Shown here in pieces: positions 1-64,000 of a stretch of DNA of 64,000 bases. The stretch lies in NCBI GenBank assembly GCA_964519455.1, contig CAZFIU010000005.1, positions 3,749 to 67,748 of the forward strand, read 5' to 3'. The stretch comes from an uncultured Syntrophobacterales bacterium. GTDB lineage: Bacteria; Desulfobacterota; Binatia; UBA9968; JAJDTQ01. The notes below the pieces were generated by a model that worked only from the letters and a program-made list of their open reading frames with translations, ran no database searches and was not told the origin of the DNA. Both the position numbers and the translations under genes were made by a program. How positions within the stretch are numbered: position 1 is the stretch's first letter; the number at the start of each line of letters is the position of its first letter.

Positions 1-1805
1 GTGACGCCGTTCACCACCAGCGTGGTCTCGCCCCCTTCGTTGCGAATCGCGCCCCCACGGAGGACCTCCGCCACCCGGCGCTCGTCGAGGTCCATCTCCA
101 CGCGCAGCTTGGGCGCACCGCCAGACGCGAGAATCGCGACCTGAGACGCCGCGCCGAGTGTCCCCTTCGGCCCGATGGCCACCTGGCCGCCACCCGCGAG
201 GAACACGCCCGCCGCGTTCTCGCCCGTACCGCCCGTGACGGGCGCGTTCACCACGACGCTCTGCTTGCGGTAGCCGTCCTCGCCCACGGGGGCGGCGAGC
301 GAGATGGTTCCGTCCTCCGCCAGGCGGCCCATCCGCACGCCACTCGCCCCGACGCCCGCGGCGTGGACGGACCCGCCCCCTATCATGATGTGGGCCGAAC
401 CCGAGCCCCCGTAGTCGCTCACGACGCCGTCCGCCTCCGCTCCCATCGTGGCGACGGAGGCGCCTCGGACATCGAGGCTCAAGCCGCCCGTACCTAGGTG
501 CTCCGCGTAGACGCCGTGGGCGTTCCCTCCCGTGGTGTCGATAGCGACGTCGTGAACTTCTAGGCCGATGTCGCCCTCGCCTTGATGTAGACTGTAGATG
601 CCATAGGCGTCATCTCCCGACGTGGTGATGGCGATGCCTTGCGCTGTGATGTTCACTTCGCCTGAGCCTAGATGCCAACCAAAGACGCCGTAGGCTCCGT
701 CTCCGGACGTGGTGATGTCGAGAGCCCGGGCGGTGAGCGCCACTTCGCCCTCGCCTTGATGCAGACCGGAGATGCCGTAGGCCCCGTCTCCGGACGTGGT
801 GATGTCGAGACCTTGGGTGGTCAGCGCCATTTCGCCCTTGCCTTGATGCCAACCGGAGATGCCGCCGGCGCTCTTTCCCGCCGTGTCGATGGCGAGGTCC
901 CGGGCAGTGAGGGCCAATTTGCCCTCGTTCAGATGATAGACGTAGATGCCGGCGGCGTTCTCTCCCGCCGTGTCGATGGCGAGGTCCCGGGCGGTGAGCG
1001 CCACATCACCCTTGCCTTGATGCCAACCGAGGATGCCGGCAGCGGCGAATCCGTCTGTGTCGATGGTGAGGTTCCGGGCGGTGAGCGCCACATCGCCCTT
1101 GCCTTGATGCCAACCGAGGATGCCGTTGGCCCCGAATCCGTCTGTGTCGATGGTGAGGTCCCGGGCGGTGAGCGCCACATCGCCCTCGCCTTCATGCCAA
1201 CCGCGGATGCCGTTGACCCCGAATCCGGCTGTGTCGATGCTCGCGTCTCGGACGACGATGTCGAGCGCGCCGGCGCTGCCTCCAGGACGAAAGCCGTGGA
1301 TCGCGTGGGAAAGCGATCCCATGGTTGTAAAGTCCCCGCCCGAAATCTCCATGCGCAACGCGCCCGACTTCCCGTAGTGGCCGGCGTAGAGGCCCTGCGC
1401 GTTCGAAGTCACGTCGGCGGAGGAGGAGAGCGAGACATCGCCCGTGTATTCCCCGAATTCCCCCGGCGCTATCCAGACCGCGCCGTTGGAGCGAGTGTCA
1501 TCGTCCGGGTGGACGTACACATCGCTGCCGGGGCGCTCGTGGTCGTAGGTGATCGAGAGGTCTTCGGTGAGGCGGATGCTGAAGTCGCCGCTCGTGTCGT
1601 CCTGGCCGTGCTCATCATGGCTGTAGAAGATATTGCCGTCCGCGGGATCGTACGTGGAAGGCGAGCAGACGACTTCCCCCTCCGGCAGGCCGCACTCGTT
1701 CTCCGCCCGCGACTCCGGGCCGGTGAGCATGCAGACGGCGGCCAGCGCGAGGGCGAAGGTCACGCCGCGGCTTTGTCTAAAATCCCAAGTAGAAACGAAG
1801 CGCAT
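1..1805 (-). CDS. autotransporter-family outer-membrane protein, N-terminal (passenger) part; C-terminus runs off the left edge
   Basis: The minus-strand frame is open from ATG 1805 to the window edge. It has no stop, so it is absent from the ORF track; the + ORF 672..1811 is its antisense shadow. The N-terminus MRFVSTWDFRQSRGVTFALALAAVCMLTG is a signal peptide homologous to that of gene 1936..4668. Bases 1-190 are near-identical to 2950-3140. Confidence 0.75.
   Translation of the reverse strand, partial: MRFVSTWDFRQSRGVTFALALAAVCMLTGPESRAENECGLPEGEVVCSPSTYDPADGNIFYSHDEHGQDDTSGDFSIRLTEDLSITYDHERPGSDVYVHPDDDTRSNGAVWIAPGEFGEYTGDVSLSSSADVTSNAQGLYAGHYGKSGALRMEISGGDFTTMGSLSHAIHGFRPGGSAGALDIVVRDASIDTAGFGVNGIRGWHEGEGDVALTARDLTIDTDGFGANGILGWHQGKGDVALTARNLTIDTDGFAAAGILGWHQGKGDVALTARDLAIDTAGENAAGIYVYHLNEGKLALTARDLAIDTAGKSAGGISGWHQGKGEMALTTQGLDITTSGDGAYGISGLHQGEGEVALTARALDITTSGDGAYGVFGWHLGSGEVNITAQGIAITTSGDDAYGIYSLHQGEGDIGLEVHDVAIDTTGGNAHGVYAEHLGTGGLSLDVRGASVATMGAEADGVVSDYGGSGSAHIMIGGGSVHAAGVGASGVRMGRLAEDGTISLAAPVGEDGYRKQSVVVNAPVTGGTGENAAGVFLAGGGQVAIGPKGTLGAASQVAILASGGAPKLRVEMDLDERRVAEVLRGGAIRNEGGETTLVVNGV
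555..1260 (-). repeat. in-frame tandem coding repeats of about 87 bp (29 aa) inside the autotransporter passenger
   Basis: The translated unit ..TxGxxAxGIxGWHxGxGxVALTARxLxID.. is seen about 8 times in the minus frame. Confidence 0.7.
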
Positions 1806-1870
1806 CCCTGATCCGTGTCTCTCCCATCGGGGCATCGGTACGTCCTTCCTGCAGGTGCCGTAGAATCCTA

Positions 1871-1920
1871 CGAATCGTCATTCCCGCGAAAGCGGGAATC
1901 CAGGGGTGGTGGCGTGGCGG
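1871..1920. repeat. family-A palindromic intergenic repeat, single hairpin copy
   Basis: The core GTCATTCCCGCGAAAGCGGGAATCCAGG contains a TTCCCGC/GCGGGAA stem with a GAAA loop. The same core recurs at 5937, 7811, 11114, 18357, 22592, 33321 and 53994. Confidence 0.85.
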
Positions 1921-1935
1921 CTCCAAACATTGAGG

Positions 1936-4668
1936 TTAGAACTTCCAGATGAAGTCGACGCGGCCTGAGTAGTCGGTGTCACCCGAACCCGGGCCGCCCG
2001 CCGCCACTTGCGCGCCGAGCGCGAACCGCCCTTTGCGCCAGCTCCCGCCCAGCCCGAGCAGAACGCGGGTTGCGGGGGCTTCGGATTCGAGAGTCTCCCC
2101 GGAAACGCTCGTGCTGGTTTCCGCGCCGCCCAGGGCGCGCTCGACATCCGCCGAGGCGCGCAGGGTGAGCGCCCCGCCCCCGAGGGTGCGCGCGGTCCCG
2201 GCGGAGAGTCCCACGCCGCCCGTGTACCGCGTGCTCTTGGAGAGGGAGACACGGGAGCCCAGCGCATCCGTGAACCCGCCGGCCGATATCGAACGGCTCG
2301 CTGCCCACGCCCGTGGCGTGAAGGTCATCTTCTCGCCGTAAGCGATGAGGCGGCCCGCCTCGAATCCCGCGTAGTGGCCGTTGGCATCGATGTCTCGGGC
2401 GAGGCCGCCGCGCTTCCGTGAGGAGACGTCCACGTCGTAGTCCATGAGCGCAAAGCGCCCGCGCCAGTAGTAGGCCCCCGGCCCGCTCCAGGAGAGGCCC
2501 ACGGCGCCGCCCATGCCCTTCGCGTCGATATCCCCCGCGCCGTAGGGCGATTTGACGTCGGCGGATCCCTTCGAGTGGCGCAGGGAGAACGAGCCGGCGA
2601 GGTTCCCGCCCAGGGAGAAGTCGATGCCCGCCTCGGCGGCGAAGCGGCGGAAGTCGTAGTTCGCGCCGGCGCTCGCGTGCCGGGGCTCGTACGAGCCACG
2701 CCCGCTCGATATCCTCGCCCACACGGGCGAGCCGGACTGCGCCACGCGCCTGCCGGAAGGTCTTCGGCCATCGAGCCTGAGCAAGAAACCGGGCAGAGCC
2801 TCGTACACGGCGGCGCGCGGAGCGTAGGTCTCGATGAAGTCCTGTGGTGTGAACGTCCGGCCCTGAACCGTCTCGCTCGCCGAGACGGTGAGGTCCCGCG
2901 CCCCTCTCGCCACGGTGGCGCCCGTGGCGCCCGTCGCGCCCTCGTGCAGCGTGACGCCGTTCACCACCAGCGTGGTCTCGCCCCCTTCGTTGCGAATCGC
3001 GCCCCCACGGAGGACCTCCGCCACCCGGCGCTCGTCGAGGTCCATCTCCACGCGCAGCCTGGGCGTGCCGCCGGACGCGAGAATCGCGACCTGAGACGCC
3101 GCGCCGAGTGCCCCCTTCGGCCCGATGGCCACCGTGCCGCCGCCCGCGAGGAACACGCCCGCGGCCAACTCGCCCGAGCCGCCCGTGACGGGCGCGTTCA
3201 CCGCAACGCGCTGCTGGCGGTAGCCATCCTCGCCCACGGGTGCGGCGAGCGAGACGGTTCCGTCCTCCGCCAGGCGGCCCATCCGCACGCCGCTCGCCCC
3301 GGCGCCCGCGGCGTGGATGGACCCGCCCTCTATCATGATATGGGCCGAACCCGACCCCTCACTCAGGACGCCGTCCGCCCCCGCGCCCGTCGTGGCGACG
3401 AAGGCGTCGTGAACTTCGAGGCCGATGGCACCCTCGCCTTGATGCACACCGTAGATGCCGTTGGCTTCGTCTCCCGCCGTGGTGATGGCGACGCCTTGCG
3501 CCGTGATGTTCACTTCGCCTGAGCCTTGATGCCAACCGTAGATGCCGTTGGCTTCGTCTCCCGCCGTGGTGATAGCGAGGTCCCGGGTAGTGAGCGCCAC
3601 TTCGCCCTCGCCTAGATGCAGACCGGAGATGCCGGCGGCCGCGTCTCCGGACATGGTGATGTCGAGACCTTGGGTGGTCAGCGCCACTTCGCCCTTGCCT
3701 TCATGCCAACCAATGACGCCGATGGCGTGCTCTCCCGCCGCGTTGATGGCGACGTCGCGAACTTCGAGGCTGATGTCGCCCTCGCCTTGATGCAGACTGG
3801 AGATGCCGGCGGCGCGGTCTCCCGCCGTGTCGATGGCGAGGTCCCGGGCGGTGAGCGCCACATCGCCCTTGCCTTCATGCCAACCGACGATGCCGGTAGC
3901 GGTGAATCCGGCCGTGTCGATGGTGAGGCCCCGGGCGGTCAGCGCCACATCGCCCCTGCCTTCATGCCGACCGACGATGCCGGTAGCGACGAATCCGGCC
4001 GTGTTGATGGTGAGGTCCCGGGCGGTCAACGCCAGTTCGCCCTCGCCCTGATGCTCACCGTAGATGCCGTAGGCGAAGTCTCCCGCCGTGTCGATGTTCG
4101 CGCCTCGGACGACGATGTCAAGTGCACCGGCGCTGCCTTCAGAACGAAAACCGTGGATCGCGTGGGAAAGCGATCCCATGGTTGTAAAGTCTCCGCCCGA
4201 AATTTCCATGCGCAGCGCGCCCGACTTCCCGTAGTGGCCGGCGAAGATGCCCCGCGCGTTCGAGGTCACGTCGGCGGAGGAGGAGAGCGAGATGTCCCCC
4301 GCATATTCCCCGAATTCCCCCGGCGCTATCCAGACCGCGCCGTTGAGGCGAGTGTCATCGTCTGGGTGGACGTACACGTCGTCGCCGGGACGCTCGCGGT
4401 CGTAGCGTATCGAGAGGTCTTCGGTGAGGCGGATGGTGAAGTCGCTGCTCGTCTCGTCCCTGCCGTGCTCGTCATGGCTGTAAAAGATATTGCCGTCCGC
4501 GGGATCGTACGTGGAGGGCGAGCAGACAACATCCTGTCCCGCTTGAGGCGGGCCGCACTCGCTCTCCGCCCGCGCCGCCTGGCCTGTGAGCATGCAGACG
4601 GCGGCCAGCGCGAGGGCGACGGTCACGCCGCGGCTTTGTCTAAAATCCCGGGTAGGAACGAAGTGCAT
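1936..4668 (-). CDS. autotransporter-family outer-membrane protein (signal peptide, repeat passenger, C-terminal beta-barrel)
   Basis: The ORF is 1936..4809. The likely true start is the in-frame ATG at 4668, giving MHFVPTRDFRQSRGVTVALALAAVCMLTGQAARA. About 9 tandem 29-aa units follow. The C-terminal region has an alternating pattern and ends GRVDFIWKF; a terminal aromatic is typical of OM barrels. Confidence 0.8.
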   Translation of the reverse strand: MHFVPTRDFRQSRGVTVALALAAVCMLTGQAARAESECGPPQAGQDVVCSPSTYDPADGNIFYSHDEHGRDETSSDFTIRLTEDLSIRYDRERPGDDVYVHPDDDTRLNGAVWIAPGEFGEYAGDISLSSSADVTSNARGIFAGHYGKSGALRMEISGGDFTTMGSLSHAIHGFRSEGSAGALDIVVRGANIDTAGDFAYGIYGEHQGEGELALTARDLTINTAGFVATGIVGRHEGRGDVALTARGLTIDTAGFTATGIVGWHEGKGDVALTARDLAIDTAGDRAAGISSLHQGEGDISLEVRDVAINAAGEHAIGVIGWHEGKGEVALTTQGLDITMSGDAAAGISGLHLGEGEVALTTRDLAITTAGDEANGIYGWHQGSGEVNITAQGVAITTAGDEANGIYGVHQGEGAIGLEVHDAFVATTGAGADGVLSEGSGSAHIMIEGGSIHAAGAGASGVRMGRLAEDGTVSLAAPVGEDGYRQQRVAVNAPVTGGSGELAAGVFLAGGGTVAIGPKGALGAASQVAILASGGTPRLRVEMDLDERRVAEVLRGGAIRNEGGETTLVVNGVTLHEGATGATGATVARGARDLTVSASETVQGRTFTPQDFIETYAPRAAVYEALPGFLLRLDGRRPSGRRVAQSGSPVWARISSGRGSYEPRHASAGANYDFRRFAAEAGIDFSLGGNLAGSFSLRHSKGSADVKSPYGAGDIDAKGMGGAVGLSWSGPGAYYWRGRFALMDYDVDVSSRKRGGLARDIDANGHYAGFEAGRLIAYGEKMTFTPRAWAASRSISAGGFTDALGSRVSLSKSTRYTGGVGLSAGTARTLGGGALTLRASADVERALGGAETSTSVSGETLESEAPATRVLLGLGGSWRKGRFALGAQVAAGGPGSGDTDYSGRVDFIWKF
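3410..4110 (-). repeat. in-frame tandem coding repeats of about 87 bp (29 aa) inside the autotransporter passenger
   Basis: Units such as TAGFVATGIVGRHEGRGDVALTARGLTID and TAGFTATGIVGWHEGKGDVALTARDLAID follow one another directly in the 957-aa ORF. Confidence 0.75.
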
Positions 4669-4817
4669 CCCTGATCCTTGTCTCCATCGGTGCATCGGTG
4701 CGTACTTCCATTCTGGCTGATGGTGAACCGGGTTTGTTGAGTACAATGGGATGGAAACAGCAAAATTGGCCGTGTAGCGCGTCTCCAGCCGAGTAGCTTC
4801 GTGGACCATTGGTCCTG

Positions 4818-5413
4818 CTAGAACTTCCAGCTCAAGTCGACGCGGCCGGAGTGTTCGGTGTCACCCGAACCCGGGCCGCCCGCCGCCACTTGCGCGCCGA
4901 GCGCGAACCGCCCTTTGCGCCAGCTCCCGCCCAGCCCGAGCAGAACGCGGGTTGCGGGGGCTTCGGATTCGAGAGTCTCCCCGGAAACGCTCGTGCTGGT
5001 TTCCGCGCCGCCCAGGGCGCGCTCGACATCCGCCGAGGCGCGCAGGGTGAGCGCCCCGCCCCCGAGGGTGCGCGCGGTCCCGGCGGAGAGTCCCACGCCG
5101 CCCGTGTACCGCGTGCTCTTGGAGAGGGAGACACGGGAGCCCAGCGCATCCGTGAACCCGCCGGCCGATATCGAGCGGCTCGCTGCCCACGCCCGGGGCG
5201 TGAACGTCATCTTCTCGCCGTAAGTGATGAGGCGGCCCGCCTCGAATCCCGCGTAGTGGCCGTTGGCATCGATGAGGAGCAGACGATCTCCACCCCCGCC
5301 TCGTGCGGGCCGCACTCGTTCTCGGCCCGCGTATCGGGGCCGGTGAGCATGCAGACGGCGGCCAGCCCAAGGGCGGCGGTCGCCTTCACGATGCCGCAGC
5401 GTGTTAGGGGCAT
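4818..5413 (-). pseudogene. autotransporter remnant: signal peptide fused out of frame to the last ~150 codons of the barrel, passenger deleted
   Basis: ATG 5413 gives MPLTRCGIVKATAALGLAAVCMLTGPDTRAENECGPHEAGVEIVCS. At 5274/5275 the sequence jumps into the ..IDANGHYAGFEAGRL.. barrel segment in another frame. 4818-5273 is near-identical to 1936-2385. Confidence 0.75.
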
Positions 5414-5900
5414 CCCGGGTGAATGTGCAATGCGGTTCCTGTCGCGCCCGGACGCGCGCCTGGATACAGCCATGACGTTCCTCCCAGCGTATTCCTGGTC
5501 CCTTGACCATCGGTGCATGGGTGCATCGGTGCGTCCTTCCAACCCTGCTGATTTTCTCTATTCCTGCTGATTTTCTCTATGTTGGCTGAGTTTCGCCAAC
5601 AGGCTAGCACGACGTACTCACCCTCGCCATCTTCCTCTCCGACGCCTGTGCAAGCCGCTGCCGCCGTGCGCAAAAAGGGCTTGCGACCATACACACACAA
5701 TGGTGGGGCGTGAATAACTCTTGGATTGGATGCGGGTATGTGAATTCGAAAAACGTCCGCCCTTCCGCGCCGCGCATGGCGCCGGTGCGGCCGTGGGCGA
5801 CCTGCTCGGCCAGATCGCGGGTCTGCGCGAGCGGATCTCTACGTTGAGCGTGGCGAGCCTTCGGATCGGCTCGAGCCTCGACCTCGACACGGTGCTCAAA

Positions 5901-5975
5901 TTCAGTTGGTTACAGAAGCCCGCTACAACCCGAAAAGTCATTCCCGCGAAAGCGGGAATCCAGGGGTGGAGGGGT
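5901..5975. repeat. family-A repeat (leader module plus hairpin core)
   Basis: ttcagttggttacagaagcccgctacaacccgaaaaGTCATTCCCGCGAAAGCGGGAATCCAGG parallels the module at 7775-7838. Confidence 0.8.
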
Positions 5976-6093
5976 GCGGCGTGCATCGCAGCAGCGCATG
6001 GGGTTCGGCTGCCCGAGCATGTCGCGTATGCATGGAGCGGGTGACGACGAGGAATTCATCGCGACCGCGGGCATTCTCTTGCTCGCCGGTCCA

Positions 6094-6867
6094 TCATCGT
6101 CCCTCGGCGATCAACAGGTAGCCTCGGTTCTCCACGGTATCGAAGGTGCGCATGGCCTTGATCAGATCGGCCGCGCTCACCCACACCCACGGGGCCCGGT
6201 TCGGGTTGACGTCCATGATCAGAAAGGAATCGCTCGCCTCATCATAGGCTCCGAGGGGGGAGATGTGCCCGCCGCCTTTCTGGCCCAGGGTCTTGCGGTG
6301 GTAGTTCACGAGCACGTAGTCACCGGGGGCGGCCAGGTTCTTCGCCAGCTCACGTTTGATCACGTCGTCGTTCGTCTCCTCATCGACCACGCGGACCCTC
6401 ACATCGAGTTCGTGGGCGCTCAGGGCCTGGGCCAGTTGCCGGAGTTGCAGGCCAAAGTCCTTCTTCATGGCCCCCTGGATCTCGATGGGCTTGCCCAGCA
6501 CCTCGATCTTGGTCTTGGTCCGGTCGGTGAGGACGTTGTTCGGCGTGTACTTCCCGAAGAAGGGGTTGAACCCCTGGGGGAGCCAAGCGCGTTCATCCTC
6601 CGCGATGGAGTGGGTGTCCTGGGGGAGCCCCTTCTTCTTGCCCAGCCTCAGCGCGTTCAAGACGATGGCCGAAGAGACAGGCCCGCAGAAGATCTTGTTG
6701 TCCTGGCTGATGAAGTGGTTGCTCAGCCGGAAGAAGTCCGCCTTGTGGGCGGAGCGCGACAGGCGCACGGAGCTCTCTTCGGACTCCCACTCGACCAGAC
6801 CGGCCGCGGCGCCGGCATGGCCCAGGAGAAGGCCCACCAGAAGCAGTACAGTCGGAACGTGTCTCAT
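6094..6867 (-). CDS. secreted phytochelatin synthase-like (papain-fold gamma-glutamylcysteine transpeptidase-like) protein
   Basis: It has a signal peptide MRHVPTVLLLVGLLLGHAGAAAG. The motif FCGPVSSAIVLNAL supplies the catalytic Cys context, GGGHISPLGAYD the His, and FLIMDV the Asp. This matches my memory of bacterial PCS-like proteins (Pfam Phytochelatin family). Confidence 0.7.
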   Translation of the reverse strand: MRHVPTVLLLVGLLLGHAGAAAGLVEWESEESSVRLSRSAHKADFFRLSNHFISQDNKIFCGPVSSAIVLNALRLGKKKGLPQDTHSIAEDERAWLPQGFNPFFGKYTPNNVLTDRTKTKIEVLGKPIEIQGAMKKDFGLQLRQLAQALSAHELDVRVRVVDEETNDDVIKRELAKNLAAPGDYVLVNYHRKTLGQKGGGHISPLGAYDEASDSFLIMDVNPNRAPWVWVSAADLIKAMRTFDTVENRGYLLIAEGR

Positions 6868-6895
6868 GGGACCTCCTTGGGCACGCTGGCATGGG

Positions 6896-7681
6896 TCACG
6901 ACATCAACCGCCCGCCTGACACGTTCAACGCCTCACCCGTGGTATGCGACGAATCGCTCGACGCCAGGAACAGGGCGGCGTTGGCCACCTCTTCGTGCAG
7001 TGCGTGTTTCCGGAGCGGGGTCTGCTTCAGGACGCTCTCCCACAACTCCTCGAAGGACACGCCCAGGCCTTCCGCCCGGTCGCGGTACATCTCGCGCAGG
7101 TCGGCTTCGTCCATGCCCCCGGGGCAGATGACGTTGGCGCGCACGCCCGAGGGGCCGGCTTCCTTGGCGATGGTCTGAGTGAGACCCAGGAGGCCCCACT
7201 TGGCGGCGCACAGGGAGCCGCGCAGCGCCATGCCCTCGCGGCCGGCGGTGCCGGAGATGCTGACGATGCTGCCGTGCTTCTGCTCGATCATCACGGGCAG
7301 AGCGGCCTTGCAGCAGAGGAAGATGGCCTTGAGGTTGACGTTGAGGACGTTGTCCCATTCCTCTTCGGTGATCTCGTGTACCTCGACCATGGGACCGCGG
7401 AAGCCGACGCTGTTGACGAGGATGTCCAGCCGGCCCCAGCGCGCCACCACGTCCGCCACCATCCGCTCGACCTGCCCCAGGTCGGTGGCGTCGGCGGTCA
7501 TGGCCACCGCCTCGCCGTGGTTTTCCCGGATGGATTGAGCGACGGCGTCCAACTCGGTTTTCGTCCTTTGCAGGTCCACGAGGGCGATCTTCGCGCCCTC
7601 GCCGGCGAAGGTGCGGGCGATGCCTTCGCCGATGCCGCGGGCACCGCCGACGATGACTGCTACTTGGTTTGCCAGTTTCAT
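6896..7681 (-). CDS. short-chain dehydrogenase/reductase family protein (atypical active site)
   Basis: The protein is 261 aa. It has the N-terminal dinucleotide motif VGGARGIG and NVNLKA, and SISGTAG supplies the Ser. The YxxxK position reads LCAAK, and PGG follows downstream. Confidence 0.85.
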   Translation of the reverse strand: MKLANQVAVIVGGARGIGEGIARTFAGEGAKIALVDLQRTKTELDAVAQSIRENHGEAVAMTADATDLGQVERMVADVVARWGRLDILVNSVGFRGPMVEVHEITEEEWDNVLNVNLKAIFLCCKAALPVMIEQKHGSIVSISGTAGREGMALRGSLCAAKWGLLGLTQTIAKEAGPSGVRANVICPGGMDEADLREMYRDRAEGLGVSFEELWESVLKQTPLRKHALHEEVANAALFLASSDSSHTTGEALNVSGGRLMS

Positions 7682-7742
7682 GGGTTCCTCCCAGCCTTGT
7701 TGCGGTGATTGTCGAGGGACATACGCCCCGCCCCGAAAGGTT

Positions 7743-7975
7743 ATTGATATGAAAACAAAATCTTGTTCAATGATTTCTGGTAGTTACGGAATCCCGCTAC
7801 ACCCCAATGAGTCATTCCCGCGGAAGCGGGAATCCAGGGGTGAGGAGGGGCAAGACGGGCGTTCCCCCGCCTCACCCAGCCTGGATTCCCGCTTTCGCGG
7901 GAATGACTCATTGGGGCGTCGGTGCCAGTTCTTGTCCGGGCGATGTTGTGACACAGTCTGTTCCGGGGGAATGAC
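7743..7975. repeat. family-A composite repeat: AT-rich module, inverted pair of hairpin cores, tail unit
   Basis: The order is attgatatgaaaacaaaatcttgttcaatgatttctggtagttacgg, then GTCATTCCCGCGGAAGCGGGAATCCAGG, a centre, CCTGGATTCCCGCTTTCGCGGGAATGAC, and a unit ending GGGGGAATGAC. Confidence 0.85.
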
Positions 7976-8052
7976 GAAAGTGTGCGGTTTGGCGCTTTCT
8001 CCACTCCAACGACGGGTTCAGGCGTGAAAGTACCACCCCCGTCGCGAATGCA

Positions 8053-9036
8053 TCAAGCCGCCCCCAGCGCGGTCACTACGGCGATGACGCCGGCGACGGT
8101 GACGCCGGAGAAGATCGTGGTCCAGAAGACGATGTCGCCGGTGAGCTCGGCGTCGCCGTCGAGCTTGATGGTGAGGATCAGCGTGTTGACGGCGGTGGGG
8201 GCGGCGGCGCCGATGACGAGGTGGGCGCCGGGCCAGGGCCAGAGGCCGAAGGCGTAGGCCACGACGCCGATGAGCGCGGGCAAGGCCAGCAGTTTGACGA
8301 AGGCGATGGGCACGACCTCGCGCCATCGGCGCCAGCGGGCGCCTCTGGCGAGTTGGGCGCCCAGGGCGACGAGCATCATGGGCACCAGAGCGCCGGCCAG
8401 CGAGCGCAGGGGAAACGAGGCCCATACCGGCAGGAAGTCCGCCCCGTTGAACGACCTGAGACGGATCTCCCGAAGCACGAAGGAGGTCACGAGTGCGTAG
8501 GGTATGGGGAGCTTGAGGATACCCAGGGCCTCCCGCGCGCGCCCGCCCTTGGCCACCGCCAGCACCGCGTAGCCCAGGATCCATACCAGCAGGTTGCTGA
8601 GCATCACCACCAGCGCCTGCACGTGCAGGCCGGCTTCCGTGTCCGGCTGGCCCCGGAAAAGCGTGCCGCCCTCCACGTAGAGAAGGTGGGCCACGGGTAT
8701 GCCGAAGTTGCCGGCGTTGAACACGATGCTCCCGAGGATGGCGGCGGCGACGGTCTCGTTGGGGGCGTGGATGGCGCGGCAGCCCGCGAGCAGCAGAATC
8801 CCCAGGACGCCCAGCACGATCAGGAAGACCAGGGCGATGAGCAAGATCTCACCCCAGGGGATGTCGCTGTCGTAGATCTTCACCAGCAGGAACGACGGCA
8901 CCAGCAGGTACATGCTGATGCGGGCGAGGGTCTCCAGGCTCAGCGGCTGGTAGCGCTGGAGCAGCGTGCCGAAGCCCACCATGAGCAGTAGCGGCAGCAG
9001 GATGTTGTAGAGGATCTGGCCGGTGTGGTGCAGCAT
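8053..9036 (-). CDS. AEC (auxin efflux carrier) family membrane transporter
   Basis: The protein is 327 aa and polytopic. Its N-terminus ILYNILLPLLLMVGFGTLL and two-halves architecture are typical of the family. Confidence 0.7.
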   Translation of the reverse strand: MLHHTGQILYNILLPLLLMVGFGTLLQRYQPLSLETLARISMYLLVPSFLLVKIYDSDIPWGEILLIALVFLIVLGVLGILLLAGCRAIHAPNETVAAAILGSIVFNAGNFGIPVAHLLYVEGGTLFRGQPDTEAGLHVQALVVMLSNLLVWILGYAVLAVAKGGRAREALGILKLPIPYALVTSFVLREIRLRSFNGADFLPVWASFPLRSLAGALVPMMLVALGAQLARGARWRRWREVVPIAFVKLLALPALIGVVAYAFGLWPWPGAHLVIGAAAPTAVNTLILTIKLDGDAELTGDIVFWTTIFSGVTVAGVIAVVTALGAA

Positions 9037-9235
9037 GGTGTGGGAAAGGACGTGCTACCGGCCGGGTGTGCGGAGTCGCGATCTGGCCCGCGTGGTGGAA
9101 AGTCTCCCGTGCGACCGCGGCTTGCAGGCAGGAAGGCACCGGCGCTTCGAGGTTCCCGCCGGAGCGGGTCCCCGAAGCGCCGGGTAACGAACTACGTGAC
9201 GCAGGATACTGGGGGTTCGTCCGGGAAAGTGAGAT

Positions 9236-9286
9236 GTCCTTCGACTTCGCCTGTCCCGAGCTTGGCCAAGGGCTCGGAACGAACGG
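9236..9286. repeat. family-B intergenic repeat
   Basis: GTCCTTCGACTTCGC...GGCTCGGAACGAACGG. Related copies lie at 9860, 12381, 27578 and 55519. Confidence 0.7.
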
Positions 9287-9330
9287 CGATTCCCCGCGAA
9301 CTCCCTGAAGAACTGCTCACCGAACGGTGA

Positions 9331-9819
9331 CTACCCCGCGGATTCCGCGAAGAACTTGCCGGGCATCTCGATGGGCGGCAGCGTCTTGTTCTCCTCCGAG
9401 TCGGAAGGAATCTCTTTGCCGTCCGGGCCGAGGCGCGCGTCGTCGCCCCGAGGCGGCTTGGCGTCGATGCCGCAGCCGATGCGCAGCACCACGAGGTTGC
9501 CGTCGCCGGTGTTGAGGTAGCGGTAGTACGCGCCCTTGGGGATCATGATGCCCTGGTACTTGTCGATCTTCAGCTCGTTGCCCTTCTCGTCGAACACCGA
9601 CATCTGCCCTTCGAGCACGACGAACGAGTGGTCCTCGTCCAGGTGGCAGTGGACCGCGTTCTCGCCGCCCTCGGAGTTGATCTTGGTGTGTATCCACATG
9701 TTGTCGGTCTTGGCCACGAGCTGCGTGACCCGGCCCTGCTGCATGTAGGGGGTCTTCAGCGAATACCGGTAGGCCTTGGGCCTTTCCTCGACTTCTTGCT
9801 TCTCCGCGAGTGCTTCCAT
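9331..9819 (-). CDS. cupin domain protein
   Basis: ATG 9819 is preceded by AAAGGAGATCACC. MEALAEKQEV...GGENAVHCHLDEDHSFVVLEGQ...IPKGAYYRY fits the two cupin motifs. The 523-aa ORF in the track is an artefactual upstream extension of this gene. Confidence 0.8.
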   Translation of the reverse strand: MEALAEKQEVEERPKAYRYSLKTPYMQQGRVTQLVAKTDNMWIHTKINSEGGENAVHCHLDEDHSFVVLEGQMSVFDEKGNELKIDKYQGIMIPKGAYYRYLNTGDGNLVVLRIGCGIDAKPPRGDDARLGPDGKEIPSDSEENKTLPPIEMPGKFFAESAG

Positions 9820-9859
9820 GGTGATCTCCTTTCGAACGTTTCGTGTTCTTTGCGGGATG

Positions 9860-9916
9860 GCGCCCTTCGACTCCGCTTGTCCTGAGCCTGTCGAAGGGCT
9901 CGGGGTGAACGGCGCC
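9860..9916. repeat. family-B intergenic repeat
   Basis: GCGCCCTTCGACTCCGCTTGTCCTGAGCCTGTCGAAGGGCTCGGGGTGAACGGCGC is internally palindromic (CCCTTCGAC / GTCGAAGGG). Confidence 0.7.
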
Positions 9917-9938
9917 TTCTCAATCGATCGAAGTCCCC

Positions 9939-11000
9939 TCAGGCGTTGACGCCCCCCAGCTTGAGGTCGTACAGCCGCAGCACGTTCTCGCGCACGACCT
10001 TGCGGAAGATGTCCCTCGGCAAGTGCCCCAGTTCGTCGGCGATGACCTGGCGCGAGTGCGGCCAGGTGGACGCCGCGTGCGGGTAGTCGTTGGACCACAT
10101 GCAGGTCTCGCTGCCCCACCAGTCCAGCAGCCGTCCGCCCGTGGGGTCGCTGAAGAAGGTGGCGTAGAACTGCTCGTTGCAGTACTCGCTCGGGAGCTTC
10201 TTCATGTGCGGCAGCGGCGCGCGCGTGGCGTGGCGCTTGAAGTACTTGTCCCACTCGTGGAGGTAGAACGGCACCCACGAGATCTCGTTCTCCACGTAGA
10301 CGAACTTGAGGTCCGGGTAGTTGGACATGGGGCCGCCGAAGACAAGGTCGAACAACGTGTTGGCGGCGTCCGCCAGCTTCTGGTTGACGGTCATGCGGTA
10401 GATGTCCAGACCGTGCCGCTCGTAGCGGCTGTAGTTGAAGCCCGTCAGGATGTGCAGGTTGACGGGCATCCGGAGGTCCTGCGCCGCCTCCCAGAACGGG
10501 TTGTAGTGGTCGCTGGTGAAGGGAAGGTGGTCCGGCGGCACCTGCCAGATCAGGACGCCCACCAGCCCGGCCTTCTTGCAGCGCTCCATCTCCTTGATGG
10601 CGTTGTCGACGTTGTAGAGCGAGACCGACGGTACGCCGACGAGCTTGTCGGGGTGCACGTTGCAGTAGTCGATGAGCCAGTCGTTGGCGATTTCGAAGCA
10701 GGCCTCCTGGAGCTCCGCGTCCTCCAGGGCGAACAGGCGCAGCCCCAGGGTCGGGTACAGCACCTCGGCGGACACGCCGTCCACCGCCATCTCCTCGATC
10801 CGAGCCTTGGGATCGTAGCCGCCGGGCTTCTCGCCGATGGCGTTGCGGGGCGGGAACTCGGGATAGCGGCCCTTGAAGCTCTCCGGCAGGTTGTTCACCC
10901 ACAGGTCCGTGGGTTCCATGATGTGGGAGTCCGCCGATACGACGATCTCGGCGGCAAGCTCCTCCAGGGCACTCGTTGCGGTTGATTCACTTACGCTCAC
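9939..11000 (-). CDS. amidohydrolase_2 family metal-dependent hydrolase/decarboxylase
   Basis: It starts at GTG 11000, downstream of GAGGAGG. The N-terminal VVSADSHIMEP carries the HxH-type metal motif, and the protein is 353 aa. Confidence 0.8.
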   Translation of the reverse strand: MSVSESTATSALEELAAEIVVSADSHIMEPTDLWVNNLPESFKGRYPEFPPRNAIGEKPGGYDPKARIEEMAVDGVSAEVLYPTLGLRLFALEDAELQEACFEIANDWLIDYCNVHPDKLVGVPSVSLYNVDNAIKEMERCKKAGLVGVLIWQVPPDHLPFTSDHYNPFWEAAQDLRMPVNLHILTGFNYSRYERHGLDIYRMTVNQKLADAANTLFDLVFGGPMSNYPDLKFVYVENEISWVPFYLHEWDKYFKRHATRAPLPHMKKLPSEYCNEQFYATFFSDPTGGRLLDWWGSETCMWSNDYPHAASTWPHSRQVIADELGHLPRDIFRKVVRENVLRLYDLKLGGVNA

Positions 11001-11113
11001 TATAGATCCTCCTCTGGCTCCTCTTGTTCAGCTACTTCTTATTCCTTTTTGGGCAGTTTTGTCCACCGCAAACCATCAGGTCTCACGGCTCCACCGCCAC
11101 GGGCGCCCGGACC

Positions 11114-11301
11114 GTCATTCCCGCGGAAGCGGGAATCCAGGTGGGGTGGAGTGAGGAAACGCCGCGGTAGTGCCCCGCCACCGCCCCTGGATTCCCGCTT
11201 CCGCGGGAATGACGATTCGGGGTGTTGGTGCCGTTTCGTGGCTGAGCGGAGTTTTGCCACAGCCTGTTCCGCGGGAATGACGGAGATGACGGGGGAATGA
11301 C
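11114..11301. repeat. family-A composite repeat (inverted hairpin-core pair plus tail units)
   Basis: GTCATTCCCGCGGAAGCGGGAATCCAGG ... CCTGGATTCCCGCTTCCGCGGGAATGAC is followed by a ..GTTTTGCCACAGCCTGTTCCGCGGGAATGAC unit. Confidence 0.85.
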
Positions 11302-11418
11302 GCGAACAGCGCCGTGTACGGGGCGGTCGGTGCACTCCCCGGGCCAGTGTGTTATGAGAACTCCTGCAACGCAGCGGGTGTGGACCCGCCCCGCGAAATC
11401 AATCCCCGGAGGCAACCC

Positions 11419-12378
11419 ATGACGACCATGATCACCGGCGCGGGACTGGTGGGCTCCCAGATCGCGCGCATCCTCGTACAGCAGGGCGAGAAGCCCGTGC
11501 TGTTCGACATCGCTCCCAACCTCAACGCGCTGGCGGACGTGGTGGACGTGGGCAGCGTGTCCCTGTTCCGCGGCGACCTGCTGAATCCCTTCGACCTGGG
11601 CAAGGTCATCAACGAGCACGGCGTCACCCGCATCGTCCACACGGCGGCCTACCCCAACCTTGGCACCGGCGCCCAGGAGAACCCCTACGGCGCCATCCAG
11701 GTGAACATCATGGGCACCGCCAACGTGCTGGAGGCGGCCCGGCTCCACGGCGCCGAGCGCGTGGTCATGATCAGCACCGCGGCCGTGGCCCGGGGCGTGG
11801 CCGGCGGCGAGGACAACGGCGACCGCAGCAAGGAAGAGGCGTTGCCCCGGCCCAACTCGTTCTACTCCGCCACCAAGTGGGCGGGCGAGAACCTGGGCTA
11901 CAACTACGCGCGCTCCCACGGGGTCGACTTCCGCGCCGTGCGCTTCCCCAACGTGTGCGGCCCCTGGATCCCCGGCGGCGGCGGCCGCCCCAGCGCCATG
12001 TTCCGCACCCTTGTGGAGAAGTCGGTGGACGGCGTCGAGCACACCGTCCCGCCCGGCGTGATGGAATGGCTCTATTCCAAGGACGCCGCCCGCGGCGTGG
12101 TCCTGGCCCTCCAGACCGAGGGCGTCAAGAGCCGCGTCTTCAACCTGGGCGTCGGCAAGCCCTACGACAACCAGGAGCTCATCGACATCTTCAAGCAGGT
12201 GGTGCCCGGCGCCAGGCTCGGCATCGACGACAGCGCCGCCACCTCGCAGACCTCCTCGGTGTTCCTGGACATCACCCGCGCCCAGACCGAGCTGGGCTTC
12301 GACGCGGAGTACGACATCCCGGCGGCGGTTTCGGACTTCGTGGGGTGGTACAGGCGGCTCAAGGGGAAGGGGAACTAG
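11419..12378 (+). CDS. NAD-dependent epimerase/dehydratase family protein
   Basis: ATG 11419 follows CCGGAGG. The N-terminus is MTTMITGAGLVGSQIARIL (Rossmann GxGxxG). YSATK supplies the YxxxK motif. Confidence 0.8.
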   Translation: MTTMITGAGLVGSQIARILVQQGEKPVLFDIAPNLNALADVVDVGSVSLFRGDLLNPFDLGKVINEHGVTRIVHTAAYPNLGTGAQENPYGAIQVNIMGTANVLEAARLHGAERVVMISTAAVARGVAGGEDNGDRSKEEALPRPNSFYSATKWAGENLGYNYARSHGVDFRAVRFPNVCGPWIPGGGGRPSAMFRTLVEKSVDGVEHTVPPGVMEWLYSKDAARGVVLALQTEGVKSRVFNLGVGKPYDNQELIDIFKQVVPGARLGIDDSAATSQTSSVFLDITRAQTELGFDAEYDIPAAVSDFVGWYRRLKGKGN

Positions 12379-12380
12379 AC

Positions 12381-12445
12381 GGCGTCCTTCGACTTCGCGC
12401 CGCTGGCGCGGCGCTACGCTCAGGACGAACGGGAGACGAACGGGA
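12381..12445. repeat. family-B intergenic repeat
   Basis: GGCGTCCTTCGACTTCGCGCCGCTGGCGCGGCGCTACGCTCAGGACGAACGG. Confidence 0.7.
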
Positions 12446-12506
12446 GTGGTTGCTTCAACCGTAGAAGTGATCCCGACAAGATCCCCACAACTTTAAGGAC
12501 AACTCC

Positions 12507-13382
12507 ATGGCTGATACCACCGACTACGTCCCCCCCAAGGTCTGGAAGTGGGAACGCGAGAACGGCGGCCGGTTCGCCAACATCAACCGGCCCGTCTCCG
12601 GCGCCACGCATGAGAAGGAGCTGCCGCGCGGCAAGCACCCGCTCCAGCTCTACTCCCTGGGAACGCCCAACGGCGTGAAGGTGACCATCATGCTCGAGGA
12701 GTTGCTGGCGGCCGGGCACGGCGGCGCGGAGTACGACGCGTGGATCATCAACATCCGCGAGGGCGACCAGTTCGGCTCCGGGTTCGTGGCCATCAATCCC
12801 AACTCGAAGATCCCGGCGCTGGTGGACTACTCGATGCCCACGCCCACGCGGGTGTTCGAGTCGGGCTCCATCCTGCTCTACCTGGCTGACAAGTTCGGCG
12901 CCTTCGTCCCGGAGGACCCGTCGGAGCGCGCCGAGTGCCTGTCGTGGCTGTTCTGGCAGATGGGCTCCGCCCCCTACCTCGGCGGCGGCTTCGGCCATTT
13001 CTACGCCTACGCGCCCTACAAGATGGAGTACCCCATCGACCGCTTCACGATGGAGGTGAAACGGCAGCTCGACGTCCTCGACAAGCGGCTGGCCGAGAAC
13101 CGCTACGCGGCCGGCGACGTCTACACCATCGCCGACATGGCCATCTGGCCCTGGTACGGCGTGCTCACCACCGGCAGCCTCTACGGCGCCGCCGAGTTCC
13201 TGGACATCCGGACCTACACCCACGTCCTGCGCTGGTTCGATGAGATGGCGGCGCGCGACGCGGTGAAGCGCGGACGCATCGTCAACAAGACCAGCGGCCC
13301 GCTCGACCAGCAGCTTCGCGAGCGCCACGACGCCTCCGACTTCGAGCTGCGGACGCAGGACAAGGTCGAGGCGGCCGAGTAG
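12507..13382 (+). CDS. yghU: Nu-class glutathione S-transferase (YghU-like)
   Basis: It looks collinear with E. coli YghU as I remember it: PKVWKWERENGGRFANINRPVSGATHEKELPRGKHPLQLYSLGTPNGVKVTIMLEELL ... ERHDASDFE. Confidence 0.85.
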   Translation: MADTTDYVPPKVWKWERENGGRFANINRPVSGATHEKELPRGKHPLQLYSLGTPNGVKVTIMLEELLAAGHGGAEYDAWIINIREGDQFGSGFVAINPNSKIPALVDYSMPTPTRVFESGSILLYLADKFGAFVPEDPSERAECLSWLFWQMGSAPYLGGGFGHFYAYAPYKMEYPIDRFTMEVKRQLDVLDKRLAENRYAAGDVYTIADMAIWPWYGVLTTGSLYGAAEFLDIRTYTHVLRWFDEMAARDAVKRGRIVNKTSGPLDQQLRERHDASDFELRTQDKVEAAE

Positions 13383-13486
13383 CGCACCGGGGTCCGGCGA
13401 GTATTGCGATGGCGCGACGCCCAAGACCTGCTTCGTCGCGTGCTCGGGTCGGGTGAAGCCCCCTGGAACCCCCAGGTAAAGAGGAA

Positions 13487-14803
13487 ATGACGGGGGTCGC
13501 AGACTCCGGTGCCGGCGTGCATCGGGACTCCACCGTCACTTGGCGCCGGCTGTTCAGCGTGTTCTGGCGCATCGGGATACTGTCCTTCGGCGGCCCGGCG
13601 GCGCAGATCGCGCTCATGCACCGTGTCCTGGTGGAGGAGGAAGGGTGGCTCGACGAGGCGCGGTTCCTGGGCGCGCTCAGCTTCTGCATGCTGCTGCCCG
13701 GCCCCGAGGCCATGCAACTCGCCACCTACTCGGGGTGGCAGCTTCGCGGCGTGCCCGGCGGCTTGGTGGCGGGCCTCCTGTTCGTGGTCCCGGGCGCTCT
13801 GGTGGTGCTGGGGCTGGCAATGCTCTACGCTGCCGGAGGCCACTTGCCGGTGGTGGCCGCGCTGTTCCTGGGGATCAAGGGTGCGGTCCTGGTCATCGTC
13901 ATCGAGGCATTGCTGAGGGTGGCGAACAGAGCGCTGCATTCAGCCGTGCACTGGATCGTCGCGGGGCTGGCCTTCGTGGGGATCTTCTTCCTGTCGGTCC
14001 CGTTCCCCGTCATCATCCTGCTGTCCGCCCTGGCCGGCTTTTTCCTGTTGGGCGGCCGGGGCGCCGGACAAATCGGGTCCGCGCGGGGCGGCGCGCCGCT
14101 GTCCGGCACGGCGCGGACGGTGGCGTTGTGGATGGTCGTCTGGTGGGCGCCGGTGCTGCTGCTGGTGGCCGTGGGCGGCTACGACATCCTGGTGCAGCTC
14201 GGCAACTTCTTCTCCCGCCTCGCGGTGGTCACCTTCGGCGGCGCCTACGCGGTGCTGGCCTATCTGGCACAGGACGTGGTGACCCATCACGGCTGGCTGA
14301 CGGCCGGTGAAATGATGGACGGCCTGGGGCTGGCGGAGACCACCCCGGGACCGCTGATCCTGGTGACGGAGTTCGTCGGCTACATCGCCGCATACCGGGC
14401 GGGCGGGTTGAGCATGGGAATCGCCGGTGCGTTGGTCACGCTCTGGGTGACGTTCGCACCCTGCTTCCTGTGGATATTCGCCGGCGCGCCCTACATCGAG
14501 CAGCTCACCGCCCAGCCACGGCTCAAGGGCGCCCTGGAGGCAATCACGGCCGCGGTGGTGGGCGTCATCCTCAACCTCTCCATCTGGTTCGGCCTGCACG
14601 TCCTGTTCGCCGACCTGTCATCCCGGCAAAGCGGCCCGCTCAAGCTCCTGGTGCCGGACTGGTACTCCCTGGACTGGCGGGTCCTGGCGGTCGGCGCGGT
14701 AAGCGCGGCCATGCTCCTCTGGCGGCACCAGTCCCTTATGCGAACTCTGGCCGTCGCCGCGCTGATGGGCCTTGGGTTCGGCGCGATGGGTTGCCTTGGG
14801 TGA
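13487..14803 (+). CDS. chrA: chromate ion transporter (CHR family)
   Basis: The protein is a 438-aa duplicated membrane protein. FGGPAAQIALMHRVLVEEEGWLDEARFLGALSFCMLLPGPEAMQLATY is the family signature. Confidence 0.85.
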   Translation: MTGVADSGAGVHRDSTVTWRRLFSVFWRIGILSFGGPAAQIALMHRVLVEEEGWLDEARFLGALSFCMLLPGPEAMQLATYSGWQLRGVPGGLVAGLLFVVPGALVVLGLAMLYAAGGHLPVVAALFLGIKGAVLVIVIEALLRVANRALHSAVHWIVAGLAFVGIFFLSVPFPVIILLSALAGFFLLGGRGAGQIGSARGGAPLSGTARTVALWMVVWWAPVLLLVAVGGYDILVQLGNFFSRLAVVTFGGAYAVLAYLAQDVVTHHGWLTAGEMMDGLGLAETTPGPLILVTEFVGYIAAYRAGGLSMGIAGALVTLWVTFAPCFLWIFAGAPYIEQLTAQPRLKGALEAITAAVVGVILNLSIWFGLHVLFADLSSRQSGPLKLLVPDWYSLDWRVLAVGAVSAAMLLWRHQSLMRTLAVAALMGLGFGAMGCLG

Positions 14804-15166
14804 ATAGCGGGACAGACCGAGGCGCCCCGAAACCCCAAGGTTGAACGGTGCGAGGGGATCGCGGCACCTCAAAAGAAAGCGAAGACCAACCTTCAGCGCC
14901 GTCCCGCCTTGCCGCCGGCGATCTCGGGCGCGTCCGCGAGCAGTTCAAGTATTACCGGTTCGTCTCGTTCGGTACGCTTCTGCCAGCGCCACGAGACTTT
15001 CCGGCCGCTGTCATTCGTCGCCCGCTCAAACCCCATCCTGTGCAGATTCTCGTCAAGCGTGTGATACCCGGCGGTTGATCCTTGAGCTTCTTCCGATTTT
15101 GATCGGCACATATTCTCCAATGCAGAGATTGGAGAACTCCGTTGAATGGCAGGCTGTTGTTGACCC

Positions 15167-16198
15167 TCACAGGTCGTACAGCGCCCGCGCGTTCTCCCCG
15201 GTGATCTTGGCGGCGACCGCCGGCGTCAGCCGCGGATCGTTGGCGACGCCGTCCAGGGCGAGCAGCTCGGTGGCGCTGTCGGCGTGGCCGTAGTCGGTGC
15301 CGACCACCAGGTGGTCCTCGCCGGCGGTGTCGATGACGTAGGGGAGGTCGTCGTTGGTCTCGCAGCCGATCCAGATGCGGGTCTGCGCCAGCAGGTCCTT
15401 CTTGCTGAACTCCTTGCCGGTCATGTGGTAGCGCTTGTAGAGGTCGCTCAGGGCGTAGGGGAGCCACTGGGAACCCACCTCCAGGAACGCCATCTTGAGC
15501 TTCGGGAAACGCTCCGGGATCTTGTCCATGACGATGGTGTGGAACGCGCCCACCACCACCAGCTTGAACTTCGAGAAGCCCACGGTCTCGTACTTGTAGT
15601 AGTCGTACAGCACGGGGCTGCCGTTGGAGGAGTGGATGCAGACCGGGATGTCCAGCCTCTCGGCGGCGTCGTAGACGGGATGGAAGTAGGGATCGCTCAG
15701 CAGCCGCTCGCCTTCGGAGCCGCGCATGTAGATGCCCACCGCGCCGTTCTGCTTGGCCGCCCTGGCTTCGTCGTACACCTGGCCGGTGCTCAGGAGCGGC
15801 ACCACCGCCACCCAGCGCAGGCGGTTGTCGGACTGTTTCCAGCATTCCCCCATCCAGCGGTTGTAGCTGCGGCACAGCGCCAGCTCGATCTCGGGCCGTG
15901 GCGTGAGGGGGATGATGAAGATGGTGGGGAAGATGACCTGGATGTCCACCTTCAACTCGTCCATGTGCTTGAGCCGCACTGCCACGTCCCGCAGTTCGCG
16001 GGATTCCGGCGGGGTGTCCTTGCCGACGTTCCGGGACTTGAGCCGCAGGGTGCCGTCCACCAGCCAGTACTCGTCGATTTCGCCGGCGCCGTTGAGGGAG
16101 CCGACGACGTCGGGGCGGTACTTGCGGTCGGCGCCGTCCATGAATTCCCAGGTTTCCTCGGTTTCGAGAACGTGTGCGTCGGCGTCGACTCTGAGCAT
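15167..16198 (-). CDS. amidohydrolase_2 family protein (tandem paralogue 1)
   Basis: The likely start is ATG 16198, giving MLRVDADAHVLETEETWEF. The sequence is highly similar throughout to 16316..17347. Confidence 0.8.
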   Translation of the reverse strand: MLRVDADAHVLETEETWEFMDGADRKYRPDVVGSLNGAGEIDEYWLVDGTLRLKSRNVGKDTPPESRELRDVAVRLKHMDELKVDIQVIFPTIFIIPLTPRPEIELALCRSYNRWMGECWKQSDNRLRWVAVVPLLSTGQVYDEARAAKQNGAVGIYMRGSEGERLLSDPYFHPVYDAAERLDIPVCIHSSNGSPVLYDYYKYETVGFSKFKLVVVGAFHTIVMDKIPERFPKLKMAFLEVGSQWLPYALSDLYKRYHMTGKEFSKKDLLAQTRIWIGCETNDDLPYVIDTAGEDHLVVGTDYGHADSATELLALDGVANDPRLTPAVAAKITGENARALYDL

Positions 16199-16315
16199 TT
16201 TCGTTCCTTTTCGCCTTGAAGGACTCACACCGATGGGGTTTGCAGCCCGGTTCCGGGAGGACCGAAGCCCAAGACCGCTAACTCATGAGTGCGGACGAAA
16301 CGGGGAGCAGGTCAC

Positions 16316-17347
16316 TCACAGGTTGTACAGCGCGCGAGCGTTCCCTCCGACGATCTTGGCCGCGACCTCCGGGCTCAGGCGCGGGTCGTTGGCGACGCCG
16401 TCGATGGCCAGCAGCTCGGTGGCGCTGTCGGCGTGGCCGTAGTCGGTGCCCACCACCAGGTGGTCCTCCCCGGCGTTCTCGATGACGTAGGGAAGATCGT
16501 CGGTGGTCTCGCAGCCGACCCAGATCCGGTTCCTTGCCAGCAGTTCGTTGCGGTTGAGCCCCTGCTCCTTTATGTACGGGCGTTTCTGCAGGTCGGTCAG
16601 CGCGTAGGGCAGCCACTGTGCGCTGACCTCGAGGAACCCCATCTTGAGTTTCGGGAATCGCTCGGGGATGCCGCCCGCCACGATGGTGTGGAACGCTCCC
16701 ACCACCACCAGCTTGAACTTCGAGAAGGCCACGGGCTCGTACTTGTAGTAGTCGAACAGCACGGAGCTGCCGTTGGAGGCGTGGATGCACACGGGGACGT
16801 CCAGTCTCTCGGCGGCGTCGTACACCGGGTAGAAGAAGGGGTCGTTCAGCAGCCGTTCACCCTCGGAGCCGCGCATGTAGATGCCCACCGCGCCGTTCTC
16901 CCTGGCCAGCCGGGCTTCCTCGTACACCTGCTCCGGGCTCAGCAGCGGCACCACCGCCACCCAGCGCAGGCGGTTGTCGGACTGTTTCCAGCATTCTCCC
17001 ATCCAGCGGTTGTAGCTGCGGCACAGCGCCAGCTCGATCTCGGGCCGTGGCGTCAGCGGGATGATGAAGATGGTGGGGAAGATGACCTGGATGTCCACCT
17101 TGAGCTCGTCCATGTGCCTGAGGCGGGCGGCCACGTCGCGCAGTTCCCGGGACTCCAGCGGCGTGTCCTTGCCCACGTTGCGGGTCTTGAGGCGCAGGGT
17201 GCCGTCCACCAGCCAGTACTGGTCTCCGGACCCGGAGCCGTTGGGGGAGCCCACGACCTCGGGCCGGTACTTGCGGTCGGCGCCGTCCATGAACTCCCAG
17301 GTCTCCTCGGTTTCGAGAACGTGTGCGTCGGCATCGATTCTGAGCAT
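16316..17347 (-). CDS. amidohydrolase_2 family protein (tandem paralogue 2)
   Basis: ATG 17347 follows GCGGAGGAAACCGAA and gives MLRIDADAHVLETEETWEF. The 657-aa ORF in the track is an upstream out-of-context extension. Confidence 0.8.
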   Translation of the reverse strand: MLRIDADAHVLETEETWEFMDGADRKYRPEVVGSPNGSGSGDQYWLVDGTLRLKTRNVGKDTPLESRELRDVAARLRHMDELKVDIQVIFPTIFIIPLTPRPEIELALCRSYNRWMGECWKQSDNRLRWVAVVPLLSPEQVYEEARLARENGAVGIYMRGSEGERLLNDPFFYPVYDAAERLDVPVCIHASNGSSVLFDYYKYEPVAFSKFKLVVVGAFHTIVAGGIPERFPKLKMGFLEVSAQWLPYALTDLQKRPYIKEQGLNRNELLARNRIWVGCETTDDLPYVIENAGEDHLVVGTDYGHADSATELLAIDGVANDPRLSPEVAAKIVGGNARALYNL

Positions 17348-17436
17348 TTCGGTTTCCTCCGCTAAAGGATTGGGTGGACAGAGGCCGCGATCCTCGGCCT
17401 GATATCCGTGTCCTGTATCCGAAGTCCGGAAACGAA

Positions 17437-18252
17437 TCAACGCCCCGTCCACACCGGCGGGCGCTTCTCGACAAAGGCCCGTGGCCCCTCCTTGCTGTCC
17501 TCGGTGGTGAGCACGAAAGCGGCGAGGTCCGACTCCAGCCGCAGCGCCTGGTCCAGCGGCAGGTCGACGCCCTTGTGCACCGATTCCTTGACGTAGCGCA
17601 GGGCCAGCGGCGCGCCCTTGGCGAAGGAGGCGGCCATCTCCTCGCCCGCCTGCGTCAACCCGTCCACCGCCACCAGCTTGTTGACGAGCCCGATGCGGTA
17701 CGCTTCCGCGGCGTCGATCAGGTCGCCCGAGAGGCAGATCTCCAGCGCCTTGGCCGGGCCCACGATGCGCGCCAGCCGCTGGGTGCCGCCGGACGCCGGC
17801 ATGAAACCGCGCCGCACCTCGGTGACCCCGAGCCGCGCGTTGTCCGCGGCGATGCGGACGTCGCAGGCCATGGCGATGAGCAGGCCCGCCCCCACCGTGT
17901 AGCCGTGCAGCAGCGCGATGGCGGGCTTCTGCAACAACGCAAAGGCCTCGATGGGCGAAGGGCCGCCCGGCAACTGCCTGGCCTGACGCGCCTCCAGCGG
18001 CGACGCCTGCGCCTCGGCCGGGACGGCGTTGCGTTGCGCGCGCTCCTTCAGGTCCCCGCCCACGGTGAAGGCCTTCTCCCCCGCCCCCCGGACCAGCACC
18101 ACCTGCACGCCCCGGTCCGCCTGCGCCCGGGCGCACATCCCGACGATGCCGAGGCGCATCTCTTCGTCGATGGCGTTCAGCGCCTCCGGGCGGTTGAGGG
18201 TGATCCAGGCGGTCTGTCCCTTTACTTCGTAGAGAACCTTGTCGTCGCTCAT
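17437..18252 (-). CDS. enoyl-CoA hydratase/isomerase (crotonase) family protein
   Basis: ATG 18252 lies 8 nt after GGAGG. MSDDKVLYEVKGQTAWITLNRPEALNAI and the ..GAGEKAFTVGGDLKE.. oxyanion region are present. Confidence 0.85.
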   Translation of the reverse strand: MSDDKVLYEVKGQTAWITLNRPEALNAIDEEMRLGIVGMCARAQADRGVQVVLVRGAGEKAFTVGGDLKERAQRNAVPAEAQASPLEARQARQLPGGPSPIEAFALLQKPAIALLHGYTVGAGLLIAMACDVRIAADNARLGVTEVRRGFMPASGGTQRLARIVGPAKALEICLSGDLIDAAEAYRIGLVNKLVAVDGLTQAGEEMAASFAKGAPLALRYVKESVHKGVDLPLDQALRLESDLAAFVLTTEDSKEGPRAFVEKRPPVWTGR

Positions 18253-18284
18253 TCGCGTAGCCTCCATGACGTAGCCTCGCATCC

Positions 18285-18420
18285 GTCATTCCCGCTCTCT
18301 TCCGTCATAGCCGCGGAACAGGCTGTGTCAAATGGAATCCCGCTACACCCCAATGAGTCATTCCCGCGAAAGCTTGCCCTCGACCCCGATCGGGGGCGGG
18401 AATCCAGGGGTCGGGAGGGG
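18285..18420. repeat. family-A repeat with nested AAGCTTGCCC..GGGGGC insert
   Basis: GTCATTCCCGCGAAAGCTTGCCCTCGACCCCGATCGGGGGCGGGAATCCAGG. The same insert is seen at 22592-22651. Confidence 0.8.
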
Positions 18421-18453
18421 CCAGCCCGGGGAGCGGGAGTCCACGGGCGATGC

Positions 18454-19464
18454 TCAAGCCGCCCTGTCGAGCCGGTAGACCCCTACGGCCGTGTCGTGGA
18501 ACAGCGCCTTCCGCTCCGCCTCGGAGCACCCCCGTGCCACGATCTTGAACGAGTTCCACACGGCAACATAGGAATAAGATACCCGGTCCACCGGGAAGTT
18601 GCTTTCGAACATGCAGCGGTCGGCGCCGAACTTCTCGATGCAAAACTCGAAGTACGGCCGCATGGCCTCCGCCAGTTCGGCGGAACCGGGCCGGGACTCG
18701 CGCGTGTGCCAGTCGTAGCCCGAGCGCAGTGAACCGACGCCGCCCAGCTTGAGTGTCACGTTGGCGCATTCGGACAGCGCGGCGATGTCGGTGCTCCAGG
18801 CCCGGAACACCTCGTCGCGCCGTCCCTCGTAGGGGCCGAGGCCCAGCGGTCCGCCGATGTGGTCGAGGATGATGGGCAGGTCCGGGAAGTCCCGCGCCAA
18901 CTCCACCAGCTCCGGGAGCTGCGGGTGGTAGAGCCAGGCGTCGAAGCTCAGCCCGTAGCGCCGCAGGCACCCCACGCCCCTGCGCACCGCGGCGTCCCGC
19001 AGCAAGCCGGGCCGCTCCACGCTCCGGAACGCGTCCGAGGCGTCCCACATGGTGGAATAGCGGATGCCGCGCAGCCGGGTGGGGCCGGCCTCCAGGTGGG
19101 CTTCGAGGACCGCGGCCACGCCGTCGCCCAGGGCCAGGTCGGCATAGGCCACGATGGCCGCCGCCACCACGGCGGGGTTGTCCGCGCGCGCGTTCCCGGC
19201 CGCGATGCCCTCCAGGAACTCCGTCTCCCCCACCGGCCGCAACTCCGGCGGCCCGGTCTCCCGGTACATGGCGCCGCACTCCACGGCCACGCTGGAGACG
19301 ACGCGATGGCCGCCGGTGGCGTCGCGCAGGAAGTCGTTCAGCAGATAGGGGTTGGCCGGACGCCGCCACAGGTGATGGTGCGGGTCGCAGATGGGGAGGT
19401 CGGGCCGCAGGGGTGTTTCGTCGGTTAGGTCGGTTGTCGGATGGGTCACGTTCGTAGCCCTCAA
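18454..19464 (-). CDS. amidohydrolase_2 family protein
   Basis: The protein is 336 aa. ICDPHHHLW carries the N-terminal HxH metal motif. The start codon is uncertain: TTG 19464 or GTG 19449. Confidence 0.75.
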   Translation of the reverse strand: MRATNVTHPTTDLTDETPLRPDLPICDPHHHLWRRPANPYLLNDFLRDATGGHRVVSSVAVECGAMYRETGPPELRPVGETEFLEGIAAGNARADNPAVVAAAIVAYADLALGDGVAAVLEAHLEAGPTRLRGIRYSTMWDASDAFRSVERPGLLRDAAVRRGVGCLRRYGLSFDAWLYHPQLPELVELARDFPDLPIILDHIGGPLGLGPYEGRRDEVFRAWSTDIAALSECANVTLKLGGVGSLRSGYDWHTRESRPGSAELAEAMRPYFEFCIEKFGADRCMFESNFPVDRVSYSYVAVWNSFKIVARGCSEAERKALFHDTAVGVYRLDRAA

Positions 19465-19625
19465 CTCACCGTCATCCTGAGACTTGCTCTTGGCTTGGTG
19501 TTGTCCTCCGGTTCATTGCCACGCCCTTACATGCTCACCTTGATCGGGTGCGGCCCTGGAGTGCGTGGAGCTGTTGCTCCCTTGATGGCGAAGCGCAACA
19601 AGTCAACAGCCGGTCCAGGATTGTG

Positions 19626-20408
19626 TCATGCCGACATGTTCTCATTCAGGAAGCGTGTGATTCGCTCGCGGTTCGCCGTAAGGCTGGAAAACTGCTTTTC
19701 GCATACGTCACTGAAGCGTGCCAGCACTTTACGATTGATGGACTCCTGATCTTCAAAGATGGCCAGGGACCGGAACGGGAGTCCCCACTTCTCGAACTGG
19801 AGCAAAGCGATCGTGGCATCACGTGTCCTGCCGTCACTGGTGAGCCCGTGAACAAAAAATGGCCTGGAAGTCCCATTGATACGGCAATCTACCGGGTACA
19901 TTCCACTGGGATCGTGCTCGGGATCGCTCCAATCGAAGGTCCGGCGCTCCTCGGGGGCCGCCTCGCTCAGCAAATGGCGAAAATCGTCCATGAAGGTGGA
20001 CCGAGCGCGCTCTCGCGACAGAAAGGAGACGTCGGTGATCTTGAGCAGTCCCTGAACAAAAGAATACAGTGCGTCCCCGTAACGTTCCTCGGGGACTTCG
20101 AGTACTAGCTCGCCGTCGTGATCCTCAATTCCAAAAGTAGACAGGGAGTTGGAGATGATTGTCTGACGGGTTCCTCGATGCAGATCTTTCTCGTCGATGT
20201 CGTAGGTCAGGTGCATATAAGTGTGCGCCTCGTCGGAGAGCACCCACCGCGTACCCTCTTTCTTCAGGACGATGGCCAAGTGATCCCCGTCTTCGAACAA
20301 GAATGGCGTGAATACTCGGAAACGGTTGATGCCTTCCGCCGACAGCCGGATCTTCTGCGACACTTTCTGGTGGAAATCCTGTTCTATGGTTTCAATTGGC
20401 ATCGCCAT
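19626..20408 (-). CDS. hypothetical protein, possibly DUF1828/DUF1829-type
   Basis: The protein is 260 aa and the region is visibly lower in GC than its flanks. [35 protein letters not shown] resembles what I recall of DUF1828, but this memory is unverified. Confidence 0.6.
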
Positions 20409-20883
20409 CCTCCTCGAAGAGGTCGCCTTGTCGTTCGACCGGCACGTCGAAGATCGCGTCCGCTAGTAGGCAGCGAAGGGCGTCGTAGAGGGTGCCGTAA
20501 CGATCCGTCGGCTCGGCGTAGGCGTCCTCCCGCGTGCCGATCTCCTGATACCGCTCTGTCGCATGGTGAATGTGAAAGTCGTAGAATGACTCACCTTCGA
20601 TGTGGTTGGTGTGTTCGTGACTCCTGCCGTTGTAACGGCAGAGCCGAAATACCTGATTCGAGCGCGGGACGAGTACGGCAAGAATGACGGAGAAGTCCAG
20701 GGCGTTGATGCTGCTTTCCCTGAGAATGACGCGGAATTCGCTTCCGGCGTCGCCGGTGACATCTAGATGCTGCTCTAGGTGACCGCGCTTGGACACCATC
20801 CGCGTACGTCGTCGCCAGTCTGCCGGCAAGGGCTTGCGTTCTCGTAGAAGCGACTCGATCTCTTGATCGGTGTATGTCACCAC
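20392..20883 (-). CDS. hypothetical protein with His-rich motif
   Basis: The protein is 163 aa with a GTG start. It overlaps the downstream gene by 17 nt. It carries the motif [32 protein letters not shown] recognised no family. Confidence 0.6.
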
Positions 20884-21262
20884 TATCGTTTACTCCGATG
20901 TGTCGGGCGAGTCACCGCCTTGCCGGATCCGCGCGATAGAGAATCCCGTAGATTGTACCTCATGCTCCTTTGAAACGAAATTTCCTTAGGTGTACCGACG
21001 GCCGCGCAGGTTTCTCATACGACGGTCTGTCCTTTAAGTCGATGTGGGAGTTGACCGGACGCGAGTGGGGGTCCGGCGCGTGCGGCCTCTCACAGGCCCT
21101 TCAACCCGGACGCCGGGTTTTCTGATAGCAGTCGGGCGACACTTCCCGGCTTTGATCGATCTTAGGAGACGCCATCGTTTCCGATGCTCGCACTGCGCCG
21201 CCGGGTTTGGTAGACAGGGATTGCCGCGAATCCGATACCCGTCCACACGCCGAGGAGGTCAC

Positions 21263-22516
21263 GTGGATTTCGAGCTGGCCCACTACCCTGTCCGGTCCCT
21301 TTCCTGGGGCGCCCACACCGAGTATCGGGAAGGCGAACTCGTTGTCAACCAGGAGGCGTTGCGCGCCGAGGTGCTCACGGAGCCGCTCATCGCCGACGTG
21401 GAGTTGAGCATCGTGCGGCCGGGGGAGCGCGCGAGGGTGCTGCACGTGGCGGACATCGTCGAGCCGCGCTGGAAGGAGGGCGCCTTCGGCGGGGCGTTCC
21501 CCGGGAGCCTCGGGGCGCTGTCCCAGTGCGGTGCGGGTCGCACCCATGCGCTGGACGGCGTGGCGGTGGTGACGTCCGGGTCGCTGCCGCGGTCGGAGGA
21601 GGCCGTCATCGACATGTGCGGCCCGGGCAGCGAGCTGAGCCGCTTCGGGCGCATGCCGGGGCTGGTGGTGGTGCCCAGGGCGCGGGAAGATGCCGATCCG
21701 GGCCAGTTCGGCCTGGCGCTCATGCGCGCGGGGCTGCGCGCGGCGGTGTTCCTGGCGGAGACCACGAAGCGCGCGGCGCCGGCGCGCACGGAAGCGTTCT
21801 CGCTCGACTGGCGCCGGCCTGCTTCGGGTCTGCCGCGCATCGGTTATCTCAGCTTCGCCTACTCCCACGGCATCGGCCGCCAGAAGCTCTTCTACGGCAC
21901 CAGCACCAAGGACATCGTACCGAGCATCGTCCACCCCAACGAGATCCTGGACGGCGCGCTGGTGAACGACGGCTATACCAAGCCCACCAAGAACGCCACC
22001 CACGACATCCTGAACCATCCCCTGATCCGGGACCTGTACCGGCGGCACAACGACACCCTGGTGTTCGCCGGCATGGTGCTGGCGAACCACTACGCCACCT
22101 ATGACGAGAAGGCGGCCGCGGCCTTTCACGCGGCGCGGCTGCTCAGGCACGTGGTGGAGGCGGACGGCGTGGTCATCACCAAGGACGGCGGCGGGCAGGC
22201 GGACGTGGACCTGATGCTGGCCTGCCGGGCGTGCGAGGAGGCGGGGCTGCGCACGGTGCTGGTGGCCAAGGAGGAGTCCGGCGGCGACGGCCCGGCGCTG
22301 GTGGACGTGGCGCCCCAGGCGGACGCCATGGTGAGCGTGGGCAACTGTCCCGAGAAGGTGCGGCTGGAGGGACCCATGGGGCGGGTCCTCGGCGGCGACG
22401 CGTTCCTCGGGGCAATCCAGGGCGACGTGGCCGGGACGGTGGAGATTCCGGTGCAGAACATCATCGGCGCCATCGACCCCATCGGCGGCTCGACGCTGAC
22501 GGCCCGACCGGGATAA
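21263..22516 (+). CDS. grdE: glycine/sarcosine/betaine reductase component B alpha/beta proprotein-like (GrdE-like)
   Basis: GTG 21263 lies 4-5 nt after GAGGAGG. MDFELAHYPVRSL... and IVHPNEILDGALV...NHPLIRDLYRRH resemble the GrdE/GrdG/GrdI family. The gene sits immediately upstream of the GrdB-like gene. Confidence 0.7.
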   Translation: MDFELAHYPVRSLSWGAHTEYREGELVVNQEALRAEVLTEPLIADVELSIVRPGERARVLHVADIVEPRWKEGAFGGAFPGSLGALSQCGAGRTHALDGVAVVTSGSLPRSEEAVIDMCGPGSELSRFGRMPGLVVVPRAREDADPGQFGLALMRAGLRAAVFLAETTKRAAPARTEAFSLDWRRPASGLPRIGYLSFAYSHGIGRQKLFYGTSTKDIVPSIVHPNEILDGALVNDGYTKPTKNATHDILNHPLIRDLYRRHNDTLVFAGMVLANHYATYDEKAAAAFHAARLLRHVVEADGVVITKDGGGQADVDLMLACRACEEAGLRTVLVAKEESGGDGPALVDVAPQADAMVSVGNCPEKVRLEGPMGRVLGGDAFLGAIQGDVAGTVEIPVQNIIGAIDPIGGSTLTARPG

Positions 22517-22570
22517 ACGGGCTTACCATGGAGGCAACACAGGATTGTCGGACACCGCCGTACACGAAAC

Positions 22571-22771
22571 GTCATTCCCGCCCCACAATACGTCATTCCC
22601 GCGAAAGCTTGCCCCCGACCCCGATCGGGGGCAAGCTTTCGCGGGAATGACGTATTCGTAACGTTTTCGCCTGGAGTGTTTTGACACAACCTGTTTCGCG
22701 GGAATGACGTTTCAAGGGGTTGTTGCCTCTCTTGAATCGAGTTTTGGTACAGCCTGTCCTGCCGGAATGAC
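22571..22771. repeat. family-A repeat cluster including a 60-nt perfect hairpin (22592-22651)
   Basis: GTCATTCCCGCGAAAGCTTGCCCCCGA-ccccga-TCGGGGGCAAGCTTTCGCGGGAATGAC has a 27-bp perfect stem. It is followed by two ..CCTGT(T/C)..GGAATGAC tail units. Confidence 0.9.
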
Positions 22772-22834
22772 GATTTTGGACGTGGGCGGGCCGGTTGGGT
22801 GACAGGGAGGCAACCGAGGCTCAGGGAGGACCCC

Positions 22835-24124
22835 ATGAAGCGCATCGTCCACTACGTGAACCAGTTCTTCGCCGGCCTCGGCGGCGAGGAGAGCGCGGGT
22901 ACGCCGCCGGGCGCCCTGGACGGCGCGGTCGGGCCAGGGAGGCTGCTGCAATCGCTCCTGGGCGAAGGCGCCGCCATCGTCACCACCGTTTACTGCGGCG
23001 ACGACCACTTCTCGGAGAACGAGGAGGAGGCCACGGCGCGGCTGCTTGAACTGGTGAAGCAGGCGGAGCCGGATCTGCTGTTCGCCGGGCCGGCCTTCGG
23101 CTCGGGGCGCTACGGTCTGGCGTGCGCGGGGGTGTGCCGGGCGGTGGGCGCCGAGTCGGGCATCCCGGTGCTGACCGCCATGGCGCCGTCCAACCCCGGT
23201 GCCGATGCGATCCGGCGCGACATCCCGGTGGTGGAAACCGGGGAGTTCTCCGGCGACATGCGCGCCGCCATCGGGGCCTCGGCCCCGCTGATCGTGAAGC
23301 TTCTCACCGGCGAAATCGTCGCTCCGGGCGGCGAGGAGGGGCTGCTGCCGCGCGGTGGGCGCTGGAACACGCGGGCGGCCCGGCCGGCGGCCGAGCGTGC
23401 CGTGGACCTGCTGCTGGCGAAGCTCGCGGGTGGGCCGATGGAGACGGAGATCCCGCTGCCGCCCTTTCAGGAGGTGGCGGCGGCGCCGGGGATCGGCGAT
23501 CTCGGGCACGCGAAGATCGCGCTGGTCACCACCGGCGGCCTGGTGCCGCGGGGCAATCCCGACGGCATCAAGTCGTACCTGTCCACCCACTTCGGCGCCT
23601 ACCACGTGAAGGAACACGAGCGGCTCACGGGGGATGAGTTCGAGTCGGTGCACGGCGGCTTCTTCACCGCCATGGTGAACGAGGACCCCAACCGGCTGAT
23701 CCCCCTGGACGTGCTGCGCGACGCGGTGCGCGAGGGCTCCCTGGGCGGGCTGCACGAATATTTCTACTCCACCACGGGCAACGGTACGCCGGTGGAGACC
23801 GCCGCCGACATGGCGCGGGACATCGCGGCGTCGCTGGAGGAGGACAAGGTCGACGGCGTCATACTCACTTCCGCCTGAGGGACCTGCACTCGCTGCGGCG
23901 CGGCGATGGCAAAGGAACTGGAAAGAGCCGGCATCCCCACGGTGCACGTGACCAATCTCGTGTCGGTGTCGGAGAACACGGGCGCCAAGCGGATCATGTC
24001 GGGGCGGGCGATCCCCCACGTCTTCGGGGACCCGTCCCTCGACGCGGACGAGGAGCGCCGGCTACGGCGGCGGCTTGTGGAGCAGGCGCTGGACATGCTC
24101 CGGGAGCAGGAGAGTGGGTCGTGA
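22835..24124 (+). CDS. grdB: glycine/sarcosine/betaine reductase selenoprotein B-like (GrdB-like), with in-frame TGA at 23876-23878 read as selenocysteine
   Basis: ATG 22835 follows AGGGAGGA and gives MKRIVHYVNQFFAGLGGEE. ORFs 22799..23878 and 23906..24124 are in the same frame, separated only by the TGA. The context is VILTSA-TGA-GTCTRCGAAMAKELERAGIPTVHV, which matches the GrdB U-x2-C-x2-C motif. Confidence 0.8.
23885..23911 (+). promoter_or_regulatory. candidate bacterial SECIS hairpin, starting 7 nt after the UGA
   Basis: I folded UGCACUCGCUGC-GGC-GCGGCGAUGGCA by hand. It forms about 12 bp with two single-nucleotide bulges and a G-rich apical loop. Confidence 0.45.
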
Positions 24125-24159
24125 AGGTTTGGCCCCTCTCCACCCCTGGACGTGTTCGT

Positions 24160-24209
24160 GATGTTCGTGCCTCACGAGTTTCGACACGGCCTGTTTCAGC
24201 GGGAATGAC
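24160..24209. repeat. family-A tail-unit fragment
   Basis: ..CACGAGTTTCGACACGGCCTGTTTCAGCGGGAATGAC resembles the GTTTTGCCACAGCCTGTTTCGCGGGAATGAC units. Confidence 0.6.
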
Positions 24210-24301
24210 CGTAAGAGCGGCGCGGCAGCGGGGCAATCTATCCTTGACATGCGCGCCGTAAAGTCGGTTAATCGCACGATCAAACCCGAAGGAGGCAATG
24301 C

Positions 24302-25345
24302 ATGTTTAGGCGAATACTCTTTCTGATGGCAGGGTTGATGCTGCTGACGAGCCCTGCGTGGGGCGACGCGGTGGCGGATTTCTACAAGGGCAAGCAGCTC
24401 CGTATTGTCGTGGGTTATGGTCCGGGCGGCACCACCGACCTCACCACCCGGCTCGTCGCCCCGGTGCTGCACAAGTACATTCCCGGCAGTCCCCGGATCG
24501 TGGTCCAGAACAAGGCGGGCGGCGGCAGCGCGCTGGCGGCCAACACGGTGTTCAACAACGAGCGCCGGGACGGCACGGTAATGGCGGCCATCAGCAGCAG
24601 CCTCGTGATGAAGCAGGCTCGCGGCGTGGCGGGGATCAAGTTCGACGGCAGGAAGTTCAACTGGGTCGCGAGCGCGTTCCGGGCCAACTCCGCCTGCGCG
24701 GTGCGGCTGGATTCGGGCGTCAAGACTTTCGCCGAGGCGGTGAAGACCAAGAAACAGCTCATCGTGTCGAGCTTCGACAAGGGCGGCCTGTCCCACCTGG
24801 AGCCGATCTTTTTCAACGCGATCTTCGGCAGCAACTTCAAGGCCGTCACGGGATTCCCCAGCGGCGGCGCGCAGCGTCTGGCGGTGAAGAACGGCGAGGT
24901 CAACGGCTTCTGCACGACGTTCCAGACCATGGCCAGCACGGAGATCGCCATGTTCGAGGGCGAGGGCAGGTGCTGCCGGGTGCTGATCATCGCCGGCGAG
25001 GGGGAGGACCACCCGCTGCTGAAGGGCGTGCCCGCGGCCGAGGTGCTCGCCAAGGAGCAGGGCAAGAGCAAGGATGAGATCGCCATGCTGAAGGCGATGA
25101 ACGCCGCCAACCAGATCAGCATCGTCCACACGCTGCCGCCGGGAGTGCCGAAAGACCGTGTCGAGGCCCTGCGCGACGCCTTTGCCAAGGCGTACAACGA
25201 CCCGCAGGTCCAGGCGCTGGCCAAGAAGCAGAACCGCAATCTGCAGCCCAGGCGGGGCGACGGCGTGGCCAAGATCGTCGAGGATCTGCTCAACACTCCC
25301 GAGCCCCTCATGGACAGGATCAAGGCCCTCATCGACAAGGGCTAA
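24302..25345 (+). CDS. tctC: tripartite tricarboxylate transporter substrate-binding protein (Bug/TctC family)
   Basis: It has a signal peptide MFRRILFLMAGLMLLTSPAWG. VVGYGPGGTTDLTTRLVAPVL...VVQNKAGGGSALAAN is the family-typical N-terminal motif. Confidence 0.8.
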   Translation: MFRRILFLMAGLMLLTSPAWGDAVADFYKGKQLRIVVGYGPGGTTDLTTRLVAPVLHKYIPGSPRIVVQNKAGGGSALAANTVFNNERRDGTVMAAISSSLVMKQARGVAGIKFDGRKFNWVASAFRANSACAVRLDSGVKTFAEAVKTKKQLIVSSFDKGGLSHLEPIFFNAIFGSNFKAVTGFPSGGAQRLAVKNGEVNGFCTTFQTMASTEIAMFEGEGRCCRVLIIAGEGEDHPLLKGVPAAEVLAKEQGKSKDEIAMLKAMNAANQISIVHTLPPGVPKDRVEALRDAFAKAYNDPQVQALAKKQNRNLQPRRGDGVAKIVEDLLNTPEPLMDRIKALIDKG

Positions 25346-25504
25346 GGGCCGGCGGCGTGCCGTCGAATCAACCGTGGGCGATACCGGGATCCGGTCCGCG
25401 TCCGCCGCTGGCGGTCGTGGGCCGGGCTCCGGTCGCCCTGCTCCACTAGAACGCGAACTCTGACCTGAAGACGGCGAACCAACCGTTCCCGTCGCCATAA
25501 CGCC

Positions 25505-27001
25505 ATGTTGGAAGCCTTCATCACGGGACTGCTCCAGGTATTCGATCAGACCACGTTCCTGCTGATGGTGATCGGCATCTTCCTGGGGTTCGTCGTCGGG
25601 ATCCTGCCCGGCATCGGCAGCCCCGGGGCGGTGGCTCTCATGCTGCCGTTCATCTTCGAGATGGACCCGGTGCAGGCGTTTGCGTTCCTGCTCGGGATGT
25701 ACGCGGTCACCGGCACCACCGGCGACATCACCTCGATCCTGTTCGGCGTGCCCGGCGAGGTGGTGTCCACGGCCACCATCATCGACGGCCATCCCATGGC
25801 CAAGAAGGGCGAGGCCGGCCGCGCCCTGGGCGCGGCGCTCATGAGCTCCCTGGTGGGCGCCATCGTCGGCGCGTTCTCCCTGGCGTTGGCCATCCCCATC
25901 GTCACCCCGCTGGTGCTGTCCTTCAAGTCGCCGGAGTTCTTCTCCCTGGCGATCCTGGGGATCTGCTTTCTCGCGGCGCTGAGCGGCGACAACAAGCTCA
26001 AGGGGGTGCTGGCGGGCGGTTTGGGGCTCGTGCTGTCCACCGTCGGCCTCGATTACCAGGAGAACATCGAACGCTATACCTTCGGCCTCGTGCACCTGTG
26101 GGAAGGGGTCGGCCTCATCGCCGCGGCCGTGGGGCTGTTCGCGGTGCCGGAGATCGTGGAGCTGTGGGTCAAGGGCTCGGCCATCGCGGATACCAAGGTG
26201 GGCAAGCTGGGCGGCGTGTGGCAGGGGGTCAAGGACACCTTCATCCACATCGGCCTCACCGTGCGCTGCAGCATGATAGGCACCTTCTTCGGCCTCGTCC
26301 CCGGCGTGAGCGCCGCCCTGTCCCAGTGGGTGTCCTACGCCCACGCGGTGCAGAGCACCCGGGACCGCAGCGGCTTCGGCAAGGGCGACGTGCGCGGCGT
26401 CCTGGGGCCGGGCGCGGCCAACAACTCCGGCATCGGCGCCGCCATGATCCCGACGGTGGCCTTCGGAGTGCCGGGAAGCGCCACCACCGCCATCCTGCTG
26501 GGAGCCTTCATCATCCAGGGGCTTCAGCCGGGGCCGAAGATGCTCACGGAGCATCTGGCCCTGACCTTCTCGTTCGTCTGGCTCATCGTCATCTCGAACA
26601 TCATCACCGTGGCGCTGTGCCTGATGTTCCTGAAACACTTGGCGAAGATCACCCAGGTCCGCGGCTCGCTGTTGATTCCGTCGCTGTTCATGCTCATCTT
26701 CCTGGCGGGTTTCGCCAACACCGGTTCCTACTTCGCCATGGCCACCACCCTGGTGTTCGGTGTGATGGGCGTGATCATGGTGAACCACGGCTGGCCGCGC
26801 CCGCCGCTGGTGTTGGGGCTGGTGCTCGGGTCCCTGGTGGAGCGGAACCTGTTCATTTCCTACGAGATCTACGGCCTCTGGTTCCTGACGCGTCCCATCG
26901 TCATGGTGACCTTCGGTGTCGCCCTGGTCGTGATCTTCCTGCCCGGGTTGCAGGATTGGATGGCGAAGCGGGCCAAGCTCCAGGAGGAGCCGGGTGCGTA
27001 A
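25505..27001 (+). CDS. tctA: tripartite tricarboxylate transporter large permease (TctA family)
   Basis: The protein is 498 aa and polytopic. GILPGIGSPGAVALMLP and the overall layout are typical of TctA. Confidence 0.8.
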   Translation: MLEAFITGLLQVFDQTTFLLMVIGIFLGFVVGILPGIGSPGAVALMLPFIFEMDPVQAFAFLLGMYAVTGTTGDITSILFGVPGEVVSTATIIDGHPMAKKGEAGRALGAALMSSLVGAIVGAFSLALAIPIVTPLVLSFKSPEFFSLAILGICFLAALSGDNKLKGVLAGGLGLVLSTVGLDYQENIERYTFGLVHLWEGVGLIAAAVGLFAVPEIVELWVKGSAIADTKVGKLGGVWQGVKDTFIHIGLTVRCSMIGTFFGLVPGVSAALSQWVSYAHAVQSTRDRSGFGKGDVRGVLGPGAANNSGIGAAMIPTVAFGVPGSATTAILLGAFIIQGLQPGPKMLTEHLALTFSFVWLIVISNIITVALCLMFLKHLAKITQVRGSLLIPSLFMLIFLAGFANTGSYFAMATTLVFGVMGVIMVNHGWPRPPLVLGLVLGSLVERNLFISYEIYGLWFLTRPIVMVTFGVALVVIFLPGLQDWMAKRAKLQEEPGA

Positions 27002-27539
27002 CCGGACGGATATCGGCATCGGCGTGCTGCTGGTGACGCTTCTCTCCTGGGCGGTGTGGGAGGCGCAGGGGTGGCCGGCGCGCACGAGGTTCTTCCCCCT
27101 GGCCATCGGCTATCCGGTGCTGGCCATGGCGGTGATGCACCTGGCCTACAGCTTGTGGCTCGGGCTGCGCCCCCTCGGGTTCGAGCAGGGTCCGGCCGCG
27201 CCGGACCCACTGGCGGAAGCCGGGCCGATTCTCGATCCCGCGGTGGTGCGCAAACGCACGCTCGAGATCTCGTTCTGGGCCGTCGCCTTCGCGGTGGGGC
27301 TGTACCTGCTGGGGTTCAAGGTGGGCGGGCTGGTCATCCCGACGGTCTTCCTCCACTACCAGGCGCGCGAGACCTGGTGCACCAGCCTCTTGTACAGTCT
27401 GGGCGTTTACGTCTTCTTCAAGATCGGCCTGGAAGAGGCGCTGTCGTTTCCCCTGCCCGCCGGCCAGATCGCCTACGGCCTCGGGCTCTACTCCTTCGAT
27501 TCCTACCTGATGGATCCGGTCCTGAACCTGTTCCGGTAA
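26994..27539 (+). CDS. tctB: tripartite tricarboxylate transporter small membrane subunit (TctB-like)
   Basis: The protein is 181 aa with about 4 TM segments and a GTG start that overlaps the tctA stop by 8 nt. The call is by context. Confidence 0.6.
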   Translation: MRNRTDIGIGVLLVTLLSWAVWEAQGWPARTRFFPLAIGYPVLAMAVMHLAYSLWLGLRPLGFEQGPAAPDPLAEAGPILDPAVVRKRTLEISFWAVAFAVGLYLLGFKVGGLVIPTVFLHYQARETWCTSLLYSLGVYVFFKIGLEEALSFPLPAGQIAYGLGLYSFDSYLMDPVLNLFR

Positions 27540-27577
27540 AGGTCCGCGACCGCGGCGCTCTCGCCGGAGCGCGTGGC

Positions 27578-27640
27578 GTCCTTCGACTTCGTTCCGCTTG
27601 CGCTCCACTACGCTCGGGACGAACGGTGAGTGGCGAACGG
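27578..27640. repeat. family-B intergenic repeat
   Basis: GTCCTTCGACTTCGTTCCGCTTGCGCTCCACTACGCTCGGGACGAACGG. Confidence 0.7.
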
Positions 27641-27670
27641 AGAGGGCCGGCCTCGCCGCTCCATTGGAGG

Positions 27671-28483
27671 TTACCGGCGACGGGCGTGGTCACCGCTCCA
27701 GAACTCGTGGAAATGGTGGACCGGGCTGTGTCCGGCGCCTATGGAGAAGGCGTGGCCGATGGCCCGGGTGATGAACTCCTTGGCCTCGGCCACGGCGGTT
27801 TCCACGGGTTCGTCGCGGGCGAGCGCGCAGGCCAGCGCCGCCGAATACGTGCATCCCGTGCCGTGCGTGTTCTTCGTCCGTACCCGCGGGGCGGAGAACT
27901 CCTGGAACGCGGCCCCGTCGTGGAAGACGTCGGTGGCGGCGCCCCGGCGATGACCTCCCTTGACCACGACGCTGCGCGCGCCCATGTCGACGATGCGGCG
28001 GGCCATGTCGCGGATGGCCTTGGCGCCGGTCCCGGCCACCCCGGTCAGCGCCCGGGCTTCGGGAAGGTTCGGCGTAACCACGGCGGCCAGCGGGAAGAGG
28101 TGGGTCTTCAGAGCCTGGACGGCGTCTTCCCGGAGGAGCCGGTGCCCGCCCTTGGCCACCATGACCGGGTCCACCACCAGGCGCTCGATGCGGTGCTCGC
28201 GGACCTTGCGTGCCACCGCGCGGATGATCCGGGCGTTGGCGAGCATGCCGGTCTTGACCGCGTCGGCGCCGATGTCCTCCAGGACGGCATCGATCTGGGC
28301 GGCGACCAGCAGCGCCGGCGTTTCGAGAACGCGCGTCACGCCGGTGGTGTTCTGGGCCGTGATGGCCGTGACCACGGACGTGCCGTAGACGCCCAGGGCG
28401 GCAAACGTCTTGAGGTCGGCCTGGAGGCCGGCTCCGGCGCCGGAGTCCGAGCCCGCTATGGTGAGGGCTTTGCGTATCTTCAC
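27671..28483 (-). CDS. thiD: hydroxymethylpyrimidine/phosphomethylpyrimidine kinase
   Basis: GTG 28483 follows GGAG. The sequence is [49 protein letters not shown] with a ..[10 protein letters not shown].. C-terminal motif. Confidence 0.9.
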
Positions 28484-28642
28484 GGGGAAGGCTCCTTCTC
28501 ACGCTTCCTTATCACGGGAATGAACCGGACACCCACCCCGGCGGCAAACTCGACAAGCCAGTCCGATCGGCCCGCGCGGGAACCAATTCGGGATTGACAT
28601 CCCCGGCGTTTCCTGATGGCATTACCGGCCACGGGTGACACC

Positions 28643-29233
28643 ATGGAAAAGACACTTTCGAAAGACCGTCTTCAGGGTTTCTTCCTCGACATGACCCGGC
28701 AGTGCTTCGGCGAGCTGGGCATCCGGGACGCGGAGGTGACGGGCTACGTGGCCGACGTGCTGACGGAGTTCGCCCGCAGCGACCGCCTTTTCCGCGTGCG
28801 CTCGCGCAGGCACCAACGGCTCGAGAGCGTGGTGGAAATGCTGGCGGACGAGCAGGCGGTGCCGCCGGACGGCAACCCCGCGTTCGCCGGCGAGAACACG
28901 CTGATGCGGGAGCGGCGTTTCCGCAAGTACCTCGGCGACTACACCCTGTTCATGAGCGGCGTGTTCCGGTCCCACGTCGAGCGCGGCGGCTACCTGGACT
29001 ACTACATCCGGGAGGGCAGCCGCTCCTACATGAAGGTGTCCGAGGTGGACCTGTCGCTCTACCGCACGGGCTTCCTGCTGTACCAGGAGCTCTCCGAGAA
29101 GTTCGAATACTTCTCCGGCGCGCTCGACTACATGCACAAGGCCTACTTCGCGGACTCGCCGAAGAAGGATCCGTTCTCCGGTTTCCTCAAGCAGATCGAA
29201 GGATGGATGAAGGTGAACGTCACCGAGAACTGA
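28643..29233 (+). CDS. hypothetical protein
   Basis: The ORF is 28616..29233 and I prefer the start at ATG 28643 (MEKTLSKDRL). Coding-like composition. I recognised no motif. Confidence 0.55.
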   Translation: MEKTLSKDRLQGFFLDMTRQCFGELGIRDAEVTGYVADVLTEFARSDRLFRVRSRRHQRLESVVEMLADEQAVPPDGNPAFAGENTLMRERRFRKYLGDYTLFMSGVFRSHVERGGYLDYYIREGSRSYMKVSEVDLSLYRTGFLLYQELSEKFEYFSGALDYMHKAYFADSPKKDPFSGFLKQIEGWMKVNVTEN

Positions 29234-29251
29234 CGCCGCCGGAGTCTTTCC

Positions 29252-30271
29252 TTGACCAGACCCGTCCTTCTTGCCGGGGGTGTCGTCGTGCTCGGCGCCC
29301 TTTTCGTCGTGGGCTATCTGTGCGCGTTCCTGTGGACGCCGTACCACGGACACTCGTCGGTCACCGAGATCGAGGTCCGCAGGGGCGACTCGTTCGCCGC
29401 CATCACGCGGGAGTTGAGCGACAAGGGAGTGGTCTCCCAGTGGCGTCCCCTCGTGCTCTGGGCGCAGCTTCGCGGCGTGGACAAGAAGGTGCATCCCGGC
29501 CTGTACCGCTTCGAGGGGACCGTCGCTCCGGCATCGGTATTGGCGCGGCTCCTGGATGGCGGGAGCGTCCATTTCAGGGTGACCGTTCCCGAGGGCTTGA
29601 CGGTCCGACAGATCGCCGACCTGTTGGAACGGCGGGCCCGGGTGTCGGCCGCGAAGTTCGTCGTCGCCGCGAAGGACCCGGCGCTGCTCGAGCCCTTGGA
29701 GGGCGACAGCCTGGAGGGCTACCTGTTCCCCGCCACCTATACGCTCCCCGCGGTGGCCACCGAGGAGCAGATCGTCGGGACCATGCTGGCCACCTTCGAG
29801 CGCAGGTTTACGCCGGAGATGGAGGAGCGCGGGCGCGCCATCGGCATGACCCGGCACCAGGTGGTCACCCTGGCCTCCATCATCGAGAAGGAAGGCGGGC
29901 CCCATGACGAATGGGCGGTGGTGTCGGCGGTCTTCCACAACCGCTTGAAGCGCGGCATGCGGCTTCAGAGCGATCCCACCGTCATCTACGGCCTGGAGAA
30001 TTTCAACGGCAACCTGACGCGCCGCGACCTCCGGACGCCCACCCCGTACAACACCTACAGGATTTCCGGCCTGCCGCCGGGTCCCATCGCCAACCCGGGT
30101 CTGGCCGCGATCAAGGCGGCGCTGTTTCCCGCCGCGGTCGATTACCTGTATTTTGTCTCCAGGAACGACGGCAGCCACCACTTTTCCGTCACGCTGCGCG
30201 AGCACAACAAGGCGGTGGAACGATATCAGCGCAACGGACGCGCGCGGTCGCGCAGGGCAGCGGCACCCTGA
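29252..30271 (+). CDS. mltG: endolytic murein transglycosylase (YceG/MltG family)
   Basis: It has one N-terminal TM segment. LASIIEKEG, LQSDPTVIYG and YNTYRISGLPPGPIANPG are the family motifs. Confidence 0.85.
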   Translation: MTRPVLLAGGVVVLGALFVVGYLCAFLWTPYHGHSSVTEIEVRRGDSFAAITRELSDKGVVSQWRPLVLWAQLRGVDKKVHPGLYRFEGTVAPASVLARLLDGGSVHFRVTVPEGLTVRQIADLLERRARVSAAKFVVAAKDPALLEPLEGDSLEGYLFPATYTLPAVATEEQIVGTMLATFERRFTPEMEERGRAIGMTRHQVVTLASIIEKEGGPHDEWAVVSAVFHNRLKRGMRLQSDPTVIYGLENFNGNLTRRDLRTPTPYNTYRISGLPPGPIANPGLAAIKAALFPAAVDYLYFVSRNDGSHHFSVTLREHNKAVERYQRNGRARSRRAAAP

Positions 30272-30324
30272 CCCGCCGATTCGCGGGGATATTCGAAGGA
30301 CACTCCGCCAAAGGGAGGAACGAC

Positions 30325-30627
30325 ATGGATGCATCCGACGTCCAGCGGGTCTACGGCCTGGCGGCCAGGGTGGGCTCTCTGGAGGGGTACCTGTACACCG
30401 GCAAGGACATCGAGGTGGAGTATCTGCCGGGCTGGCTGGGCAACATCGAACGGGAGTTCTGGGAGCTCTCGCCAGACGCCCGGCGTGCGTGCGCCGAGGC
30501 GCATCACGAGGTGCTGCGCAAGGTGGCGGCCTACCTCGCCAAGTCCCATGGTCCCGAGGACGCCAACGCGGTCAAGGCCCGCGGCATGGTCGAAATGGCC
30601 AAGGGTGTGATGGAGGCCGAAGGCTGA
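30325..30627 (+). CDS. hypothetical small protein (100 aa)
   Basis: ATG 30325 is preceded by AAGGGAGGAACGAC. The ORF ends with a double stop (TGA TAA), 12 nt before the S24 gene. Confidence 0.6.
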   Translation: MDASDVQRVYGLAARVGSLEGYLYTGKDIEVEYLPGWLGNIEREFWELSPDARRACAEAHHEVLRKVAAYLAKSHGPEDANAVKARGMVEMAKGVMEAEG

Positions 30628-30639
30628 TAAGGTGACCGG

Positions 30640-30987
30640 ATGGCCGCGGGCGTGTTCCTCGAGCCGGTGGAGGTGAACGACACCCCGGGCGTGCCGGCGG
30701 AGCTGGCGCGGAGCCCCGATACGTTCGCCTTGCGCGTGCGCGGCGATTCCGCGATCGAGGAAGAGATCCGGGACGGGGACCTGATCCTGGTCCAGTCCGC
30801 CCCCGCCGCTCGCGACGGCGATACCGTGGTGGCCGTGGTTCGGGGCGAGGCGACCGTCAAGCGGTTCTCCCGCGAGGACGGAAGAGTGCTGCTGCGTCCC
30901 GCCGGCGAACGGCTGGAGCCCATCGTGGCCGAGGAAAAAGACGTGGAGATCCGCGGCGTGGTGGTCGCGGTGATCCGGAAATACTAG
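30640..30987 (+). CDS. LexA/UmuD-type S24 peptidase domain protein lacking a DNA-binding domain
   Basis: The protein is 115 aa. MAAGVFLEP matches the LexA VAAGEP cleavage loop, RGDSA supplies the Ser nucleophile, and EATVKRF supplies the Lys. It looks collinear with the E. coli LexA C-terminal domain. Confidence 0.8.
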
Positions 30988-31097
30988 CCTGCTGCCCGTG
31001 TCCGTGTCCCCAACGGGCTCCTCTCCCCGCGGGCACCCCACCTCTCCCGATTCCGAAGCAGAGACGGATCGAGGGCAACGAACAGGAGAAACCGTCG

Positions 31098-33140
31098 ATG
31101 AACCGCCTGGCCAACGAGACGAGCCCGTATCTGCTGCAGCACGCCGGCAACCCGGTGGACTGGTACCCCTGGGGCGAGGAGGCCTTCGCCAGGGCGCGGG
31201 CGGAAGACAAGCCGATCCTCCTGAGCATCGGCTACTCGGCCTGCCACTGGTGCCACGTGATGGAGCACGAGTCCTTCGAGAACGAGGCCATCGCCGCGTT
31301 GATGAACGAGGACTTCGTCAGCATCAAGGTGGACCGGGAGGAGCGTCCCGACCTTGACGAAATCTACATGAACGCCGTGCAGATGCTCACCCGGCGGGGC
31401 GGCTGGCCCATGACCGTGTTCCTCACTCCCGAAGGGAAACCCTTCTTCGGCGGCACCTACTATCCGCCCGAGGACCGGCAGGGCATGCCGGGCTTCCCGC
31501 GCGTGCTCCAGGCGGTGGTGGAAGCCTACCGGAACAAGCCGCAGGACGTGGCCCGGAACGTCGACCAGATCGTGGCCGCGCTGGATCGCATGAACGTGCT
31601 CAGCGAAACGGGTCAGGAGATGAGCGTGGAGGCGGTGACGCGCGGGGCCGAGGGCCTCACGTCCGCCTACGACGCCGCCCACGGCGGCTTCGGCCGCGCC
31701 CCCAAGTTCCCCAACGCCGGGGTGTTCAACCTGTTCCTGCGGGCCCACCGCCTGTCGGGCAACCGGCGCTACCTGGAGATGATCACCGAGACGCTGCGGA
31801 AGATGGCCGAGGGGGGCATGTACGACCAGCTCGGCGGCGGCTTCCACCGCTACTCCGTGGACGACAAGTGGCTCGTGCCCCACTTCGAGAAGATGCTCTA
31901 CGACAACGGCCAGCTCGCGCAGGTCTACGCCGAGGCCTACCGCATCACCGGGGACGGGTTCTTCAAGCGCGTCGTCGAAGAGACTCTGGACTACGTGCTG
32001 CGCGAGATGTGCCAACCCGAAGGCGGCTTCTACTCCGCCCAGGACGCGGACAGCGAGGGGGAGGAAGGCAAGTTCTTCGTATGGACGCGCGACGAAGTCC
32101 TGGAACTCCTCGGCAAGGAGCGCGGCGACATCTTCTGCCGGGTCTACGACGTCACGGACCTCGGCAACTTCGAGGGCAAGAACATCCTCCACCCCATCCT
32201 GACCGTCGAGCAGGCGGCCAAGTACTTCCGCAAGGAGGACGAGGAGATCGAGGCCGTCCTGGCGGAGTGCCGGGCGCGTCTGTTCGAGGAGCGGGAGAAG
32301 CGGATCAAGCCGTTCCGGGACGAGAAGGTGATCATTTCCTGGAACGGCCTGATGCTGTCGGGCGTGGCCGCGGCCTACGCCGTCACCGGCGACGCGCGCA
32401 TCCGGGAGGCCGGCGCCCGCACGGTGGATTTCATCTTCACGCGCATGTTCGAGAACGGCCTGCTGCTGCACACCTACAAGGACGGGCAGGCCAAGCTGCT
32501 GGGTTATCTCGACGACTACGCGTTCCTCGTCGCCGGACTGCTGGATCTCTTCGAGGCCACCTTCGAGCCCGAACTGCTGGAACGTTCCAAGGCGCTGGCC
32601 CGGACCATGACGGAGGAGTTCTGGGACGACGAGAACGGCGGCTTCTTCTACACCGGCAAGTCCCACGAGCAGCTCATCAGTCGCACCAAGCCCGGGTTCG
32701 ACAGCTCCATCCCCTCGGGCAACTCGGTGGCGGTCATGGGCCTGCTGCGCCTCCACCACTACACCGGGGACTCCGACCTCCTCGACCGGGCCGAAAAGAC
32801 CCTGCGCCTGCACTACGACGCCATGGCCAAGGAACCCTTCGGCCTGTCCAACATGCTCGGAGCGCTGGACTACCACCTCTCGCGCCCCGCGGAGATCGTG
32901 CTGGTGGCGGACAGGGACGACGCCGCGGCGGGCGCGCTGGCCGAAGAGATCCGGCACAGCTACCTGCCCAACAAGACGTTTCAGTGGGTCGCCCCCGATG
33001 CCCGGCTGGAAGAGATTTCGCCCCTGCTGGAAGGAAAGACGCAGGTTGGCGGGAGGCCCACGGTGTACGTGTGCCGGAACTTCACCTGCGCGCCGCCGGT
33101 GACGGACTGGGAGGGGTTGAAGCCGCTGCTGGAGGAGTGA
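31098..33140 (+). CDS. thioredoxin-domain protein, YyaL/DUF255 (SSP411-like) family
   Basis: The N-terminus is [60 protein letters not shown], followed by an alpha/alpha-toroid-like C-terminal region. Confidence 0.85.
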
Positions 33141-33173
33141 ACCGGGGGCCGGACAAATGGAAATCGACCCCCC

Positions 33174-33500
33174 GAATCGTCATTGATATGAAAATAGAAT
33201 TTTGTTCAATGAATTCCGTCAATTACAGAAGGCCGCTACAGCCCGGATCGTCATTGATATGAAAATAGAATCTGGTTCAATGATTTCTGGTAGTTATGGA
33301 ATCCCGCTACACCCCGACGAGTCATTCCCGCGGAAGCGGGAATCCAGGCGGGGTGGGGCCGGGCAATGAGGTCGCCATACCCCCCCACCCCTGGATTCCC
33401 GCTTGCGCGGGAATGACTGGTTGGGGGGCCGGCGCCCCATTTTCATCCCTCTTTGTGTCGGCTGCAAGCCGACATGGGGGATTCCCGCGAAAGCGGCATT
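33174..33500. repeat. family-A composite repeat with two tandem AT-rich modules
   Basis: ATTGATATGAAAATAGAAT..TTCAATGA modules occur at 33182 and 33252. They are followed by an inverted hairpin-core pair at 33321-33417 and a degenerate core at 33474-33500. Confidence 0.85.
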
Positions 33501-33538
33501 GGGTTTGAAATCGAATTGTAGAATACGGAAGGGGCAAG

Positions 33539-34639
33539 ATGTCAGAGTTGGAGAAGATCAGACTGGGAGTCATCGGTGCCAATCCCACGCGCGGCTGGGG
33601 GCCTCGGGCTCATCTTCCCGCCATCGTGGCGAGCCGGGACGTGGAACTGACGGCCGTGTGCACCACGCGCAGGGAAAGCGCCGAGGAATCGGCCGCCAAG
33701 TTCAACGCAAAGATGGCGTTCCACGATTACCGCGAGATGCTGGCCTGTCCGGACGTCGACGCCGTGGCGGTGCTCTTGCGGGTACCGGTCCACTACGAAG
33801 TGACCATGGACGCCCTCAACGCGGGCAAGCACGTTTTCACGGAGTGGCCTCTGGGAAGGACGCGCGCGGAGGCGGTGGAGATGCGCGACCTGGCCGAGGC
33901 CAAGGGCGTCAGGCACATGGTGGGCCTGCAAGCCCGGGCCAACCCCGCCATCGTTCATGCCCGGGAGCTGGTGGCGGACGGCTACGTGGGCGAGGTCATG
34001 GCGTGCCACGTGAACGTGGCCCGCGGCGGCGTGCTGCGGCGCCCGTCGGACCGGACCTGGCAGAGGGACAATGCACTGGGCGCCACCACCCTTACCATCG
34101 CCTGCGGTCACACCATCGACGCGCTTCGCTACGTGGCGGGCGATTTCAGCATGGTGTCGGGACTGGTCAGCACCCAGGCGCGCCAGTGGTACGAGACCGA
34201 CACCCAGCGGTACGTGGACGTCACCGGCCCGGACAACGTGCTCGTGAGCGGCCGGCTGGCCAACGGCGCCGTCGCGTCGGTGCACGTAGCCGCCATCCCT
34301 TTCGGCGTCGCCGGCTACCGCATGGAGATCTACGGGCGGGAAGGCACGCTGGTGGCGTCGTCGGACAATACGCCACAGCTCAAGGTCCTGCGCCTTCAGG
34401 GCACACGGGGCGGATCTTCCGGTCTCCAGGACCTGGAGGTGCCGGCCGACCGCGTGCACGCCCCGGCGGACACGCCCGACGGAGAGCCCAGGAACGTCGG
34501 CGAAATGTACGTCCGGTTCGCCGACGCCATCCGTAACGGCGGCGAGTGCGATCCCGATTTCAACGACGCGGTGGACACGCACCGACTGATCGACGCCATC
34601 GCGGAGGCGTCGGAAGAAGGGCGGGCGGTGGCGTTATAA
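33539..34639 (+). CDS. Gfo/Idh/MocA family oxidoreductase
   Basis: IRLGVIGANPTRGWG is the N-terminal Rossmann motif and EWPL is the family motif. The protein is 366 aa. Confidence 0.8.
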   Translation: MSELEKIRLGVIGANPTRGWGPRAHLPAIVASRDVELTAVCTTRRESAEESAAKFNAKMAFHDYREMLACPDVDAVAVLLRVPVHYEVTMDALNAGKHVFTEWPLGRTRAEAVEMRDLAEAKGVRHMVGLQARANPAIVHARELVADGYVGEVMACHVNVARGGVLRRPSDRTWQRDNALGATTLTIACGHTIDALRYVAGDFSMVSGLVSTQARQWYETDTQRYVDVTGPDNVLVSGRLANGAVASVHVAAIPFGVAGYRMEIYGREGTLVASSDNTPQLKVLRLQGTRGGSSGLQDLEVPADRVHAPADTPDGEPRNVGEMYVRFADAIRNGGECDPDFNDAVDTHRLIDAIAEASEEGRAVAL

Positions 34640-34817
34640 GGCCGGTTCCTGGGAGTCGTCGTCTCAGGGGGACGGTGTAGGGAGGGCCGGTACTCTCTTT
34701 GCCATGGGTGCCTCCTTGTTGGCGCCGGACTCTACCGGCGCCGGTTGGTGTATCCTCTGCCCAGGATGCAGCTCTACCTGTTTCCAGCATGTTCAGGACT
34801 TCACTTGGGAGGTCGCC

Positions 34818-36449
34818 ATGGTTAGAACGGCATCCGGACTTCTTCAAGCGTCGATGTTGACTCTGTTGCTTACAACGGCGTTGTTGGTTTCTGCCGCAGG
34901 CCCAGGCCCGTCGTTTTCAGAGGCGGCTCCAGTCGGCGCCTACGAGAGGGACAACCCTTTAGCCGAAGACCTGCTCGATCACTGGAACGAACCGAAGGCG
35001 CTGGAGAAGGCATTGGGTCTGATGTGGCTCGATGAAGCCGACGAGGGCGATCGAAGAGACGCGGCCGCGGACCTGTTCAGCAGGGTTGGCAACGATCCCG
35101 CCGAAACCCGGATCAAGCTTCGCAACGTGCGCCCGGAGGACATGGAGATCATCGGCAAGCGTGGCGAGGTCACCTACGGCCGGTGGAAAGGCGGTCCCGC
35201 CGGCACGCTCAATATCGAGTTCGATTGGCGTTTCGCGCAGGATTTCGACGCGGAGGCGCGGGCGCGGATGGAGCGCGCCGGGAAATCCTGGTCGTGGCGG
35301 ATATTGGATGATTTTGGGCAACACGTACTCAACGCCGGAAAAAGGTTGAGGTACAGGAGCACGGTAACTCGCAAACGGGAAACCATACGCACGGACGAAG
35401 ACCTGACGGCGGACGATCTCCTGATCGTCGTGGTGAAGGACGGTGAGAGAGGAAGCGCCGGTTCCGTGCGATATGGTTTTGGCCGGGAGACGAGTTACAA
35501 CGACTACGAGCCCTGGTTCGGGCTCATAAGCCTGCCCCAGGACAGGCACAATCAGACCTCCACGATGGCCCACGAGATCGGGCACATACTCGGGATGGGG
35601 AACAGGAGCCAGCCGTCCGTCAAGCGCTACAACAATACCCGGGACAACGTCTTCGAGGGGCCGAAAGCCATGGAGGCCAACGGCGGCAGGCCCGTCCCTT
35701 TTCAGTGGCAGTATCGAGGCCGGAAGCCCGGCCCGAATCAGCCCGTGGCCCCCAACAGTCCCGGCGCCAAAGTCGACCGCGGTCACCTGAACGTCTGCAC
35801 ATCCGTCATGGCCTATTGCCGCGACCGGACGGTGACCTACGGCCCGTCCGCCATCGACCTGGGGTACCTTGCCGACATTGGTTACGAGATCCTCGACGCC
35901 GATACCGCCTCCCGTCCGGAGGTCTACGGGAATGGCGCCTGGGGCCTCTACAGTGCCTGGGGTGCAGGTGTCGAGCGGACCATTCGCTACGAGAGCGGGG
36001 ACCCGGGCATCCATCTGTCACAGGGCGGGATCATCGTCGACGCGCACGACAAGCTGCGGGCAAGGGTGGACGCCTTCGGCGTGGAGCCTGACCAGGGACT
36101 AGCCGACTCGCAGGAGGCGGCTGTCTGGTCGGGATCGTTGGTCGGCGTTGACCTGACGCAACCGATGTTGCCGCCCGTATTCGGCGACGCAGAGCTTCGC
36201 GTGGATTCCTCGAACCGGAGAGTCACGGTCTCGTTCGCGAATCTGACGGTGCACGTCGACGGCGTCTCCAAGCCCTTCCGTATCCCGCGATTGAACTACG
36301 TCATGGCTGTCACCGGGAATGCCGTCTCGGATGAGAATGGCCGTGTCCGCGGCGGTTTCTACGGGCCCGCGCACGAGGAGATGGCCGGAGTGCTGGAGCA
36401 CCGCACCCCTGGAGTCGGCCTTCTTGCTGCGTTTGGCGGTAGACGGTGA
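34818..36449 (+). CDS. secreted metzincin-like zinc protease with TbpB/fHbp-like C-terminal beta-barrel domain
   Basis: ATG 34818 follows GGGAGG. It has a signal peptide MVRTASGLLQASMLTLLLTTALLVSAAG. HEIGHILGMGN is the HExxHxxG motif and SVMAY is a Met-turn candidate. The C-terminus reads ..GRVRGGFYGPAHEEMAGVLEHRTPGVGLLAAFGGRR. Confidence 0.65.
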   Translation: MVRTASGLLQASMLTLLLTTALLVSAAGPGPSFSEAAPVGAYERDNPLAEDLLDHWNEPKALEKALGLMWLDEADEGDRRDAAADLFSRVGNDPAETRIKLRNVRPEDMEIIGKRGEVTYGRWKGGPAGTLNIEFDWRFAQDFDAEARARMERAGKSWSWRILDDFGQHVLNAGKRLRYRSTVTRKRETIRTDEDLTADDLLIVVVKDGERGSAGSVRYGFGRETSYNDYEPWFGLISLPQDRHNQTSTMAHEIGHILGMGNRSQPSVKRYNNTRDNVFEGPKAMEANGGRPVPFQWQYRGRKPGPNQPVAPNSPGAKVDRGHLNVCTSVMAYCRDRTVTYGPSAIDLGYLADIGYEILDADTASRPEVYGNGAWGLYSAWGAGVERTIRYESGDPGIHLSQGGIIVDAHDKLRARVDAFGVEPDQGLADSQEAAVWSGSLVGVDLTQPMLPPVFGDAELRVDSSNRRVTVSFANLTVHVDGVSKPFRIPRLNYVMAVTGNAVSDENGRVRGGFYGPAHEEMAGVLEHRTPGVGLLAAFGGRR

Positions 36450-36509
36450 CGGCCCGCGCCCACCCGGTCACTCTTCCATGTAGCCCATTACACCAATAAG
36501 GAGCATGTG

Positions 36510-37506
36510 ATGCGACTGAACCTCAAAGCAGCGCCGGCCTGTATCGTTCTTGCATGGGTCATGTTGGCGAGTGGGGCTGGCGGGGCGGAGCCGACTGCTG
36601 CTCAAGTCAGGGGACGGTGAAACCCTCAAGGCCTTCGTCGAAGGGGCGAAGGTGCATATCGAGGCGATCACGGACATGAACGAAGGAGCAAGGCTCAGGG
36701 AGAAACTGAGAACGGAGGGCGACTGGAAGGCCGGATCGATGTTCCTCGTCGTCTTCCTCAGGAGCGGGGAGCCGTTCATCCACGGGCACGATCGCACGGC
36801 GGAGAGCAAGAACCTGCTCGGCGTCGAGGACGAACGCGGGACCAAGGTCGTCGCAAAACTCCTCGCGGTCGCTGCCCGAGGCGGGGGCTTCGTCGACTAT
36901 TACGACGGGGGGCGGAAGACGGCATACGCCGTCGAATACACCTCCGGGATCACCGCAAGACGATTCGTGCTCGTCGGCGGCTACTCGCAGGACGTCTCCC
37001 ATGTCCCAATCCGGATCGCGGATCTGCCGAAGCCCGCTGTCGCCGCGTCGCAGGTCGTGGACCGCGAAACACTCATTACCTTCGTCGAGGAAGCGGCCAA
37101 GGCTTACCGCGAAGCCGTCATGTCCGAAGGCTACCGCGGCCTTACCGGGGTCAGAAACGCCTTCCGGGTGGAGGGAGGGGACTGGAAATCAGGCTCCATC
37201 TACCTATGGGTCGTGAGTGGCGGGGGCGTCACGCTGTTTCATGGGTCCGAGCCGTATCGCGAAGGAAAGCCCACGGACATGGTGAGGACGGACTCCAAGG
37301 GCGTGAAGATCGCCGAGGAGCTGATCGGGGGTGCGCGGCGCGAGGGTCGGAAGTTCTTGCGGTATCACTACGACAACCCGGCCATCAAGGGAGACGAGGA
37401 CACCGGTTCCCCGAAGCTCGGCTACGCGGTGAGCTTCTCGGTGCCCAACACGGAGCAGAGGGCCGTCATCGGCTCCGGCATCTATCTCGCCACGGACGGC
37501 AAATGA
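36510..37506 (+). CDS. secreted protein with two tandem sCache_2-like domains; the signal peptide is in a different frame (apparent 1-nt frameshift near 36610-36613)
   Basis: ATG 36510 follows AGGAG and encodes MRLNLKAAPACIVLAWVMLASGAGGAEPTAAQV, which stops at 36618. The main ORF (36550..37506) is in the next frame. Two repeats of ..DWK(A/S)GS..L.V....G...HG.....GK...D..G....(K/E)L......GGGF..Y.. are present. Confidence 0.65.
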
Positions 37507-37591
37507 CCCTTGGTGTCGATTACATGAGTGGGCACGGCGGGGCCTCGATCAAATCTGTTGATCCGGCGGAAGCAGTTACTGTTTAGCGATG

Positions 37592-38650
37592 CTACGCGCG
37601 GCGTTCTGCCGCGGCGCGGGCGAGGTCTTCGAGCATGGGGACGGTAGTTTCCCAATCGATGCAGGCGTCGGTGACGCTCTGGCCGTAGGTGAGTGGGGTG
37701 TCGGGCTTGATGTCCTGGCGGCCGGCGACGAGGTGGCTTTCCATCATGACGCCGCAGATGTTGTCGGAGCCGGAGGCGACCTGGGCGCACACGTCGGCGC
37801 ACACTTCGGGCTGGCGCCGGTAGTCCTTCTGGCTGTTGCCGTGGCTGCAGTCGACGAGGATGCGATCCGGCAGATCGGCTGCGCGCAGGGTTTCCGCGGT
37901 CTTGGCGACCACGCCGCGGTCGTAGTTGGGTCCGGCATTGGAGCCGCGCAGGATGACGTGGCAACTCGCGTTCCCGGACGTGGAGATGATCGCGGCGGTT
38001 CCCTGATCGGTGACGCCGAGGAAATGGTGCGGATGGCGCGCGGCGCGCACACCGTCGATGGCGATCTGGATAGAGCCGCCGGTGCCGTTCTTGAAACCGA
38101 CGGGCATCGACAGGCCCGAGGCCAGCTCCCGGTGGACCTGGCTCTCCGCGGTTCGTGCGCCGATGGCGCCCCAGGAGACGAGATCGGCGGTGAACTGCGG
38201 GGTGATGGTGTCGAGGAACTCGGAGCCCGCCGGCACACCCATGTTCGCCAGTTCCAGCAGGAGCCCCCGGGCGATCCGTAATCCCTTGTTTATATTGAAT
38301 TTGCCGTCGAGGTTGGGGTCGTTGATCAGGCCCTTCCAGCCGACCGTGGTGCGCGGCTTTTCGAAGTAGACGCGCATGATGATGTAGAGGTCGTCGGCAA
38401 GCCGGTGGGCTTCTTGTTTAAGGCGGCCGGCATACTCGATGGCCGCGTCCGTGTCGTGAATGGAGCAGGGGCCGGCGATCACCAGCAGTCGTCGATCGCG
38501 TCCTTCGAGGATTTCGTCGATGTCGTGCCGGGCCTTGGTCACCGTGGCCGTGGCCTGAGCGGTAATCGGCAGCTCCTCGTTTACCAGGATCATTGGCGGC
38601 ACCAGCGGGCGCAGGTTCTCGATTCGGAGGTCTTCGGTTGTCCGTTCCAT
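37592..38650 (-). CDS. aroG: class I 3-deoxy-7-phosphoheptulonate (DAHP) synthase
   Basis: MERTTEDLRIENLRPLVPP...RLLVIAGPCSIHD looks collinear with E. coli AroG (MNYQNDDLRIKEIKELLPP...LLVVIGPCSIHD). The isozyme type is not assignable. Confidence 0.9.
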   Translation of the reverse strand: MERTTEDLRIENLRPLVPPMILVNEELPITAQATATVTKARHDIDEILEGRDRRLLVIAGPCSIHDTDAAIEYAGRLKQEAHRLADDLYIIMRVYFEKPRTTVGWKGLINDPNLDGKFNINKGLRIARGLLLELANMGVPAGSEFLDTITPQFTADLVSWGAIGARTAESQVHRELASGLSMPVGFKNGTGGSIQIAIDGVRAARHPHHFLGVTDQGTAAIISTSGNASCHVILRGSNAGPNYDRGVVAKTAETLRAADLPDRILVDCSHGNSQKDYRRQPEVCADVCAQVASGSDNICGVMMESHLVAGRQDIKPDTPLTYGQSVTDACIDWETTVPMLEDLARAAAERRA

Positions 38651-38794
38651 GGCGTTAAGTCGTGTATCTAACACAGTATTTCAGGATAGGCGAATACGTG
38701 GGTGATGTCGTTGCCGGGAGGCGCCGGACGGACGCGCGATCCGGCCGGATAGGATATAATGGTCCCGGCGATCGAGACGCTGGAGTCCTTCCTG

Positions 38795-40162
38795 ATGTAC
38801 CGCATGGATACCATCGCGGCCGTGGCGACGCCCCCTGGCGAAGGGGGAGTGGCCATGGTGCGTTTGAGCGGACCGGATGCCAAGCGCATCGGACGGGAGA
38901 TCCTTGTGCGAAAGGACACCGACTGGGAATCGCACCGCCTGTATCACGGGAGGGTGCGGAACCCCGGCAGCGGCGCTGTGGTGGACGAGGTGATGTTTGC
39001 CTTCCTGCGGGAGCCCAGGAGCTATACTGGGGAGGACACCGTCGAGATCCATTGCCACGGGGGCCCTTACGTGGTGCGCCAGGTGCTCGGTCTGACGCTC
39101 GCGCGGGGCGCGCGGCACGCGGAGCCCGGTGAATTCACCAAGAGAGCCTACTTGAATGGTCGGTTGGATTTGGCCCAGGCCGAGGCGGTGCTGGATCTGA
39201 TCCGGTCACGCACCGACAAGGCGGCCGGGATCGCCCTTGGCCAAATGGACGGCGGCCTTTCGCAGGAGGTTCAGGCTCTTCGCGAACAACTGGTGGACAC
39301 GCTCGTACAGGTAGAGGCAGCCATCGACTTCCCCGAGGAAGAGATCGAGCTGCTGCAGCGCGAGGCGTTGAGCCGGCAGGTCGCGGAGGTGGTCGAGAGG
39401 GTCTCCGCCCTCGCCGGCAGTTACGAATGGGGCCGGTTGATCCGCGAGGGAGTCCGCGTGTGCATGGTGGGTCGGCCCAACGTCGGCAAGTCGAGCCTGC
39501 TGAACGCGCTGTTGGGGGTCGACCGGGCCATCGTCACCTCCACGCCGGGGACCACCCGTGACTTCATCGAAGAGACCGCGAACCTCAATGGCTTGCCCGT
39601 GGTGCTGTGGGACACGGCGGGAATCCGGGACAGGACCGAGGGCGTGGAGCAGATCGGCATCGACGTCACTCTGAGGAGGCTCGCCGAGAGCCAGGGATGC
39701 ATGGTGGTCCTCGACGGGTCGGTGCCGCTTACGGCCGAAGACATGGACGTGATGGAGCGGGTGCAAGGGATGGCGGGTCTCGTGGTTGTCAACAAGTCCG
39801 ACCTGGAACAGCGCATCGAGCGTTCGGCGGTGTCCGGCCGTTTGCCCGAACTGCGGCAGGTTGAAGTATCGGCTTTGATGGGACAAGGCTTGGAGACTCT
39901 GAGGGGCGCATTGCGAGAGTGTTTTATGGATTCGGCGGAGGAACCGGAGATCGTTGTGACCAATGTGCGCCACAAGGCGGCCTTGGAGCGAGCCACGGCG
40001 AGTCTTGTGGAGGTGCATCGCGCCCTCGACCAAGGGCTGCCGCCCGACATCGTGGCGGTAGACCTGCAGGAGGCACGGGACAGTCTCGAGGAGATCATAG
40101 GTACCGTGACCAATGAGGATATCCTCGACCGCATTTTTTCGCAATTCTGCATCGGCAAGTAG
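38795..40162 (+). CDS. mnmE: tRNA modification GTPase MnmE
   Basis: M(YR)MDTIAAVATPPGEGGVAMVRLSG, the G-domain motif GRPNVGKSSLLN and the C-terminal FCIGK are present. The start is 38795 or 38804. Confidence 0.9.
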   Translation: MYRMDTIAAVATPPGEGGVAMVRLSGPDAKRIGREILVRKDTDWESHRLYHGRVRNPGSGAVVDEVMFAFLREPRSYTGEDTVEIHCHGGPYVVRQVLGLTLARGARHAEPGEFTKRAYLNGRLDLAQAEAVLDLIRSRTDKAAGIALGQMDGGLSQEVQALREQLVDTLVQVEAAIDFPEEEIELLQREALSRQVAEVVERVSALAGSYEWGRLIREGVRVCMVGRPNVGKSSLLNALLGVDRAIVTSTPGTTRDFIEETANLNGLPVVLWDTAGIRDRTEGVEQIGIDVTLRRLAESQGCMVVLDGSVPLTAEDMDVMERVQGMAGLVVVNKSDLEQRIERSAVSGRLPELRQVEVSALMGQGLETLRGALRECFMDSAEEPEIVVTNVRHKAALERATASLVEVHRALDQGLPPDIVAVDLQEARDSLEEIIGTVTNEDILDRIFSQFCIGK

Positions 40163-40211
40163 GTGTCGGTGGGTTGGTTCGTGGAAGGCGGACCGGTAAT
40201 CTGCCACAATC

Positions 40212-42134
40212 ATGGCTCAAGCTCTTCAGCAAAGGATGTTTCACGTGAAACAATCGGACCGGGGGACCGGCAGGATCTACGATGTCATCGTGGTGGGCGC
40301 CGGGCACGCAGGCATTGAGGCGGCCCTGGCGGCCGCGCGCATGGGTTTCGACACGTTGATGTTGACGCTCAACCTGGACCATATCGGCCAGATGTCCTGC
40401 AACCCGGCCATCGGAGGCATCGGAAAGGGCCATTTGGTCAAGGAAATCGATGCGCTTGGCGGCGAAATGGCCCGGGCCATCGACGAGACCGGCATCCAGT
40501 TTCGCGTGCTGAACACCAAGAAGGGGCCGGCGGTTCGGGCATCCCGCGCCCAGGCGGACAAGGCGCTCTACCGCCAGAGGATGAAACGGGTCGTGGAGCG
40601 GTGTGAGAACCTCACCCTCAAGCAGGCCAGCGTGGAAGCGCTCGCCTGCCGCGGTGGCGAAGTCGTGGGGGTCGAGACCGAGATGGGAGAGGTGTTTGAA
40701 GGCAAGAAGACGATACTGACGACCGGTACCTTCCTGCAAGGTCTGATCCACGTCGGCGACCGCAACTATTCGGCGGGTCGAGCCGGGGATTTCGCCGCGC
40801 AGGGCCTGAGCAAGTCCTTGAGCGAGCTCGGTCTGCGGTTGGGGCGCCTCAAGACCGGCACTTGTCCCCGTTTGCACGCCGATTCCATTGACTACTCCAA
40901 GCTGGATGTTCAGTACGGGGACGAACACCCCGTGCCGTTTTCGTTCGGCACGGAGCGGATAGAGCAGAAACAGATCCCCTGCCACATTACCTATACCAAC
41001 CCGACGACTCATGACGTCATCCGAGGGGCCATCCACCGCTCGCCCATGTATTCGGGAGTGATTCAGAGTCGGGGACCGCGCTACTGTCCCTCCATCGAGG
41101 ACAAGGTCGTACGGTTCGCTGAAAAGCAGCGCCACCAGATCTTCCTGGAACCCGAGGGGTACGAAACGGTCGAGGTCTATCCCAACGGTATCTCCACGAG
41201 CCTCCCGCTCGACATCCAGGTGGAGATGGTGCACAGCATCCAAGGCCTTGAAAATGCTGAGATCATGCGGCCGGGTTACGCCATCGAGTACGACTACGTG
41301 GAGCCCACGCAACTCAAGCCGAGCCTCGAGACCAAGGCCATCGGGGGATTGTATCTGGCGGGTCAGATCAACGGGACCACCGGATACGAGGAGGCCGCGG
41401 GCCAAGGTCTTATGGCGGCCATCAACGCGTGTCTCAGCCTCAGGGGCGAAGACCCGCTCATTCTCTCACGTGACCAGGCGTACATAGGCGTCCTGATCGA
41501 CGACCTGGTCACCAAGGGCACGGACGGCGAGCCCTACCGGATGTTCACTTCCAGGGCCGAATACCGGCTGCTGCTCCGGGAGGACAACGCGGACCTTCGG
41601 CTCGCCGAAGTGGGTTTTCGTATCGGTTTGGCCACTCCGGCGGCCCATGATCGTACGGTCCGGAAGCAGCAACAGATCGCCGAGTGGACCAGGAAGCTGG
41701 AAACCATCCGCGTCAATCCGTCGCCCACCGTCCAGGCACAACTGGAGGCCTTGCGGACCGCACCCATTCGCAACATCACGCCGCTGGCCCAACTGCTCCG
41801 TCGTCCCGAGCTCACGTTCGTGGATCTTCAGGCCTTCTGCCCTGATGTGACGGAGGTGCCGTCCGATGTGGCCCTGCAGGTGGAAGTATCAATAAAATAC
41901 AGCGGTTACGTGGATCGGCAGACACAGGGACTGAAGCGGTTCCAGAAGATGGAGAACGTGGCCCTTCCGGAGGACCTCGATTACGGAACCATCGACGGGT
42001 TGTCGGGCGAGATCAAGGAAAAGCTCACGCGCGTGCGACCACGCTCCCTGGGCCAGGCCTACAGGATCTCGGGGGTGACCCCGGCCGCCATCTCGGTGCT
42101 CTCGCTGTACCTCTACAAGTGGAAGGCGGGTTGA
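40212..42134 (+). CDS. mnmG: tRNA uridine 5-carboxymethylaminomethyl modification enzyme MnmG (GidA)
   Basis: [23 protein letters not shown] is the FAD motif and the protein is 640 aa. The start is 40212 or 40236. Confidence 0.9.
40237..40252. other. parS centromere-like site (inside the first codons of mnmG)
   Basis: TGTTTCACGTGAAACA is a perfect 16-bp palindrome and matches the tGTTNCACGTGAAACa consensus. Confidence 0.8.
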
Positions 42135-42264
42135 GGGAAAGCCTGACGGCACCAGTAGGCTCATGCGAACAGGCTTACCAGTCAGGGAGGGGCATCCTGG
42201 TTTTCGGAAGGGCGCGATGACGAGCAGCGGCGGGTATGATGTCTGAAACCAGGTGTTGTGACCG

Positions 42265-42930
42265 GTGCCTCGCAAAGACCTCTTCAACGACGAGCAACTG
42301 CTGATCGAAGGCGCTAGATCCTTCGATCTGGTCTTGTCTCCTCAACAGATCGCGGCCTTTGCGAGCTACCGATCGCTCCTTTCCGTCTGGGGCGCCCGCC
42401 TCAACCTCACCGCGATCCGTGAAGTCCCGCTCGTCGTGCGGCTGCATTTCCTGGACTCTCTTTCGGTCGTGCCCCTCTTGAGTCGCGCCGATGCACTCAT
42501 GGACATCGGCAGCGGAGCGGGTTTCCCTGGAATCCCCATAAAGCTTGTCTCTCCGGAGAAACCGGTCTATCTGGTCGAACCGCGACGAAAACGAGCGAAC
42601 TTCCTGCGGCACGTCATTCGCGAGCTCGACTTGGCGAATACCCACGTGATCGAGGGTCGTGTCGAGGACTTGCCGACCGCAGGCCTCCCCCCGATGATGG
42701 AAACCGTCACCCGCGGGTTCTCCGACATCCCGGGGTTCGTCAAGGCAAGCGGCGAACTCCTCGGTCCGGGCGGTTCAGGCGTTCTCATGCAGGGCCCCAA
42801 GGGACCGGTCGTATTGGATGAACTTCGAGGGTGCTTCTCGCATTATGGGTTCGCGGAAGGTCGCACGGTGCAGTTCCCCCTCCCTTTCGGAGGCGAGCAA
42901 AGGACAGTGCTCACTTTCAAGAAGGTCTAG
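42265..42930 (+). CDS. rsmG: 16S rRNA (guanine527-N7)-methyltransferase RsmG (GidB)
   Basis: ..LNLTAIREVPLVVRLHFLDSL.. and the SAM motif DIGSGAGFPGIP are present. The position after mnmG fits. Confidence 0.85.
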   Translation: MPRKDLFNDEQLLIEGARSFDLVLSPQQIAAFASYRSLLSVWGARLNLTAIREVPLVVRLHFLDSLSVVPLLSRADALMDIGSGAGFPGIPIKLVSPEKPVYLVEPRRKRANFLRHVIRELDLANTHVIEGRVEDLPTAGLPPMMETVTRGFSDIPGFVKASGELLGPGGSGVLMQGPKGPVVLDELRGCFSHYGFAEGRTVQFPLPFGGEQRTVLTFKKV

Positions 42931-43039
42931 TGTGGTGTCTGGTTAATTCGCGGCATAATCCGCGGGTCTTTTTCGCCGTCGGCCGCGTTACGTCACCCCG
43001 GGCTTGACGCGGGGTCTTCCTCGCGTGGTGCCCGCAACG

Positions 43040-43135
43040 GGGGCGACCGCGGGTCGCCCCTACCGGCCTGGACAGGTCGGCGCTCTTCGACAGGCTCAGG
43101 CCAGGCTTCGCGAAACGAACCCGAAGGACGTAACC
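43040..43135. repeat. GC-rich hairpin plus family-B-like repeat
   Basis: GGGGCGACC-gcg-GGTCGCCCC forms a hairpin at 43040-43060. It is followed by CTCTTCGACAGGCTCAGGCCAGGCTTCGCGAAACGAACCCGAAGGACG. Confidence 0.55.
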
Positions 43136-43159
43136 ATGTTTCGCGGGTTCAGGGTTCGG

Positions 43160-43175
43160 TGTTTCACGTGAAACA
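43160..43175. other. parS centromere-like site upstream of parA
   Basis: TGTTTCACGTGAAACA is identical to the site at 40237 and lies 85 nt upstream of the parA start. Confidence 0.8.
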
Positions 43176-43260
43176 TGCGTGAGGCTTCCCTTCGAAGCCC
43201 TGGCGTGTTACAAGATTGGAATAGCCTCCCTTGCCTCAACTTGTTGAATATTAAAGAGTT

Positions 43261-44046
43261 TTGGGAAAGATAATCGCCATAGCCAATCAGAAGGGCGGTG
43301 TCGGGAAGACCACCACCGCCGTGAATCTCGGCGCGTCCCTGGCGGTCGCCAGCAAACGTACGCTCCTGGTGGACATGGACCCACAAAGCAACAGCACCAC
43401 GGGTTTCGGGATCGACCGGGACGCTCTCAACAAGAGCATCTACGACGTGATGCTCGAGGACTGTTTTGCCACCGAGGCCCTGTGCGCGACAGAGTTGCCC
43501 CTCCTGTTCCTCCTGCCGGCCAACCGTGACCTCGTTAGCGCCGAATTGCGGCTGATGGATATGGAGAACCGCGTCGGAAGGCTCCGGGACGCCCTGGAGA
43601 CGGTCAAGCACCGGTTCGACTATATACTTCTGGATTGCCCGCCCTCCCTGGGTTTGCTCACTCTCAACGCTCTCGTCGCCGCGGATTCGCTGCTGGTACC
43701 GCTACAGTGCGAGTACTACGCGCTTGAAGGTCTCAGCGCGATTCTTGATACGATGAAACGTGTGCAGGATGCATACAATCCGGATTTGAAGCTCGAAGGG
43801 GTCGTTCTCTGCATGTACGATGCCCGCAGCAACCTGTCCGCGCAGGTGGCGGAGGATGTCCGCGGCCATTTTCCGGAACAAGTGTTTCGAAATGTCATTC
43901 CCAGAAACGTCCGCCTGAGCGAAAGCCCCAGCCACGGCAGGCCCGCCCTGCTGTACGACCCCAGGTCCAAGGGGGCACAGGGCTACCTGGGCCTTGCGGC
44001 CGAAGTAATGGACCGTCAGAAGGAGTCCACGCATGCAGAAGCCTAG
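43261..44046 (+). CDS. parA: chromosome partitioning ATPase ParA (Soj)
   Basis: It starts at [31 protein letters not shown] contains the deviant Walker A motif. Confidence 0.9.
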
Positions 44047-44896
44047 ACTGGGAAGGGGCCTCGACGCCCTGTTGCCGAAGAGCACGCCGACGGTGCGGGA
44101 GCCCGCACCGGAGCCTTCGCCCATGGCGGTGCATCCCTCTTTGATCGCCCCCAATCCGAATCAACCCCGGCGGGTCTTTGACGAGGCCAGGATCGACGAT
44201 TTGGCAAGGTCCATCGAGGCCGGCGGGATGCTTCAACCTCTGGTCGTGCGCAGGAGCCCCGGCGGCTACGAGTTGATTGCCGGCGAGCGCCGCCTGCGTG
44301 CCGCCCGGCGCCTGGGTCTCTCCGAGGTACCCGTAATCGTTCATGAAACGCCGGACTCCAACACTCTGCTGCTGGCCTTGATCGAGAACCTTCAACGCGA
44401 GGACCTGAATCCCATCGAGGAAGCCGCCGCATTCGCCGAGTTGCAGGAACAGTTCGACTTGACTCAGGAACAGGTCGCCGGGCAGGTCGGCAGAAGCCGT
44501 TCCGCGGTGGCGAACTCCCTGCGACTCCTGTCACTCCCCGACGAAATCAAGCAACACGTGGCCCGCGGTGCATTGCCCGCCGGCCAGGCCCGTGCGCTCC
44601 TCGCCCTGGAAAACCCCGCCATGCTCGCGGCGGCGGCGCGCGAAGTCATGGCCAAGGACCTGTCCACGCGCGAAACCGAAGCCCTGGTGAAGCGACTCAA
44701 GCGTGAAAGGCGCCCCAAGACCGAGCATCGACCGGATCCCGACCTCACGAACCTGGTCGAGACCCTGCAACGCCGCCTCGGCACCCGTGTCCGGCTCATG
44801 CACCGTGCTCGCGACGGCAAGGGCAAGCTGGAGATCGAGTACTATTCGCAGGACGACCTGGGGCGGATCGCGGAGATGATGATGGGACACGGGTAG
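44033..44896 (+). CDS. parB: chromosome partitioning protein ParB (Spo0J)
   Basis: LGRGLDALL, the ParB box ..[12 protein letters not shown].. and an HTH region are present. It overlaps parA by 14 nt. Confidence 0.9.
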
Positions 44897-44998
44897 GTCA
44901 ACCCGGAGCCGACGAGGATGAGGGGAAAGCTACGTCCTTCGGTATCGCGGTCAGGATGATGTTGCAGCGGAGGCGCTGTTTTGGCACTATAGCGGACT

Positions 44999-45733
44999 TT
45001 GACGCGGGCGGTGAAACTGACGGATGGCATGCGCATTACACCAGAAATCAGTGGCGTCGGTATAGTCTTGGTCGGCGAGTTCAAACCAGCGACGTTCACC
45101 CCGGTTTGGTTCTCGACGCACGGCCTATTGCCGGAACCAGCCGACAAGGGCACGCAGTCACAGGTGCTCCAGGAGCAGGTGGTGGCAGCGTTTTCCACTG
45201 AATGGCTCCGGCTTGAGGTAACCCCCAACCGGTTCTTGGGAGAAACCTTGCAAGCGCCCCACATTCGTCTGCGAGACTTCGTCGTTCGCGTGTTTAAGGA
45301 GCAATTGGATCAGACACCACTCGTCGGGTTGGGGATCAACCGCCAGGTTCATTTTCAAGTCAAGACTTCGGCAGTAAGAGATCGGATTGGAAGGAGATTG
45401 GCTCCGGTAGAACCGTGGGGTGCGTGGAAGGATATCCTCCATCTGGATGGCAAGTACGGCGGGATGACATCACTGACCATGTCACAACGTAAGCCGGAGG
45501 ATCGGCTCGATGGGGGGAGCATCAATGTCAAGATTGAGCCATCCAACAGAATCGGCCAAGGAGGAACGGGGGTCTACGTCGCGATCAACGATCACTACGC
45601 AGGCGATCTGTCAGAACCTGGTTCAACAAGGTTCCTGGTAGAGTTGCTTGAGGACAATTTCGAGACATCATTAAGGCGTAGCGACGGTATCATCGATCAC
45701 GTTATGTCCTTGGGAGATACGCCAGAGGTATAG
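44999..45733 (+). CDS. hypothetical protein (first gene of a three-gene cassette)
   Basis: The protein is 244 aa. The start is uncertain: TTG 44999, GTG 45011 or ATG 45029. GC is lower than in the flanks. I recognised no catalytic motif. It is faintly reminiscent of TIGR04255-type uncharacterised proteins, which I have not verified. Confidence 0.6.
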   Translation: MTRAVKLTDGMRITPEISGVGIVLVGEFKPATFTPVWFSTHGLLPEPADKGTQSQVLQEQVVAAFSTEWLRLEVTPNRFLGETLQAPHIRLRDFVVRVFKEQLDQTPLVGLGINRQVHFQVKTSAVRDRIGRRLAPVEPWGAWKDILHLDGKYGGMTSLTMSQRKPEDRLDGGSINVKIEPSNRIGQGGTGVYVAINDHYAGDLSEPGSTRFLVELLEDNFETSLRRSDGIIDHVMSLGDTPEV

Positions 45734-45736
45734 ATC

Positions 45737-46339
45737 ATGCCGCGGACAGCACAATTCGCAACGCTGCAACGTGCCAGCGCGTGCGATGATGTCAACAGCC
45801 CCGAGATGAACACAACCATTGAGGACACAGCTATGGACCGGGAGGAGTCCATGGTTACCAAGTTGTCCCATGGAACGGATGCTTTCATGAACAGTGTTCA
45901 CGCGTCTCAGGGGGAGATGAATAGCTTGGGTCTGCTTACAGGGAGTGAACTGAACGAGTCCAGCGCCACGGCGGCCGTAAGGCCACACACCACGGCCACG
46001 CCTGCTGCGTCCCTACACGCTCTTCAGGAATGGGAGGGCTATGTCACGGAAATCAAGGAATCGGAGTTCGTGGCCAACCTGTTGGACGTTACCGCAGGAG
46101 ACATCTACGCAGGCGAAGAAGCGGTGATTCCTCTCGAGGAAATATCGGAAACCGACGCGGCCAAGATGCACACGGGCAGCATCTTCCGCTGGGTGATAGG
46201 GTACGAACGCGCCCCTTCATCCGGAAACAAGAGGCGTGTCTCGCAAATCGTGTTTCGCGACCTGCCAGCATTCACGAAACGAGATTTGAAAGAGGCGGAG
46301 GAGTGGGCTGAAGAGATGATGGCGGTCTTCGACAAGTGA
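45737..46339 (+). CDS. hypothetical protein (second gene of the cassette)
   Basis: ATG lies 4 nt after the upstream stop and is preceded by GAGG. The N-terminal half is S/T/A-rich and low in complexity. The C-terminal ~100 aa look globular (..WEGYVTEI...GSIFRWVIGY..). Confidence 0.55.
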   Translation: MPRTAQFATLQRASACDDVNSPEMNTTIEDTAMDREESMVTKLSHGTDAFMNSVHASQGEMNSLGLLTGSELNESSATAAVRPHTTATPAASLHALQEWEGYVTEIKESEFVANLLDVTAGDIYAGEEAVIPLEEISETDAAKMHTGSIFRWVIGYERAPSSGNKRRVSQIVFRDLPAFTKRDLKEAEEWAEEMMAVFDK

Positions 46340-47424
46340 CCGAGCTAGAGACACCAGGTACGCCGCCGGGCCCGAATGAACTTGAGATTACCCTTTTTGG
46401 GCCAGGGTATGGGGAGAGCATGGTCCTGCACACCGGTGGCGGCAACTGGACGATTGTTGACTCCTGCATCGACCGCGATGGCGATCCGCGGCCGCTAGGG
46501 TACCTGAGGAGTATCGGAGTTGACCCTTCACAGGCCGTTGAACTGATCGTCGCGACTCACTGGCATGATGATCACATACGCGGAATGTCCCGGTTGCTCA
46601 AAGTCTGCGAAAGAGCCGTCTTCTGCTGTTCCGCGGCGCTTTGCACCAGAGAGTTCTTGGCTGTAGTAGGTGTCTGGGGTAGGCGCCACGTGACTCCTGA
46701 TGGCTCTGGTGTCAGGGAGATTCACGATGTGCTCACCAACCTCCGTACTAGAGGTAAACAACCGACGTTCGCTTTGGCGAACCGGCTGATCCATTCCCGA
46801 AACGGGTGCAGGACCTGGTCACTCTCTCCGGGAGACGCGGATTATCGCAAATTTCTGACTTCCGTCGTCTCCTTGTACCCGGATGCTGGCGAGACGAAGA
46901 CGAGGATCCCGTCCATGTCTCCAAACGACGTGGCTGTGGTGGTCTGGATCGACGCCGATGACACAAGCATCCTGCTCGGGTCGGACGCTGAGAAGGCCGT
47001 TTGGTTGGAGATATTGCAGAGTCGCCAAACCGGCGGCCGTGCATCAATTTTCAAGATTCCACATCACGGGTCGGCGGACGCGCACGAAGAGCGTGTCTGG
47101 GGACAAATGCTTGATAATTCACCGGTCTCCGTGTTGACACCTTGGCGCAGGGGAGGTCGTGTCCTGCCGACCCGGCATGATGTTCAGCGAATTCTCAAGC
47201 GAACGGACAATGCCTTCACTACGTCCAGGGCCGAACTCACCGGGGAATCGGGAAAGCGCCGCGACCGTACGGTGGACCGAACCGTACGAGAGTCCAAGGT
47301 AACGCTCCGGCGGCAACCGCTCGTGACAGGTATGGTCCAGTCAAGGCGTGAGATTGGCACTGGCTCGGAATGGAAGGTCGAAATGTTCGGCCCGGCCTGC
47401 CATCTTCGTGACTATGCTGCGTAG
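46336..47424 (+). CDS. metallo-beta-lactamase fold protein, ComEC/Rec2 C-terminal-domain-like
   Basis: The GTG start overlaps the upstream stop (GTGA). LEITLFGPGYGESMVLHTGGGNWTIVDSC, the HxHxDH motif THWHDDHIRG and KIPHHGS are present. Confidence 0.75.
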   Translation: MTELETPGTPPGPNELEITLFGPGYGESMVLHTGGGNWTIVDSCIDRDGDPRPLGYLRSIGVDPSQAVELIVATHWHDDHIRGMSRLLKVCERAVFCCSAALCTREFLAVVGVWGRRHVTPDGSGVREIHDVLTNLRTRGKQPTFALANRLIHSRNGCRTWSLSPGDADYRKFLTSVVSLYPDAGETKTRIPSMSPNDVAVVVWIDADDTSILLGSDAEKAVWLEILQSRQTGGRASIFKIPHHGSADAHEERVWGQMLDNSPVSVLTPWRRGGRVLPTRHDVQRILKRTDNAFTTSRAELTGESGKRRDRTVDRTVRESKVTLRRQPLVTGMVQSRREIGTGSEWKVEMFGPACHLRDYAA

Positions 47425-47451
47425 CTCCGAACGGTGAGTTCGGTGCTCGCT

Positions 47452-47480
47452 TTGACAAGCTCAGGCTCGGATGTTATAGA
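47452..47480 (+). promoter_or_regulatory. sigma-70-type promoter candidate
   Basis: TTGACA (47452-47457), a 17-nt spacer, then TATAGA (47475-47480). It lies about 285 nt upstream of the first atp gene. Confidence 0.45.
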
Positions 47481-47546
47481 CCCCTTCCGTGGCAGGCAGT
47501 TGAACGAGGTTTGCCTCCCTCCGACTGCGCGCGCGCATCCATCAAG

Positions 47547-47574
47547 CACGGTCCGTTCGGGCCGTGTTTCGTGT
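47547..47574 (+). terminator. intrinsic terminator/attenuator-like hairpin
   Basis: CACGGTCC-GTTC-GGGCCGTG forms 8 bp with a tetraloop and is followed by TTTCGTGT. Confidence 0.35.
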
Positions 47575-47764
47575 AACTGATGGGATTATCGGGGCTTTTC
47601 CTTTGCCCGGGGCTTCGGGCCGCGGTCACGGCGAGACGCTACCGGTCAACGTGGGAAGGGAACGACACGCCGCCTGACGGCATTCGGTTTCACGCCATCT
47701 CAGAACTCCCGCCGGCTCGGGCCGTTGGCCCGCGTCCGGCGTTTTCAGCAATCCGACGCGTAGC

Positions 47765-48193
47765 ATGATCAGCGTAGACTTATCCTTGGTGGTCCAAATC
47801 GTCCTGTTCCTGATCCTGTGGAGCATCCTGCGCCGGGTGCTCTTCGGGCCGGTGGGGCGTCTGATGGCGGAGCGGGAGCGCCGGACGGAGGGCGCGCACG
47901 CCGAGGCGCGTGCCTTGTCCGACGAGGGCAAGGCGCTGCAGGAACAGTACGACGCCGCCATCGCCAAGGCGCGGGCGGAAGGGGAAGCGATCAAGGGGGA
48001 GATCCGGGAAGAAGCGGTCCGGGCACGCAACGCGATCCTTTCACAGGGGCGTGACGCGGCGACGCAAAAGATCCAGGAAATTCGCGAAGAAGTTCGCAAG
48101 GAAATGGACGCGGCGCGCGTGGTCGCTTCAAGCAACGCGGAGGCGCTGGCGCAAGAGATGGCGGAGAAGGTGCTGGGCCGGAAGCTGACATGA
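47765..48193 (+). CDS. F0F1 ATP synthase subunit b' (second b-type stalk subunit)
   Basis: The protein is 142 aa with one N-terminal TM segment followed by a charged A/E/R/K-rich helix. It is the first gene of the atp operon. Confidence 0.75.
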   Translation: MISVDLSLVVQIVLFLILWSILRRVLFGPVGRLMAERERRTEGAHAEARALSDEGKALQEQYDAAIAKARAEGEAIKGEIREEAVRARNAILSQGRDAATQKIQEIREEVRKEMDAARVVASSNAEALAQEMAEKVLGRKLT

Positions 48194-48729
48194 CCGTCGT
48201 AACCGAAATGTTCGTGTCCGTGGCATGGGCCGCCGCCGGCGAGGCCCATGCGCCTTCCATTACGGAGTTGATCTTCCCGCTGATCAACTTCCTGATCTTC
48301 GCGTATCTGGTCAAACGCTTCGGTCTTCCACTCATCCGGGACCATCTCAAGCAGCGGCGCGAGGGCCTAATCGCCGCGGTGGATACGGCCCAGAAGGCCA
48401 AGGCCGAGGCCGATGGATACGTTCGGAAGTACCAGGAACTGTTGAAGGTTCTCGACCAGGAGTGCGAGCGCATACGGGAGGGGCTGCGGGCCGAGGGCGA
48501 GCGCGAGCGTGCCCGGATCGTGGCTGAAGCGGAGGAGTTCTCCGCCAAGCTGATGGCCGACGCGGACTTTCTGGCCGAGCAGGAGGTCAAGATGGCGCGC
48601 CAGCAGATCCGCGCCGAGATGGCCTTCCAGGCCGAGGCGGCCGCGATACGGCTGCTCCGGCAGCACATGGCCGACGCCGACCAGGATCGCATGGTGCAAG
48701 ACTTCTCCGAGCAGATACAGGAGCTTTGA
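48190..48729 (+). CDS. atpF: F0F1 ATP synthase subunit b
   Basis: The protein is 179 aa with a TM segment and a long charged helix. It has an ATGA overlap with the upstream gene. Confidence 0.75.
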   Translation: MTVVTEMFVSVAWAAAGEAHAPSITELIFPLINFLIFAYLVKRFGLPLIRDHLKQRREGLIAAVDTAQKAKAEADGYVRKYQELLKVLDQECERIREGLRAEGERERARIVAEAEEFSAKLMADADFLAEQEVKMARQQIRAEMAFQAEAAAIRLLRQHMADADQDRMVQDFSEQIQEL

Positions 48730-48818
48730 CGCCGAACCGGGAAGCCGGCCGCGCCGCGGTGACGCGACCGAACGAGGTCGCTCCACGGGCAACCGAGAGG
48801 ACGTCAGGTCTATAACCG

Positions 48819-49355
48819 ATGACCGCAGGAAAGATCAGCCGTCGCTATGCCAGGGCGATCTTCGAGCTGGCCGCCGGCCGCGAGGAAGCCGTCGCAGCGG
48901 AAATAGACGGGTTTCTCAAGGCGTACGGGCACCCCGAGCTCAGGCATGTGCTGGGGAACCCCGCCTTCGACATCGATCGCCGCAAGGAGATCGTCGCCGA
49001 ACTGGCGGGACGGATGGGACTGTCCGAGTTGACCACCCGCTTCGTCTCGTTGCTGTTGACGCGGGAACGTCTGGATGGACTTCCCTCCATCGCGAGCCAC
49101 TACCACGGCCTGCTGGACGACGCGCGCGGACGCGTCAACGCCAGGGTCCTCGTGTCCCGCCCGCTGGCGGACGCGCAACGCGAGAGCCTCGCGTCCGTGG
49201 TGAGCGGCATGACCGGCAAGACCGCCGCCCTCACCGAGGAACTGGATCCGTCCATACTGGGCGGCATCATCGTCGAGGTGGGCGGCAAGGTCTATGACGG
49301 GAGCGTGCGCACTCAGCTTCACAGCCTCAGGCAGAACATCGAGAGGGCCTACTAA
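48819..49355 (+). CDS. atpH: F0F1 ATP synthase subunit delta (OSCP)
   Basis: ISRRYARAIFELA is the N-terminus. Its size and position before atpA fit. Confidence 0.85.
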   Translation: MTAGKISRRYARAIFELAAGREEAVAAEIDGFLKAYGHPELRHVLGNPAFDIDRRKEIVAELAGRMGLSELTTRFVSLLLTRERLDGLPSIASHYHGLLDDARGRVNARVLVSRPLADAQRESLASVVSGMTGKTAALTEELDPSILGGIIVEVGGKVYDGSVRTQLHSLRQNIERAY

Positions 49356-49385
49356 AATCACCAAAACAGTCCAAGGGAGCCAGTC

Positions 49386-50894
<1,509 letters not shown>

Positions 50895-50898
50895 GTAG

Positions 50899-51756
50899 GT
50901 GCCCTCCCTCAAGGACATAAGAAAGCGCATCGCCTCGGTCCGCAACACGCAGCAGATCACCAAGGCGATGAAGATGGTGGCGGCGGCCAAGCTGCGCCGG
51001 GCGCACGACGCCGCGGTGGAGTCGCGGCCGTATGCCGAGAAGATGCGGAAACTCCTGGCGAACCTGTCCGCGCGGGTGTCCGAGGACAGTCATCCGCTGC
51101 TGGTGGCGCGCGAGGAGAAGCGTATCGACGCGGTCTTCGTCACCACCGACCGGGGCCTGTGCGGCGGCTACAACAGCAACCTGTTTCGCCTGGCGGAGAA
51201 CTTTCTCCGGGACCATCCGGAGGAGGAAGTGGCGTTCCGGTTCGTCGGGCGCAAGGGCGCGGACTTCTACCGCCGCCGCGGCCGGGGCGCCATGGACGAC
51301 TCGCCGGTGACGTGGCACGCGCCGCCGGAGGAGATCGCGGCGGCGGTGGCCGGGAGTTTCATCGGCCGCTACCTGCGGGGCGAGTCGGACGGCGCGTATA
51401 TCCTCTACAGCGAGTTCCACTCGGCCCTGTCGCAGAGGCCGACGGTGGCCCGTCTCCTCCCCGTGGCGCCGGCGAAGGTGGACGAGGACGAGCACCTGAC
51501 CGAGTACCTGCTCGAACCGAGCATCCAGGACCTGCTCTCCACCCTGTTGCCCAAAAGCGTGGAGGTGCAGATCTACCAGGCCTTGCTCGAGGCCGTCGCG
51601 GGCGAGCACGGCGCCCGCATGACCGCCATGGAATCCGCCACCAGCAACGCTTCCGACCTGATCAGCCACCTGACGCTCCAGATGAACCGGGCGCGGCAGG
51701 CGGCCATTACCAAGGAACTGCTGGAAGTGGTCTCCACCGCGGAGGCGTTGGGCTGA
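50899..51756 (+). CDS. atpG: F0F1 ATP synthase subunit gamma
   Basis: It starts at GTG with MPSLKDIRKRIASVRNTQQITKAMKMVAAAKLRRA. Confidence 0.9.
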   Translation: MPSLKDIRKRIASVRNTQQITKAMKMVAAAKLRRAHDAAVESRPYAEKMRKLLANLSARVSEDSHPLLVAREEKRIDAVFVTTDRGLCGGYNSNLFRLAENFLRDHPEEEVAFRFVGRKGADFYRRRGRGAMDDSPVTWHAPPEEIAAAVAGSFIGRYLRGESDGAYILYSEFHSALSQRPTVARLLPVAPAKVDEDEHLTEYLLEPSIQDLLSTLLPKSVEVQIYQALLEAVAGEHGARMTAMESATSNASDLISHLTLQMNRARQAAITKELLEVVSTAEALG

Positions 51757-51846
51757 CGCGAGGATATGGGCCTCGAGCCCACCCGCGTGACTCGTGGAAA
51801 CGAAGGACGCAGGATACCAGGGAAACGGCGGACGGTCCGCCTTTGA

Positions 51847-53376
<1,530 letters not shown>

Positions 53377-53379
53377 ATC

Positions 53380-53790
53380 ATGGCCGGCGACATCTCACTC
53401 AGAGTGGTCACGCCCGTGCGGCTGGTGCTGGAAGAACGGGTGGACGAGTTGACCGCCCCCGGTCCCCTCGGCCAGCTCGGCATCCTTCCCGACCACGCGG
53501 CGCTCATGACGACCCTGGACATCGGCCAGCTCAGCTACAAGCAGGGCGGCTCCACCTCCGTCGTCACCCTGGCCGGCGGCTACGCCGAGGTGCTCGACAA
53601 CGTGGTCACGGTGCTGGCCGACGCGGCCGAGTTCCCGGCGGAGATCGACACCGACCGGGCCGAGAACGCCCGCGCCCGCGCCGAGCGCGCCCTCGAGGAG
53701 ACCGACCCAACCGACGAAGAGGCGCTGGCGGCCGCCAGCGCCGCCCTGCAACGCGCACTGGTGCGGCTCGAAACCGCCGCACGGGGCTAG
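53380..53790 (+). CDS. atpC: F0F1 ATP synthase subunit epsilon
   Basis: The protein is 136 aa. LRVVTPVRLVLEERVDELTAPG is typical of the family. Confidence 0.85.
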   Translation: MAGDISLRVVTPVRLVLEERVDELTAPGPLGQLGILPDHAALMTTLDIGQLSYKQGGSTSVVTLAGGYAEVLDNVVTVLADAAEFPAEIDTDRAENARARAERALEETDPTDEEALAAASAALQRALVRLETAARG

Positions 53791-53869
53791 CCGTCCACCG
53801 TCTGCCGATACCTGCCAAAAATGCGGCGGACATTGGCGACGGGCGTTTCCGACACCGCGGCCCCGAAGC

Positions 53870-54227
53870 GTCATTCCCGCTTTCCGGACTATGTCGAGAC
53901 TCTGCTCGGACTCGAAATGGCACCAGTTCCCACGAGTCGTCATTCCCGCTTTCCAGGGTGTGTCAAAACTCGTGAGGCACCAACGTCACAGAACGTCATT
54001 CCCGCGAAAGCGGGAATCCATGGGCGGTGGCGTGGGGAATACCGCCGTTTGCCCCCTCCCAACCCATGGATTCCCGCTTCCGCGGGAATGACGATTCGTG
54101 GCGTTGGTGCCATTTCGAGTCCGAGCAGAGTCTTGCCACAGCCTGTTTCGCGGGGATGACCACTCGTGGCGTTGGTGCCATTCGTGTCCGAGCGGAGTTT
54201 TGCCACAGCCTGTTTCACGGGAATGAC
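53870..54227. repeat. family-A composite, ~360-bp nested imperfect palindrome
   Basis: There are two ~60-bp units on the left (53870, 53939). The centre is an inverted hairpin-core pair at 53994-54092. Two reverse-complement units lie on the right, ending ..GGGGATGAC 54160 and ..GGGAATGAC 54227. Confidence 0.85.
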
Positions 54228-54285
54228 GATGCGTACGGTCCCGGCGCGCTGGCCGGGTGCGCGTATTTGGGTTAAAGTCTGAGAC

Positions 54286-55482
54286 ATGTTGCGTTATTTC
54301 ACTGCCGGCGAGTCCCACGGGCCGTGCCTCACCACCATCATCGAGGGCGTGCCGGCGGGGTTCGACATCGACATCGAGAAGGTCAACCACGATCTCTGGC
54401 GGCGCCAGCAGGGCTACGGCCGGGGCGGGCGCATGCTCATCGAGAAGGACGAGGTGCAGGTGCGCTCCGGTCTCCGCTGGGGCAAGACCCTGGGCTCGCC
54501 CGTCACTTTCGGCATCGACAACCGCGACTGGAAGAACTGGACCAAGAAGATGTCCCCGTACGCGGAGGACGAGGGCCAGGCCATCCCGGTCAAGAAGCCG
54601 CGCCCGGGCCACGCGGACCTTACCGGCGTCCTCAAGTACGGCCATTCCGACATCCGCAACATCCTGGAGCGCGCCAGCGCCCGGGAGACCGTGTCGCGGG
54701 TGGCGGTGGGTTCGTTCTGCAAGCAGCTCGTCGAGCCATTCTCGGTGAAGGTGCGGGGTTACCTTCGCTCCCTCGGCGGCATCGAGGCCGACATCGAGGG
54801 GAAGACCTACGACGAGATCTTCGAGCTGGCCGAGAACTCGCCGGTGCGCATGGCGGACCCCGAGGCCGAGAAGAAGGCCATCGAGTTGATCGACCGGTGC
54901 AAGAAGGACGGCGACACCCTGGGTGGGGTCTTCGAGGTGGTGGCCACCGGCGTTCCCCCGGGCCTGGGAAGCCACGTCCACTGGGACCGCAAGCTCGACG
55001 GCCGTCTCGCTCAGAGTCTCATGAGCATCCAGGCCATGAAGGGTGTCGAGATCGGCCGCGGCTTCGACATAGCGCGGCGGCGCGGGTCGGAAGTGCACGA
55101 CGAGATATTCTTCGACCCGCGGCACATGATCTCCGAGGCGAAGCCGCGCATGCAGCCCACCGACTTCTACCGCGGCAGCAACAACGCAGGCGGCCTCGAG
55201 GGCGGCATGACCACCGGCGCGCCCCTGGTCGTGCGGGTGGCGATGAAGCCCATCTCCACCCTCATGAGCCCGCTCCAGTCGGTGAACCTCGACACCAAGC
55301 AGCCCGAGGATGCGTCGGTGGAACGCTCGGACGTGTGCTCCGCGCCGGCGGCGGCCGTCATCGGCGAAACCATCGTCTCCTTCGAGCTGGCACGGGCGTT
55401 CCTGGAGAAGTTCGGTGGGGACTCGCTGGCGGAAATCAGTCGCAACTACGACGGCTACCTCGACCAAGTCAAGAGCCTCTGA
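54286..55482 (+). CDS. aroC: chorismate synthase
   Basis: The N-terminus is MLRYFTAGESHGPCLTTIIEGVPAG and the sequence is conserved throughout. Confidence 0.95.
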   Translation: MLRYFTAGESHGPCLTTIIEGVPAGFDIDIEKVNHDLWRRQQGYGRGGRMLIEKDEVQVRSGLRWGKTLGSPVTFGIDNRDWKNWTKKMSPYAEDEGQAIPVKKPRPGHADLTGVLKYGHSDIRNILERASARETVSRVAVGSFCKQLVEPFSVKVRGYLRSLGGIEADIEGKTYDEIFELAENSPVRMADPEAEKKAIELIDRCKKDGDTLGGVFEVVATGVPPGLGSHVHWDRKLDGRLAQSLMSIQAMKGVEIGRGFDIARRRGSEVHDEIFFDPRHMISEAKPRMQPTDFYRGSNNAGGLEGGMTTGAPLVVRVAMKPISTLMSPLQSVNLDTKQPEDASVERSDVCSAPAAAVIGETIVSFELARAFLEKFGGDSLAEISRNYDGYLDQVKSL

Positions 55483-55518
55483 CGGGCTGTCGAAAGACCC
55501 GGTATGGGGCGGATCGGA

Positions 55519-55610
55519 GCCCTTCGACGGCGCCTCGCTACGCTCGGGTCGAACGGGTTGCATCGCTGTCCCCTGGTATGACCGTTCGTCGCGAGCGAAG
55601 TCGAAGGACG
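55519..55610. repeat. family-B repeat, two copies in inverted orientation
   Basis: GCCCTTCGAC..CGCTACGCTCGGGTCGAACGG ... GACCGTTCGTCGCGAGCGAAGTCGAAGGAC. Confidence 0.7.
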
Positions 55611-55635
55611 TGCCTTCAACCGGCACGCGCAGGAC

Positions 55636-56232
55636 ATGATACCGGACCGCGCGAACATCGCCCTGACGGGTTTCATGGCGGCGGGCAAGACATCCGTGGG
55701 CCGGAGCCTGGCGCGGTCCCTGGGCTGGGCGTTCGTGGACCTGGACGCGGTCATCGAGGCGGGCGAAGGCGTCCCGATCCGCGAGATCTTTACCCGCCGC
55801 GGGGAGGACCATTTCCGGGAACGCGAGAAGGCCGCCCTCGCGCAGGTGCTGGAGGACACCGGTCAGGTCATCGCCTTGGGAGGCGGCGCGGTCGTCGACC
55901 CGGACAACCGCGCACGGCTCAAGGGGCGCAGCCTGCTGGTCTGGCTGAAGGTCTCCCCCGGGGCGGTGTTGCACCGGACCCGCGGGGACGATGAACGGCC
56001 GTTGCTCCGGCAGGGGGGAAAGGCGGCGCCGAACGGGGACTCCGTGCCCGCCGGCGACAGCGCTCCGCCCGTGTCGCCGGCCGAGGCCGACGCCGCGAAG
56101 CTCGCGCGCATCGAGGAGCTGCTGGCGCAACGGGAACACATCTACGCCGAGGCGGATGTGACGGTGGATACCGACGGCCTCGCCGTGGACCAGGTGGTCC
56201 AGCGCATCCGGCAACAGCTATGCAGACCATAA
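55636..56232 (+). CDS. aroK: shikimate kinase
   Basis: NIALTGFMAAGKTSVGRSLA is the Walker A motif. The protein is 198 aa and carries a proline/alanine-rich insertion near the C-terminal third. Confidence 0.85.
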   Translation: MIPDRANIALTGFMAAGKTSVGRSLARSLGWAFVDLDAVIEAGEGVPIREIFTRRGEDHFREREKAALAQVLEDTGQVIALGGGAVVDPDNRARLKGRSLLVWLKVSPGAVLHRTRGDDERPLLRQGGKAAPNGDSVPAGDSAPPVSPAEADAAKLARIEELLAQREHIYAEADVTVDTDGLAVDQVVQRIRQQLCRP

Positions 56233-57302
56233 CCGTCAACCTGGAAGAGCGCTCCTATCCCATCGAGCTGGGCGAAGGCCTCCTGTCCCGCGTGGGCGAG
56301 ATCATGAAAGCGCGGGGCATCAACGGCCGCGTGGGCATCGTCTCCAACCCGGCGGTGGCCGAGCTCTATGGGGACCCGGTGCGGGAGTCCCTGGAGGCCG
56401 CGGGTTACGAGACCGTCCTGGTGCTCATCCCGGAAGGCGAGGCGCACAAGAACACGTCGTCCCTGGGATCGATCTACGACACACTGGTGGAGCATCGCTT
56501 CGACCGGAGCGCCACCCTCATCGCCCTGGGCGGCGGGGTCATCGGCGACATTACCGGCTTCGCCGCGGCGACTTTCCTGCGCGGCATCGGCTACGTCCAG
56601 ATCCCCACCACGCTGCTGGCCCAGGTGGACGCCAGCGTGGGCGGCAAGACCGCGGTCAACCACGAGCAGGGCAAGAACCTCATCGGCGCGTTTTACCAGC
56701 CGCGCCTGGTGGTCATCGACTTCGGCACCCTGCGCACCCTGCCGCGGCGCGAGTATGCCGCGGGCATGGCCGAGGTGATCAAGTACGGCGTCATCGAGGA
56801 CGCGGCGTTCTTCGTCTTTCTGGAAGAAGAGATGGACGCGCTGCTGGGGATCGAGGGGCACGCCGTCGAGCACGCGGTGGCGGCGTCGTGCCGCATCAAG
56901 GCCGCGGTGGTGGAGCAGGACGAGCGCGAGACCGACCGCCGCGCCATCCTGAACTTCGGCCACACCATCGGACACGCGTTGGAGTCCTTTACCGGCTACG
57001 AGCGTTTCCTTCACGGCGAGGCCGTGGCCGTCGGCATGATCCAGGCGGCGGCCTTGTCCGCCGCGCAAGGCCTGTGCAGCGCCGCCGAGCTGGGGCGCAT
57101 CGAGGCGCTGGTGCGCAAGGCGGGTCTGCCCTGGCGCATACCGGACGACATCGCCCTGGACGACCTCATCGCCGGGATGGCGCTCGACAAGAAGTCACAC
57201 GCGGGCAAAATCAAGTTCGTGCTGTGCGAAGGCATCGGTGGGACCCGCTTCCAGTGGTTTTCCCCGGACGAGATCGTCCGGGAGCTGGCGGCCGGCCTTT
57301 GA
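56220..57302 (+). CDS. aroB: 3-dehydroquinate synthase
   Basis: ..LIALGGGVIGDITGFAAATFLRGI..VQIPTTLLAQVDASVGGKTAVN.. is present. Confidence 0.9.
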   Translation: MQTITVNLEERSYPIELGEGLLSRVGEIMKARGINGRVGIVSNPAVAELYGDPVRESLEAAGYETVLVLIPEGEAHKNTSSLGSIYDTLVEHRFDRSATLIALGGGVIGDITGFAAATFLRGIGYVQIPTTLLAQVDASVGGKTAVNHEQGKNLIGAFYQPRLVVIDFGTLRTLPRREYAAGMAEVIKYGVIEDAAFFVFLEEEMDALLGIEGHAVEHAVAASCRIKAAVVEQDERETDRRAILNFGHTIGHALESFTGYERFLHGEAVAVGMIQAAALSAAQGLCSAAELGRIEALVRKAGLPWRIPDDIALDDLIAGMALDKKSHAGKIKFVLCEGIGGTRFQWFSPDEIVRELAAGL

Positions 57303-57383
57303 TCCTCGCGCGGGCGCTCGTTCATCGGCTCGCGCGCGCGGGGAAACCTTCCTTTCCTGCACGGGCCTCGGGAGTTCACGATC

Positions 57384-57827
57384 ATGCCTGACACCAGGAT
57401 ACTGGTCCTGCACGGACCCAACCTGAACCTGCTCGGGTCGCGCGAGCCGGAGATCTACGGCCGCGACACCCTTGCGGACATCGATGCCCGCGTGGGCTCC
57501 CTGGCCGCCGAGTTGGGCGTCGCCGTCGAGACGCGCCAGTCCAACCACGAGGGCGAGCTGGTCACCTGGGTCCAGCAGGCCGGCGCCGGCGGCTTCGGCG
57601 CCGTCATCGTCAACGCCGGCGCGTACACGCATACGAGCATCGCGCTGCGGGACGCCCTGGCGGCGTGCGGGTTGCCGGTGATCGAGGTGCACCTCTCCAA
57701 CATCTACAAGCGCGAAGCGTTCCGGCACACGTCGCTCGTCGCCGGCGTGGCGGTCGGGCAGATCGCGGGTTTCGGGGCCGAGAGCTACCTCCTGGCGCTG
57801 CGGGCCGCGGCCGGAATGCTGCCGTAG
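57384..57827 (+). CDS. aroQ: type II 3-dehydroquinate dehydratase
   Basis: [21 protein letters not shown] and ..VIEVHLSNI.. are present. Confidence 0.9.
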
Positions 57828-57872
57828 TCCGGCCGCGTCTCCGACCGGCGCGCACGGTCCCGCCGGAAGCCG

Positions 57873-59060
57873 ATGACTTTCTCCCTGTTCATCCTCACCC
57901 TGGTCACCGTCACCCACGTCATCGGGGCGTCGGCGCAATACGGCATCAACACCTTCGCGCCCTTCTACCAGGAGGAGCTGGGTCTCAGCCGCGCCCAGGT
58001 GGGACTCTTCTTCACCGCCTTCTACATCGGCATGGCGGGCTTTTCTTTTCCCGCCGGCTGGTTGAGCGACCGGCTCGGCGTGCGCCGGGCAACCTTGATC
58101 GGCCACGTGTTCGCCGGCACCGCGGTGTTGTTCGCCTCCTCGGCCGAGTCCTTCGGTTGGGCCTTCGCGTGTTTCCTGCTCACCGGCCTGGGCTACAGCT
58201 TCCTCAATCCCGCCTCCACCAAGGGAGTGCTGATGTGGTTCCGCCGCCAGCGCGCCACGGCCATGGGCATCAAGCAGACCGGCGTGCCCGGGGGCGGGGT
58301 GCTCACCGCCCTCGTGGGCGCGCCCCTGGCCGCGGCCTTCGGCTGGCGCGCGGCCCTGGCCGGGATGGGGGTGATGAACGTCCTCTTCGGCGTGGCCTTC
58401 TGGTTCCTCTGGCGCGAGCCCGACGACGCGGATGGAACGGGCCGCGCCCGCGCCGGCGTGGCCGCGAACCCGCCGCTGCCCCTGCGAAGCCTGCTGGCCG
58501 TGAGCTGCGGCACGGCCCTGCTGCTCATCGGGCAGATGTCCCTGCTGACCTACCTGCCCTTGTTCCTCAAGGAACGGCTGGCGTTCTCGACCGTGCACGC
58601 GAGCCAGTGGCTGTCCATCACCCAGGGCGGCGCGGTGCTCGGCCGCGTGGGCTGGGGCACGGTGAGCGACCGGCTCTACGGCGGCCGGCGCAAGGTCGTG
58701 CTGGTGCTCATCGGCGTCATCTCCGTGTTGTTGTGCGCCGGGTTGAGCGCCCTCGGCAAGGGGGTCTCGCCCTTCGTCCTGGTGCCGTTGACCTTTCTCG
58801 GCGGCTTCACCATGATCGGTTACCAAGGCGTTTCGTACTCTCTGATCAGCGAGATCGCGGGCCAGTCCAGGGCGGGGATGGCCCTGGGACTCATGATCAC
58901 CATCAACGCGCTCGGGACCGTGGTCGGTACCCCCACGTTCGGCTATATTGTCGATGCCACCGGCTCCTACGTCATCGCCTGGCAGGCGCTGGCGGGCGTG
59001 CTGGCTCTGGGAACGGTGAACATCGCCGTCTTCGTGAAGGAGCCCCGCCGGGTGGAGTAG
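57873..59060 (+). CDS. MFS transporter
   Basis: The protein is 395 aa with about 12 TM segments and the motif ..GWLSDRLGVRR.. between TM2 and TM3. Confidence 0.8.
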   Translation: MTFSLFILTLVTVTHVIGASAQYGINTFAPFYQEELGLSRAQVGLFFTAFYIGMAGFSFPAGWLSDRLGVRRATLIGHVFAGTAVLFASSAESFGWAFACFLLTGLGYSFLNPASTKGVLMWFRRQRATAMGIKQTGVPGGGVLTALVGAPLAAAFGWRAALAGMGVMNVLFGVAFWFLWREPDDADGTGRARAGVAANPPLPLRSLLAVSCGTALLLIGQMSLLTYLPLFLKERLAFSTVHASQWLSITQGGAVLGRVGWGTVSDRLYGGRRKVVLVLIGVISVLLCAGLSALGKGVSPFVLVPLTFLGGFTMIGYQGVSYSLISEIAGQSRAGMALGLMITINALGTVVGTPTFGYIVDATGSYVIAWQALAGVLALGTVNIAVFVKEPRRVE

Positions 59061-59200
59061 CGCCGCGCCGGCGACGGCGGTCCCCGCGTTCGTCCATGGC
59101 GCCGGGTTCATGGAAGCCGGCGGCGCCAAGGGGAGGGAGCATGCGGGGCCGAGAGGTCGGTGGCGCGGTTCGTTTCCGGGATCATCGAGGAGCCTGACCA

Positions 59201-61359
59201 ATGGAGGAGACAGTCGTCGGACGGAGCGCGGCGACAAGCGCCCGTATCCTGATCGTCCAGCACGACGGCTCCGGCGGCGCACGCCTGGCGCGGAGCGTGA
59301 AGGAGATGGGATACACGGTGTGCGCTACCTTTCCACTCACGTGGGAAGCCATCGACAAGGTCGCCGACGTGAAACCCGACCTGGCTCTCGTCGATCTCGA
59401 CTCGGAGGGGCAAGTCGAGGGTCTTTCCATCGCCGAACGGCTCGAGTCCTGGTGCGACGTTCCGGTGGTGTGCCTGACGGATGGCGTTGAACCGGATCTC
59501 CTTTCGCGGGCGCTCCGCGCGACTCGCTCCGGGTGCGTTCTCAAGCCCTTTGATCCCCGACAACTGCACCTGAACATCCACACGGCGCTCTCGTATCACG
59601 GACCGGGGCGCACGGGCGGGAACACCGGGCCGTTGGAACGAGAGGTGGAGAAGCTCAAGGCTCGCGTCGGCCTCATGGAAACCGTATTCGAGAGCATGAA
59701 GGAAGGCGTCGTGGTCGTCGATGAGAGCGGCAAGACGCTGTTTGCCAATTCATCCGTTAGGGAGGTCGCCGCGGGCCGTTCGGGGAGCCTCTACTTCCAG
59801 GACTGGCACCACCAGTTCGAGCTTTATTCTCGCGACAAGAGCACCGCCCTGCCGCTGGAAGCCAATCCGCTCACGCAAGCTCTGCGGGGGGAAGAGACCG
59901 ACTGGGTCGAGGTGTTCGTAGCCGATCTGCCGGGGGGCGGCCGCTTCCTCAGCGTCAACGCACGGCCCCTCAAGCGAAGCGTTCACGGCATTGGCGGCGG
60001 CGTGGCGGTCTTTCAGGACATCAGCCAGATCAAGGAAGCCGAGGACCGTTTGCAGGATACGATGCGGGAGCTGCGGCAACAGAGCGAGTTGATGGAGACG
60101 GCCTTCAACAGCATACGGGACGGCATCATCGTCGCCGACCACGAGGGAAGATACCTCTACGCCAATCGCGCCGCCGAAGAGTTGTTCGGAGAAGAATACG
60201 AGGCCCTGCGCCGGGGGGAGTGGGTAAAGGAAGGCGCGCACGCGTATTTCTATCCCGATCGGCAGACACCCCTGGAGTGGGAGGATTTTCCCCTTGCCCG
60301 CGCGATCTTCAAGGGGCAGGCGGTCGAAGACATGATCTGGTTCCGGCGTGACCCGACGAGCCCCCATGGCGGCAGCTACATGCGGGTGAACGCGCGGCCG
60401 TTCTTCGACGACCGCGGTGGCATCAGGGGCGCCGTCGGTACCTATAACGACGTGACCACCCACGTGCTGGCGGAGGAGGCGTTGACCCAGGCATACACAC
60501 AGGGACGCCTGGAGATCGTCGATACGATCCTCCACAACATCGGCAACGCCATCAACAGCGTTACCACGGGGATCGAGACCGTCCACCAGCACATGAGCGA
60601 CGACGACCCCTTGCGCCGCCTGCGCGCGCTTGCCGATGCCGTGCTGAAGCATCGGGACGACTGGGTCGACTACATCCGGAACGACGAGCAGGGACAGAAG
60701 GTGCTGCCGTTCCTCGTGGCCCTGGCCGACGACTTCGGGCGGCAGCACGGCGCTTTGGCGAACACCGTGGCCCGGGTCAAGGACAGGGCGAGACACATCG
60801 CCGACATCGTCCGGACGCAGAAGGCCTTCGGTGGCGTCAACATGGTCCGGAAGGACATCGATCTCGGAAACGCGCTCCTGACCGCCGTCAAGGTATTGGA
60901 CGACTCACTCGACCGAAGGAAGATCCGGGTCGACATCGATTGCGGGGGAGCGCCCAGGGAGATTCGGATTCAGGAGAGTCAGTTTCACCAGGCGATGGTC
61001 AATATCGTCAAGAACGCGGCGGAAGCCATCGACGAACTGGCGGCGTCGGGTGGGCTGGACGGTATGCCGCGTATCCGGATACGGGCGTACACCCGGGGAG
61101 AGTTCCTCAACATCGACGTGGCCGACAACGGCATCGGTTTCGCCGAGGGTGACGCGCGAGCGTTCTTTGCCGCGGGCTACTCCACCAAGAAATCGGGGAC
61201 CGGCTTGGGCCTGCATTCCGCGGCCAACTTCGTCATTGGATCGGGAGGGCAGATCGAGCTCCTGAGCGAGGGGCGGAGCAAAGGGGCCACCGCGCGTGTC
61301 GGACTGCGGCTTGCCTCCGTGACGCCCGCGCCCCTGGGCGGAGGGAATCCAGGCAAGGG

Positions 61360-61363
<4 letters not shown>
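59201..61363 (+). CDS. hybrid sensor: N-terminal receiver domain, PAS domains, histidine kinase
   Basis: ILIVQHDG...DLALVDLD is the REC domain. Two PAS-like segments follow. [11 protein letters not shown] is the H-box and DNGIGF...GTGLGLHSA is the HATPase_c domain. Confidence 0.8.
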
Positions 61364-63246
<1,883 letters not shown>

Positions 63247-63256
63247 CGCGACGGCC

Positions 63257-63272
63257 TGTTGCAAAATGCAAC
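63257..63272. promoter_or_regulatory. palindromic candidate enhancer (UAS) site 1
   Basis: TGTTGCA-AAA-TGCAAC lies immediately after the EBP stop. Confidence 0.4.
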
Positions 63273-63368
63273 TACTGTGGCAATATTACGGCACTGGCCA
63301 TAATCGTACTACTAGTTACGGTAAAACAGGCATCTACGACCCTTTGTAGGTGCCGCGACCCTCCGGAA

Positions 63369-63385
63369 TGTTGCAATTCGCAACA
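63369..63385. promoter_or_regulatory. palindromic candidate enhancer (UAS) site 2
   Basis: TGTTGC-AATTC-GCAACA shares the TGTTGC/GCAACA half-sites with site 1. Confidence 0.4.
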
Positions 63386-63464
63386 GTCCCCCGAGTTGGG
63401 ATTCCTCATCCTCCCTTCTGCAACTAACTGAAAACATGAAGGTTTGTGGCGCAACCGCGCCGGC

Positions 63465-63478
63465 GGCACCTGTATTGC
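63465..63478 (+). promoter_or_regulatory. sigma-54 (-24/-12) promoter candidate
   Basis: cGGCAC-ctgta-TTGCt has exact GG-N10-GC spacing. It lies about 95 and 205 bp downstream of the two palindromes and about 65 bp upstream of ATG 63542. Confidence 0.5.
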
Positions 63479-63541
63479 TCCACGAGTCCGTTGTCACAGG
63501 CCCGAGGGATGCCTACCGTCGCGACTACGTGGAGAGCAATC

Positions 63542-63769
63542 ATGCCGCATGAACCTTGCAGGACTCGACTGCGGGTCGACATCGTCGAGGAGTCGGACTT
63601 GTCAAAGTCCGGCCGGATGCGGGCGGTCCAGTGTTATGACCTGCCCGCGGGGTGGACGGCCGCCGAGGTTCACGATCTGTTCCTGGAAAAGGGACTGAAG
63701 CCCGAGAACGAATGGTTGCCGGCCGCCGAGGCCGTGCCACCGTATTGGCGACAGCGCAAGACCGGGTAG
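63542..63769 (+). CDS. hypothetical small protein (75 aa)
   Basis: ATG 63542 is preceded by TGGAGAGCAATC. It lies within ORF 63446..63769, downstream of the sigma-54 promoter candidate. I recognised no motif. Confidence 0.4.
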   Translation: MPHEPCRTRLRVDIVEESDLSKSGRMRAVQCYDLPAGWTAAEVHDLFLEKGLKPENEWLPAAEAVPPYWRQRKTG

Positions 63770-63813
63770 CCCCTTCCACGCCCCGTCCCATCGTTCCGTC
63801 CGGGCGGTCTCGC

Positions 63814-63850
63814 GCGTTGGCATTCCCGGCGCGCCAATGCTATTGTTGTG
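63814..63850 (+). terminator. possible intrinsic terminator
   Basis: GCGTTGGC-(11 nt)-GCCAATGC forms 8 bp including one G-U pair and is followed by TATTGTTGTG. Confidence 0.3.
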
Positions 63851-64000
63851 TCCAGGGTTGGCGTTCGTCCGAGCGGCTCGTTCGATTGTATCGTGCGGGC
63901 GTGTTCGAGCGTATTCCCGGACCCTCATGATGTAGACGCAGACATCGAACCCGACCCGACCCACACCAATCCATGGCTTCTACCGAGTCCGACTATAGAG

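Follow-up and report, generated by a model that had tools for sequence, protein, structure and literature searches.

A candidate selenium-dependent protein B-type reductase beside a TctCAB importer in Candidatus Binatia

We analyzed a 64-kb stretch of DNA (the window) in which a grdE-like and a grdB-like gene are followed by genes for a TctCAB importer. Judged from the sequence, both products belong to the glycine/sarcosine/betaine reductase protein-B family and are full length. We see an even chance that the locus encodes a functional selenium-dependent reductase of the protein B type, in a clade of its own, that would act, without activation through a Schiff base and possibly without GrdA, on a carboxylate imported by the TTT system. 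The pair is probably a protein-B variant of new specificity, cleaving an imported compound.

Results

The host is a Binatia bacterium of a sponge-dwelling kind, and the features of the region are as follows (window coordinates):

15170-19464, minus strand: conserved block in divergent orientation, syntenic with the operon (Pfam; in 17 to 19 of 20 relatives)
15170-16282, 16316-17347, and 18454-19464, minus strand: three Amidohydro_2 paralogues (Pfam)
17437-18282, minus strand: enoyl-CoA hydratase gene (Pfam)
19449-21183, unstranded: 1.73-kb window-specific insertion separating the divergent blocks, absent from relatives L001, L002, and L004
19629-20408, minus strand: DUF1828 gene within that insertion (PF08861, E 1e-25)
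21184-21262, plus strand: conserved 5' leader and promoter-proximal region of the grdE-like gene, holding a GGAGG ribosome-binding site
21263-22516, plus strand: grdE-like gene, with a GTG start behind that site; 417 aa
21965-21994, plus strand: NDGYTKPTKN loop (codons N235 to N244), equivalent of the Asn-Cys self-cleavage/pyruvoyl site
21974-21976, plus strand: Tyr238 codon, opposite the Cys that gives rise to the pyruvoyl group in canonical GrdE
22517-22834, unstranded: 318-nt spacer, a lineage-specific insertion composed of REP-like palindromic elements
22835-24124, plus strand: grdB-like gene, for a 429-aa selenoprotein subunit
23876-23878, plus strand: in-frame TGA, the predicted Sec348 codon, with the frame open for 81 conserved codons beyond
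23879-23916, plus strand: bacterial SECIS element immediately following the TGA (Rfam RF01990, SECIS_4)
24302-25345, plus strand: gene for a TctC-like periplasmic substrate-binding protein (PF03401, 26.3 bits; gathering score, 27)
25505-27001, plus strand: tctA, large membrane subunit (PF01970, E 2.1e-120)
26994-27539, plus strand: tctB, small membrane subunit (PF07331, 25.5 bits; gathering score, 29.1)

Subunit genes and selenocysteine codon

In Pfam scans, the GrdE-like protein matched PF09338 from end to end (residues 1 to 414, E 1.4e-98) and the GrdB-like protein matched PF07355 (E 1.1e-125); the latter also scored 492 bits against TIGR01918, which has a cutoff of 65. The grdE-like product is predicted to be the alpha/beta-type subunit of a protein-B-like reductase and not a proprotein, and its AF2 model has a pLDDT of 89.6. 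The leader of its gene is 96% identical to those of L001 and L002 and 85% identical to that of L004, and the plus strand of this promoter-proximal region showed no sigma-70 consensus.

The active-site motif of the GrdB-like protein is S-A-U348-G-T-C351-T-R-C354 (UxxCxxC), and the TGA is kept in 21/21 genomes. The SECIS_4 match spans model positions 1 to 38 of 38 (40 bits versus a gathering score of 38, E 9.6e-06; Rfam), and the element is near-invariant among the 21 genomes; the region folds into a hairpin, with a z-score that is not significant. Every database copy of the GrdB-like protein stops at the TGA, after 347 aa. We interpret this codon as being read as selenocysteine. Pseudogenization, which the initial annotation had named as an outcome that would speak against its proposal, finds no place here: given the recurrence of the block in 20 genomes, the invariant TGA and NDGYTKPTKN loop, and dN/dS values of 0.185 (grdE-like) and 0.180 (grdB-like) among the Binatia relatives, both genes are intact and under purifying selection, with no decay.

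The spacer between the two genes holds four to five copies of a palindromic element with the core CGTCATTCCCGCG, among them a perfect inverted repeat of 32 nt (22587-22656); the whole window contains 22 copies of this core, versus 0.38 expected. Only L001 among the 20 relatives has the same insertion. The ancestral junction GGGAGGCAAC is present twice within the spacer (22527-22543 and 22803-22819), and grdE-like and grdB-like appear to have been in tight translational coupling ancestrally. The initial annotation was right that repeats fill the 318 bp, but the spacer is not a position vacated by grdA, since the grdE-grdB junction measures only 9 to 11 nt in 11 of the 20 relatives (TAG-GGAGGCAAG-ATG); a REP-like element that occurs genome-wide was inserted here recently.

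Upstream, the Amidohydro_2/enoyl-CoA hydratase block appears as a syntenic neighbor of the operon. In L257, a relative with 65% identity, the grdE-like gene is immediately preceded on its own strand by a different Amidohydro_2 gene. The insertion with the DUF1828 gene has a lower G+C content and lies outside the system.

Processing loop of the GrdE-like subunit

The NDGYTKPTKN loop comes right after IVHPNEILDGALV and is invariant in 21/21 Binatia sequences. The initial annotation had placed the Asn-Cys self-cleavage site of GrdE at this point and had noted that no Cys follows the conserved segment. Both statements proved correct: the pyruvoyl group of Clostridium difficile GrdE comes from Cys242 (PMC9908766), and when SGNC-VSACDKNTT of the canonical proteins is aligned with NDGY--TKPTKNAT, as the annotation had suggested, Tyr238 (and not Thr) stands opposite the Cys, the second processing-site Cys being likewise missing. 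Residues 120 to 320 of the GrdE-like protein contain no Cys at all. The motif GY-T[KR]P is common to the clade and to the sister sequences L024, L025, P0043, and L257, and a Tyr at the former Cys position is also found in several unrelated clades (SGNY, SSNY, GANY). Unprocessed alpha subunits have precedents in GrdI and FarE, in which the same cysteines are absent and which are not proproteins (PMC10838667). Since both self-cleavage cysteines are absent, as in these two proteins, the GrdE-like protein should lack a pyruvoyl group and stay an uncleaved 45-kDa subunit.

Clade placement

The GrdE-like protein scored below the NCBIfam cutoffs for GrdG (244 versus 780), FarE (151 versus 675), and PrdA (32 versus 700), and the GrdB-like protein scored below those for GrdB (TIGR01917; 449 versus 602), GrdF (485 versus 800), and GrdH (NF040795; 426 versus 775); the PrdB model gave 76, for a cutoff of 300. 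The initial annotation had called for a phylogeny; in a neighbor-joining tree, the pair falls outside the monophyletic SGNC clade, and its sisters L024 and L025 are orphan pairs too, adjoining ABC-transporter genes. Because of this position and because every equivalog cutoff was missed, we assign the pair to a clade of its own.

Importer and conservation of the block

The next genes downstream on the same strand are indeed tctC, tctA, and tctB, as first annotated. The TctC-like protein has a signal peptide ending in ...SPAWG and a PGGTTD motif, and it matches the solved TTT binding proteins TphC (8hka, E 3.4e-11) and 2dvz (E 4e-11), the latter of which we take to be the glutamate-binding BugE of the Bug family. 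Known ligands of TTT binding proteins are carboxylates and acidic amino acids, not betaines. The tctA gene, 90 to 99% identical in the relatives (dN/dS, 0.095), overlaps tctB by 8 nt.

A survey of the co-occurrence of the pair with a TTT transporter, also proposed at the outset, found them linked in 20/20 relatives: the block grdE-grdB-tctCAB is present in all 20 Candidatus Binatia genomes, each with the tctC-like gene after grdB and with tctB, and the genes past tctB vary. GrdE-like identity among these genomes is 83 to 97%. The relatives are non-independent samples (pS ∼0.33) of fairly close kin from one order, and their synteny lends moderate support to a functional coupling of the pair with the TTT importer. 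TTT genes recur also near other non-canonical clades, and we found no published account of a TTT system tied to a Grd-type selenoenzyme.

Search for partner proteins

That component B-type genes stand alone, without grdA, grdC, or grdD, was borne out for the 64-kb window: tblastn with queries from complete clusters detected no GrdA, GrdC, GrdD, or thioredoxin, and Pfam scans of ∼50 of its open reading frames found none of their domains. Nor did tblastn detect any of the four within the 10-kb flanks of the loci of all 20 relatives. The wider search for grdA covered 185,579 genomes. A narrow scan for the GrdA Sec motif (G+C-rich codons, complete) gave 83 matches, including the soil Binatia L182 and L243, and none on the chromosomes of the clade (∼20 genomes, many of them complete chromosomes); a broader scan, covering ∼42% of the set, gave none in the clade either. 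Both scans depend on synonymous codons, the narrow pattern recovering ∼3/8 and the broad one 5/8 of independently found G+C-rich grdA genes, so that a nonmatching codon common to the clade could hide grdA in all its genomes. We regard the outcome as suggestive of an absence of GrdA from the clade.

Discussion

In our preferred reading, the periplasmic TctC-like protein would capture a carboxylate and TctAB would import it. Since Schiff-base activation would be absent without a carbonyl cofactor, the substrate would need a good leaving group (quaternary ammonium, sulfonium, or halide) on the carbon adjoining the carboxylate. The selenolate of Sec348 would attack that carbon and expel the leaving group, giving a Se-carboxyalkyl selenoether. 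With no GrdA, GrdC, GrdD, or thioredoxin nearby and no GrdA motif in the clade genomes, Cys351/Cys354 would most likely resolve this intermediate within the enzyme itself, much as has been suggested for D-proline reductase, whose own Cys resolves the selenoether and which makes no acetyl phosphate (PMC13188914). The reduced acid would be released, and the Se-S or S-S bond left behind would be re-reduced by a general cellular thiol system. On this reading, the locus would serve catabolic or detoxifying bond cleavage and would not be an ATP-yielding Stickland reductase. The UxxCxxC motif alone is no sign of GrdA independence, since FarB uses GrdA yet lacks CxxC.

Two alternatives had been offered initially. 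The better supported is a diverged GrdBE-like system of different chemistry, whose substrate enters through the TTT importer, given the separate clade, the missing precursor Cys, tctCAB in 20/20 relatives, and the lack of a GrdA motif; partners encoded elsewhere fared less well. We hold it rather unlikely that the pair is a satellite protein B, from which a Se-carboxymethyl intermediate would pass to a distantly encoded selenoprotein A and protein C (with thioredoxin), yielding acetyl phosphate and ATP when oxygen is absent. Such an arrangement exists in Synergistota and Clostridia with several B complexes, and in many bacteria multiple protein B complexes feed one common A/C system, farEB lying apart from grdA (PMC10838667). 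In four metagenome-assembled genomes with neighbor-less GrdE/GrdB pairs (L055, L064, L043, and L076), GrdA and GrdC are on other contigs (L138, L093, L185, and L105); soil Binatia can have a GrdB-GrdE-GrdC-GrdA cluster (L182), and the full UxxCxxC of GrdA-dependent GrdB is retained here. Against this weigh the scans, which found GrdA in other G+C-rich taxa but not in the ∼20 clade genomes, the lack of all four partners in the window and within 10 kb of the 20 loci, and the description of the lineage as an aerobic methylotroph (PMC8262859, PMC9999580). Among 165 GrdA loci, GrdC lies <8 kb from GrdA in 133 and a GrdB/E pair in 100.

Less probable still is a glycine-betaine reductase analogous to GrdHI, releasing trimethylamine into the methylotrophic metabolism of Binatota. 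The GrdH model scored no better than GrdF or GrdB, Tyr occupies the same position in several unrelated clades, and the importer is of the TTT type, while BCCT/OpuD-type transporters adjoin known betaine reductases (PMC10838667). Speaking for it are the alpha subunit, unprocessed as in GrdI (PMC10838667), the aromatic Tyr238, which could bind a trimethylammonium group, and the setting, Binatota being predicted methylotrophs and sponges being rich in methylated amines (PMC8262859, PMC9999580).

It seems improbable that the GrdE-like protein matures at another residue, such as Thr239 beside Tyr238, to yield another N-terminal carbonyl and hence still allow a Schiff base with a primary or secondary amine, for example a TTT-imported acidic amino acid. 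The strict conservation of G-Y-T-[KR]-P in the clade and its sisters would fit, as would the Bug-family entry among the solved binding proteins closest to TctC, but the canonical Cys aligns with Tyr and not Thr. To our knowledge, pyruvoyl groups form from Ser or Cys only, which also counts against this route. The documented Cys-less precedents FarE and GrdI are unprocessed (PMC10838667). Finally, the reading in which a glycine reductase operon lost grdA and is now decaying, with the TGA as a true stop, is effectively refuted by the conservation data: gene callers do end the protein there in every database entry and a repeat insertion does separate the genes in the window, but both have a dN/dS of 0.18, all 21 genomes keep the TGA, the 81 codons beyond it, and the SECIS element, and the ancestral junction is one of tight translational coupling.

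Comparison with known systems

The proposed protein-B variant resembles the betaine reductase GrdH+GrdI of Peptoclostridium (Eubacterium) acidaminophilum in pairing a PF09338 subunit with a PF07355 Sec subunit, and GrdI is described as lacking the processing cysteines and as not being a proprotein (PMC10838667); the chemistry of betaine reductase, like that proposed here, does not need a Schiff base. It differs in its GrdH score (426 versus 775), in having a TTT importer and no GrdA, GrdCD, TrxAB, or betaine transporter nearby, and in its host, a G+C-rich Binatia lineage instead of Clostridium. FarB/FarE of Cloacibacillus porcorum (Synergistota) is likewise a recently recognized specificity in the family; FarE has neither of the two cysteines and undergoes no processing, and farEB lies apart from grdA, grdC, and grdD (PMC10838667). 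However, FarB has no CxxC behind its Sec (PMC10838667), whereas the GrdB-like protein keeps UxxCxxC, and FarBE reportedly acts together with GrdA, which was not detected in our clade.

GrdB+GrdE of C. sticklandii and C. difficile share with our pair both Pfam families, UxxCxxC, the SECIS element directly after the TGA, and the conserved HPNE-LDGA...KN-T frame around the processing loop. The GrdE-like protein has Tyr238 in place of Cys242 and no counterpart of the second Cys, so that no pyruvoyl group should be able to form; unlike the canonical cluster, the locus lacks an intervening grdA as well as grdX-trxBA and grdCD. PrdA+PrdB shares the proposed mode, being a selenoenzyme from the same superfamily and independent of proteins A and C, but PrdA is a pyruvoyl proprotein, which the GrdE-like protein is predicted not to be, and PrdC/D/E/H genes are absent here. 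As for the importer, TctC diverges from the TTT binding-protein family, falling just under the Pfam gathering score; its best solved relatives are the terephthalate-binding TphC and, presumably, BugE, and the three-gene architecture, the binding protein with a signal peptide, and the 8-nt tctA/tctB overlap are those of TctCAB systems.

A protein B-type selenoprotein pair adjoining a TTT transporter

The initial annotation had recognized two component-B-type genes in the window (60 to 71% G+C), with tctC, tctA, and tctB as the next genes downstream on the same strand. Both assignments were borne out, the first by matches to PF09338 and to PF07355/TIGR01918, the second by the coordinates and by Pfam and PDB relatives. 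The features are as follows.

21263-22516, plus strand: grdE-like gene, GTG start at 21263 behind a GGAGG ribosome-binding site, 417 codons
22835-24124, plus strand: grdB-like gene, ATG start, TGA at 23876-23878 read through
23879-23916: SECIS element directly 3' of the TGA (Rfam SECIS_4, 40 bits for a gathering score of 38, E value 9.6e-06)
24302-25345, plus strand: tctC, with signal peptide; Pfam match of 26.3 bits, marginally under the gathering score
25505-27001, plus strand: tctA (PF01970, E value 2e-120)
26994-27539, plus strand: tctB (PF07331, 25.5 bits for a gathering score of 29.1)

The GrdE-like protein matched PF09338 over profile positions 1 to 425 of 426 (Pfam, E value 1.4e-98), and the GrdB-like protein matched PF07355 over positions 2 to 346 of 347 (E value 1.1e-125) and the family selenoprotein B model TIGR01918 (NCBIfam) with 492 bits for a cut-off of 65. 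At this locus, a full-length PF09338 subunit adjoins a PF07355 subunit, as is characteristic of the superfamily. The GrdB-like protein also has the superfamily's Sec in UxxCxxC, with an in-frame TGA and a SECIS element: the TGA lies inside S-A-U-G-T-C-T-R-C, the signature of GrdB-type selenoproteins. The SECIS call is based on the Rfam covariance model and not on fold energy; RNA folding of the SECIS region alone was no better than that of shuffles (z = 0.18). Public GrdB-like entries (P0193 to P0235) are all unnamed and, at 347 aa, cut short at the Sec codon; some canonical GrdB entries instead render the TGA as Trp (TSTWGTCTRCG).

The three genes of a tripartite tricarboxylate transporter (TTT) stand together, with TctB and TctC marginally below their gathering scores. 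The best solved relatives of TctC, the TTT binding protein, were the terephthalate-binding TphC and BugE (E values of about 3e-11 to 4e-11). A second tctC paralogue (63 to 66% identical) directly follows tctB in five related genomes (L003, 16073-17113; L005, 16105-17139; L007, 16015-17055; L012, 16562-17602; L013, 16662-17702); thiD takes this place in the window. A promoter and terminator scan gave no signal above background.

Position of the pair in the reductase family

No equivalog-level NCBIfam model was satisfied by either protein. The positive control for TIGR01917, GrdB from the complete Bacillota cluster L029, scored 675.9 bits.

Table. Bit scores of the GrdB-like and GrdE-like proteins against equivalog-level models
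GrdB-like, glycine GrdB (TIGR01917): 449.3; cut-off 602.2; below
GrdB-like, sarcosine GrdF (NF040794): 484.6; cut-off 800; below
GrdB-like, betaine GrdH (NF040795): 425.6; cut-off 775; below
GrdB-like, PrdB (TIGR04483): 76.5; cut-off 300; below
GrdE-like, sarcosine GrdG (NF040793), a processed proprotein: 244.4; cut-off 780; below
GrdE-like, FarE (NF053623): 150.6; cut-off 675; below
GrdE-like, PrdA (TIGR04480): 32; cut-off 700; below

The GrdH cut-off was reached by none of 10 partner GrdB-like proteins, and JGI matches to "betaine reductase" were either ended by the contig end or the Cys form of another clade. FarB of fluoroacetate reductase lacks the CxxC behind Sec, whereas the GrdB-like protein of the window has it.

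A neighbor-joining tree with GrdE-like proteins from 68 further loci grouped those with an SGNC site (Bacillota, Synergistota, Halanaerobiales, and others) into one clade. The window and its relatives fell apart from this group, beside two metagenomic loci (L024 and L025) that share their G-Y-T-[KR]-P motif, are orphan pairs, and adjoin ABC-transporter genes. A third large clade (L023, L037, L052, L054, L055, L058, L059, L062, L064, L068 to L071, L073, L078, L079, L083, L087, and L088) lacks 7 residues of the loop, after whose sequence it was named "MFSYS"; GrdA, GrdC, or Trx was nearby in 0 of about 21 of its loci and TctC or TctA in about half. These loci come from soil and groundwater MAGs, their GrdB partner carries UGSSTRC, and two of the MAGs have GrdA and GrdC on other contigs (L138 and L093). 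The window pair defines a further, unannotated clade of the family.

The GrdE-like subunit lacks the pyruvoyl-precursor Cys

The pyruvoyl group of Clostridioides difficile GrdE derives from Cys242, the N-terminus of the cleaved fragment (PMC9908766). In two independent alignments, one of 24 database homologues and the other of 88 loci, the canonical HPNE-LDGA-VSGNC-VSACDKNTT segment aligned to HPNEILDGALVNDGY--TKPTKNAT in the window protein. With SGNC-VSAC set against NDGY--TKP, the cleavage Cys corresponds to Tyr238; the second conserved Cys is also absent in both alignments, and residues 120 to 320 contain no Cys at all. The initial annotation was right to place the self-cleavage site here and to see no Cys in it, as both alignments and the Cys242 precedent agree: the Asn-Cys site of canonical glycine reductase is absent from the GrdE-like protein. 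The loop, NDGYTKPTKNATHDIL, was identical in 21/21 sequences of what we call the clade, i.e., the window and 20 related Candidatus Binatia genomes with the same grdE-grdB-tctCAB block. The GrdE-like database entries of the clade are labelled "hypothetical protein."

A Cys-less loop is not unprecedented in the family. GrdI is an alpha-type subunit without processing cysteines and is not a proprotein (PMC10838667); the GrdE-like protein resembles betaine reductase GrdHI in this respect, the GrdI side of the comparison being taken from that publication and not from sequence. Tyr or another residue also occupies the Cys position in clades with adjacent GrdA, GrdC, and Trx (L030, L031, L067, L075, and L082), and Cys loss and partner loss are therefore separate events.

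Neither protein of the pair had sequence relatives in the PDB. The AF2 model of the GrdE-like protein was confident (pLDDT 89.6, pTM 0.91), and Foldseek found no significant match for it in the PDB (best E value 0.018, TM ≤0.21). The PF09338 family is therefore without a solved structural representative, and we dropped the fold as a source of mechanistic leads.

A mobile-repeat insertion between grdE-like and grdB-like

The 318 nt between the two genes had been described as filled with repeats where canonical clusters have grdA; the repeats stood, and a reading of the spacer as a vacated grdA position did not. The spacer holds four to five copies of a palindromic element with the core CGTCATTCCCGCG, including one perfect 32-nt inverted repeat. 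The window contains 22 occurrences of this core, all intergenic, when 0.38 would be expected. A further REP/MITE-like copy, near 24195, was found by eye in addition to the following.

1876, 5936, 7810-7976, 11113-11302, 18284-18368, 22570-22709, 33320-33418, and 53869-54228: REP/MITE-like element copies

Among the 20 relatives, the insertion is common only to the closest one (L001), and the ancestral junction, GGGAGGCAAC, is duplicated and flanks both of its sides. The spacer arose by recent insertion of a mobile repeat between two translationally coupled genes. Loss of grdA from the spacer was rejected, since the grdE-like stop directly abuts the grdB-like ribosome-binding site in 11/20 relatives (TAG-GGAGGCAAG-ATG).

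Conservation, synteny, and host lineage

The nearest GrdE-like homologues (83 to 97% identity) belong to 20 species-level genomes with the label Candidatus Binatia, of which some bear the older labels Deltaproteobacteria, Syntrophobacterales, or Thermodesulfobacteriota; complete chromosomes of 4 to 5.7 Mb are numerous among them. MAG names and the literature suggest that the window belongs to a sponge-associated Binatota clade. Sponge Binatota (order Bin18, formerly "Deltaproteobacteria bin18"/UBP10) are described as pigment producers with an aerobic methylotrophic/methanotrophic metabolism (PMC8262859, PMC9999580, PMC8163846).

The order grdE-like, grdB-like, tctC, tctA, tctB was kept in 20/20 genomes and a divergent upstream block (Amidohydro_2 paralogues and an enoyl-CoA hydratase) in 17 to 19 of them; the genes past tctB vary. 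The TGA and the SAUGTCTRCG motif of GrdB-like were identical in 21/21 clade sequences, and median dN/dS values against the window were 0.185 for grdE-like, 0.180 for grdB-like, 0.18 for tctC, 0.10 for tctA, and 0.21 for tctB. Low dN/dS together with the invariant TGA, motif, and loop indicates purifying selection, so the genes are no remnants, and pseudogenization of the pair is ruled out.

Within 10 kb, the window has four paralogous Amidohydro_2 (PF04909) genes (15170-19464, minus strand, and 9942-11027), three of which form, with the enoyl-CoA hydratase gene, the block syntenic with the reductase operon. Relatives at 65% identity have the same loop and Sec motif in different gene surroundings: in L258 the pair stands alone, and in L257 its neighbors are biotin-carboxylase components and a distinct Amidohydro_2 gene. 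This Amidohydro_2 gene, upstream in L257, is not orthologous to the upstream amidohydrolases of the window, and the link between amidohydrolases and reductase therefore remains weak. Between the amidohydrolase and grdE-like genes, the window has 1.73 kb of inserted DNA of lower G+C (19449-21184) that is specific to it; L001 and L002, its closest relatives, lack this insertion, which contains a DUF1828 gene (minus strand, 19629-20408) and another, unassigned ORF. Elsewhere, the window encodes an autotransporter (1939-4860), a phytochelatin-synthase-like protein (6097-6903), a DUF255 thioredoxin-domain protein (30636-33137), and an origin-type region (mnmE, mnmG, parB) with the ATP synthase operon (38753-53790).

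Search for the protein A and protein C partners

Using queries from complete clusters, tblastn found no match to GrdA (selenoprotein A, PF04723), GrdC or GrdD (protein C), or thioredoxin (Trx) in the window or in the 20 related loci with 10-kb flanks; the pair thus has no protein C or thioredoxin system in its cluster over this range, and the earlier observation that grdA, -C, and -D are missing near it holds for the whole 64 kb.

We then looked for GrdA across genomes through its active-site motif, C-F-V-U-T-A-A-G, which is almost invariant across phyla. A broad DNA scan with G/C-ending codons gave at least 120 matches; those listed included two soil Binatia and no clade genome. A narrower pattern, scanned completely, gave 83 matches, which included the soil Binatia L182 and L243 and no clade chromosome. 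Coverage of the broad scan was about 42% (35/83 narrow matches already seen; 3/6 by an independent estimate), and codon choice limited sensitivity to about 3/8 (narrow) and 5/8 (broad) of the G+C-rich grdA genes identified independently of codon usage. The clade genomes do not count as independent trials because synonymous divergence within the clade is only ∼0.33. A protein search with a GrdA profile was uninformative on the clade chromosomes, as the best 120 of its 2,881 matches were all on short contigs.

GrdC lay within 8 kb in 133/165 GrdA loci and a GrdB/E pair in 100/165; GrdA thus usually adjoins its partners. Four MAGs whose orphan pairs belong to other clades have GrdA and GrdC on contigs separate from the pair. 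We consider it unlikely that the clade has a canonical GrdA.

G+C-rich non-Firmicute clusters (L136, L182, L138, L185, and others) had GrdA and GrdC, variable Trx, and no GrdD within reach; GrdD appeared only in Bacillota- and Synergistota-type loci (e.g., L029 and L060). Two Dehalococcoidia MAGs (L122 and L186, the latter OY282365.1) carry GrdB-GrdE-GrdA clusters. Their accession and isolate-name formats resemble those of the Binatia chromosomes, possibly from the same kind of host-metagenome project, and complete and orphan Grd-type systems may occur in one community.

Proposed function and comparison with known systems

The locus encodes an intact protein B-type selenoprotein pair without the pyruvoyl-precursor Cys, alongside which a dedicated TTT importer has been kept. 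The missing Cys marks a class of protein B that uses substrates without need of Schiff-base activation. We propose that the periplasmic ligand of the TctC-like protein is a carboxylate, which TctAB would carry into the cell. Lacking a carbonyl cofactor, the enzyme would not activate its substrate as a Schiff base, and the carbon next to the carboxylate would therefore have to bear a good leaving group, like the trimethylammonium of betaine or the fluoride of fluoroacetate. Sec348 would attack that carbon to form a selenoether, which Cys351 and Cys354 might resolve, as proposed for D-proline reductase, and a general thiol system would re-reduce the enzyme. More speculatively, the invariant Tyr238 at the place of the cofactor may bind or protonate the leaving group. 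D-Proline reductase operates in the absence of proteins A and C, and no acetyl phosphate is made (PMC13188914); the likeness of the pair to PrdAB would be functional only and would lie in the proposed turnover without proteins A and C.

As a substrate that would feed methylotrophy, glycine betaine is attractive, but neither the GrdH model score nor the transporter type supports it. Our broader reading is tentative: the clade may possess a self-sufficient selenoenzyme that, without GrdA or GrdC, splits an imported, possibly host-derived alpha-substituted carboxylate (e.g., a betaine, a sulfonium compound, or a halogenated acid) in sponge-type Binatia described as aerobic methylotrophs. Sponge tissue is at times anoxic, so the aerobic lifestyle of the host is no bar to an O2-sensitive selenoenzyme. 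For finding the substrate by experiment, the TctC-like binding protein is a direct starting point.

Were this reading true, the pair would represent a new functional class of the glycine reductase family, with D-proline reductase-like turnover on a GrdB/GrdE scaffold, a TTT importer, and a place outside Stickland fermentation. If the pair works without proteins A and C, genome annotation and selenoproteome surveys would need new criteria for calling a Grd system functional, and a methylated or halogenated host metabolite as substrate would give the sponge holobiont a further step in its cycling of carbon and methylamines; the carriers of the pair belong to a lineage reported to be abundant in marine sponges.

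The glycine reductase family has long been seen as strictly anaerobic, mostly clostridial, and energy conserving, with three or four substrates, and in reviews of selenoproteomes GrdA and GrdB figure as operon partners found in anaerobes; grd genes are not mentioned in papers on Binatota or sponge symbionts. In 2023, one family member was found to cleave the C-F bond of fluoroacetate, so protein B modules can gain new bond-cleaving specificities. In the present system, neither the components nor the unprocessed alpha subunit is new in kind; what is new is the clade, its fixed link to a TTT importer, its host lineage, and the probable absence of GrdA and GrdC.

Follow-up and report, generated by a model that had tools for sequence, protein, structure and literature searches.

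The locus described here raises the question of whether an in-frame TGA codon ends a reductase gene or is translated as selenocysteine (Sec) and, in the latter case, what kind of enzyme is produced. The window, i.e. the whole stretch of DNA that was analysed (64 kb, from a member of the Binatia), contains two open reading frames in the same frame, the first of which (22799..23878; GTG start, 359 aa) terminates at the TGA, with the second one (23906..24124) located downstream. Translation of positions 22835-24124 yielded one frame of 429 codons, running from the ATG at 22835 to a TGA at 24124, with codon 348 as the sole internal stop and 81 codons 3' of it. In the read-through peptide (...DKVDGVILTSA*GTCTRCGAAMAKELERAGIPTVHVTNLVS...), the TGA lies in the motif TSA-U-GTCTRCG, which conforms to the pattern U-x2-C-x2-C. 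A first-pass annotation of this DNA had described two ORFs in one frame that were split by a TGA in U-x2-C-x2-C context and had proposed a single selenoprotein of ~429 aa with Sec at about codon 348; frame, motif and codon number were reproduced by the translation. The ATG at 22835 is the likely start codon, based on the sequence GGGAGG at 22824-22829 upstream of it and on the N-termini of the homologues, which start with MKRIVHYVNQFF. The coordinates of all features are listed in Table 1.

Table 1. Features of the reductase locus and its surroundings (positions refer to the window).
Feature	Position	Strand	Basis
Three Amidohydro_2 genes	15167-16228, 16316-17365, 18454-19464	-	Family matches; divergent from the reductase genes
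Enoyl-CoA hydratase gene	17437-18282	-	Family match; divergent from the reductase genes
grdE-like gene, putative protein B partner subunit	21263..22516	+	PF09338 (8e-98); 417 aa, start codon GTG 21263
REP-like palindromic repeat cluster	22563..22775		Repeat analysis
grdB-like gene, predicted selenoprotein	22835..24124	+	Translation, family matches, homologues, conserved TGA; Sec at codon 348
Predicted UGA selenocysteine codon	23876..23878	+	Motif TSA-U-GTCTRCG (U-x2-C-x2-C)
Putative SECIS element	23879..23916	+	RF01990 match, covariation; stem begins 11 nt past the UGA
tctC-like gene, periplasmic solute-binding protein of a tripartite tricarboxylate (TTT) transporter	24302..25345	+	Weak Pfam TctC match; signal peptide
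tctA, large TTT membrane subunit	25505..27001	+	Pfam TctA (2e-120); conserved order
tctB-like gene, small membrane subunit	26994..27539	+	Weak Pfam TctB match; conserved order

Homologous loci were compared across several phyla. A TGA at the Sec position, followed by a continuing frame, was present in 79/79 of them, and a true Cys homologue (P0062) carried Cys in the column aligned with the TGA. The C-x2-C cysteines were preserved across the loci compared. Among the 79 loci, 19 were Binatia orthologues (80-97% identity), and past the TGA these differed from each other mainly at codon position 3 (320/372 nucleotide differences, 86%). Closed Binatia chromosomes with an orthologue include OZ244070.1, OX638375.1, OY761465.1, OZ243916.1, OZ253480.1 and OZ220710.1, and an exact copy of the gene is present in the runs SRR8304772 and SRR8304770. 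Nine codons separate the TGA from the ATG at 23906; they were conserved as amino acids, with changes being synonymous. By these measures, the sequence past the TGA is conserved as protein. The correspondence of the TGA to the Sec/Cys column and the continuation of orthologues beyond it, two points on which the first-pass annotation could have failed, thus both held. In the AlphaFold model of P0062 (mean pLDDT 82), the Sec/Cys position lies in a strand-loop-helix turn, and the sequence past it supplies this alpha/beta domain with two further strands and with three helices. Since these elements complete the domain fold in the model, the C-terminal segment appears to be needed, and a product that stopped at the TGA would have an incomplete alpha/beta fold. 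A sequence search of the PDB with the GrdB-like and GrdE-like proteins found nothing, and a fold search with the P0062 model gave no match at E<=0.001 (TM-scores about 0.2); by these searches, no member of the GrdB/GrdE families has a solved structure.

Directly 3' of the TGA, the Rfam model SECIS_4 (RF01990) matched with 40 bits (gathering score 38), corresponding to E 9.6e-6 over the entire window. The match has a stem formed by 23890-23896 and 23900-23906, a GGC loop (23897-23899) and outer pairs between 23883-84 and 23908-09; it lies close to the stem-loop that had been folded by hand at 23885-23911. The same model gave 47-49 bits in 7/7 Binatia orthologous loci scanned, and the score obtained here, just 2 bits over the gathering score, is explained by a U-G wobble at 23894/23902. 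By its folding energy, the hairpin did not stand out from shuffled sequence (z = -0.08), as expected at 70% GC, so that evidence from stability was dropped and support for the element comes from covariation. Across 80 homologous sites, 91% of the cells were paired and 5/9 pairs changed on both sides, with Arg third-position changes compensated by Thr/Ala/Ser first-position changes; the observed covariation score was reached by 0/500 shuffles. Following established bacterial Sec decoding, the element, 11 nt past the UGA, would recruit SelB carrying Sec-tRNA(Sec).

Two readings of the TGA other than Sec were weighed. With a true stop or a nonsense mutation, the product would have 347 residues, and the downstream ORF would be either a small protein of its own or what is left of a pseudogene. 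Gene callers interpret the locus in this way, and an ATG is present at 23906. This reading is effectively refuted by the retention of TGA and frame in every locus, the strong third-position bias and conserved codons downstream, the covarying SECIS element and the modelled contribution of the downstream segment to the domain fold. Reassignment of TGA, e.g. to Trp or Gly, would agree with some database entries that give W at this codon, but these entries are a gene-calling product on clostridial homologues, which are known selenoproteins. Moreover, TGA is the commonest stop codon in the window, ending 23/43 confidently called ordinary genes, and TGG is used 191 times. When the window was scanned for in-frame TGA codons flanked by coding-type GC3, 23876-23878 and one ordinary gene boundary were returned, nothing else, and no other selenoprotein gene was found within the 64 kb by Rfam SECIS and in-frame TGA scans. 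The genetic code is therefore standard and TGA is not reassigned genome-wide; recoding at 23876-23878 is site-specific, and the probability of a residue other than Sec through reassignment is negligible. Taken together, the comparative data identify this TGA as a genuine selenocysteine codon. Public databases store the homologues as proteins of 346-347 aa plus a separate downstream ORF of 72-76 aa, and the Binatia gene is an unnamed 346-347 aa fragment in every copy seen, bearing out the expectation that automatic annotation would truncate it at 23878. It is thus a known kind of gene that is routinely truncated in annotation, found here in an uncharacterised sub-lineage and an unusual neighbourhood.

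The read-through protein matched PF07355 (1e-125, 419.9 bits) and the selenoprotein B subfamily model TIGR01918 (492.4 bits vs a cut-off of 65.45), the latter over residues 3-423 and hence spanning the TGA. Profile score, UGA at the conserved position, SECIS element and adjacent partner gene agree in identifying the predicted product as a full-length member of the glycine/sarcosine/betaine/D-proline reductase selenoprotein B family. The models for individual members scored lower than their cut-offs: 449.3 bits vs an equivalog cut-off of 602.2 for GrdB (TIGR01917), 484.6 vs 800 for GrdF (NF040794), 425.6 vs 775 for GrdH (NF040795) and 76.5 vs 300 for PrdB (TIGR04483), with only the C-terminal half covered in the last case. 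In reference loci, true GrdB proteins reached 820 (L036) and 697 bits (L020) and a bona fide GrdH 828 bits (L057). As its scores lie under all three cut-offs, the protein is, by profile, no equivalog of GrdB, GrdF or GrdH. Its identity to GrdB is about 45-50%, and it forms a long branch separate from GrdH in the tree. The original label "GrdB-like" can therefore be kept for the family (PF07355, TIGR01918) but not for GrdB, GrdF or GrdH proper.

The partner subunit was analysed in the same way. The mechanical ORF of the grdE-like gene starts at 21044, and a ribosome-binding site (GAGGAGG) precedes the GTG start given in Table 1; orthologues are 417-418 aa long. Scores against the NCBIfam models for GrdG, FarE and PrdA were far under the cut-offs (FarE, NF053623: 150 bits, cut-off 675). 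At the processing site, where classic GrdE reads SGNCVSACDKN, the Binatia proteins have HPNEILDGALVNDGYTKPTKNATHDILNHP, which is invariant save for one I/L position among 20 sequences, and both processing cysteines are absent in 20/20. The partner of the bona fide GrdH in locus L057 also lacks them, and GrdI and FarE are no proproteins because these cysteines are absent (PMC10838667). From its sequence, the GrdE-like partner cannot make a pyruvoyl group, which points to a substrate whose reduction does not depend on a Schiff base. The locus thus does not have the pyruvoyl-forming GrdE proprotein that goes with GrdB proper and instead has an unprocessed partner subunit of the kind that goes with GrdH/GrdI.

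The gene order grdE-like, grdB-like, tctC, tctA and tctB was found in 19/19 Binatia loci, with the tctC-like gene directly 3' of the grdB-like gene in every case. The best solved relatives of the tctC-like product are TTT binding proteins, such as the terephthalate-binding protein 8hka (E 3e-11), and the tctA and tctB-like genes overlap by 8 nt. On the other side, a homologue of the Amidohydro_2 gene at 18454-19464 was present in 18/19 Binatia loci; the genes within 15167..19464 are divergent from the reductase genes and are conserved neighbours by position alone. The gap between the two reductase genes, 9-11 nt in 11/19 Binatia orthologous loci, has an unusual length of 318 nt in the window and is filled by the REP-like repeats, which include a perfect hairpin with 32-nt arms (22587-22656). 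A metagenome scan returned this repeat on at least 120 contigs with a total of 719 kb and GC contents ranging from 33 to 72%, so that it is not lineage-specific. No riboswitch or other regulatory RNA was detected upstream at Rfam gathering thresholds, and promoter and terminator scans found sites no more numerous than in shuffled sequence.

Genes for Sec incorporation and for the shared components of Grd systems were searched for in the same material. The expectation of the first-pass annotation that the organism encodes selA, selB, selC and selD is a reasonable one. The genes selA, selB, selC and selD were found neither in the 64-kb window nor in the fetched loci, tRNA-Sec was absent from the window and the 19 Binatia loci (ARAGORN), and the REP-bearing metagenome contigs (at least 120, of mixed GC) contained no tRNA-Sec, SelA/SelD motifs or GrdA/C/D. 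Neither the window (for grdA/C/D and trx even at E<=1) nor the 10 kb around the gene in the 19 Binatia loci contained grdA, grdC, grdD, grdX, trxA or trxB, and the association with grdA, grdC, grdD, trxA and trxB that marks GrdB proper was thus absent from this range. Among the non-Binatia loci, about 40/60 had grdA, grdC, grdD, grdX or trx adjacent. L077 and L040, which are closest in the tree, both have grdC beside the gene, and L077 also has grdA. With the GrdC of L077 as query, the best 120 matches were all Gaiellaceae-like.

We propose, with a probability of roughly 85%, that the locus encodes a 429-residue, Sec-containing selenoprotein B which, together with its non-pyruvoyl partner, constitutes a two-subunit module in Binatia. 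The two proteins would form a substrate-specific reductase module of the "protein B" type. By homology, the selenolate of Sec348 would attack the carbon alpha to a carboxylate and displace a leaving group, and the cysteines of the U-x2-C-x2-C motif may join or protect the redox cycle. Because the GrdE-like subunit does not contain the cysteine required for a pyruvoyl group, Schiff-base activation would not take place, making glycine or sarcosine unlikely as the substrate. By analogy to GrdHI and FarEB, the substrate is more likely to be a carboxylate whose leaving group is good by itself; this assignment is a guess, as the protein does not reach the score of any characterised equivalog. The substrate is probably imported by the co-oriented TctCAB system. 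For the carboxymethyl-type intermediate, there is an even chance that it is handed on to GrdA and GrdCD from genes at another place in the genome, and its direct release by thiols is suggested tentatively.

How such a module would operate can be read in more than one way. If the protein were a classical GrdB or GrdF, a pyruvoyl GrdE would bind glycine and GrdA together with GrdCD would yield acetyl phosphate, as in Stickland clostridia. Family and U-x2-C-x2-C motif are identical, and GrdF and GrdB score highest among the specific models; however, these scores (485 vs 800 and 449 vs 602) fall short of the cut-offs as well as of the 697-820 bits of real GrdB loci, the partner is devoid of both pyruvoyl-forming cysteines, the components adjacent in most non-Binatia loci are not found nearby and an aerobic, methylotrophic way of life is predicted for the host lineage (PMC8262859), which makes this reading very improbable. 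A stand-alone two-subunit reductase, by contrast, would dispense with GrdA and GrdCD, its cysteines resolving the selenoether and setting the reduced carboxylate free, as proposed for PrdAB, and general thiols reducing the Se-S bond. In keeping with this idea, A/C components are absent from the window and from the 10 kb around the gene in 19 Binatia genomes, of which several are closed. In addition, there is only one GrdB-type match per Binatia chromosome among the homologues listed, and a lone module normally shares one operon with grdA/CD; the C-x2-C cysteines are preserved, and acetyl-phosphate conservation would be of little use to an aerobic host. Conversely, grdC flanks the gene in the nearest tree relatives, substrate-specific B modules often lie apart from the A/C system that they share (PMC10838667), and the absence of A/C components applies to the window and to the 10 kb around the gene in the Binatia loci. 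A stand-alone mode of action is regarded as doubtful. An extended version, in which a self-sufficient, non-pyruvoyl selenoenzyme acts independently of GrdA/GrdCD, reductively cleaving a TTT-imported carboxylate with a good leaving group (e.g. a quaternary-ammonium compound of the betaine type) and releasing methylated amines for methylotrophy, is unlikely. TTT transporters are unusual as betaine importers.

For the proposed non-pyruvoyl selenoprotein B module, the partner subunit, the link to a TTT transporter, the lack of nearby A/C components and the predicted aerobic host point to a substrate that is as yet uncharacterised, and perhaps to a simpler mechanism, in this well-conserved Binatia clade. 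Grd-type enzymes are textbook parts of anaerobic Stickland fermentation. Glycine reductase and selenoproteins are unmentioned in the main genomic survey of the Binatia phylum, and a literature search returned no paper tying Binatia/Binatota to either of them. If annotated correctly, the gene would mark an uncultured lineage of global distribution as dependent on selenium, and a self-sufficient Binatia enzyme, if real, would extend the Grd/Prd family by a functionally new variant that operates outside anaerobic fermentation.

Among known systems, GrdH/GrdI of the Eubacterium acidaminophilum type shares with the Binatia locus a two-gene B module, Sec in the motif T-S-x-U-G-T-C-T-R-C-G followed by a SECIS element, a partner without processing cysteines, for which neither pyruvoyl group nor Schiff base is expected, and an adjoining transporter gene, as usual for substrate-specific B modules (PMC10838667). 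The Binatia protein differs in its score (426 bits vs a cut-off of 775) and its own long branch, its partner is about 30% identical to GrdI-type partners, its transporter is of the TTT instead of the BCCT/OpuD type, no grdA, grdC or grdD is nearby and the host of GrdHI is a firmicute. GrdB/GrdE agrees in Pfam and TIGR subfamily, length, Sec position and C-x2-C motif, but the Binatia protein remains below the equivalog cut-off, its partner has no pyruvoyl-forming cysteine and the gene lies outside a grdX-trxB-trxA-grdE-grdA-grdB-grdC-grdD operon as seen in L036. FarEB of Cloacibacillus porcorum (PMC10838667) likewise combines a GrdE-like subunit, which is no proprotein, with a GrdB-like one and is encoded beside a dedicated transporter, apart from grdA/CD; unlike the Binatia protein, FarB does not contain the C-x2-C cysteines, and the Binatia partner is far from the FarE model (150 vs 675 bits), its cluster has no radical-SAM gene and its transporter is a TTT system as opposed to the MFS antiporter of FarEB. 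PrdA/PrdB belongs to the same superfamily and has a Sec-containing B subunit, with similarity to PrdB limited to 76 bits (vs 300) in the C-terminal half and PrdA, unlike the Binatia partner, being a pyruvoyl proprotein; as PrdAB works without GrdA/GrdCD, it may nevertheless represent a functional analogue.

The locus carries a single Sec-containing reading frame with a conserved SECIS element, within a conserved two-subunit module that includes a transporter. Translation of the grdB-like gene gave one open frame, whose sole internal stop is the TGA at codon 348 (context ...EDKVDGVILTSA*GTCTRCGAAMAKELERAGIPT...), with 81 codons remaining after it. This TGA closes ORF 22799..23878, and ORF 23906..24124 shares its frame; the continuous translation thus bears out the first-pass annotation, which had placed two called ORFs in one frame. 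A Shine-Dalgarno sequence, GGGAGG, lies 5 nt before the ATG at 22835, and homologues begin at the same MKRIVHYVNQFF. When the window was scanned for in-frame TGA codons between flanks of coding-type composition (GC3 above 0.85 on both sides), only the codon 348 site and one ordinary gene junction were recovered. Of 43 ordinary genes in the window, 23 stop at TGA, and TGG occurs 191 times; the genetic code is therefore the standard one, with recoding restricted to this site.

Scanning of a genome collection with the grdB-like query yielded 80 loci, 79 of them readable. The homologous codon was TGA in all 79, with the frame running on for 81 to about 97 codons, and P0062, a naturally occurring Cys homologue, carries its Cys at precisely this site, so that the TGA corresponds to the Sec/Cys position of homologues, as had been proposed. 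Over the first 70 codons past the TGA, the 19 Binatia orthologues show 372 nucleotide differences, of which 320 fall at third positions. The Trp found in "full-length" database entries for homologues was rejected as a genuine residue and reflects misreading of the TGA. In the AlphaFold model of P0062 (mean pLDDT 82), the Cys/Sec-position residue lies in a strand-loop-helix turn, and the alpha/beta domain to which it belongs gains two more strands and three helices from the sequence past it; a product ending at the TGA would therefore miss part of the fold.

The sole Rfam family detected in the whole 64 kb was SECIS_4 (40 bits; gathering score 38), with a GGC loop and a stem starting 11 nt past the UGA, the distance that the fdhF SECIS of E. 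coli requires. The hairpin energy showed no advantage over shuffled sequence (z = -0.08); stability was therefore not counted as evidence, and the case for decoding is comparative. Across 80 aligned sites, 91% of the SECIS pairs are standard, both sides change in 5 of 9 pairs, and the observed covariation was reached in 0 of 500 shuffles. Most telling is the pair between the synonymous third base of an Arg codon and the first base of a Thr/Ala/Ser codon (UA 34, CG 17, AU 2), which is always paired. SECIS_4 was present in all seven Binatia orthologous loci scanned, at 47-49 bits, the lower score in the window being due to a U-G wobble found there alone. The stem-loop folded by hand in the first-pass annotation is hence confirmed by the Rfam match and by covariation. 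Among the GrdB-like selenoproteins of five non-Binatia loci (L061, L070, L072, L040 and L078), the switch of a Cys codon to Ser (TGC to AGC) is offset in the SECIS stem (GCA to GCT).

Family searches were performed with Cys in place of the stop. The protein matched Pfam GRDB PF07355 (1e-125) and NCBIfam TIGR01918 (492 bits, residues 3-423), the latter match crossing the TGA without a break. It scored below the curated cut-offs of the GrdB (449 bits; cut-off 602), GrdF (485; 800), GrdH (426; 775) and PrdB (76; 300) models, while control loci reached 820 (L036) and 697 bits (L020) on the GrdB model and 828 bits (L057) on the GrdH model. The proposed GrdB-like identity thus holds at the level of the family, and not for GrdB, GrdF or GrdH individually. 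The closest matches, 19 loci with 80-97% amino-acid identity, all belong to MAGs labelled Candidatus Binatia or bearing older deltaproteobacterial names for the group, and several of these are closed chromosomes measuring 4-5.7 Mb. Beyond them, identity drops to 51% or less. Neighbour-joining placed the Binatia sequences in a single long-branched clade, loosely beside Gaiellaceae, Methylomirabilota and Chloroflexota sequences and apart from the clostridial GrdB and GrdH groups. Public copies are unnamed fragments of 346-347 aa, and the exact window protein was called as ORFs of 347 aa and 72 aa in the Logan assemblies of SRR8304772 and SRR8304770, in line with the truncation by automatic annotation that had been predicted. 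A literature search retrieved no paper tying Binatia to selenoproteins or glycine reductase; "glycine", "betaine" and "seleno" are absent from the text of the main Binatota genomics paper (PMC8262859). Sequence and fold searches of the PDB gave no solved structure for the GrdB/GrdE family.

Features of the window and their coordinates
Feature	Position	Strand	Remarks
DUF1828 gene	19626-20408	minus	within lower-GC insert
Lower-GC insert	19626-21040		about 1.5 kb
163-aa ORF	20392-20883	minus	adjoins DUF1828 gene
grdE-like gene	21263-22516		true start GTG 21263; 417 aa; Gly_reductase PF09338; upstream of grdB-like gene
REP-like repeat cluster	22563-22775		unit CCTGGATTCCCGCTTYCGCGGGAATGAC
Perfect hairpin in cluster	22587-22656		32-nt arms
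grdB-like gene	22835-24124	plus	429 codons
In-frame TGA	23876-23878	plus	codon 348
SECIS_4 (RF01990)	23879-23916		stem 23890-23896 / 23900-23906
tctC-like, tctA, tctB			downstream of grdB-like gene; TctC-like binding protein with signal peptide
Further REP-like copies	1877, 5937, 7811/7887, 11114/11193/11271, 18295/18357, 24189, 33321/33397, 53880-54092
mnmE, mnmG, rsmG, parA, parB, then F-type ATP synthase operon	38759-44896 and 47765-53376

The order grdE-like, grdB-like, tctC, tctA, tctB is kept in 19/19 Binatia loci, and three Amidohydro_2 genes and an enoyl-CoA hydratase gene on the opposite strand are largely conserved among them. In L012, L014, L016, L017 and L018 (about 14.7-16.1 kb), tctB is immediately followed by another tctC-like gene, a paralogue with 63-66% identity, which the window does not have. 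Relative to other Binatia loci, the window has a lower-GC insert between the divergent amidohydrolase gene and the grdE-like gene, possibly a small cassette of mobile or defence type. One Binatia chromosome (L003) has a group II intron D1-D4 match (RF02003, 54.8 bits; 17460-17642) lying downstream of the reductase cluster at a distance of about 6 kb. The mnmE to parB and ATP synthase genes place the window close to the region of the chromosomal replication origin; along the window, the cumulative GC skew climbs steadily.

The grdE-like and grdB-like genes are only 9-11 nt apart in 11 of the 19 Binatia loci; in the window, the repeat cluster has widened this spacer, otherwise about 9 nt, to 318 nt, and L001 has a similar gap (328 nt). 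The repeat core GCGGGAATGAC occurs in 20 copies in 64 kb, intergenic wherever checked. An exact 25-mer of the repeat was found in at least 120 metagenome contigs, whose GC contents of 33 to 72% indicate that it is not lineage-specific. We take the repeat to resemble the Neisseria dRS3 class (ATTCCC-N8-GGGAAT).

By homology, the Sec selenolate would attack the carbon alpha to the carboxylate, displacing the leaving group, the C-x2-C cysteines would serve the redox cycle, and TctCAB would bring in the substrate. Searches for GrdA (by tblastn as well as the C-x-x-U motif), GrdC, GrdD, GrdX, TrxA and TrxB came back empty for the window, with a cut-off as loose as E<=1, and for every Binatia locus; GrdA/C/D/X and Trx-type genes adjoin grdB in about 40 of 60 non-Binatia loci. 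A TTT transporter is lacking from all 60. The intermediate may be passed to GrdA/GrdCD encoded elsewhere in the genome: B-module genes are frequently located away from those of the A/C system they share, and in the nearest relatives, L077 and L040, grdC is adjacent, as is grdA in L077. Alternatively, by analogy with D-proline reductase, the module may work alone, and a stand-alone enzyme tied to methylotrophy appears unlikely.

The family itself is already known; the Binatia clade is distinct and unannotated: its partner subunit is of the non-pyruvoyl type, a TTT transporter accompanies it, and A or C components are not encoded next to it. In classic GrdE, the pyruvoyl group is formed from the cysteines of the segment ...DGAIVSGNCVSACDKN..., whereas all 20 Binatia GrdE-like proteins have an invariant ...DGALVNDGYTKPTKNATHD... 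there, with zero Cys between the flanking conserved motifs. Glycine and sarcosine require a Schiff base (PMC10838667); given a partner without pyruvoyl-forming cysteines, the Binatia substrate would be expected from sequence to need no Schiff-base activation. FarE, like the betaine-reductase subunit GrdI, is without these cysteines and hence not a proprotein (PMC10838667), and at the bona fide GrdH (betaine reductase) locus L057 the partner likewise lacks the processing cysteines. Both C-x2-C cysteines are reported to be replaced in FarB, and they are also replaced in the GrdB-like selenoproteins of the non-Binatia loci L061, L070, L072, L040 and L078 (Dehalococcoidia, Udaeobacter, Chloroflexota, Methylomirabilota), where the motif reads U-G-T-S/G-T-R-S-G.

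Follow-up and report, generated by a model that had tools for sequence, protein, structure and literature searches.

A conserved three-gene cassette with a ComEC-type metallo-beta-lactamase-fold protein between parB and the atp operon as a candidate immune module

Three genes on the plus strand, here called A, B and C, are located between parB and the atp operon in the window, i.e. the whole 64,000-nucleotide stretch of DNA that was analysed, and the same A-B-C unit is found in distantly related bacteria. The triad is found where bacteria keep their anti-virus genes, from apparent sponge symbionts to E. coli prophages, and most likely represents an immune module not described before; the explanation that we favour, with moderate confidence, is a self-contained, horizontally mobile module of immune type that acts against invading DNA (phage or plasmid). 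We infer the defence function of the triad from genomic context; the DNase activity, the roles of A and B and the trigger of the nuclease are likewise our interpretation. A literature search of incomplete coverage gave no description of the triad, an absence that is therefore not proven.

Layout, composition and history of the cassette

The cassette and its boundaries consist of the following features:

44897..45028, plus strand: upstream non-coding region of the cassette, 132 nt, partly conserved with the Binatia loci L003 and L004
45029..45733, plus strand: gene A, 234-aa acidic protein of an unnamed family, start placed by homologue alignment
45737..46339, plus strand: gene B, 200-aa strongly acidic protein, AF2 model available, no match in family libraries
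46336..47424, plus strand: gene C, 362-aa predicted ComEC-type MBL-fold hydrolase with a GTG start, Pfam PF00753 and PDB matches
47425..47764, plus strand: boundary outside the cassette, a hairpin followed by an atp promoter-like sequence and leader, from sequence and alignment

The three same-strand reading frames with a 3-nt gap and a GTGA overlap, which had been reported in a first-pass annotation of this DNA, were confirmed by the ORF coordinates. A stops at 45733 and B starts with ATG at 45737, leaving a gap of 3 nt, and the GTG start of C at 46336 lies on the TGA of B (46337-46339), giving a 4-nt overlap; by this gap and overlap the genes A, B and C are translationally coupled. The ORF of A covers 44999-45733 and encodes 244 aa when counted from a TTG. 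Homologues are approximately 233 aa long and conservation begins at M11, and ATG 45029 is therefore taken as the true start. The upstream gap is consequently 132 nt and not about 100 nt as first annotated, whereas the downstream gap (47425-47764) is indeed 340 nt.

The upstream region is probably the promoter and 5' leader of A-B-C. No plus-strand match was obtained when 44897..45028 was scanned with the sigma-70 consensus, and no match to this region was found in Rfam; promoter and terminator consensus scans of the locus did not give any match either. Downstream, a short hairpin (47427-47443, in the region of inverted repeat I4) directly follows the stop codon of C, and a promoter-like sequence of the atp operon (TTGACA-17 nt-TATAGA) is found at 47453-47481. 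The atp promoter and leader region aligns with three related genomes (L003, L004 and L006), and with this conserved content the downstream 340 nt are not spare DNA.

The lower GC content that was noted at first sight was borne out, with 0.53-0.58 within the cassette and 0.62-0.69 in the flanks (0.570 for the whole triad and 0.643 for the flanks, about 7 points lower). As also stated earlier, the cassette is free of the repeat elements of the window: the REP-like family GTCATTCCCGCGAAAGCGGGAATCC, present in at least six copies, was not found in 44897-47764. Neither flanking direct repeats nor att-like sites were found at the cassette, and its neighbours in the window, parAB and atp, are housekeeping genes. 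A MITE-like element flanks the triad in L003 and L004 and is absent from the window.

Three related genomes share the triad at the same parB/atp site. In the comparison of the window with the Binatia genome L003 the dS of the triad equals that of the flanks, and with a dN/dS of 0.17-0.24 the triad is under purifying selection. Judged from these sequences, the cassette is old in the lineage of the window and has co-diverged with its flanks rather than been inserted recently. For a defence gene it is unusual to stay so stably in one place and to diverge at synonymous sites to the same extent as the flanks. In L006, on the other hand, the triad at the same site exhibits a dS of 2.4-3.5 versus 0.75-0.95 for the flanks; this divergent triad is a different allele, which indicates that cassettes have been exchanged. 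Since no relative with an empty parB-atp junction was found, the insertion between parB and atp is deduced from composition and distribution. The first-pass annotation had regarded the cassette as horizontally acquired, and had named relatives carrying it at this locus with native composition as evidence to the contrary. The relatives do carry it at the same site, but its composition is not native, and acquisition is supported by the foreign GC content, by unrelated loci across phyla and by mobile elements, albeit not as a recent event in the window.

The three proteins

[quoted passage not shown] It was matched by Pfam PF00753 (Lactamase_B) with 25.3 bits at a cut-off of 22.7 (E 1.7e-5), and the residues H75, H77, D79 and H80 (HxHxDH), D42, D217 and H243-H244-G245 (HHGS) are invariant in 49 homologues. 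The two motifs had been pointed out before, as had the resemblance to ComEC, and both observations hold: the closest solved structures are the ComEC MBL domain 9ic4, which is the best match (E 9e-9), and 30bt (E 1e-7). Between HxHxDH and the following aligned block C is longer than the ComEC domain by approximately 40 residues, and its C-terminal stretch of about 68 residues is conserved and basic, with a mean net charge of +8. The PADLOC models gave weak matches to RTasMBL, LmuA, PDC-M48B and Avs1a, in each case to the MBL component only. Models of this group were matched by C and also by its E. coli, Pantoea and Adhaeribacter homologues; the RTasMBL matches (1e-9 to 1e-11) extend over the greater part of the domain for E. 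coli and Adhaeribacter. C is probably a DNase effector, with a predicted two-metal MBL domain of ComEC type.

A is an acidic protein (pI about 5.9) with the hallmark motifs FNPxIFxPxWF and GINR. It is highly conserved (mean column identity 67%), and its family comprises 2327 clusters at 50% identity in a collection of 1.84 billion proteins. The folds of both partners had been called unknown in the first-pass annotation, a statement that no longer applies since A was modelled as TBP-like and B as a small beta-barrel. The AF2 model of A (pLDDT 80, pTM 0.79) has a predicted TBP-like fold of tandem beta-alpha-beta4-alpha type. The first half consists of E17-26, H35-40, four strands and H88-102, the second half of E108-120, H124-134, three strands and H209-238, and this order of secondary structure elements in the model fits the tandem repeats of TBPs, which form a pseudo-symmetric sheet. 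Foldseek against the PDB identified the TBP structures 1vok and 1vol (prob 0.97-0.98) and also RepDE, and against BFVD viral TBP, VETF-L and A0A515MGR4 (E 8e-10); the probabilities towards TBPs are thus high (0.96-0.98), yet the TM-scores with the PDB entries are only about 0.3. An internal repeat between the two halves was not detectable in the sequence (hhalign prob 0.2%). A was also considered as a cryptic protease and rejected as such, with no conserved Ser/His/Asp or Cys/His set in a wide alignment and no protease-like fold among the Foldseek matches.

B is still more acidic (net charge -17, pI 4.6). Its description as a protein with a disordered N-terminal half and a compact C-terminal half was corroborated by the AF2 model, in which residues 1-85, rich in A, S, T and D, are predicted to be disordered (pLDDT below 50) and residues 92-199 form a conserved five-strand beta-barrel followed by a C-terminal helix (pLDDT about 90). 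Column identity is 0.50 in the tail and 0.77 in the domain, and the barrel has a net charge of approximately -7. Weak OB/S1-like Foldseek matches were obtained to the LysRS N-domain, exosome Csl4 and eIF5A (E 0.05-0.16). Nucleic-acid-binding proteins with an OB fold have a closed barrel of five strands whose ligand-binding face is basic or aromatic. Pfam Gp22 (E 0.043) and phrog_29493 (E 0.079) also came up for B, and both matches are too weak to use.

Neither A nor B was matched by any model in Pfam, NCBIfam (2026), PADLOC (2023) or PHROG, in agreement with the earlier statement that no named defence system fits, and their profiles gave nothing meaningful when compared with PDB sequences. DNA-binding TBPs differ from A, which is acidic, and the acidity of both A and B argues against direct DNA binding despite their TBP-like and OB-like folds. 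The charges of B (pI 4.9) and of the tail of C (+8) are complementary.

Distribution and competing explanations

A search with A alone recovered 80 species-level genomes from more than ten phyla, most of them apparent sponge-symbiont MAGs, and every one of the 80 has the genes in the order A-B-C. Distant versions with this order were found on an Adhaeribacter plasmid (Bacteroidota), where identity is about 30%, and, at the profile level, on a Pantoea conjugative plasmid (pAR24_C) with flanking tyrosine recombinases and in E. coli lambdoid prophages (WP_000143147, WP_162543785 and WP_001198055). In E. coli RM10466 the prophage triad is located at 1400513-1402913 of NZ_CP028381. The co-occurrence that had been proposed as a check is thereby established, including distant versions. 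In the prophages the triad occupies the variable gap between Q and holin, a place taken in sister prophages by other cargo, e.g. a KAP NTPase or a DNA methyltransferase. Among 5426 E. coli genomes the triad is present in only 15. A distant triad is also present, together with Mor, GmrSD and SNase, in an island bounded by an integrase. The triad loci of different phyla are mutually unrelated, and the GC content of the triad is lower than that of the flanks in nearly all loci (on average by about 5 points). When 50,697 phage records were searched by tblastn with A and C no match was obtained. One IMG/VR contig with the triad (L084) has no clear phage genes.

At about 22 of the 80 loci the triad is placed inside a BREX-related system (DUF499-DUF7680-DUF1156-SNF2), exactly between DUF7680 and DUF1156, a point at which the DUF499-DUF1156 operon is uninterrupted elsewhere. 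This operon, with its DUF499 ATPase, DUF1156 methyltransferase and SNF2 helicase, is a restriction-modification-like system that collects auxiliary nucleases inside its loci (PMC12839542). DUF7680 or its 3' fragment is found just upstream of A at 34 of 82 loci, some of which lack DUF499; no such remnant is present upstream of A in the window. More than half of the loci exhibit no trace of the BREX-related system, and HMMs for DUF499, DUF1156, SNF2, DUF7680, c8 and c9 did not match in the 64-kb window. Other neighbours of the triad are GmrSD, AAA_15/21 ATPases, type III methyltransferases, MADS and AriA genes. A PADLOC scan of 122 immediate neighbours at 39 loci that are not BREX-related, which lists families by member count and not the number of neighbours with any match, gave only 2-3 matches for each of the commonest families; the defence-island signal outside the BREX-related operons is therefore weak at best.

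The position between DUF7680 and DUF1156 suggests that the triad might be an auxiliary or backup nuclease module of the DUF499-DUF1156 systems, with the window copy as an orphan that has outlived its parent. Both the exact placement at some 22 of 80 loci and the DUF7680 sequences upstream of A, even without DUF499, are in line with this, as is the frequent recruitment of auxiliary nucleases into such loci (PMC12839542). Nevertheless we hold it to be unlikely, considering that the loci without a BREX trace are the majority and include the window, the plasmids, the integrase island and the E. coli prophages, and that orphan copies remain under purifying selection. Moreover, GmrSD, which is self-sufficient, is embedded at the same BREX-related site, and this is better explained by a hotspot than by functional dependence. 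About as improbable is a selfish addiction module of toxin-antitoxin type, with C as a DNase toxin and acidic B, together with A, as its antidote. Tight translational coupling, the pairing of a basic nuclease with a very acidic small partner, the presence on plasmids and mobile islands and the stable retention at one chromosomal site all agree with an addiction module. However, the three genes (230, 200 and 360 aa) exceed typical toxin-antitoxin pairs in size and conservation, A would be without an obvious role, and Pfam detected no HTH or other autoregulator domain. A broken C beside intact A and B was found in five cases (L011, L044, L045, L052 and L067), which does not discriminate, since a toxin-antitoxin model also predicts that the toxin is lost first. 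Addiction and defence are not mutually exclusive.

Two further explanations would place the triad outside conflict with mobile DNA. The same locus in relatives, the co-divergence with the flanks and the purifying selection could be accounted for by a housekeeping role in DNA metabolism (repair, recombination or processing of taken-up DNA) with a chance adjacency to parAB, and OB-like and TBP-like folds are classic for nucleic-acid handling, while ComEC-type MBLs function in DNA uptake (Silale et al. 2021, as cited in PMC12799240). Such a role is improbable in view of the patchy spread across phyla, the unrelated loci and the consistently foreign GC content, the carriage of the triad as cargo of prophages, plasmids and integrative islands, its rarity in E. 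coli, the replaced allele in L006 and the fact that C has no ComEC membrane channel. Least probable is that C is a metabolic or small-molecule hydrolase (lactonase, glyoxalase or beta-lactamase-like) in an operon unrelated to nucleic acids: the weak NCBIfam matches to glyoxalase II and B3 beta-lactamase (E 0.003-0.1) span the HxHxDH region only and are far below the family cut-offs, C lacks a signal peptide, carries the ComEC-type HHGS and has no metabolic neighbour, and its best full-domain matches are ComEC and the defence MBLs.

Proposed mechanism and comparison with known systems

For the favoured immune module we propose C as the effector: it would be a two-metal ComEC-type MBL DNase whose basic C-terminal tail probably aids its grip on DNA. 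A and B would be obligate partners that most likely keep C inactive and release it for action when the cell is infected. A would be a well-conserved scaffold or sensor with a TBP fold, and B, with its fast-evolving disordered tail, may cover the surface by which C binds DNA or serve as bait for a phage factor. The high conservation of A counts against a sensor role, many sensors being fast-evolving. Once released, C would degrade DNA, either that of the invader or that of the cell itself (abortive infection). Because no protease gene is present, licensing is proposed to occur by protein-protein interaction and not by proteolysis. In the lineage of the window the cassette would have entered the parB/atp junction long ago and have been inherited vertically since. 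A more far-reaching proposal, which we put forward only tentatively, is that the triad represents a new and widespread anti-phage or anti-plasmid family, in which a ComEC-type MBL is licensed without proteolysis by TBP-fold A and an acidic barrel protein B with a variable disordered tail, and which has spread laterally over more than ten phyla, apparently mostly in sponge symbionts, and into E. coli prophages.

ComEC/Rec2 shares HxHxDH and HHGS with C, and since ComEC joins an OB-fold domain to its MBL domain there is a loose parallel to B plus C. In contrast to ComEC, C is a soluble protein of 362 aa without a Competence or DUF4131 Pfam match, and ComEC models of NCBIfam reach only 24 bits on C at cut-offs of 190-969; for TIGR00361 (cut-off 190 bits) the 24 bits cover only profile positions 561-622 of 663. 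The barrel of B is acidic and gives no Pfam match to the ComEC OB domain. With the BREX-related systems the triad has in common a position that is used by auxiliary effectors. The auxiliary nucleases in the main text of PMC12839542 are, however, PD-(D/E)XK, HEPN, HNH and TOPRIM enzymes, with MBL not among them, and the triad also exists without any BREX-related gene, as in the window. The triad also marks cargo exchange within BREX-related operons and gene flow among unrelated members of the apparent sponge microbiome.

The partner genes of Lamassu, DRT and AVAST type 1 are missing from the triad loci: neither an LmuB SMC-like ATPase nor a reverse transcriptase or a STAND NTPase was found in the window locus or in the 80 related loci. 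The 6A-MBL system of Pseudomonas aeruginosa is likewise an anti-phage system named for an MBL-fold protein. Its model NF058524 gives 24.6 bits for C and 28.4 bits for the E. coli version (E 1e-5 to 9e-7) at a cut-off of 220. [quoted passage not shown]

A further comparison is with defence-linked MBLs, which have been found by experiment to be DNases that are kept latent (PMC12799240; PMC12642450; bioRxiv 10.1101/2025.09.03.673762), the protease-gated enzymes being latent dsDNA nucleases (PMC12799240; PMC12642450). Those considered here were HamM of Hachiman-MBL, the MBLs of Avs1/2/4, the Lamassu- and DRT-associated MBLs and CanC of the 'canu' caspase-nuclease. Like C they are ComEC-like MBL proteins of about 350 aa, encoded by a gene of their own in a small multi-gene locus, although they resemble C only remotely, with scores that stay far under every family threshold, and the triad has two small acidic proteins of unnamed families as partners. 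A gene for a trypsin, caspase or subtilisin was not found beside C in any locus examined, and A and B have no protease match in Pfam, NCBIfam or PADLOC; the triads of E. coli, Pantoea and Adhaeribacter gave the same result. The protease-gated modules are characterised by two disordered insertions that cover the MBL active site and contain the cleavage sites, and the sole pointer to such insertions in C is its surplus of about 40 residues over ComEC. Only recently have defence-linked MBL nucleases been shown to be zymogens that are activated by a partner protease, and a nuclease of this kind is here tied to two other partner families without a name. Should the triad be a defence system, it would represent a new way of controlling a common effector, i.e. 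a second, protease-independent control of an MBL death effector, and would provide two large families of hypothetical proteins with a name and a function. The versions on E. coli prophages and the Pantoea plasmid make the triad accessible to bench experiments.

The cassette at the parB/atp junction

The window carries three same-strand ORFs between parB (44033-44896) and the first atp gene, which begins at 47765, with mnmG, rsmG and parA as upstream neighbours:

44999-45733, + strand, ORF A (as listed, with a TTG start)
45737-46339, + strand, ORF B
46336-47424, + strand, ORF C (GTG start)

The tight coupling reported in the first-pass annotation was borne out by the coordinates, with a spacing of 3 nt between A and B and a GTGA overlap between B and C. 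Sizes and positions of the ORFs also held, apart from the listed start of A: because homologues (n = 50) have about 233 aa and conservation starts at window M11, the true start is predicted to be the ATG at 45029. The cassette has a GC content of 0.53-0.58, as against 0.62-0.69 outside, and no copy of the REP-like repeat family of the window was found in or beside it, both in line with what had been noted. The downstream non-coding stretch does have the length of about 340 nt assigned to it, but it aligns well to three related genomes, carries a promoter-like TTGACA-17-TATAGA and the atp leader, and is not spare DNA.

The REP-like palindromic family (GTCATTCCCGCGAAAGCGGGAATCC) occupies several intergenic gaps of the window (about 1873, 5933, 7807, 11110, 33317, 53991 and others). 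Repeats of other kinds, at 423-1244 and 3367-4101, 1-300/2951-3250, and 1937-2236/4819-5118, comprise 87-nt tandem arrays within ORFs (29-aa units) and, at the start of the window, a duplication of about 2.9 kb with 93-98% identity.

A comparison of the parB-atp junction in relatives had been proposed, and it showed that both junction and triad are shared by two Binatia loci (L003 and L004) and by L006, labelled Thermodesulfobacteriota, the mnmG/parA/parB and atp products of which are 67-92% identical to those of the window. Between the window and L003, dS of A, B and C (0.70-0.92) was equal to that of parB and atpF (0.80-0.91) and dN/dS was 0.17-0.24, which indicates that the triad has co-diverged vertically with its flanks under purifying selection. 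Between window 44897-47424 and L006 6690-10394, on the other hand, triad dS reached 2.4-3.5 while the flanks gave only 0.75-0.95, and in L006 a transposase-like ORF of 366 aa lies between parB and A; L006 thus seems to hold a different triad allele at the same site, indicating cassette replacement at a fixed position. Over all loci the triad averages 5 GC points under its flanks and tracks host GC (r = 0.82). From the dS comparisons and this GC offset we conclude that the cassette is foreign in origin and mobile over long time scales, as horizontal acquisition would have it, albeit long domesticated at this junction in the lineage of the window. In the Binatia genomes the intergenic DNA next to the triad contains a MITE-like element bounded by terminal inverted repeats, CTAGTGTGGTGTCTCACAAATACG ... 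CGTATTTGTGAGACACCACACTAG (L003, about 7800-7990; L004, about 10425-10610 and about 7700-7950); the window lacks this element.

Conservation and genomic contexts of the triad

When one genome per species was scanned with a profile of A, 126 relatives were obtained and 80 loci were kept. Profile HMMs built for the three proteins placed A, B and C in the same order and on the same strand in essentially every kept locus, with C broken or interrupted in a few. The architecture also persists in distant versions, namely on an Adhaeribacter swui plasmid (identities of 31% for A, 32% for B and 29% for C), on two metagenome contigs (L087 and L088) and in an integrase-bounded island (L091). For a triad on a Pantoea agglomerans conjugative plasmid, hhalign gave 82% for A and 67% for B (negative control 0.1%), and for the version in E. 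coli lambdoid prophages 70% for A, 92% for B and 99.9% for C. The co-occurrence looked for elsewhere was thus found, and the triad is a unit.

According to record titles, nearly all of the closest 80 carriers are MAGs from more than 10 phyla, including Latescibacterota, Binatia, Gemmatimonadota, Acidobacteriota, Entotheonella and Spirochaetia, groups that are typical of marine sponges. Bins labelled COS4_bin, IRC4_bin and the like presumably come from a sponge MAG study. The triad proteins of these carriers are 50-75% identical between phyla, and the triad looks to have spread laterally within one habitat. That sponge study, which sampled Coscinoderma and Ircinia, found the symbionts enriched in RM and CRISPR systems, with evidence of lateral transfer among them (PMC8163846).

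About 22 of the 80 loci have the triad inside a DUF499-DUF7680-DUF1156-SNF2 operon, precisely in the gap that separates DUF7680 from DUF1156; on rhizobial plasmids this operon is uninterrupted, with overlapping genes. A 2026 paper defines such operons as RM-like systems related to BREX, into which auxiliary nucleases are recruited, and makes no mention of MBL in its main text (PMC12839542). The same gap in one locus (L001) also holds GmrSD-N with an AAA_15 ATPase, a helicase and an AAA_15/21 gene pair, which suggests a cargo hotspot. DUF7680, whole or as a 3' fragment, precedes A by 0-700 nt in 34 of 82 loci, even where DUF499 is missing (for example L008, L010, L018, L019, L056, L057 and L069). 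Since remnants remain without DUF499 or DUF1156, many orphan triads seem to descend from embedded ones that left BREX-related operons with a piece of a neighbour. The window has no such remnant at its triad and no BREX-related gene within its 64 kb.

Other contexts are varied. The L091 island has integrases at its edges together with Mor, GmrSD and SNase, the Pantoea triad is flanked on either side by tyrosine recombinases, and the E. coli prophage triad lies between antiterminator Q and holin on the opposite strand. The cargo of this Q/holin gap (6960-10423 in L093, the RM10466 prophage) is interchangeable: 13-15 genomes have the triad there, and sister prophages a KAP NTPase, a DNA methyltransferase, a nucleoid-associated protein or hypothetical genes. 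Many other loci, the window included, have housekeeping neighbours. When 122 neighbours, taken from loci that lie outside BREX-related operons, were scanned with PADLOC, the top families (type III methyltransferases, MADS and AriA) each accounted for only 2-3 of them.

In 12 loci of several phyla (L005, L007, L008, L010, L011, L013, L014, L015, L018, L027, L039 and L041) a conserved non-coding 11-mer, GCAACATGACC (at most 2 mismatches), precedes the start of A at an almost constant distance of 36 to 50 nt; the background rate is 4.5% per 200 nt. This 11-mer may serve as a promoter or operator, and is absent from the window.

The three proteins

C passes Pfam Lactamase_B. Among solved structures its best match is to the MBL nuclease domain of ComEC (9ic4, E 9e-9), which confirms the ComEC-like assignment. 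The motifs recognized in the bare sequence, HxHxDH (H75, H77, D79, H80) and HHGS (H243-G245), are invariant among 49 homologues, as is D217. Defence-linked MBL models of PADLOC (RTasMBL, LmuA, PDC-M48B and Avs1a) are matched weakly, the RTasMBL match covering most of the domain in the E. coli and Adhaeribacter homologues, and every NCBIfam match falls far under the family cut-off. The C-terminal extension is conserved and basic (mean net charge +8). Six cysteines (C44, C91, C97, C98, C158 and C355) are invariant or near-invariant, which is unusual for an MBL fold, and might provide an additional metal site or act as a redox switch.

A and B had been described as two partners of unknown fold, and predicted folds are now available for both. 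The AlphaFold model of A (pLDDT 80, pTM 0.79) has two successive beta-alpha-beta(3-4)-alpha units, and no repeat was detectable in its sequence. Foldseek retrieved TBP (prob 0.97-0.98), RepDE and AdoMetDC from PDB, albeit with TM-scores of only about 0.3, and from BFVD a viral TBP and VETF-L TBP-like domains as well as one close unnamed viral protein (E 8e-10, TM 0.57/0.66). We therefore read the modelled A as a putative TBP-like fold. A is acidic (pI 5.9), and no catalytic-looking residue set is conserved in a wide alignment; by an exhaustive HMM search the family comprises 2327 clusters (50% identity), nearly all of which are stand-alone proteins with a length of about 230 aa. In B the anticipated division into a disordered N-terminal half and a compact C-terminal domain was recovered, with residues 1-85, which show little conservation and an abundance of A, S, T and D, predicted to be disordered and residues 92-199 confidently modelled as a five-strand barrel plus helix that weakly matches OB/S1-like domains. 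B is strongly acidic (family pI 4.9; net charge -17 in the window).

In all four versions, A and B lack a model in Pfam (2025), NCBIfam release 20 (June 2026), PADLOC-DB 2.0 and PHROGs, in agreement with the earlier failure to match a named defence system. RefSeq annotates both as hypothetical proteins, and a full-text literature search found no description of the triad.

Proposed role and comparison with known systems

We propose, as the most likely reading, that the triad is an anti-mobile-element nuclease module, in which C would be a latent DNase and A and B would hold it back and license it by way of protein contacts, with the variable disordered tail of B as possible bait or mask. This account is compatible with, though not proved by, the acidic character of B, its variable tail and the basic tail of C. 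The embedded triads and the DUF7680 remnants favour an alternative in which the triad is an auxiliary module orphaned from BREX-related systems; the many independent contexts speak against it. A housekeeping function in DNA processing would agree with the stable locus, whereas the distribution is patchy, mobile and low in GC, and only 15 of 5426 E. coli genomes have the triad.

An addiction module fits much of the data and is compatible with a role in defence. That C is a metabolic hydrolase is suggested by sub-threshold motif matches and by nothing else. The E. coli version makes the function of the triad directly testable.

The characterised MBLs of defence systems (HamM, Avs-associated MBLs and CanC) are ComEC-like dsDNA nucleases held inactive by two insertions, the targets of cleavage by a trypsin-like, caspase or subtilisin protease encoded alongside (PMC12799240; PMC12642450; bioRxiv 10.1101/2025.09.03.673762). 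The triad likewise has a predicted ComEC-type nuclease, C, but in contrast to these systems no recognisable protease. The absence of a protease and the partner set of A and B are new, in an otherwise familiar design in which a nuclease effector belongs to a small multi-gene module that is carried as cargo of the defence type.
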